DNA from: Reclinomonas americana ATCC 50394
Taxonomy: Eukaryota
Length of the DNA: 33,876 nucleotides
NCBI GenBank assembly: GCA_048213135.1
Contig: PS015092.1
Location: forward strand, 100,838 to 134,713
Reading direction: 5' to 3'
The notes beneath the pieces are model-generated. The model did not search any database. It had not been told where the DNA came from and saw only the letters and a list, made by a program, of their open reading frames with translations. A program made the position numbers and the translations under genes. Each line of letters begins with the position of its first letter. Position 1 is the first letter of the stretch. Positions 1 to 33,876 of this stretch are shown piece by piece.

Positions 1-26
1 CCCACTCACTCGGCGCGTGTCTGCAG

Positions 27-203
27 GATGAGGAGAACGGTGTCTACCTGGAAGACTGCCGCGTCAAGGCACCCAAGCCTCTGACCAATGACGCGGCGTT
101 CACCGAGAGACTGCTGGCCTTCTGTGCACAGCGTGTCGGTGCAGAGCGAATGCGACGAGTGGAGCACCTGTTTGACCGCACGGAGCGCGACAGCAGAGTT
201 TAG
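27..203 (+). CDS. Terminal exon of a probable short-chain dehydrogenase/reductase (retinol dehydrogenase/WWOX-like); the rest of the gene lies upstream of the window
   Basis: Branch-like CTCAC (5-9) and acceptor CAG (24-26), then DEENGVYLEDCRVKAPKPLTNDAAFTERLLAFCAQRVG...RV* (TAG 201-203). G-x-Y-L-x-D-C...P...D...ERL resembles the C-terminal tail of RDH11-14-type SDRs. Only the tail is visible. Confidence 0.55.
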   Translation, partial: DEENGVYLEDCRVKAPKPLTNDAAFTERLLAFCAQRVGAERMRRVEHLFDRTERDSRV

Positions 204-317
204 TGGCGCAGATGCTTTCTTTATGCAGTAAATGTAAGCATGTTAGAGCTGACCTCCTTCAAGAAGTCGAGCAGCGACGTCGAGCGTTGCATGAAAGAGG
301 ACACAATATCACTTTCC

Positions 318-1375
318 ATGACACTCCGTGTCTTTGATCCCTCCGATGCCCAAGGCTTCCTCGACACCTGTGCTGCCTTTTTCGAGGCCAAAGGCGCCGT
401 CTGCGACATGATCTATGGCCTCGGTGTGTGCTTCGCCCTCACATGTGTTTGGAAACATATGACACTCATCCCGTCCGCTCAGTGCGACAACTCTGCGACC
501 AGCAGGCCGCCGAGGCCAGCGGAATGCCTGCGCCTCTGGTTTTCCACCGCGGCCCGCCATTCCTCTCATGCGCTGTGGACGAGTCGACTGGCGAAGTGGT
601 TGCATGCGCCGTGCGCACACCACCCTTCCGACTGAATCTCTCGTGCGACTGGGAGCAGCATGAGGAGGCGATGGAGGCGCTGGCGGCACACTGTGCTGCG
701 CACATGCCCGATCTCGACTACATACACGGAACAGCGGAGTGTGCGCATGCGTTCAAGAGCAAATGGATGGAGCAGGTGTCACGCAAAGTCGGCAAGCAGG
801 TGCTCTGGCGCACGCAGCAAACCGACATGCTGCTGTACTGTGTCGATCAGGCGTCGTTGGTGGCACCAGCGGTGAGAGGTGACGACACGTATCGCTTGCG
901 GCAAGTGGAGATCGGTCGCGATGAGACGATCATCGAGCAGTGGATTGCTGACTACTCCTCGGAACTGAACCTGCACGATCCGGTGACGCCCAAGGAGCAC
1001 GCGGCAGTGGCGCTGCGTGGTGAACGACCAACATTCTTGCGAGAACGTCGCGCCGAGGACTGGGAGCCGTGTTGCATGGTGTCGGTGGGTTGGGTGGTGC
1101 CGGGTGGCAAGAGTGCGCGCATCACCATGGTGTACACGCCGCCGGAGAAGCGACGACAAGGACACGCTGCCGCCACCGTGTACGACGTGGTGCGGCGTGA
1201 GTTCGAGCTGTACGCCCCGGCACGCCGCTACATTACGCTGTTCGCCGACACCGACTACGTGGCCTCCAACGCCGTGTACCAGTCGATTGGCTTCAAGCAG
1301 GTGGCCGAGTTTGTAGATTTCGAATTCACGCTGCACAACGTAGCTGACGCCGACGACGTGGAAACGGCAGTGTAG
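318..1375 (+). CDS. GNAT-family acetyltransferase (bacterial COG3393/FR47-like), copy 1; 2 exons (318-423, 483-1375)
   Basis: ATG 318 MTLRVFDPSDAQGFL...; a 59-nt intron 424-482 (GTGTGT..CTCAG) joins the two ORF frames. The C-terminal ARITMVYTPPEKRRQGHAAATV (acetyl-CoA motif A, R/Q-x-x-G-x-A) and LFADTDYVASNAVYQSIGFK are typical of this family. Confidence 0.85.
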
Positions 1376-1609
1376 GGATGTTAATTTCTTTCTGCCCGCG
1401 TGCTGGCACAGTCGACGTCGCCAGAGTTCACAGCACACTCCATTGTTCAAAAATCGCTGCCGACAGCACGAGGAGGATGAAAAAGAGTGTCGCTCGTGGG
1501 GCTTGTTCAGCAAGACTCGCGGCGACCGCCACAGTTGAGCTGGTAGGCGTTGCATGAAACAGGACAGACAATAATCGATCACGGCGCCCCCCAACTCCTC
1601 CGACACGCC

Positions 1610-2638
1610 ATGGCACTGCGCGTCTTTGATCCCTCCGATGCCCAAGGCTTCCTCGACACTTGCGCGGCCTTTTTCGAGGCCAAAGGCGCCATGTGCGACA
1701 TGATCTATGGCCTCGGTGTGTGCTTCGCCCTCATATGTGTTCGGAACACGCATGACACTCATCCCGTCCGCTCAGTGCGACAACTCTGCGACCAGCAGGC
1801 CGCCGAGGCCAGCGGAATGCCTGCGCCTGTGGTGCTCCACCGCGGCCCGCCATTCCTCTCCTGCGCTGTGGACGAGTCGAGCGGCGAAGTGGTTGCATGC
1901 GCCGTGCGCACGCCGCCCTTCCGTCTCCTTGTCTCGTGCGACTGGGAGCTGCATGAGGAGGTGCTGGAGGCGCTGGCGGCACACTGCGCTGTGCACATGC
2001 CCGATCTCGACAGCATTCACGGAACCGTGGAGAGCGCGCATGCTTTCAAGAGCGCATTCATCAGACAGGTGTCGCACAAACACGGCAAGCAGACTATCTG
2101 GCGCACGCAGCAGACCGACCTGCTGCTGTACTGTGTCGATCAGGCGTCGTTGGTGGCGCCGGCGCCGAGGGGCGATGACACGTATCGCTTGCGGCAAGTG
2201 GAGATTGGTCGCGACGAGGCGGTCACCGAGGAGTGGATTGCGGGTTTCGCCTCGGAACTGAGTCTGCACGATCCGGTGACGCCCAAGGAGCGCGCAGCAG
2301 TGGCGCTGCGTGGTGAACGACCGACCTTTGTGCGCGAACGCCTCTTGGACGATGTGTGGGAGCCGTGTTGCATGGTGTCGGTGGGTGCGGTGGTGCCGGG
2401 TGGCAAGAGCGCGCGCATCACCATGGTGTACACGCCGCCGGAGAAGCGACGACAGGGACACGCGGCCGCCACCGTGTACGAAGTGGTGCGGCGTGAGTTC
2501 GAGCTGTACGCCCCGGCGCGTCGCTACATCACTCTGTTCGCCGACGCCGACTACGAGGCCTCCAATGCCGTGTACCAGTCGATTGGCTTCAAGCAGCTGG
2601 CCGAGTTTGTCGATTTCACAATGCACAACCTTGGTTGA
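1610..2638 (+). CDS. GNAT-family acetyltransferase, copy 2 (tandem paralog); 2 exons (1610-1715, 1776-2638)
   Basis: Highly similar to copy 1, with the same intron position (1716-1775, 60 nt, stop-free and in frame) and the same VYTPPEKRRQGHA and SNAVYQSIGF motifs. Confidence 0.85.
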   Translation: MALRVFDPSDAQGFLDTCAAFFEAKGAMCDMIYGLGVCFALICVRNTHDTHPVRSVRQLCDQQAAEASGMPAPVVLHRGPPFLSCAVDESSGEVVACAVRTPPFRLLVSCDWELHEEVLEALAAHCAVHMPDLDSIHGTVESAHAFKSAFIRQVSHKHGKQTIWRTQQTDLLLYCVDQASLVAPAPRGDDTYRLRQVEIGRDEAVTEEWIAGFASELSLHDPVTPKERAAVALRGERPTFVRERLLDDVWEPCCMVSVGAVVPGGKSARITMVYTPPEKRRQGHAAATVYEVVRREFELYAPARRYITLFADADYEASNAVYQSIGFKQLAEFVDFTMHNLG

Positions 2639-2774
2639 CGCTGACGGCGACAAGTAAACAGCGGTGTAGGGATGTGCATTATTCTTCGTCTTTCTGTCCG
2701 CGTGCTGGCACAAGTCGCCAGAGTTCACAGCACACTCCTCCTCTCTCGATACACAATATGTGACTTGTCTTTTT

Positions 2775-3978
2775 TCAGAGTCGCTTCAGACTGCACGAGG
2801 AGCATGGGGAAAAGAGAGTGTTAATCGCGGAAGGTTCGCGCAGAGGCACATGGCCATCGCCACACACCTCTTCTTTGCATTCTGCTTCTTCTTGTCCACT
2901 GTTTGCTTGTTCTTCTTTGGTGACATGACTGTTGGCGAGAGAGGTTAGTCAACAAAGGGACCACACCTTGGCGGCATCTGCGGGACGCAACTCGATGACC
3001 CGGGCACCGAGTCAGCGGCTGGATCGGCACCATCATCGTCCAACGCACCCGCCGCCGCCCCCGACGCACTCGCACCCTTCTCCCCAGCACCCCCGTAGAT
3101 ACTGGTGTACATGCGTGCCCGTGAGGCGTACTCCTCGTAATCCTCCAGCAGCAACTTGCCAGCCTCCTCGTTCAACGCACTCTGCGCCAACGAACATGAG
3201 AAGCAGACGCCAAAGCACAGACGCCGCATGGACATCACACACCTCCGGATTCGGCGCAATCAGCAAGCAACGAATGACCATCAGCACGTGCTCGAGACCC
3301 ATCGTGGCCCTCCAGTCCTGCAGTCGCTTTCATGAGCCACGCTCTCTCTTGCTCACGCAGACAGAGAAACGCACCTTCTTCAGCGTGTTGACACAGATCT
3401 CGCCATTGCGTCCGACATTAGGATGGAAGATCTTCGTCACCACGTAGCCTGTCATGATTGTGAGAGACAGAGGAGTAGCAGCAGTCATGAGAAAGCACAA
3501 CGCACCTTTTGGTGGCGACTGCGGGAAGTCAGAGCTCAGCACAAGCCTGATCCGGAACGCACCTCCCACATACGGAGTGCCCTCTGTACGAGTAGTGGCA
3601 CGCGTCAGACATCAATGATCACACACGCAGACAACACCCTTTCCCCCCTCGTCTCTCTCTCTCTCTCTCCTCCCACACGCGGAAGCAGCGCTCACCAGGT
3701 CCCTCAATCTCGGCCTCGATCTCTGTGAAATCCTCCTCGTTGACAAAGACCTTGACGCCCTCTGGTGGCGACGTGGCCAGTGCGAGCAGCTCGCGGGCCA
3801 CTGCACGCAGCACGTTGGGCGCAATGTTCTCGTGGGAGGACGAGGCGGAGCCGGCGGCTGCCGAGGAGGAGGTGACACTGGTGGTTGTTGTGGAGGTGGT
3901 TGATGCCTGTGCAGCAGTGAAGCAGTGAGGAAGGGAGGGGAGAGGGAGTGAAGATCAAGTGAAGGTCGCACGCACCAT
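2775..3978 (-). CDS. UBE2S: Ubiquitin-conjugating enzyme E2 S; 8 coding exons (3978-3976, 3906-3696, 3583-3506, 3448-3375, 3317-3243, 3181-2992, 2928-2868, 2790-2775)
   Basis: Spliced product M|ASTT...[98 protein letters not shown]...[40 protein letters not shown]...[14 protein letters not shown]. The HPN motif, catalytic Cys in GEICVNTLK and the basic LKRL tail are diagnostic of UBE2S. Confidence 0.95.
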
Positions 3979-4797
3979 GCTTGTTGCTGTTGTGGTTGTG
4001 AGAGGTTGTCTGCGCGTGCGTGCTTACTTGGGCGTATCGGATCAAAATAACGGTCGGAATTTGTCGGACGACGTTCGACGCCAACCTTACACTCGGGCAC
4101 AACATGCAACATACACAGCTGTCTCGATGACCAAGTCAAAGCGTATCCAAGCATCAACAAAAACACCAGAGNNNNNNNNNNNNNNNNNNNNNNNNNNNNN
4201 NNNNNNNNNNNNNNNNNNNNNNNNNNNNNNNNNNNNNNNNNNNNNNNNNNNNNNNNNNNNNNNNNNNNNNNNNNNNNNNNNNNNNNNNNNNNNNNNNNNN
4301 NNNNNNNNNNNNNNNNNNNNNNNNNNNNNNNNNNNNNNNNNNNNNNNNNNNNNNNNNNNNNNNNNNNNNNNNNNNNNNNNNNNNNNNNNNNNNNNNNNNN
4401 NNNNNNNNNNNNNNNNNNNNNNNNNNNNNNNNNNNNNNNNNNNNNNNNNNNNNNNNNNNNNNNNNNNNNNNNNNNNNNNNNNNNNNNNNNNNNNNNNNNN
4501 NNNNNNNNNNNNNNNNNNNNNNNNNNNNNNNNNNNNNNNNNNNNNNNNNNNNNNNNNNNNNNNNNNNNNNNNNNNNNNNNNNNNNNNNNNNNNNNNNNNN
4601 NNNNNNNNNNNNNNNNNNNNNNNNNNNNNNNNNNNNNNNNNNNNCGCTGCAGCGGACTAGCGTTCCCGACCACTTATGAACCGATGGATGGAATTCACAG
4701 AAAATGTACCATTTCGAGTTTCTTGCTTAATTTTTAGACAATAAGACGCAGAGGAGGGGGTTCTGAGCACTTTCGTGTGTGGAACAGGCACGCATTC

Positions 4798-4949
4798 ATG
4801 TCTTGGCCGAAGCACCGAGATGATCACTTTGAGAGGATGGAGGAGGTGAGTTGGAGGCGAAAAGAGTGGATTTGGGGCGGTGCACACGCGCCTGCATGTC
4901 GCAGTGTGCGCGCACCGTGGCTTGTGGATGTGCGTGCACGTGTGTGTGC

Positions 4950-4996
<47 letters not shown>

Positions 4997-7900
4997 TGCA
5001 CGAGAGATACTCGACTTCGCCATGCGGCAATTTATTCATGAGTGTGTGCGCGTTCAGGAAATGGACTCTCGTGCACTGTCAATGCTGGCTGGTGCGGCTG
5101 CAACTGCTGACGGGCGCTTTGGTATGTGACCAGACACGGTCGTGTTGCGAGTGGATCATCATGCTGACAAATTACACAGCCAACTTGGATTTTTCCGCCG
5201 ACAAGGCACTCATCTCCTTGAGTGAGGAGAGTGACGATGAGCTCGATTCTGTGTCTGTCGACCTCGACGAGTATGACATCGACTATAGCTATGACGACAC
5301 GAAGGAAGTGGATGGGGAGGCGGCTGCGGTGGAGGAGGACGAACAGGTGGAGGAGCAAGAGGATCAAGAAGGCGAGGAGGAGGAAGACGGGGAGGAGGAC
5401 GAGGAAGAGGACGAGGAGGAGGAGAGTGAAGAGGAGGAGGAGGAGGAGGAGGAGGAGGAGGAGGAGGAGGAGGAGGAGGAGGAAGAAGAAGAAGGAAGCG
5501 AGGAAGACGAGGATTCAGACGACGGCATGCGCCGATTTGATGCTCAGCGTGAACTCGCGAGTCTTCAACCACCAGTGCAGCGCAAGCAACAGCAACTGCA
5601 CCCGCAAGCGCCGCCTGCGCCCGCTGCCGGTGCCGCGGCTGGTCATCACCTGCGCAAGTTCGATTTTGTCGACTGCGACGCCTGTGATGCCTCGGTCAAC
5701 TTCGTCATCAAGCCCCCGTCTGCCGACCCTGCTCATCCGTGTGTCTGTCCTGTGGACAACTGCGATCATGTGTTCAAGGACGAAGACGTGCTTCTGCGTC
5801 ATCTCAAGAAGCCCATTTCTCAAAAACGCCACAACAAGGACGGTACTCCGCAAGGTGGCCACAACATGCCCCGGAGCGAGGCGCGCCGATTGCTTCACAC
5901 CATCGCCGGCATGCAGGCTGATCTTGCGCGCGCTCCAGTTCCTCTACCAGTTGCCGGTGGCGGCGATCAAGGAGAACCAGCACCGGCGGCGATACACCAA
6001 CACCAACGAGTCGACCACTCCAAGCGTGCTTTACATCATTGCCCCTTCAACATGCTGGTCCACTCAGCAAATGGCGATGGCGATGAGCTCACCGAGTCAA
6101 GACGTTGCACGTTTAACGCCTCCACCATTGGCCGTCTCCGACAGCACCTGCTCCTCGGGGTTGAGACGCACTCCAATTTGACTGGCGATGTCGCCTCTCG
6201 AATCGCCAGAATGGAGGAGAAGCGCTTCTCCAGCTTCGAGGAGTTCGAAGCGTTTAAGGCGGAGCAGGAGCGGTTGCTTTCTGTGAGGTACCAGCTCCCT
6301 GGCACGTGCAGCCTTCGTCTTACTTTATTATGACACTTCTTGCAATTGCATGCGCTGCGCAGCTTTGTTCGTCGTGGTGGCACCCGATCCTCTGGTGGCT
6401 TCAAGAAATCGCAAAGCCCCCCTGGCACCTATTCTTTCACCTACTTATGCAGTAGGTGCGCATGTGTGGAAATGCTAATCTGAATGTTAATTCATGTCGT
6501 ACCCCCACCCACCGTCCCCCTCTCCCTCCTCTCCAACTTCTCCTTCCCATTGCCTTATTAGACACAACAGTCGTCATACGGACAACGACGACGAAGATGG
6601 TGACAATGCCGGCACTGGTCGCATGTCGTTTTTGCCGGGCGATGCCATGGAGATTGCTCTCGAGAATGCACTGCGCGAAAAAGGTGAAGGCAAGTTTCTA
6701 ACGGTCCCGGAACGAGTGTCGGTCATGCAGCGCGTTGTCGGTGAGGCTGCGGGTGGAAATCGACGCCGCAAGGTATTGTCGCGTGGCTTCTGCTTGGCAC
6801 AGATGCTGGTGGAAGTAGTGCGCACGGTTGACGCATCGGTGAGCAGTGGAGTCCTCGCAAAGGATCCCATTCGTCCACTCATTGTGCGCTTGTTCACCGC
6901 AGAATCGAATCCGAGAATCCGTCAGTGTGCGCTACTATCCAGCGCACACGTTTCATCCTGTTGGCAAGGCAAATCAGCAACATTTGTCCTTGCGTGCCGA
7001 TCCTGCCGGTGCGAAGTTACTGCAAGCCGCTGCTGCGATGAACATACGGACTATGAGTGCTCTACGGGAATTTGCTTTCCGGAACAGCTTGCCTGTGCCG
7101 GTGTGTAACTGCCGCGCAATGCTTTCCACGTGACTACAGGCTGTTTAATAGTACCACTACATGTCTGTCCGATTCGCAGCCAAACCTTACCCAAGAGGCG
7201 CTGCGAGCTAGCTGCAGCAAGCATGCTGCAGAGCTGGACTCGCGTGAGTGGAAGAGGGATCCGGATGCGATCAAGAGCTTCTGCAAGCTTGCGAAGGAGC
7301 TCATGCGTGGCGGGGATCTGAGACTCGTGAAACTTTACAACGAGGACGAGTACCATGTTCGCGCTCGGCCAGAATGGCTCGAGGCGCCCGAGCCCGCTGA
7401 CGATGATGTACCACAGTTTCAACGTCGGAGGATTGACGGATCCGGATTGAAGAGAGAAGACTTTGTTCTTCGTGAGTGATGGTGTCATTGTTTCATACCT
7501 GTGTAGTGTGCCTCAACTTGACTTTATGCGTACAATTGCGTAGTGTGCATGCCAGACAAGTCGGCGGAGTGTCTGATGGCATACGGTCGACGCGGCATCG
7601 CCGTTGACGCCACGCATAGAGTCGTTCATGACAAGTTGCGCTGAAATGTTCCGGTTCCACGGTCTCTCTCTTTTATTCTTTCTCATTCTCTCTCTCTCTC
7701 TCTCTCTCTCNNNNNNNNNNNNNNNNNNNNTAGTTCCGGTTTCCGTACGTCGTCTCTCTTTATTTCTTTCTTCATCTCTCTCTCTCTCTCTCTCTCTCCC
7801 CTTCTCTCACTCTCTCTCTCTTTCTCTCTCTCGCCCTTCTCTCTCTCTCTCTTTCTCTCACTCCTCGCTCTCTTTCTCTCACTCTCTTTCTCTCACTCTC

Positions 7901-10900
7901 TTCTCACTCTCTTTCTCTCTCTCTTCTGTACGTATTTCATCGACCATCTGCTCATATTCCCATCCATCTTCAAAGGTACAAGATCAAGCTGGTGATGCTC
8001 TCTGTGTATACACCGGACGAGCGAGTGCTACCGGTCGGGGCGATTATCACAAGCACTGAGTGCATAGAAGCTCTCTCTGTTGTCTTCCGGTACATTCGCG
8101 AATATTTCCCAGGTGCGGGCCGGCATCACGATGCCATGAATGACGACGTACAGACTACACGTGCATATGTACCACGCTGCGCGTGCGCGCTCCGTCACAG
8201 CGCTGCTCTCTTCTCTCTCTCTCTCTCTCTCTGTCGTGCTCATTTCAAATGAGTGCGAGATAGCGGAGAAGAGAGTGTGTGTGCGTGACAGAGAGCAGAG
8301 TCAACACGTGTCTGTCTGCTCCCTCTTCTTCTCAATAGCACCTTATCTCTGCTCCCCTCTGCGCCAGTGGGCATGCTCACTGATGGTTCTTCCGTGCGCA
8401 GAATTCCGCGTTCCATCCTTAATGTCAGATGGTGCGTCACAGTACGCTACCGCGTTGAAGGCCGCGTTCCCCGATGCGAAGTGGAGACTGTGCTATTTCC
8501 ACGCTTTTCGTGCTCACGACAAGGAGGTGGACGGCATACTCAATGTGAGTCTTGTCGCGATTTGTCATTGTGCTGTGTGGTTTGGATCTCTAAACTAACA
8601 ATGATCGTGTATGCTTGTATCTGCATCACGTGGTCGCGCCCAAAAGTCCGCGGACTCGACGTTAACTGCCGATCGAAAGCGTGCCCTGCGCCGCCAGATC
8701 ACCTCCCTTGCTCGGGCAGTCGTGTACAACCCGGATCCGAATCGCATGAAACGACTGCAAAACATATTGTTGCTTGCCATCAAGAAAGGCCTGCCGGAGG
8801 TGAAGTATTTGGAAACTCGGAAGTACCTTGAAGCAGTCGCCCACAGACTGTTCGAGAAGCAGAGGTGAGTGCCACCTTTCGATGTGCCTAATCATGCATG
8901 ACTATTTTCTCTTGTTCTTATATTTCGATTGCGTGGCTGGCCATGGCGCAGATTCCTGTACCGCATCTATCGCATGGAAATGAGTGAGCACTGCGCGGAC
9001 ACAGACAATGGATCCGAAGCTGTGTTCCGCGTATTCAAGAACGGAAAAGAATATCTGTAAGTTTTTACAGCAGTCCGCCGTGTGTGCGCTTCCTATTCTG
9101 CGTGGGAGAGAGAGAGAGAGAGAGGGTGAGGAGGAGGTGGAGACAGAGAAAGATGGAGAGAGCGAGAGAGCAAGAGCAAGAGAGCGCAAGAGAGAGAGAA
9201 TATGGCGGGGGAGAGAGAGGAGAAACTCTGAGTGCGATGGTGGATCACATATGAGCTCATTCCTGTGTGCTGTACGCGTGCTCTGTGCAGGGATGGCAAA
9301 GGAGAGCATCAGTCCTTTGGTCGACCCGACCGTTTGCTGGGCAAAGTCGTCAAGTTTCTTGATGATAAGGCGGTCGAACTCGAAGCTCGTGGAACGAATC
9401 TCGCTCAAGACAGACGGTTGACTGTGATGCAGACGGCGAAAGTGTTGGGAGCCAAGGGTTCCAAATACGTTGTCTCCGAAGCGCCTGAACATGGTGAGTA
9501 TGTTGTTGCCCGAGATGGAGAGAGAGAGAGAGAGAGAGAGACGTGTACACACACACATGCGAAATAACGTGCACATAATTATAGGCATGTAAGAGTGTGT
9601 GTGTGTGCGTGTGTGTGTGTGTTCGTGTGTGTGTTAGTTATTGCTCACTTGCAATTTTTCTGTTTCTTCGGTAACAGGAGCGCTGCTGGGTCACATCTTA
9701 CGGGAGAAAGCAGACTACAAACATGACGAACGGCGTGTATACTGTATCTCTCACTCTCTGTGGAGGGCACCTGGCCATGATCCACCTGCCGCTGGTGGCA
9801 ATGGCAATGGCCAGCCGGTGCAGTCGTTTGTGGTTGCTGACCGCGGTGATGGCGTGCCAATGTGCCTGCCCTGCACAAAGGGCACGCCGTCCTGCTTCCG
9901 CTTCCCGTGCCCGCATGTGCTGAACGCCTACGCCAACGACTTCATCGTACCCGATGGTGAACAGTTCTTGGAGGAATGCGGCTGGGTACGTGACTGTACA
10001 TGGAGTCTGTGTCGTCTTGTTGGTCCACGGCATTGATGTGTGATGCGCATGTGGCTTTGCTTCACCGCAGAAACTTGATCCGTTGAGTCTCTCTATTCTC
10101 AAGCAACACAACAGTCAACTGCGCAATGCCGTGGAGAAGAAGGGCGTCGTAGCCATGCTCGTACGTACGCGCGAGAAACGCGCCAGCAAGCGAATTGCAC
10201 TCTTTTAGCGGAAGTAATTCTGGTTTCCCGTTGTTTTTACAGGGAGTTCCGTTGCCCAGTATGCTGAGTGTGTTAAACATTCCACAAGACCGAGTGCAGA
10301 TAGAACCGCCGCGTGCTCCAGACGAGTCCGATTCTGTCGGGTAAGTTGTACATGCAACAGCAACTGCTGGCGCGCGAGCACTGCCGAACCGCTTAGCTCA
10401 TCAGTCACCGTGTATGCAGTGGCAGTGCCAGCGACAGCAGTGGCGACGGCGGTGGTGGAGGTAGTGGCAGTGGCAGTGATGGAGGGCCTGCTCGATCGCA
10501 CGCGCATGACCGACGCAGTGATCAGGAGTCTCCACTGCCCCCCAACCTCGACGACTACCGCGGCGACGGTGGCCACGATGATTGGTATCCGGAAGCAGGT
10601 TTCGCTGAGGAAGTAGCGCACGGGGAAATGGTCGAGGAGGTGCCACTCTTGCGTGATGATGAGCTCAAGCGCTTTGGGCAGTGGTCAGCGGCAATGGACT
10701 CTGCGGCACGGATCTTTGGCAGCGGTGGGCACTATTATGACCGTCTAGTTCTGGAGAACTTGCAGCGCGTGCTTCGCGCCGTGTCAACCGATGGCCGACG
10801 GGGAGGTGCTATGCATCGAACAACCAACGATGACAAGCATCTACTCGGTGTTTTACTCGGTCTTGTTGCCGATTCGTGGGAACAGCACTCGGAGCGGGCT

Positions 10901-11954
10901 GAAGGCGACGTGGACTATCGATGCCCTGTGCGGTTCACTCTTACTCCCAAGGTAAGGATATAATCGATGCTGTACTTGTGCTCTCCACATGAATGTCTCG
11001 AGGCTCACTCCTTGTTTGTACACGTATGCATATATGTGTGTGTGCAGCACTTGCTCGCCACTTATGTTAGGCGGTGTGCGCCCGATCCAATCGCTCAAGG
11101 CGATTGGTCAGTTCAATCCCCTCCTGTTTTGGTCCCTGCGCTACCACCCTGTCGGTCTCCGCCACTTGCTGGCATTGCCGGCAGCGGCGTTCAGTTGTCG
11201 CCGCGGTCCCTCTCCAGCTCTGACGGGGGCAGTGGCTCATTGGTACCACCACCACCACATGCACGTGCCCCACCACCACCATCACCGCCACCGCCACCGC
11301 CACCACCACCACCACCACCACCACCACCACGTGCAGCACCTCAATCTCGCTCGCGGTGGGCTCCAGACCTTGCCGACGATCATCGAGCGTCCCGAGTTGC
11401 ACGCGACTCTGCATCGGCCGCCGCTGGCGCATCACCGCCGTTTCCCGTGTCGAGCAGCGCGGACTCTGATTCGGTACATCCCCTTGCAATCAGTCGTCAA
11501 ATACGTGGATACATTTCGAGTCGTGAGGCGAGGAAGGCGGGGATGTCGAGGGAAGATGTTGCGTTTGCAGACTTCATAAGCAATCGATACTCGAGCGCGC
11601 GTTGATGGTGTATGCTAACACATACGTGAACGGATTCACCGGCTGATCGTTTAGGTGGCCAAAGCTGTGGCTTCGCAGCGCAAGGTGCGAAAGAAGCGCC
11701 GCCTCAGCGAGAAGGGCGCAGGACCTCGGCTCAGCATGTCGTCGGATATGGACTTCATGGATGCCATGTCTGGCACGCCAATCCCACTTAGAGACGACCC
11801 GCCCAGCAGGAAGCGGCGGCGGGTTGCCGGCAATAGGCCGTTAGCCGCGAAGGTCACCGACGAGACTTTGCATCAAGTTGCTGATGCCGAATGGAGCGAC
11901 GGAGAGGTTGAGGGCCGCCTTAATATGCTTTGCGAGCAACCTCGAAAACGGTAG
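4798..11954 (+). CDS. Mutator/MULE-type DDE transposase, about 19 exons, with acidic N-terminus, C2H2-like fingers, WRKY/GCM1-like finger, SWIM-like finger and a Pro-rich/basic tail
   Basis: After splicing: CPVDNCDHVFKDEDVLLRH and a second C..C..H..H region; FSSFEEFEAFK; YLCSR...GFCLAQMLV...YYPAHTFH; catalytic GIAVDATH (D 7606), LMSDGA (D 8428), RLCYFH (CxxH 8491-8502), DTDNGSEAVFRVFK (E 9016), YLDGK..GRPDRLL; CLPC..SCFRFPCPHV (9863-9916). All junctions traced kept frame to TAG 11952-11954. The 5' and 3' exons are less certain than the core; one intron spans gap 7711-7730. Confidence 0.85.
4939..4992. repeat. (GT)n microsatellite in predicted intron 1 of the MULE gene
   Basis: Direct read; lies between donor GTGAGT 4846 and acceptor CAG 5055-5057. 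Confidence 0.95.
5431..5493 (+). repeat. (GAG)n/(GAA)n coding trinucleotide repeat (poly-Glu)
   Basis: Direct read; in frame in the acidic N-terminal exon. Confidence 0.95.
7688..7925. repeat. (CT)n microsatellite/low complexity containing a 20-N gap, intronic
   Basis: Direct read; lies between the DATH exon and the YKIKLVML exon. Confidence 0.9.
9106..9220. repeat. (GA)n-rich intronic tract
   Basis: Direct read; inside the predicted intron at about 9057-9290. Confidence 0.9.
11245..11329 (+). repeat. (CCA/CCG)n coding repeat (poly-Pro)
   Basis: Direct read; acceptor CAG 11045-11047 puts it in the Pro frame. Confidence 0.85.
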
Positions 11955-12339
11955 CTTGCGCTTGTGTAGGAGGAATGTGACTCTCTTCGAAGGGCGAGGT
12001 AGGATAATCAGGTCACTTTGATCAGTAAATGACTTGCGCGTTTCATTATGGACTTGAGCCGATGTTGCCATCTCGCGAAAGAAAATAGGGGGAACGGAGA
12101 AAGTAGCGCCCTCAGAAGACCGAGGAAGAAAGCAAGAGAAAGGGTGAGGAGACAGTTGGAAACTCCCTTGCTCACCGTCGGGAGTCACCCACAATTCACT
12201 GGTGCAGCATGCCCCTCCAGCCGTCGCACCTCCTCACCATGGCCAGCCTCTACAGACCACACGAATCGACGCGTCATCGCTACCACTCGCAACATGATGA
12301 CCGACCACACCTATCAAGTGTGCCCTCCATCCGCCGCAC

Positions 12340-12644
12340 CTCTCAGTCTCCCTCTCTCCCTCTATCTAGCTATCTCTCTCTCACACACACACCTTCCCTC
12401 TCCCCTCTCACTGTGCATAACTCTCTCACACAAAGAATCTTGACCGACTGAGTGCTTTCTCTCAAGTCTCTCTCTCTCTCTCTCTCTCCTCTCACACACA
12501 CATTCTCAGATACACTGCTCCCTTCCTTCCCTTCCTCCCTCCCCCGCTTCTCCTCCCTCCCCCCCTCGCTCATCTCCAGCCAGCTGTGCTCGTCTCCACG
12601 TCTTCTCCCACCATCTCTCCCCTTCTCCCCTTCTCTTCTCATCT

Positions 12645-12682
<38 letters not shown>

Positions 12683-13002
12683 TGTTCCCCTTCCTTCCCT
12701 TCCTCCCTCCCCCCCCCCCCTTGCTCATCTCCAGCCAGCTGTGCTCGTCTCCAAGTCTTCTCCCACCATCTCTCCCCTTCTCCCCTTCTCTTCTCATCTT
12801 CTCTCTCTCACACACACACACACTGTTCCCCTCTCTTTCATCTCCTCCCTCCTCCCGGGCCCCTTTCTCTCTCCTTCTCCCACATCTGTCTCTCTCTCTC
12901 ACACACACACACAGTCTTCTCTCCCCTTCTCCCACCATCTCTCTCTATCTATCTCTCTCTCTCACACACACACACTGTTCCCCCCTCTCTCCCTCTCTCC
13001 CA

Positions 13003-13063
<61 letters not shown>

Positions 13064-13149
13064 GTCTACTACGTACGTCTCGTCTCGTCTCTCGTCTCTC
13101 TCTCTACTCGTCTCGTCTACGTACGTCGTACGTACGTACGTACGTACGT
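12340..13149. repeat. Pyrimidine-rich low-complexity array with a unit of about 155 bp, (CT)n, (CA)n and a terminal (TACG)n
   Basis: CTCATCTCCAGCCAGCTGTGCTCGTCTCCA.GTCTTCTCCCACCATCTCTCCCC recurs at about 12569 and 12724; (CT)n at about 13007-13057; (TACG)n runs up to the gap at 13150. Confidence 0.9.
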
Positions 13150-14530
13150 NNNNNNNNNNNNNNNNNNNNTGATGGCAGTGAGCGTTTCTGACCACTTAGC
13201 GGATATGAAGCATATAGGAGGCAAAAAGCACACGCGCCCACGCCAAGCTGCGAGCGAAGCGAGCAGCGGGGCGTCAGGGCGCACCCCAACTCAAAGAGTG
13301 AACCGAGTGACCTGTGCAGCCATAGTCCTCCCCTCATCACCCCTCCTACAGGATACACATCATGCATATATGCGCGCGGTGGGGCAGTAGGCGTGCATGC
13401 TTGTGGGTCAGAAAATTTGCACTCTCAAACGGGGCGAGGAATGAGTGCACAGTCGCGACGTGCGCACAGCGGTGGCACGTGTGTGGGAAGAGACGATGTG
13501 GTGCGTGGTGGGTCGCCGACGACGAGTGGGGCGTGGTGTGTGTCTGCAGGGTGCTCCGACAACTCATCGTGTCCCCGAAAAGACCCACAATGTTCCGCTC
13601 ATCGCGCGTGTGCATATAAGCGGTTCGCCTGGCGGCAGTCGGCCCATCGTCACGCCGCTCGGCTCATCAGGTGCGAAGCAGATGCACTGTCTCGCCCCCC
13701 TCCTCCCACCCCGACTCACCGTCATGCTCCATCCTGCAGGTCTTCACGTTCCACGCAACCCTCACTCTCACTCTCAATCACGCTTGCACTCATGCTCCAT
13801 GAGCGCCCGCAAGAACATGAGACTCGCTGCGCTCTCTGCGCAGCAATTCATGCGCAAGACGCACTGCAAAATGGATGGAAAAAGAAAACACGCAAGAGAG
13901 AGAGAGAGAGAGAAGACACGTGGCACTCGTGACGATGCGCACATTTCGCACAATCATTGCGCGCGCGCGCGAAATAAGGGTTTGCCATTCGCTCGGCGGC
14001 AAAATTTGCCATCACGCGACGAGCGGTGTCACCCCGGTCGCTTGGCGTGTGATGCGAGACCGCTCTGTGGCGCACGCGTGCCATCCGCGTGTGTCAAACA
14101 CACAGTGGTGCGAGTTGACACCTGAATTCAGTCCTTCCACAGCAAAAAATGCCGTAGTGACTGTGGTTTTGCTTCACACATTTCTCCGGTAATTTTGTAC
14201 TGTTGCACTGTACAGCATGTTTTTGGGTCGCAATCACCCAGAGAAAGCTCTTTTCAGTGCGCCAGGTGTGTCGCGAAGTGGACTAGAGGGAGTTGCTTTG
14301 CGGCGTCACCAGCACCAGCATACGCCCACAGCGAAGTGCTTGCGTAAGTGACTTCGGCGATTTTCGCTGCCCGTTCGGTCAATGAACACTTAGCGCACAC
14401 CGGGTCGACAGCGGTGAGAGATAGAGGAGGAAGGAGACAGAGAGAGGGGGAGGAAGGGGAGGGAGAGGAGCGCGCGTGAGAGAGAACAGATGAAGAGAGA
14501 AGCCGTGACGATAGATCCCGCGAACGGACG

Positions 14531-14536
<6 letters not shown>

Positions 14537-14608
<72 letters not shown>

Positions 14609-14758
14609 GAGGAGGAGGAGGAGGAGGAGGAGGAGGAGGTAGGTAGGTAGGTAGGAGGAGGAGGAGGAGGAGAGAGGAGAGAGGAGAGGAGGAGGAGGAG
14701 GAGGAGGAGGAGGAGGAGGTAGGTAGGTAGGTAGGAGGTAGGAGGTAGGAGGAGGAGG
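14537..14758. repeat. Compound microsatellite (GA)n-(GAG)n-(GTAG)n
   Basis: Direct read; ends at gap 14759-14887. Confidence 0.95.
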
Positions 14759-14887
14759 NNNNNNNNNNNNNNNNNNNNNNNNNNNNNNNNNNNNNNNNNN
14801 NNNNNNNNNNNNNNNNNNNNNNNNNNNNNNNNNNNNNNNNNNNNNNNNNNNNNNNNNNNNNNNNNNNNNNNNNNNNNNNNNNNNNNN

Positions 14888-17800
14888 CCGGTATGCGCGA
14901 CTCGGCAGCAAACCAGTGACAGTGGCGGTTACTGTCTGCGGGGAACTCCCTGTAAACGGACCCGCAGGCGACGTGCTTGACATGACGATGACGCCAGTCG
15001 CAAACATGGAGTCCAGTGACACACGAAATACGAATGTCACAGCCGCACTGTCGTTTGGGTCCACAGAACCAGCCAGAATGACGGTGTCAAGTGCTGTCAG
15101 TGTAGCACTGCTTGTCGTCACAGTTGGAAGCGCTCTAGTCGTGAAGGTGCCTGAAGACGAACATGTCGGCACCGCATCACCGGTCACAGTTGCACAGATT
15201 CGCCAGCGGAATGTGGTTGAAGGGGTCAGGCCAGTTATTGTTCCGCTGCTCACCGTCACTAACGCACTGCCAATGAGGGGCATGGCTTCGACGGCCGGCT
15301 GCGTAACCATAGAGCCACTGGTGAACGAGGAATCAGCGAAGGACGTCACTTGAAAGACAACAGCCGACACGATGTTGTTGTTGGGTGCAACTGAAGCTGT
15401 CATGGCAACAGTAGTGGCCGTGGATGTTGGTGTGATCGGTGCGGGTGTGATGCCACTTATCGAGGCAGCAGCACCGATCCGTCCAACGAAAGACAATAGT
15501 GATCCATGTACAACCGTCATCCCCGCATCGTTGCTTGCAGCAGTTCGATAAAAGTACGTTCTGCCAGGAAGTGCACTCACATCAGCGCTGACTGGAGTCG
15601 CTGATGATCCGCTGACAGTTGGCGGCGTGGCGGTGGTCGACGTGAATGTTGTTGGTCCCTGAATTCGCCGGATTCTCGTGTTGCCGACGTCACCGACGAA
15701 CCATGAGTCGGACGCAGCGTGGTATGCAACATGCGGGGCACTGCTCGAAAATCGCGCCACTGACGCCGCACCGTCAACAGCGGTTCCTGTTGTGCCACAG
15801 GTGCCAGCGAAAGTGCTCATGATCTTGCTTACAGGGTCGTATTTTCTGTGCCACCACCAATCAGTGCGAAGTCTGAATGCATGCATGGTTCGCCAGCATT
15901 CGAAACTCTAAACCACAAGGACTCACCGAATACAACCTCCATTTGCTGTGGATGACGTCCCGAAATACAGAACCCCGCCGCCATCCACCGCGGAGAATTC
16001 TCCGTCGAAACTCACAGCTTGACCAAGAGTATCCAAGTTCTGGTTTACGGCAGACGAAATTGTGAGATCCACCGTACGCGTCACTGTGTTGTATCGTTTT
16101 AAAGTAGTGGTGCTACCAATGCTCGAGTTGAAATAGACGAATGTGTCGCTGGGGTCAATTGCCAACTGAGTGGTTGACGGTGATGGGGTACTACCACTCC
16201 CGGAGGCTGCAGAAATTGTAGCTCCAGGAATCGTGAGCTGTTGAACCGCAGTTTTCCAGCCTCCAATGAACAGGATGGAGCCATCGCTGCGCATCGCAGC
16301 TCCGCTGGAGTAATCCACCAGTACCGCAGCACTGCCGGTCCCGCTTGGTGCAGACGAGGTACACGCACTGGTCGACGTGCCCGCGAACGTGCTGACAGTG
16401 GTAGAGGCAACAGATACTCGGCGCACCGCGCAGTAACTTCTAGACGTCCCACTGACGATGAAGAGATCGCCAGTTGGTGGGTGCACTGCGAGGCCAGCAA
16501 TGTTCTGGAACGATGCGCTCGCTCCCACGCCATCTGCAGTTCCTGCTGTTGTACTGCCAACAAAAGTAGATGCAACACCGGCAGATGTCACTCGCAAGAT
16601 GCCCCTATGAACGCTGTTTGCCATGTACAGATTGCCCGACGCATCGGCCACAAGCCCCGCCTGGGTCCCCGGTGTGACGCTTGTGGCAAACGTGCTCACC
16701 ACTGGTTCACCGACCTCGAACCACACGCTGGTTGAGGATGCTTCATCGTTCGCATTGACAGTTCCATTCACCGTGGTGGTTGATGTCGAAGTGCCGACTG
16801 CCGCACCGGTGGCCACCGACGGCAATATTTGCGTGTAGAATGTCACAATGCCACCATACTGCGCCGCAGACACGCCAGTGATTCGAATCACCACACGGAA
16901 TCCGTGAGTTGTCATGCCCGCGAGGCCAGTCACAGCGCAACTCAGTGAAATACTGTTTGCGCCAGTGTATGGACCAGCTGGACTCACAGTTGTGCAAGTT
17001 TGCACACCAGAGGCCAATGTCACATCAGTTGAGTACTCGAACACAACACTGTCAAGCGGGACCGCGTTGGGATTCAGTGAGGCGCGAAGAGTGGCCGTGC
17101 TCTGCTGCACATCAGTCGCCGAGAGTGTGTTCCACAGTGGCATTGTCAGCGTGGTGAACGACACTGGTGTGCTGTTGACGGTGCCCGCTGCAGTGACGAG
17201 TACCGCCTGAAACCAATACTGTGTTGAAGGGCTGAGACCGGTGGCGGTGCCAGACACAGCAATGATAGAAGTTCCCGTATATGGAGCAGCTGGTGACACC
17301 GCAGTGATAGTCGTCACACCCGTCACAAGTGTAGGGTCTGTGGAGGAAAACTGAAAAGTCAACGACGTAACACTGTCTCCGCTCGGCGGCAACACAGTTG
17401 CATTGAGCACCGCAGACAAGGGGCTGATGCTGGACGACAAAACACCGACTGTGCCGGCAGACAAAGTGCCTCCCAGAAGCGGTGGCGCGAGCTCCGAAGA
17501 AGTTAGGCGTGCTCGAAAGTACCACTTCGTGCTACCATTGAGTCCAGTCACTGTTGCGGACACCGTGATGTTGCCTGACCCAGCTTGCGTTCCAGCCGGC
17601 GTGACTGTGGACCACAACTGCACGTCGGTACTGAAGCTGCCGTCCGTCGAGTAATCAAAGGCAACTGTAACCGCGGCGCTCTCGTTGGGGTTCATGGTCA
17701 CAGAAACCGTCACCGATGACGATGTGCTGGACGTCACGCTCGTTGAAACGATAACTGGGAGCAAAGCCGTCGTCGCATTGGCCATTGAGCTGGTCACGGA

Positions 17801-19679
17801 CTGACTGATGTCACTCGCCGGTACTGCCGTGCAGCGGAAGTAGTAGGTGGTGTTGGACGTCAGTCCCGAGGCTGTGGCGGAGACGGTGGTGCTCATCGTG
17901 GCTGAGGTGACGGAGTTGGAGGCCGTAAGCGTCTGCAAGATGGGTGACATACTCATGGCCGTCGAGAGTGTCACAGTTACTGCACAGGCGCCGCCGTTGT
18001 TGGTGATTATCGGACAACCCAGTGTGAGTGTCAAAGAGGTGTTTGTGGCAGTCGGCGCTCCCAGAGTTGGTAGATTGAGGGTGGTGGCCAGCTGTGCTGA
18101 ACCACGAGTCGCAGTGGCTCCATTGTTGTTGGTCGCTGCCGCTTGAAATGCGTAGGTGGTCGATGGCGAGAGACCAGAGATGGTGGCGGAAACGGACACT
18201 GGCGTGGTGCCCGTCAAGTTGGACGGCGACGCACTTGCCACTGAAAACGTGGTCGGATAGGAGATCCGACGGAGGCCTGTGAGGTGCGAGGCGAATGAGA
18301 ATGCAACACATTGCAGCAAGGAGAAGAAAATCGCTGCAGTTACCCTTGGCATCAGCCACCAGCAGCGAGTTGGATTGGCTGTTGAACACGATGCCACTTG
18401 TGCTGACCAGGGTGAAGCGTGCAACGCTACCCGCGCCATCAGTGTTGCCACTACCTGAATCACAACGTCCAGCGTATGCCGTCACGCTGCCAGAGGGCGT
18501 AACTCGGCGGATGCAGGAGTTGCCAGCGTCCACCACAAACAGGTTGCCGCTGGCGTCCATTGTCAAGCCGCCGAGAGCAGAAAATGTTGCCGCTGCAGTG
18601 CCCACTCCATCTGCTCTGCCAGAATTGATACTGCTACCTGCTATGGTCGATACAGTCGTCGTGCTGAGAACGATTTTCGACACAGCTGGGGCAAGCGCAC
18701 TCGTAGTCACAAACGCTTCTTGGCCGGTCGATCCAATGACGATCCCGAAACATGACACGCTGGAAGTGAGAGTCGAAACAGTGGCAGTAGTCGTCTGAAC
18801 AGCACGTATCCTACTTGAATCGCAAGCGTACAATGTAGAGCCGTCGGTGGTGATGGCAAGTCCATACAATGAGCTGAACCGAGCAGCGGATCCAACGCCG
18901 TTCGTCGAACCGGATGACCCTGCGGTTCCAGCAAAGGTCACGACTCCGCCAGCCGTCACCTGTGGGAGTGCAGCGACAACGTTAATTTACTGTCTCTCAT
19001 CAACAATCATGTCGAAGAGGAACCACGCAACTCGTCGAATGGTTTGGTTTCCTCTGTCAGCCACAAAATAGTCACCGGAAGGCGCATGAACGGCAATGCC
19101 AACAGGACTCTTGAACCGGGCGGCAGGGCCAATTCCATCTGTAGATCCTGAAGTGCCGTCCGTTCCAGCCACGAGTGACAACATGCCAGCTGTACTCAAG
19201 CGGCGTATGACGTTCCCGTTCGTGGATGTCATGACGAGATTCCCGGAGGCATCGTACGTCATGTGGCCACTCGTGCCGACACTTGCCGCCAACTGTTCTG
19301 TGCTCACTTGTAGCTCGGCGTACTCGAAGAATCCGTTCGTGGCCGTGGATGCTCCATTGGGGTTGACGGAGGCGTTGAGAACGACACTGCTCTGCGTCGG
19401 TGACGAGGCGGCACTCGTGCTGACGATGGGGTCTATCTGGCCGCACACGGGGGCAGCCAAGACGGCCAGTGCTGCGATGACGACGATGATGACGAGAGGA
19501 GAGATGGTGTTGGGTAAAGGTTGATGCAGTGGGCGCTCGCTGCGGTGGTGGTGGCGGTGTACGTGCGTACACGACGACACAAAACGGCGCCTCCACATTG
19601 ATGTTGCACATGGCGGCCTCTGTGCAGCGGTCGTCGCTAGCAACTCTCCTTGGGCGTGCGTGTGCGCCGCCCTCTGCAT
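14888..19679 (-). CDS. Large secreted/surface Ser/Thr-rich protein with two NHL-repeat beta-propellers and at least 8 FN3-like domains; 3' end lost in a gap
   Basis: Start at 19679 or 19598. Hydrophobic leader LVIIVVIAALAVLAAPVCG|Q. NHL blades such as AGTDGTSGSTDGIGPAARFKSPVGIAV..YFVADRGNQTIRR and MDASGNLFVVDAGNSCIRRVTP. FN3-like units LNASVNPNG..FEY..VSATISGLSPSTTYAF. Introns 18960-19031, 18277-18343 and 15846-15926 join four ORFs in frame. Confidence 0.85.
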
Positions 19680-20524
19680 GTGTGCGGAACAGATGCAGAC
19701 GAGTCAGGTGAGCAGCTCTTGCACGCGAGCGAGTGATGCAGTGATATGATAACGAACGAGCGCTCACCATTTGGGAGTGCGGTTCACGAACGTGCTGCAC
19801 ACGAGCGAGGTGTGATTCGGAGGAGAGAGAGGGGGAGGGAGAGCGAGAGCGAGAGAGAGAGACGGAGAGTGGGGATGCTTGGCGATGTCACGGAATTGAT
19901 TGGGGGACGCAATAAATGATTGAGTCCAATTCGGCGTCAAATTGCAGTCAAGCACACGGCTGGACACGCATAGGTCGACGCTGTATGATACGCGCACAAG
20001 CGATGGCACTCGCGCACTGCATCCAACACAGCGTGTAATGTGAACCACGAGTACATGCATGCATGTTTTCACGAATTCACTCCTCTTTCAATATTGGTAA
20101 ATTCGGCAACCACCCACAACAATGACATACAGAAAACAGCAGCTATCATGATAACAGTGTAAGTTCCGAAACGTGAGCCTAATTGCAGATCTTGGCGGCA
20201 GCAGAAATCCGAATTCGAACAAAACCGCTGACACAAGTTCGCGACGTCGCCCTCTCTTTTGCTGTGCTAGCACAAACTTTTCATCGCATGGCGTCCGCAT
20301 CGCTCATTTTCAAAGTCATTTCGCAGCGCACAGCGCCACGTGCAAGAGGTAGCGCGAGGTTGCATGAGGCCACCAAATAGGACACCTNNNNNNNNNNNNN
20401 NNNNNNNNNNNNNNNNNNNNNNNNNNNNNNNNNNNNNNNNNNNNNNNNNNNNNNNNNNNNNNNNNNNNNNNNNNNNNNNGCGAGAAAAGGTCGAGAAAGG
20501 GAAGATGACTGTTGGAGAAGTAAT

Positions 20525-20673
20525 TCGTCGGCAAGGGAAAAACAACAAAACACTTCATTCACCACATTCCAATAATGCGACAAAAGTCCACAAATCCCTT
20601 GCCGACGATGACCATTGGCACATTTGTGGACATTTGTCGCATCATTGGAATGTGGTGAATGAAGTGTTTTGTT
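20525..20673. repeat. Interlocked inverted repeats: 52-bp arms (20544-20595 / 20622-20673, 2 mismatches) and 14-bp arms (20525-20538 / 20595-20608, perfect)
   Basis: AACAAAACACTTCATTCACCACATTCCAATAATGCGACAAAAGTCCACAAAT is the reverse complement, with 2 mismatches, of ATTTGTGGACATTTGTCGCATCATTGGAATGTGGTGAATGAAGTGTTTTGTT. TCGTCGGCAAGGGA is the exact reverse complement of TCCCTTGCCGACGA. Confidence 0.92.
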
Positions 20674-21329
20674 TTTTCACGGCTCATGTCAAGGACCACT
20701 GACTTGCTTCCTTCGAATTCTCGGATCTGGACCCGGCTTTCACAGCGTACAGGATTTCCATGTGTTCGGATTCGGCAAGTCCGGTTGCCAGAGGCATTTT
20801 GGTTTGCCGCCCCAAGGTATCACGGGTGGCCAGGGCAAGCCAGTGTGCCACTTTGTCCGGGTACCGCTGTGGCCATCATACATGCCACTGGCAACTGTGC
20901 TCACCACTCGCATCCCTGCTACCCACCCTACCGGTACACCCAGCGCTCTCTATACCATGTGCACACCGCATCCCCAGTAGGTCTCGGGGTGCATGTGTGG
21001 CGCAAACAGAAGATGGAAGTAAAAAGAGAGTGTTCAATGTACTCGAGCTCATGGCAACTTGAACGATGTTGATGCCAGCCTGGAAAGCTCAGCAGACGCC
21101 GGAGGCTCCGAGCTGAAGAGCCTCTGAGAGAGGTCGACTCACGCAGCCAGGACGATCCGCAGCGCGGCCTGGTGTGGGCAAGTGATTAGCTCTTCTGCAC
21201 TCATGAAACACTGTCACCACTGCAGAGTTTCTTCGACACGCACCATCACAACGCTAGCGCTACCGCTGCAGTCAGCATCAGCGAAGCGCCTGCCACTGCA
21301 GCCCCAGTCGCGCTCTGGAAAGAAAACAT

Positions 21330-21508
21330 TGTGAGTGACATGTGCGACATCTTGGTACCGAAAGCGCTCCACACAGCAGCCTCCTCACCGTCACACACAC
21401 CGACTGTCGTGACCGCATACATACATGATCAATCGCCTATGCTGCGCCTGACACCGTAGCCGCAGCCAGACCTGAGCATGCAAAGGATGTGAGTGACATG
21501 TGCGACAT
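21330..21508 (+). repeat. 21-bp exact direct repeat (21330-21350, 21488-21508)
   Basis: TGTGAGTGACATGTGCGACAT occurs twice, 158 bp apart. Confidence 0.9.
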
Positions 21509-21936
21509 TGTGCAAGCACCGCCCACCACAGACACCGCAGAGCGCTACCCCCCTCACCTTCACAGACTGTACGCGTCACAACCGCGCGCAGGCGGGACCA
21601 ATCAGCTTCCTGAACGATGCGTCAGCAAGCCGACAAGAGTGGAGGAGAGACCGCACATTTTTGTTTTGAGCAACATTCCCAGCGCGCGAAACGTAGAAAA
21701 CGCCGCCGCACACTGTTTACAAACCACTCCATGCGCCAGTCGCAGACCGACTGTGTTAGTGACACACCTGCAGGTCACGCTGGCACTGTGCGCGTGCGCG
21801 TGGGAAGCGGAGCCATCATTCTTCGCGCGCGCGCGCGCACGAAGAACAACGAAGACACAATTTGACGCTGCTCGACAATCGTGCTCGCGCGCCCACGATA
21901 TCCTGGGATATCTCTTCTTCCTTTCAAGAGCGGAGT

Positions 21937-24900
21937 ATGGAGGAGCAGCACTCGGTATGTAGACATGTACACCTGCACGCCAACGAGTGCACGAGAGAGA
22001 GCGTTGCATGGCGGCGTATCTGCGTTGTGCCGGCGCATGCGCAGTGCGCTGGCGCAGATGCGCCTGAGTGAGTCCACTCTCGCACATGGTCGTTTCTGCT
22101 GTGTGTGTCCTTGTGTTTTCAAACAGTTGGGAACCAACCCTCTCTTTGAGAAGCCGTTTCCATCGATGTACTGGGCTGGTGTACCTGTACTGGGCTGTGT
22201 GGTGTATTCCTTCCAACTGGTTGCTCATTTTGGCTGCTTTGTTTTTCATCGCTCCTCCTCTCGTGCAGGAGACACCGGCGTCGGCTGCTGATTTCGAACG
22301 CCGGATGCAGGCCATTGAAGCGGCCATGCGAACTCAGCTGAAGGCGTTGATGCAAGAGTTCAAAAACACGATGTCGCCACAGACTGATCATGATGAGGCG
22401 GCAGCTGGCGCTCGTGCTGCGCCGACGACGCCAATGCAACCTCGCGACACCGCGCACACCATGCACGGCGTCAGCCGTGCACAAACGGTTCCTCCGATCG
22501 CTGCGCATGCCAGCGCGACGACTGCCGATATCGATACAGTCTCTCGCCCGCCTCCGAAGCCACCGGCTCCAGCGAGGCAAGCGTCGACGGTCACGACACC
22601 ACCGGCACCCATGGCCACACGCGGCGGGCTTGACGAGCACGTGCACGATCGCGACGTCCGCGCCGCCGTCACGGAGGGCGTCGGCGTCACCACCTCCAGC
22701 CCATTCTCGTTCACTGCAACCAACACGACACGTCGAGCACGACTGCGCTTCAACGATATCGATGAGGAGGAGGAGGAGGACGATGAGGAGAAGGAAGACG
22801 ATGAGGAGGAGGAAGACGATGAGGAGGAGGTCGTCGACAAGAAGAAGAAGAAGAAGGAGGAGGTGGTGACCGCTCCAGGTACACAAGTGCGCGCCGCCAA
22901 AGCGTCCACACCTGCTGTCGGTATCGACATCCACCTTAACATTGCCCAAGCTGAGGTGCGTTGCGTTTATTCTATCCCAGCTGCAGCTCCTGTTGCCAGC
23001 TGTACAGCTGTGGTCTCACGAATTTTACCTTTCTGATGAGAGCAGAGCATTGCAACCAAAGTGGCACAGAAGCTCTGGGACAATTGCAACAGACGACACA
23101 ACAAGAGCGGCCTGGATAGGTGTGTGCTGGATGCGTTGTCCGCGTTGCACGAGAATCAAAACCTGGAGCAAACAGAACGCGCCGCTGTTGTAAGCCTTGG
23201 TTGCGTCTTCTCTGCTGCTCCATCTGTGTGTGATGACGCCGTTGCTCTCGATAATTGCTGACATATACGTTTGACTGTATCATTGATCGTGATGACAGCT
23301 GCATGCTTTCGAGTGGCCGAGTGTGAGCATCAGCTGCTCGAAGCGCTGTTCAATGAGCTCACTGGAGGAGCCTGCAAGGCCGCCGTTTCGACAGTTTTCT
23401 CGGAGGCCAGACAACGAACTGGAGGCGGCGTAATTGCAGCAATCATTGAAGCCAACCGCGAGTTCAGTGCAAGGCTTCGCAAGTCTGCTGGCCGTCCGAC
23501 GAGATTCGAACGGCTGTACAAGGAGTTCCAGAGCCATCTCGCCACGGATCCGAGTGCTCTTGCGAGTGCCGAAACGACGCTGCGTGCGCCGAAGCCGCGG
23601 AGACGTAGGAAAAAGACCTCTGACACTGGTGAGGACGTTGTGTGAACGATTAGAGGCCGGGCCATTGTCGACGCGACTGATGAAATCGCTGCAGGTACAG
23701 CTGCTGCGGTGGCGGTTACCACCACCACGACTGCGACAACAACGACAGTGCCATCGTCATTGGCACCACCGCCGCCCCCACCGCCGCCAGCCGCAGAACC
23801 TCCCGGACAGCTGGCAGCTGTTCCTGCCATCGGCCCGGCGGGGGTGAGCGCCAGCCCAATTGCAAGCGCTGCTGGTACCACGGTACCGGTTAACTCGAAT
23901 GCCGGTGCCGCGACAAACTCCGACGTCGAAGCTGAAGTCATCATGGACACAGCACCCGAGGCCGACGAGGACGACGCCGTCGCCGACATGGACGACAGCC
24001 TGCCATTCAGCACTTTGCCTGCTGCTGCTCCTGGCGCGGTGGAAATCGAAAAGCTGGTGAGTGTTGCTTGCAGTTGCCTGCTGTTTGGGTGTGGTGGTAA
24101 CACTACATGTCGTCGATTGCAGGGACTTCGTCAGGTACCATACAGTGTTCTGGCGAAGGAAGCGAAGGACAGACAGACGGCAGCGGCGAATGGTACGTTA
24201 GCTGCTCAGACGTACTCAGAGCGCGATTTCCAACTTGCGGTGCGCATCATGCATTTCTCGTTGTTGCTTGTTCTCCTCCGCACGAATGCAAGCGAGCTGA
24301 TCGTGATGGTGACTGGGTTTCTGTGTACCATGTCGTGTGTGTGTGTGTACACGTGTGTGTGTGTGTGTGTGTGTGTGTTGCAACTTTGCACGTATTGCAT
24401 CTACAGGCAGCAAGTCAGAAAGGGACCGCTACGCTGCTGAAGAGCGGCATACTTCAGCAATTTGGTGGTCAGCTACACGATGATTCACTGTTGCGTTTCA
24501 ACACACACTGTAGACGCCCCATAGCAGCTTGATGTACATATATGAAGAGTTGTTTGTGTTGTCCGCGCGTGGGCGGTTGAGTGCCTTTAATTAACAGTAA
24601 TTACCCGTATCTCTCCTCTGCTCGCAAGGTATGACGCGCTGCAGCAGGCTGATGCGTGCGCTCGTAGCCTTTGCGCACTAGTTAGCGCCCAGCAGTTGTC
24701 GAATCAGTCCGTTCTGCTCCCCGATGCAAACCATCGACACGATCGGGGAGACGATCTGGCATCAGGCTACCGACTCGTTGTCAACCAGACTATCAGCTTT
24801 GCGATACTCGCAATCGGTGAGTGGTGGTGCATGCACGTGCGAGTGGCGCTCCGTTGTGATGATGCTTTGCTTAATTTTCACGACCAGAGCGACCTCTGGC

Positions 24901-26748
24901 GACACTTTTTGAGAAGGAGGTGACGGAAAGCGATATTGTTGCTGCTTTTGCCAGCGTTCCCGACGGCGCATTTGCGTACTTGGCCCACGGACCGCTCGCT
25001 TGCCTCACATACATGCACCTGACCGAGTTGCGTGGCACGCTGCGCGCTTATCCTGATCAGTCGTTGTGCAACCTCTGCTCTACATTTGGCTCACATCAAG
25101 TCAATGTGCACCAACGCAGGCAATACGACGTGTCACAGAACACACTCATGTGGCGATTATGCGCAACATTGTCTTTCCTGCACATCGCGGTCAACCACTG
25201 GTCACACTTTTTTCCTGAGTTCTTCGGCACCATGTTCTGCGACCGCACGTCGGCTCGTACTACACGTGGTGGTAGTTCTTCGAAGGCATCAAAGTCAGCT
25301 GCTGCAGCTGGATCCAGCAGTGGGCGTTCGCGCATGCAAGAGATGGCGCTCATCTGTGGTGAGTCAACGATGTCCCAGCAGGCTCGTCGAGTGGCGTGGT
25401 GCTGCTGCGTTTGTTGTGCATGTCGATCAACTTGCTCATGAAGTCTGGTGCCATGACGCAGAACGGCATGCTCCAATCAGCGAAAACGCTCACGGCCTCA
25501 TCAGCCGTTCTGTATCAGCAGGATCAACACACCATGCTACCGAGTGGGCGAGAATCGGCATACAACAGCAGGCGTTCAAGAAGACGTCAACCCGCGGCAA
25601 AAGTCGGAGCTCGGCAAAGGACGACACGCCGGCGCCATTGTGCACCCCACCGCCCCCGTTTTCCAGCGCGCAGGTTGTCAAAGGCAAGCTGGTGCATGCG
25701 GTGGCTGGAGCCATCGCATTTGCACGAGGTGAAACGGATCCGAAGTCATCGTTGCGTTCGTGTTCAGCGTGTCGACAATGGCCACACTTCACGCGTTCGG
25801 CAATGCTCACCCACATGGACGTGTGTGCTTTGCGCGCGCAGCAATCTCCCTCCTGCGGAACTCAATCACGACAGTATCGCGCGCGACATCTTTCTTGAAG
25901 CCATTGTCCACTAGTTGCGCCCATGCTCGTTGTTGTTGCCGTGAGGATGCTGTACATGTCGCTCGTATCGCAACTCACTCCGTGTCGTTCATATGCGCAG
26001 CATGATCTCCACGCTCCACGAGCACGGGACGACCATCGTCTACGATGATGGTCGCCGCAACGCGAAGGGCGAAGCTGAGGAATTGCGTCTGCCGCTGTTG
26101 ACGGCGTTGCATGCACGCGGATGGCCATCGCTGACGTCCGGAGCGTGGCTGACAAAGGACCTGTTCCCACTTTTCGACGCCGCTGTGAAATCCGGCGAAA
26201 ATATCGCCGATGTCAAGCTGCCGACTGGGACGGCAGTGCCCGTCCCTGAGTTCATCTACACCACCGCCATTAACACGTTGCCGCAATCTGCTGCGGATAA
26301 GGATCGTCGCCCTGTCAACGGGCTGCCGCGCGCCCTACGCGAGTCGCTGCAGGGACTCTTCGTTGCACACGGCAAGAATATCCGCACTAGCCTCCACAAC
26401 GAGCCAGCTAAAGTGATGCAGACCATTGTCAACACTTGGTCGCACATCTGGGAGGCGAGCCGCAACGCCGCACGCCACCCGATCCTTGGACCACCGCCTC
26501 CGGAGAAGACAGCGAAGCGGCAGCGATCACAAGCCGGCGGCGCATCGAGTTCCGTGCCTGCGGCAAGTGGTGGTGGAATTCGAGGCCATGGCGACTCAAG
26601 TGGCACATCGCCTTCTCCTCCACGGAAAAGGCAGAAACCTGCGCATGCGGCTGCGGGTAAGAAAGGCAACAAGGGCAAGAAGGCCGAGCAGCAGGAGCCA
26701 GTGAGCTCCGGAAGCGACGACGAAGGCGAGATGGACTATGACAGCTAG
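21937..26748 (+). CDS. Hypothetical multi-exon protein, possibly nuclear; candidate accessory ORF of the adjacent CACTA-type element
   Basis: MEEQHS|GTATGT..CAG|ETPASAADFERRMQAIEAAMR...; Pro/Thr/Ala-rich, acidic and poly-Lys segments; basic NLS-like PKPRRRRKK and PPRKRQKP; several globular-looking exons; last exon ORF 25993-26748. No family recognised, and it could be more than one gene. Confidence 0.6.
24335..24377. repeat. (GT)n intronic microsatellite
   Basis: Direct read. Confidence 0.9.
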
Positions 26749-26844
26749 GAGGAGATGCACCTGGGAAGTAGTAAACCGAAGAGCTTTGCATTATTCATTG
26801 GTCATCAAGCATCCCCACTGAGGCCACAGTGCTACTTATGTCAC

Positions 26845-28452
26845 TTACAGTAGCCGAGAAAAGACAAACGTATTATCAGCAGACAATGTTCCGTCTGGAA
26901 GCCCAGCCTCCACCTCGCGCGCCCTGACGTCACGCGCCCACCGTGTGCAGCAAGCTGAGAGCTCAACAACCCCTGTTACACGAGCAAGGGAGACGAGCGA
27001 TAGGCGGCCAGATTTCCAGTACAGCGCACCGGCGCACATCTCGTCCACGAGCAGCTTGGGTTGGTGTGGAGGGTGTTTGAATAGTGGCTCCATCGCGTCG
27101 ACAAGTGCGAAGAAGCGCTCGCAGTCTGGAGGACACAATGACGAGAACGACCACCGGTACACGTTGTCGGCCGACAGCGGTCGTGGAAGCGCTTCGACAA
27201 AGAGCCGAACCACGCCGACCCGAAGACCGCCGAGCTCTCCTTGCGCATGCGGTGCGCACATCTTGTCAGCGAAGGCAAGACAGTGACCTTCTTTCACCTG
27301 CAGGCAGTGCGAATACAATGTCTGCTGTTATATTTACATGTTGCCGTATGTATGTGGCGCACCACGCATGGCTTGCTCACCTCTCGATAACAGACCACGC
27401 ATCGGGCGAAAACCCGTAGACCAAGTACGGCGCCTCGGTCTCCGAGACACACGCGCAATGGATGGAGACCGTCATAGCCAACGAGCGCTTCCAATCGTGC
27501 CCATCCTACGTCAATATCCTCGAACGATACAAAGTTTGGCTGCTCTTCTGCCGCAGGCAATCGTTGTTGTTGATACACCTCATGGCGATTTACCTTTCCC
27601 TGCTCAACAGAACGAGGCAAAATGTAAGTTTTCACACCAGCGCTCGGGCGAGTCATGTGTTTCCATTACTTACCGGAGGCAGCGGCCGCATCTCGCATGG
27701 CAGCGTGACGGAGGTCACGAGCGCAAACTGTGTCACAAGTCGCCGGAGGGCGTGAAATCGGACTGCTTGTTTCGCCTGCAGGAGAAGGCGAATGTGAGAC
27801 GGAGGAGGAGAAGAGACTGCGTGCATGTCAATCACTCAGGAGGCGCCGCCCACACCGTCTGCCTCCCATTGGTGTTGCACCTGACAATCTTTTTCAGCTT
27901 CTTGATTGTGCTTTCGAACGGAAAACACATGTAGTTCCTGCGCTCCACCTGTTAGGAAATGCAAAGACGCAGAGGTAGCACTCAGCACATGCACCTGAGC
28001 GACCCGAACCGCTCGATGAGATAAGGGAAGTGTTCCGAGACGTGTGATTTGGGTGTGAAGTGGTTGGAGGCACTGGCATTGTAAGCAACCTCCTGGTGCT
28101 GAGCGACGGCGCAGACAAGAAACTGAATCTGTGAGACAGCAGACACGATCAGCAAGGCAAAGATATGTCACGAACACCGCAGTAAACGTTCGAGCACTAT
28201 ACTCAGATCCATACCGCGCGCGAGTGCATGCGCATCAACGCACCTTCCGCAATTCCTTTCTGCTGATTGAACGCATCAGCAGAAGTCGCAGCAATCGGAC
28301 GTGGCATGTCCACGCCTTAATGGCATGGTCGAGCGACTTCAAAGCGTCGTCCTTGTTCGAGACGCGAAGCTTCTCACGACTGGCCTCGATGAGTGGTGCG
28401 AGAATCACCAAAGACGTCAGCATGAACGTCATTTTCTGGTGAGTTGTCAGGC

Positions 28453-28494
<42 letters not shown>

Positions 28495-31400
28495 CACACA
28501 CACACGCACACACACACACAGAGAGAGAGAGAAAGTTCAGTAATAATGAGATAAAATGCTGGCATAATTGTTGTGCAGCAGCGCAAGAGAACCTTGTGCG
28601 AGTCATTTCAGCGGCGCCCTTCTTCAACTCTGCCGGCAGCGAGTCAGGTTCCAAGACGCACAGCATACGACGGTACGTGTTGAGTCGAGACGACAACGCC
28701 GGCGTGTAGAAACCTGCACCGTAGCAACTCTGCAGCTTCGTGAGGAATCGCTTGAAGTGCTCAGCCGCATCGCCGCTGAACTGCTGGTGCTGCACGCAGG
28801 AGACATTATTGGACGTGGTGAGAGACCGGTCGGCGGCACCGAAGCACTAGTACTCGGGCAAACCACACACCATGAGGTCTACCACGAGGTTGGCCGTCAG
28901 CGACCGCTCACCGTCGCTAATGCCAGGGGCGTACCAGAATGCTGTGCACGGAAACAAAAAGAGGCAGGTTGCACAATTCAGCCCACGCAGCGGCGGAGTC
29001 CGTGTCGCACCTGTCGACGACGATGAATGCAACAAACCTGAGCGGCGAGAGTAGCCGTAGTACTTGCGAATCGACTCTGGACTATTCTCGATGGTCCGCA
29101 AGAACGCCCACTCCTCCTCAAACCTGTGCTCGCGTAACTTGGCGCCTGCAAAATCTCCATTCCCGTCGTAGGTGAGGAGGAGACGCATCGTGTCGTCATT
29201 TGCCACACTGCATGTGGCGCAGAATGCCTCGGTGAATGTGGTGGGCGCGCGAAGGCCCGCCGTCTGATTAATGGCAACCATATCCCCCGAGTAAGCGTGG
29301 AAAACGGCGTACACCTTGCGCTTCTCGTCCACGGCCGTCACGTACATTTCGACTCCTGTGGCATGTGCGCCAGAGCGCAGTGAGACTTAACGTAGGCCAT
29401 CACACAAGCGTCAAACCCTCTCTCACCCTCACTCAGAGTCGCCAAATCTTCGTTCTGCGCTCGGAACACGCAATCCATGCCCACGCTCGGCTTGTCAATG
29501 TCTACCGCACTCACAATACTTGCTACGTGGATTGTGCATATCCGGCTGTCGGAACGGTGTGCCCCGTCGAACTCTTCGAGGGTATACGCAAACTCGTACG
29601 AACTGTCACTCTTCAGACGAGTCTCGAATCCGTCGGAATGAGCCCGCACGTGGACGATGATGATGGAGGGATCTGCGGAGTGCACGAGATAGGGGAGAGA
29701 ACTGCAGTGAATGCGACGTCGGCAAAATTCTTCCCTCGAGACGCACACATCCGTACCAAGAACATCAACGCCCTTGTGATCGCGCAGGTACTCGACGCAT
29801 TCATACCAAGCCCGCCCACACTCCGGTCCGGCGAACAACTGGCCGGGCCCACCGGCTGGACGGTTACGATGCACTTGTTCTGCGGCAGCAATGACGCATG
29901 AGCACCGTCACTACTGCATGAGTGGCAACGATCGGACGGCAGGCAAACGAGACTTTTCAGGATTGCGGCAGAGAGCTCCTCGGAGGCCATCACGCTCCGA
30001 ATCCACGCGACCAGACTCGACCAAGGTATGTCTGGTCCACGATCGCCTATCGGTCGAATGTTGCGAATCTGCACAGGGTGGAGCACCAACCAAGCGCGAT
30101 AAGTGAGCGCGACAGGGAGCAACGCCACCCACACAGTAGCAAACAACAATGATGACCCGCCTCCAAGTAACCGTGGGTGGACAACAGTTTTTCGAGCCGA
30201 GCAACCAGCGTCTGCAGCGTGGTGGGCATGAAACGCCTCTCTTTCTTCTTGTACTTCTCTCCGTTATGGAGAGCGAGGCCCGTCTTGTCGATAAGCCGCC
30301 TATGGAAAAGTTCGATGAATGAACGATATGCTGCGTGTGTCATCTGCACGTGTCTCGGCATTAGCGCAGGATGAGGCGTGAAGTTGTCAATGCAAGCATA
30401 CCACAGTTACGAAACATGGTGATGAAGCGTGTTGGCCAGAATCTCAGCGTTGTACAGCAGCTCCGGACGCCGATGAAGCACAGACTTCATATCCGGGCAG
30501 AAAATCTGCGGAGTTGTTTGCAGAGCGTGAATCACGTATGTCGATCAAACAACGCGAGGCGCCGCGTCTAAACAACACAACGCAACACCGACGGGGACGT
30601 TGAATGCAAGCAGACGCTGCTCATCAAAAGCGCACTTGCGAAGCTTCGGGAACAGGCGAGAGAACTCGTGTCGGCCCCGATTGAACCACACAGAGACATG
30701 CTGCGGCTGGGCGGGTAGCAAACCAGGCGCCTGCTCATGTTCCTCGGCGACGGCAGGGGCTTGAATAGCGTCATCTGGCATTGCAGAGGTGAGGATACTG
30801 AGAACAGTGAAGCGGTTACGGTGATGGCAGTACGAAACGCACCACCAATTGCCTCAACCTCCATTCCCACTGGACCGGCGTCACCTTGCTCATCATCATC
30901 GCTCTCGTCCTCCACATAATCATCCTCCTCCATTTCTTCCTCTTCGCCTTCGTCGCCGAACATGTCTTGGATGAGAGCGGCGAGATCCTCCTCTTCCTTG
31001 TCGAGTTGCGGGGGGTCGGGATCGTCATCGGAGAGGTCGTCGCTCCCTCCAGCTGATGAGGCCTCCTCAAAGTTCTTGAGCTCGCCGTCCTCCTCATCAC
31101 TCGAGGATTGACCGTCATGGTCACCGCCCGCGTCGAATACGACATTCACGGGCGCCTCCACCAACGGTTGCTGCTGCATCATGGCGACTTGACCTGCAGC
31201 CGGGACGACCGGGACCAGAATGCCTCCGACAAGTTGAGGTGGCAGCTGCATGGCGTCTCCAACGCCGCCCCCACCGGCACCGTCGACGTCTGCGTGCCCT
31301 TCACCATCCTCGGGCTCCTCTCGCTTGCGCTTCCTACCGCCACGATTTGGGGGTGGCCCCGCCACGCGCAAACGATCAGCTCGGACATGTTGCTGAATCC

Positions 31401-31955
31401 AGTGAGCGATGAGCGCTTCTTGGCCCTCGCCTGCGGCACCGACGGCGAAAACGTGCTCCTCCTCAAGGCCTGCACAGCGCAAAAGTGAGTTGCTGCCATG
31501 TAGGATGGACGTGGATAACAACGAGAGTGCGGGCCCGCACACATCGCCGTGGCGCACCTGGAAGATCGCGGTGGTCGACATGAGGACACACAAAGCTCGA
31601 CTTGTCAGCGGTCAGCGCGCGAGGCCAGTGAGCGCAGTGATTGACCATGTGACTTCGGAGACTGGCTTTGCCGCTGTCGACGAAGAAGCGCCGACACAGT
31701 GGGCAGACCACTTTCGGTTTGCCATCGGCTTCATCAAGGACGAATGCGGATGGCACGTGGCCCTCTTCCTGCATTTGCAACGGCGTCGACGTCGCTCAGC
31801 TGGAGTCTTGCAAAGCTGCACTCAAAAGTGAGCTCGACGAGGCACTGAGCAACGCGTACGTTCACCCCCACATAGACGAATCGTCTCTCCAGTCTCGCTC
31901 ACTCTCTCTCTCACTCTCTCCCTCTCCTCTCTCTCATTCTCTCTCTCTCACTCTT

Positions 31956-31999
<44 letters not shown>

Positions 32000-32309
32000 G
32001 GCTACTCAGTCATTCTTGGCCCCACTGCGATCGCCAACATCGCGCGATCGTCACGTTCTCTCTGTCACTTCTCTCTCTCTCTCTGCGTGTCTCACGCGTA
32101 CGTGCACATGATCTGTCTCCGGATCCGTGTATTGCGTGCTTACCTCGGCGTGCTGGCGCCGTGAGAGAAGTGTGCACACGCGCCGCGCACTGATGGTTGT
32201 CGTGTCAACGTTAACAAGGAGGAGGACGAGATGACGACGTCAACTTCTTTCAATGGCGAGTTCAGCAAGCAGCTGACGGTGCAGGAAGTGCTCACCGTCG
32301 ACGAGGCAT
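26845..32309 (-). CDS. CACTA/EnSpm-like (CMC superfamily) DDE transposase, intron-rich, with an N-terminal C2H2/BED-like finger and acidic tract
   Basis: After splicing: VVCPLCRRFFVDSGKASLRSHMVNH; IIVHVRAHSDGFET (D 29632-29634); GMDCVFRAQNEDLATLSEGV; HAYSGDMVAINQTAGL..FCATC (D 29282-29284, CxxC); VVDLM|HQQFSG (DxxH, 28877/28787); FTPKSHVSEHFPYLIERFGSLR|NYMCFPFESTIKKLKKIV (E 27913-27915). The motif order matches CMC transposases. Stop at 26845; the start exon (ATG 32309) is tentative. Confidence 0.82.
28455..28531. repeat. (CA)n(GA)n microsatellite in an intron of the CACTA-type transposase
   Basis: Direct read. Confidence 0.9.
31902..31995. repeat. (CT)n microsatellite, probably intronic in the 5' part of the CACTA-type transposase
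   Basis: Direct read. Confidence 0.9.
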
Positions 32310-33876
32310 GCCGTCTTGACTCTGTTGATGGGTGTCTCTGAGAGGGGCAGCGCAGGTTGCCATGGGCAAAGGCGGTTGCCACTGAATGGCAACTGTGCGT
32401 GCCACTAAATCGACATGTGTCGGTGTGGTTTCTCTGCCAGCGACCATGTGAGACACATGGTGGGGGTGGTGCCTGAGAAGTTTGGAGTGGAAAGTCGCGC
32501 TCTTCGAGGAGGAAAAGCGCGTACACTGATCGGTCGGTGGCAACGGAATTTGCCCGCGAGCGAAATATGACAAAATCTATTTGCTGTGTTTGCTTTGTTT
32601 GCCTGGCTTATGGCCTTTTCCCGTATTTGCTGAGCCGAGTGCAATCGCAGAAAACGCTATGCGTCTATGCAAGTGCGTCAAATCCACTGGTCACCACTCT
32701 TATATATGCGTGGAAGATCGCAGCGNNNNNNNNNNNNNNNNNNNNTGGCTATGTATGCGCACACTGCACACGCATGTACACGCAATAGTGACAGCGCTCA
32801 ACCATGTGCGAGTGAGTGTGAGAGTCACAACGCACAACCACAAACAGACGAACGCGTAAGCCGCTTTCGGAAAGCGGGCAGCAAACACCGATGCGAAATC
32901 ACAGGTACTCGCCTCCGTGTGGCGACAGTGTGTGAGTCTCTCACTGAGTGCCACGCGCGACTGTGCACTAGGTGCGCAAAAAAGGTTGCACTCACAAGAA
33001 AACCCGTGGTGCATGTGGAAGAAAGAAAAGAGTGGTGGACTCGGAGGGTGTCAAAGGGTTGAGGGTCTGCACAACGACTATGAAGCTCACTGCCTGGCTA
33101 CAGAGCACGAAGCAGAAGGAGAGATTACTTGCAACTCCACTAGAGTGTATCAGATCGAGGAGATATCGAAGCAGCAGTGAATGCATAAAACACTCGCTGC
33201 TTCTGCGCGTGCACTTTCGAGAGGGATGACTTGCACAATAAGTGCGGATACATGCACGTCTCTCACGGTCGCAGTGTGTGTGCCACATGGCCATGGTGAA
33301 CTCACCGCAAAAAAATAAAAATAAACTGCTCCAGCTCGCTGCAATTTTTCGCGGAAAACAGAACTTTCTTTGACTGCACTGCGAGATGCCACTTCTCCCG
33401 CTTTGTGTTTGATCTCGCGGCAACACATTGCAGCGAGAGGTGCTGTGTGCACAGAGAAACCGCAGCGAAACAAAGCGTTTGGGTGGCGACTCCGAGTTCT
33501 CGCATGGGCGTACGCGTCGCCAGATTAGGCTAATATCGAACGCCATGATGCCACTCAGAGTGGTCACTGCGCGACACACGCTGTTTAGGCAGAAGCGTCT
33601 ACTCACACTCTCCACAGTGCAGTTGCTCTTTCTGTGCCTGCACCAGTGGAAGTTGTGTGCGCTTGATTTTCACTGCCAGATATCGAACCCTTGAATTTGA
33701 ATTCGTCAGCACTCCCGCCTTCGCTTCCGCCATAGCGACTGGCAGACACATGCACCACCGAACACCGTTTCCTGTCTGCAGCGTCGCCCAAACGGTGAGC
33801 GATGTCCGCGCGACTGCCGTGGCACATCAATACTCCGAAAATGGCAAACGATAATTAGTTGATCGCAGTTGCCGCT

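Follow-up and report, generated by a model that had tools for sequence, protein, structure and literature searches.

A large orphan gene tail-to-tail with a transposase-like gene in Reclinomonas americana: a possible two-gene DNA transposon

Two large multi-exon genes converge in the 33,876-nucleotide stretch of Reclinomonas americana DNA analysed here (the window), with only 96 nt between their stop codons. One of them, referred to here as the orphan, has no detectable relative in the collections searched. Its neighbour carries a string of motifs resembling that of the CMC/CMCT transposases. Our tentative proposal is that the pair makes up the two genes of one DNA transposon of the CMC/CMCT kind, at least 10 kb long, a reading that we consider plausible but short of probable. 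That the genes move together, that the orphan helps in transposition, and all steps of the mechanism described below are what we infer from the arrangement and content of the two genes.

The orphan is a real coding gene. It occupies positions 21937 to 26748 of the + strand (about 4.8 kb), where open frames are found at 22068–23033 (322 codons), 23262–23642 (127 codons), 23646–24437 (264 codons), 24875–25438 (188 codons) and 25945–26745 (267 codons), linked by GTGAGT-type donors and CAG acceptors. With a codon model trained without the orphan, the exon chain on the + strand scores 95.9 (8 exons, 832 aa), compared to 24.7 on the antisense strand, while 20 mononucleotide shuffles of the region gave a mean of 7.8 and a maximum of 15.7. 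The multi-exon open reading frame described in the earlier, sequence-only reading is therefore borne out. In seven of the eight exon pieces the open + frame scores best on codons among all six frames, the eighth (25519–25731) being ambiguous. The TAG stop is at 26746–26748. The ATG at 21937 is one among several candidate starts, and the start and the internal exon borders are provisional.

It is worth considering whether the region might consist of two shorter genes, or of a decaying pseudogene whose frames have been bridged by exon chaining. The model does shift with the chaining parameters, between 8 and 15 exons and between 889 and 1433 aa; both the stretch 24057–24630 and the piece 25519–25731 are ambiguous; and a per-codon bonus generates chains of around 900 aa even in shuffled sequence. 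Without the bonus, however, the chain scores 95.9–140, whereas the shuffles stay at or below 15.7 and the antisense strand reaches about 24, and the terminal exon and stop are identical under every parameter setting. Together with the codon preference in seven of eight pieces, this makes a split gene or a pseudogene very improbable.

The features that had been read from the orphan sequence, namely a quoted peptide, an acidic tract and basic NLS-like tracts, could all be located. The acidic tract DEEEEEDDEE is followed by KKKKKK (22761–22856, +) and lies on a (GAG)n-type repeat. A basic NLS-like tract, KPRRRRKK, is at 23592–23615 (+). The last exon (26001–26748, +) contains the peptide LRLPLLTALHARGWPSLTSGAWLTKDLFPLFDAAV (26083–26187), the basic tracts PRKRQKP and GKKGNKGKK (26620–26682) and an acidic C-terminus. 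A hydrophobic, Cys/His-rich exon piece (6 Cys, 7 His) is found at 24893–25357 (+); no relatives of it were found and its fold is not predictable. AlphaFold2 run without an alignment generated unusable models of both the last exon (pLDDT 43.4) and the Cys/His-rich exon (pLDDT 41.7).

A range of searches was conducted for relatives of the orphan. None of seven frame pieces matched Pfam above any cut-off, and at E ≤ 0.1 only sub-threshold low-complexity matches were seen; there was no TET/JBP or other Pfam domain, and no transposase or integrase motif. HMMER, run with the last frame against 1,835,955,588 representatives, returned two matches, both tandem-repeat proteins. P0001 is an Ig-domain array. 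P0002 consists of a tandem repeat of 53 aa, matches 24 unrelated Pfam families as well, and aligns through a single repeat unit at 15 of 29 residues. As their scores add up many short stretches (15 and 8), both were rejected as spurious. A word-indexed search for longer relatives of an orphan exon found none among 7821 candidates, metagenome scans gave 289 and 114 pattern matches of which none was confirmed, and scans of viral contigs gave no match. The orphan status assigned to the gene at the outset thus stands across all of these collections. It is weak evidence of anything, since proteins of this organism seem to be absent from the databases: for a GNAT gene of the window, the proteins found are just 32% and 26% identical, with no self match.

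The neighbour is likewise a real coding region. It lies on the − strand at 26845–31795 and is predicted to encode around 1200–1300 aa in a chain of 14–17 exons, with the modelled ATG at 31774 and the TAA at 26847–26845. Its exon chain scores 113.5 against 21.8 for the antisense strand, using a codon model partly trained on the neighbour itself. Near its N-terminus is a zinc finger of the form C-x2-C-x12-H-x4-H (31637–31705, −), which gives a sub-threshold match to Pfam zf-C2H2_4 (E = 0.01; 16.9 bits, with the cut-off at 27). The protein also contains a basic NLS-like tract and an acidic tract.

The neighbour also carries a series of short motifs, assigned by reading and not by family alignment. 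In order, these are HSDGFET, the candidate first catalytic D (29620–29640, −); YSGDMVA, the candidate second D (29273–29293, −); CATC, a C(2)C motif past the second D (29210–29221, −); HVSEH, an H(3)H motif (28030–28044, −); and FPFES, the candidate catalytic E (27910–27924, −), which comes into frame only once spliced at ...GSLR|NYMCFPFES. In one spliced frame they run D, D, C(2)C, H(3)H, E, with CATC and HVSEH both between YSGDMVA and FPFES. This order is described as the signature of the EnSpm/CACTA–Mirage–Chapaev–Transib transposases (PMC12730594). The C(2)C and H(3)H motifs that mark CMC/CMCT membership, as read by eye, are both present in the neighbour, and the apparent match to the signature speaks for the two-gene element.

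None of 16 and none of 11 frame pieces matched a Pfam transposase family, and at E ≤ 10 the 11 neighbour pieces gave no relevant Pfam match. Transposase_21 did not match the neighbour, and no profile or sequence similarity to CMC/CMCT members was found. A word-indexed search for relatives of a neighbour exon found none among 1240 candidates, the ESM Atlas gave no usable match for a neighbour exon, and PDB sequence searches gave no matches in one case and a single noise match (E = 0.9) in the other. Since single-exon pieces were used as queries, this is a weak negative. No MULE match was seen in the neighbour, whereas the other transposase gene of the window has one. The earlier designation of the neighbour as a CACTA-type transposase is therefore upheld as far as the CMC/CMCT motif string goes, and finds no counterpart in profile or homology matches.

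The geometry of the pair is as had been proposed: the genes are convergent, and the distance from stop to stop is exactly 96 nt (26749–26844), between the TAG at 26746–26748 and the TAA at 26847–26845. On either side the pair is bounded by sequence devoid of coding signal, 2.2 kb on the left (19704–21936, including an N gap at 20388–20479 and a palindrome at about 20537–20680) and 2.1 kb on the right (31796–33876, to the window end). Exon-chain scores in these flanks are at most 7.6, which is noise level (shuffle maximum 13.9–15.7). A gap of about 2.4 kb separates the window's other convergent pair (stop of a modelled MULE-like gene at 11954, end of an FN3/NHL frame at 14390). A gap of 96 nt, compared to spacings of about 2.1–2.4 kb elsewhere in the window, favours the two-gene element, and such close pairing between non-coding flanks favours a single unit without proving it. 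Scans of the window with Rfam and for tRNAs found none.

A transposase-only element would need to have its end within 96 nt of the transposase stop. The spacer has no inverted-repeat partner to the right, with no CAC...GTG candidates and a best exact match of 9 nt, and this also counts for an element of two genes. The surroundings can be counted on the same side: the region is rich in transposons, with a second large and apparently intact MULE-like transposase gene 15 kb from the pair. The two genes have intact chains, short GT-AG introns of 36–327 nt and GC3 of 0.64 and 0.62, all of which argues weakly in the same direction; the likeness in GC3 does not discriminate, as presumed host genes in the window span 0.50–0.79.

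The ends of the proposed element, and those of an element with the transposase gene alone, were sought, with matches at chance level throughout. No terminal inverted repeats (TIRs), target-site duplications (TSDs), flank similarity or subterminal repeats were found in the window. The best inverted match between left and right is 16/18 nt (21228/33024), with no target-site duplication and a start other than CA, and CAC...GTG pairs with a 2–5 nt duplication did not exceed 11/15 matches. No CACTA/TAGTG termini, TIR or 3-bp duplication were seen; one of the ends may fall within the N gap at 20388–20479 or outside the window. A gapped comparison of the flanks gave a best E of 0.093, and 10-mers recur at most twice within the two flanks, which have a single 12-mer in common. 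The palindrome at about 20537–20680 lacks a partner on the far side and was for that reason rejected as a terminal repeat. Long inverted repeats at 24313–24378 and 28456–28521 were rejected as intronic (GT)n/(CA)n microsatellites. A 65-nt direct repeat is confined to the left side. Neither gene has a further copy, even as a fragment, elsewhere in the window. The missing TIR and TSD, the single copy in the window and the want of a transposase profile match all count against the two-gene element.

These observations also bear on a different explanation, that the orphan is a lineage-restricted host gene, nuclear and largely disordered, which has come to lie by chance tail-to-tail with an immobile or domesticated transposase-derived gene, the 96-nt gap reflecting short or overlapping 3' ends. 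The absence from the window of TIRs, TSDs, flank similarity and subterminal repeats would be expected, as would the presence of each gene only once. The many introns and intact frames of both genes would be as expected under host selection, and the orphan status says little where the proteins of the organism are seemingly missing from databases. In compact eukaryotic genomes convergent genes are often separated by short gaps, which counts further against the two-gene element. Set against this are the gap of 96 nt where other spacings in the window are about 2.1–2.4 kb, the transposon-rich region, and the retention of all three candidate catalytic residues, D, D and E, which a domesticated gene need not keep. 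We regard a chance pairing with a host gene as possible, and as only a little less likely than the two-gene element.

A further explanation is that the orphan derives from a different mobile element than the neighbour, or from its remnant, the two having been inserted separately into a transposon island. The window does contain unrelated MULE-like and CMC-like genes within 34 kb, as well as assembly gaps and microsatellites. Genes carried by transposons also commonly lack relatives and any domain that can be recognised, as the orphan does. Nevertheless, no repeat boundary or sequence discontinuity is seen between the two genes, two complete frames 96 nt apart would have to be a coincidence, and the orphan has no transposase or integrase motif of its own. 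Separate insertions thus appear improbable.

If the two genes do belong to one element, we hypothesise that transcription of both starts towards its outer ends, runs inward and stops within the 96-nt spacer or on its far side. Cutting and rejoining of the element's ends would fall to the transposase-like protein, with its C2H2 finger, basic tract, D-D-E core and C(2)C and H(3)H motifs. The orphan protein, mostly low-complexity and helical, with its acidic tracts and three basic NLS-like tracts, could be a nuclear helper and the second protein of the element. It may load the transposase onto the ends or stabilise it there, or may counteract silencing, in the manner of TnpA for Spm. Taken to its full extent, the hypothesis makes the orphan protein, of around 900–1400 aa, a new helper or anti-silencing factor specific to its lineage, an intron-bearing eukaryote, and has its gene mobilised together with that of a highly divergent CMC-type transposase lying tail-to-tail with it; a convergent layout like that of MuDR would then have arisen independently in another superfamily, and overlapping 3' ends could feed antisense regulation. 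This fuller version we judge rather unlikely.

Were the genes shown to be co-mobile, the CMC superfamily would gain a convergent two-gene architecture from beyond the plants, animals and fungi, together with a new, unrelated accessory protein whose candidate roles are end binding, nuclear import and anti-silencing. The repeated recruitment of fast-evolving partners by DNA transposons would then have a further example. If they are not co-mobile, what is described here is an ordinary orphan gene adjoining a transposase-derived gene.

Several known systems invite comparison. In maize MuDR, the transposase gene mudrA and the helper gene mudrB are convergently transcribed. The pair described here resembles it in having tail-to-tail genes with a short spacer (96 nt) and a second gene that is lineage-restricted and without a known domain. 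It differs in that MuDR has a MULE transposase and long promoter-bearing TIRs, whereas the pair here has a CMC-like transposase and flanks without inverted similarity; the MuDR helper gene is also several times smaller than the orphan. VANC of the VANDAL MULEs is a fast-evolving, element-specific anti-silencing protein encoded next to the transposase. The likeness lies in an accessory protein beside a transposase, and the difference in the transposon superfamily. The sequence-only reading had seen in the pair a candidate for an undescribed system, which is an overstatement given that the convergent two-gene layout is that of MuDR. A second, fast-evolving protein is, in addition, standard in CACTA elements (PMC4158355, PMC1636069).

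In CACTA elements, transposition is described as normally supported by a second ORF whose function is unknown (PMC4158355). The candidate element would share with CACTA (En/Spm) its large size, its DDE transposase and a second protein that is poorly conserved (PMC4158355, PMC1636069). According to PMC1636069, conservation of these second proteins does not extend from one lineage to another, and an orphan without relatives fits the part. The same source describes them as typically co-oriented or alternatively spliced; the pair here, convergent and on opposite strands, differs in this from the TnpD-type plus ORF2/TnpA arrangement, which counts against the two-gene element. No similarity to Pfam Transposase_24 (TnpA) was found in seven orphan frame pieces, and the flanks hold no subterminal repeats for a TnpA-like binder. 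A protein of the ORF2/TnpA type would be expected to lie within the terminal repeats that hold its transposase; the orphan adjoins the neighbour at 96 nt, with no definable termini.

Fungal CMCT/KDZ transposons (EnSpm/Plavaka and other lineages) have captured TET/JBP dioxygenase genes, thought to be anti-silencing, and the order and orientation of these accessory genes are described as variable, with opposite orientation included (PMC12730594). The orphan differs from this cargo in having no TET/JBP domain. Since the kind of system is already known, from ORF2/TnpA of CACTA and mudrB of MuDR, the gain is incremental either way, and the two-gene element, if true, would be a variant of these known kinds.

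A real gene lies at 21937–26748 on the forward strand (hereafter the orphan), as the sequence-only reading had claimed in describing a multi-exon coding region there. Open frames of 322, 127, 264, 188 and 267 codons, with shifting phases, are connected by GTGAGT-like donors and CAG acceptors. An exon-chaining program was applied that scores codon log-odds, bars in-frame stops, allows GT-AG introns of 35–1200 nt and imposes an intron penalty, using a codon model trained exclusively on other genes. The forward strand gave a chain of 8 exons (832 aa) scoring 95.9, against 24.7 for the antisense strand and a mean of 7.8 (maximum 15.7) for 20 mononucleotide shuffles, and in 7 of the 8 exon pieces the open forward frame has the best codon score of all six; the gene is therefore real. 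With a per-codon bonus, long chains arise from shuffled sequence too, which limits the evidence to bonus-free scores. The exact exon structure is provisional, the model varying with parameters from 8 to 15 exons and from 889 to 1433 aa. Set beside these scores and this varying model, the view that the region is not one intact gene has a small chance of being right.

In the predicted protein, low-complexity stretches, either Pro/Ala/Thr-rich or acidic, are interspersed with more hydrophobic, helix-prone pieces. It carries three basic tracts, and these, the acidic tract and the peptide quoted in the earlier reading were all located. A nuclear protein could have such a composition, which tells little beyond that. 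Single-sequence AlphaFold2 gave helical, unreliable models (pLDDT 43.4 and 41.7). No relatives were detectable by HMMER, word-indexed, metagenome, viral or Pfam searches: the two HMMER matches, among 1.84 billion representatives, arose artefactually from tandem repeats within the target proteins, the word-indexed search for longer related proteins and the metagenome and viral scans returned none, and the Pfam matches were all sub-threshold and caused by the acidic tract.

The window has a G+C content of about 57%, plentiful (GT)n, (TC)n and (GAG)n repeats and several N gaps. It also contains an intronless GNAT-like gene duplicated in tandem (338–1375 and 1547–2638, forward strand; blocks 91–93% identical, at a spacing of about 1293 nt). 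Its closest relatives elsewhere bear acetyltransferase Pfam domains and are only 32% and 26% identical, with no self match. The searchable collections thus seem to lack proteins of the source organism, so that each null homology result for the orphan and its neighbour carries less weight.

The neighbour, at 26845–31795 on the reverse strand, is predicted to form a coherent chain of 14–17 exons and about 1200–1300 aa, terminating at a TAA. Its chain scored 113.5 against 21.8 for the antisense, with a codon model partly trained on the neighbour itself. It opens with a C-x2-C-x12-H-x4-H finger (31705–31637; Pfam zf-C2H2_4 only at E=0.01), followed by a basic stretch, GRKRKREE, and by a long acidic one. 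The motifs HSDGFET (29640–29620), YSGDMVA (29293–29273), CATC (29221–29210), HVSEH (28044–28030) and FPFES (27924–27910) are then read in order, and we take the contexts DGF, and PFE then K..LKK, to resemble CACTA transposases. The ordered motifs agree with the motif part of the CMC/CMCT signature, D...D...C(2)C...H(3)H...E, as given in PMC12730594. The neighbour is thus probably a CMC/CMCT-type transposase or a derivative. The earlier CACTA-type assignment stands on this ordered motif string, but not on database matches: no Pfam family exceeded threshold on its frame pieces (0 of 9 in one run, 0 of 11 in another), and the word-indexed search, Atlas and PDB yielded no relatives.

The orphan TAG (26746–26748) and the neighbour TAA (26847–26845) are separated by exactly 96 nt, as previously claimed, whereas the outer flanks of the pair (2.2 and 2.1 kb) show no coding signal; this geometry counts for one unit. 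Genes converge at just one other place in the window, across a gap of about 2.4 kb. A transposase-only element would need its end inside the 96-nt spacer, and no partner for the spacer was found on the far side of the transposase-like gene, which favours a two-gene unit. Another large, apparently intact transposase gene nearby was also counted for one unit. We tentatively favour a two-gene CMC-like element in which the orphan would be a putative helper.

CMC/CMCT transposons mostly have 5'-CA...TG-3' ends and 2–5 bp duplications, according to PMC12730594. Inverted repeats between the left (19.7–21.95 kb) and right (31.7–33.9 kb) flanks were at chance level (best 16/18 nt, without duplication), CAC...GTG pairs with 2–5 nt duplications matched at most 11/15, and the best gapped flank comparison had E 0.093. 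No recurring k-mers occur in the flanks, neither gene has a second copy within the window, and no similarity was found between the two proteins. These absences count against one mobile unit. A serious if lesser possibility is that the orphan belongs to the host and lies next to a transposase gene that is immobile or domesticated, against which the spacing of the genes must be set. Element termini could fall in the N gap at 20388–20479 or past the window end, 2.1 kb beyond the transposase-like gene start. That the orphan is part of another element we regard as improbable. Other readings of the pair take up the remaining likelihood.

Several further features were observed. Directly after the N gap at 20388–20479, about 1.25 kb upstream of the orphan ATG, lies a near-perfect palindrome (about 20537–20680; arms about 58 nt, loop about 25 nt). 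Folded as DNA, it reaches –60.2 kcal/mol (z = –11.6). Its arm sequence has no further occurrence within the window, and a foldback element or a gap-edge assembly artefact could explain it. A 65-nt direct repeat (21286–21350 and 21444–21508, 72% identical) lies about 0.5 kb upstream of the ATG, on the left side only, the 20-nt GTGAGTGACATGTGCGACAT terminating both copies. The region's top 'inverted repeats' are microsatellite artefacts: (GT)n at 24335–24378 in an orphan intron and (CA)n at 28455–28520 in an intron of the opposite-strand neighbour, and hence a GT/TG repeat on the sense strand of each.

A second large, intron-rich transposase-like gene (5161–11954, forward strand; 13–17 exons, about 1270–1570 aa) combines C2H2-like fingers with an acidic (GAG)n tract and a Cys/His stretch, CLPC...CPH, that is presumably SWIM-like; on 8140–8598 it matches Pfam MULE weakly (E=1.6e-4, 22.5 bits, cut-off 27.6). 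No convergent partner adjoins it, the reverse-strand chain score of 24.7 being noise. At 14390–19703 (reverse strand), uninterrupted frames of 852, 505, 391 and 238 codons with Thr/Ser/Ala-rich repeats match Pfam fn3/purple-acid-phosphatase-N-like and NHL; this is probably a single giant gene for a surface-type protein, and its interruptions are an N gap and runs of (GAG)n/(AG)n.

The proposed interpretation of the gene pair is partly supported, but its core, a shared mobile element, stays a hypothesis. In maize MuDR, mudrA and mudrB are convergent, and this layout is the nearest architectural parallel. The suggestion of an undescribed system is overstated, since CACTA elements with two proteins are standard, the second having an unknown and non-conserved sequence, according to PMC4158355 and PMC1636069. 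Accessory genes in variable orientation occur on fungal CMCT and other transposons, according to PMC12730594. Given these cases, a partner protein here, if the idea is right, would be a variation on a known kind.
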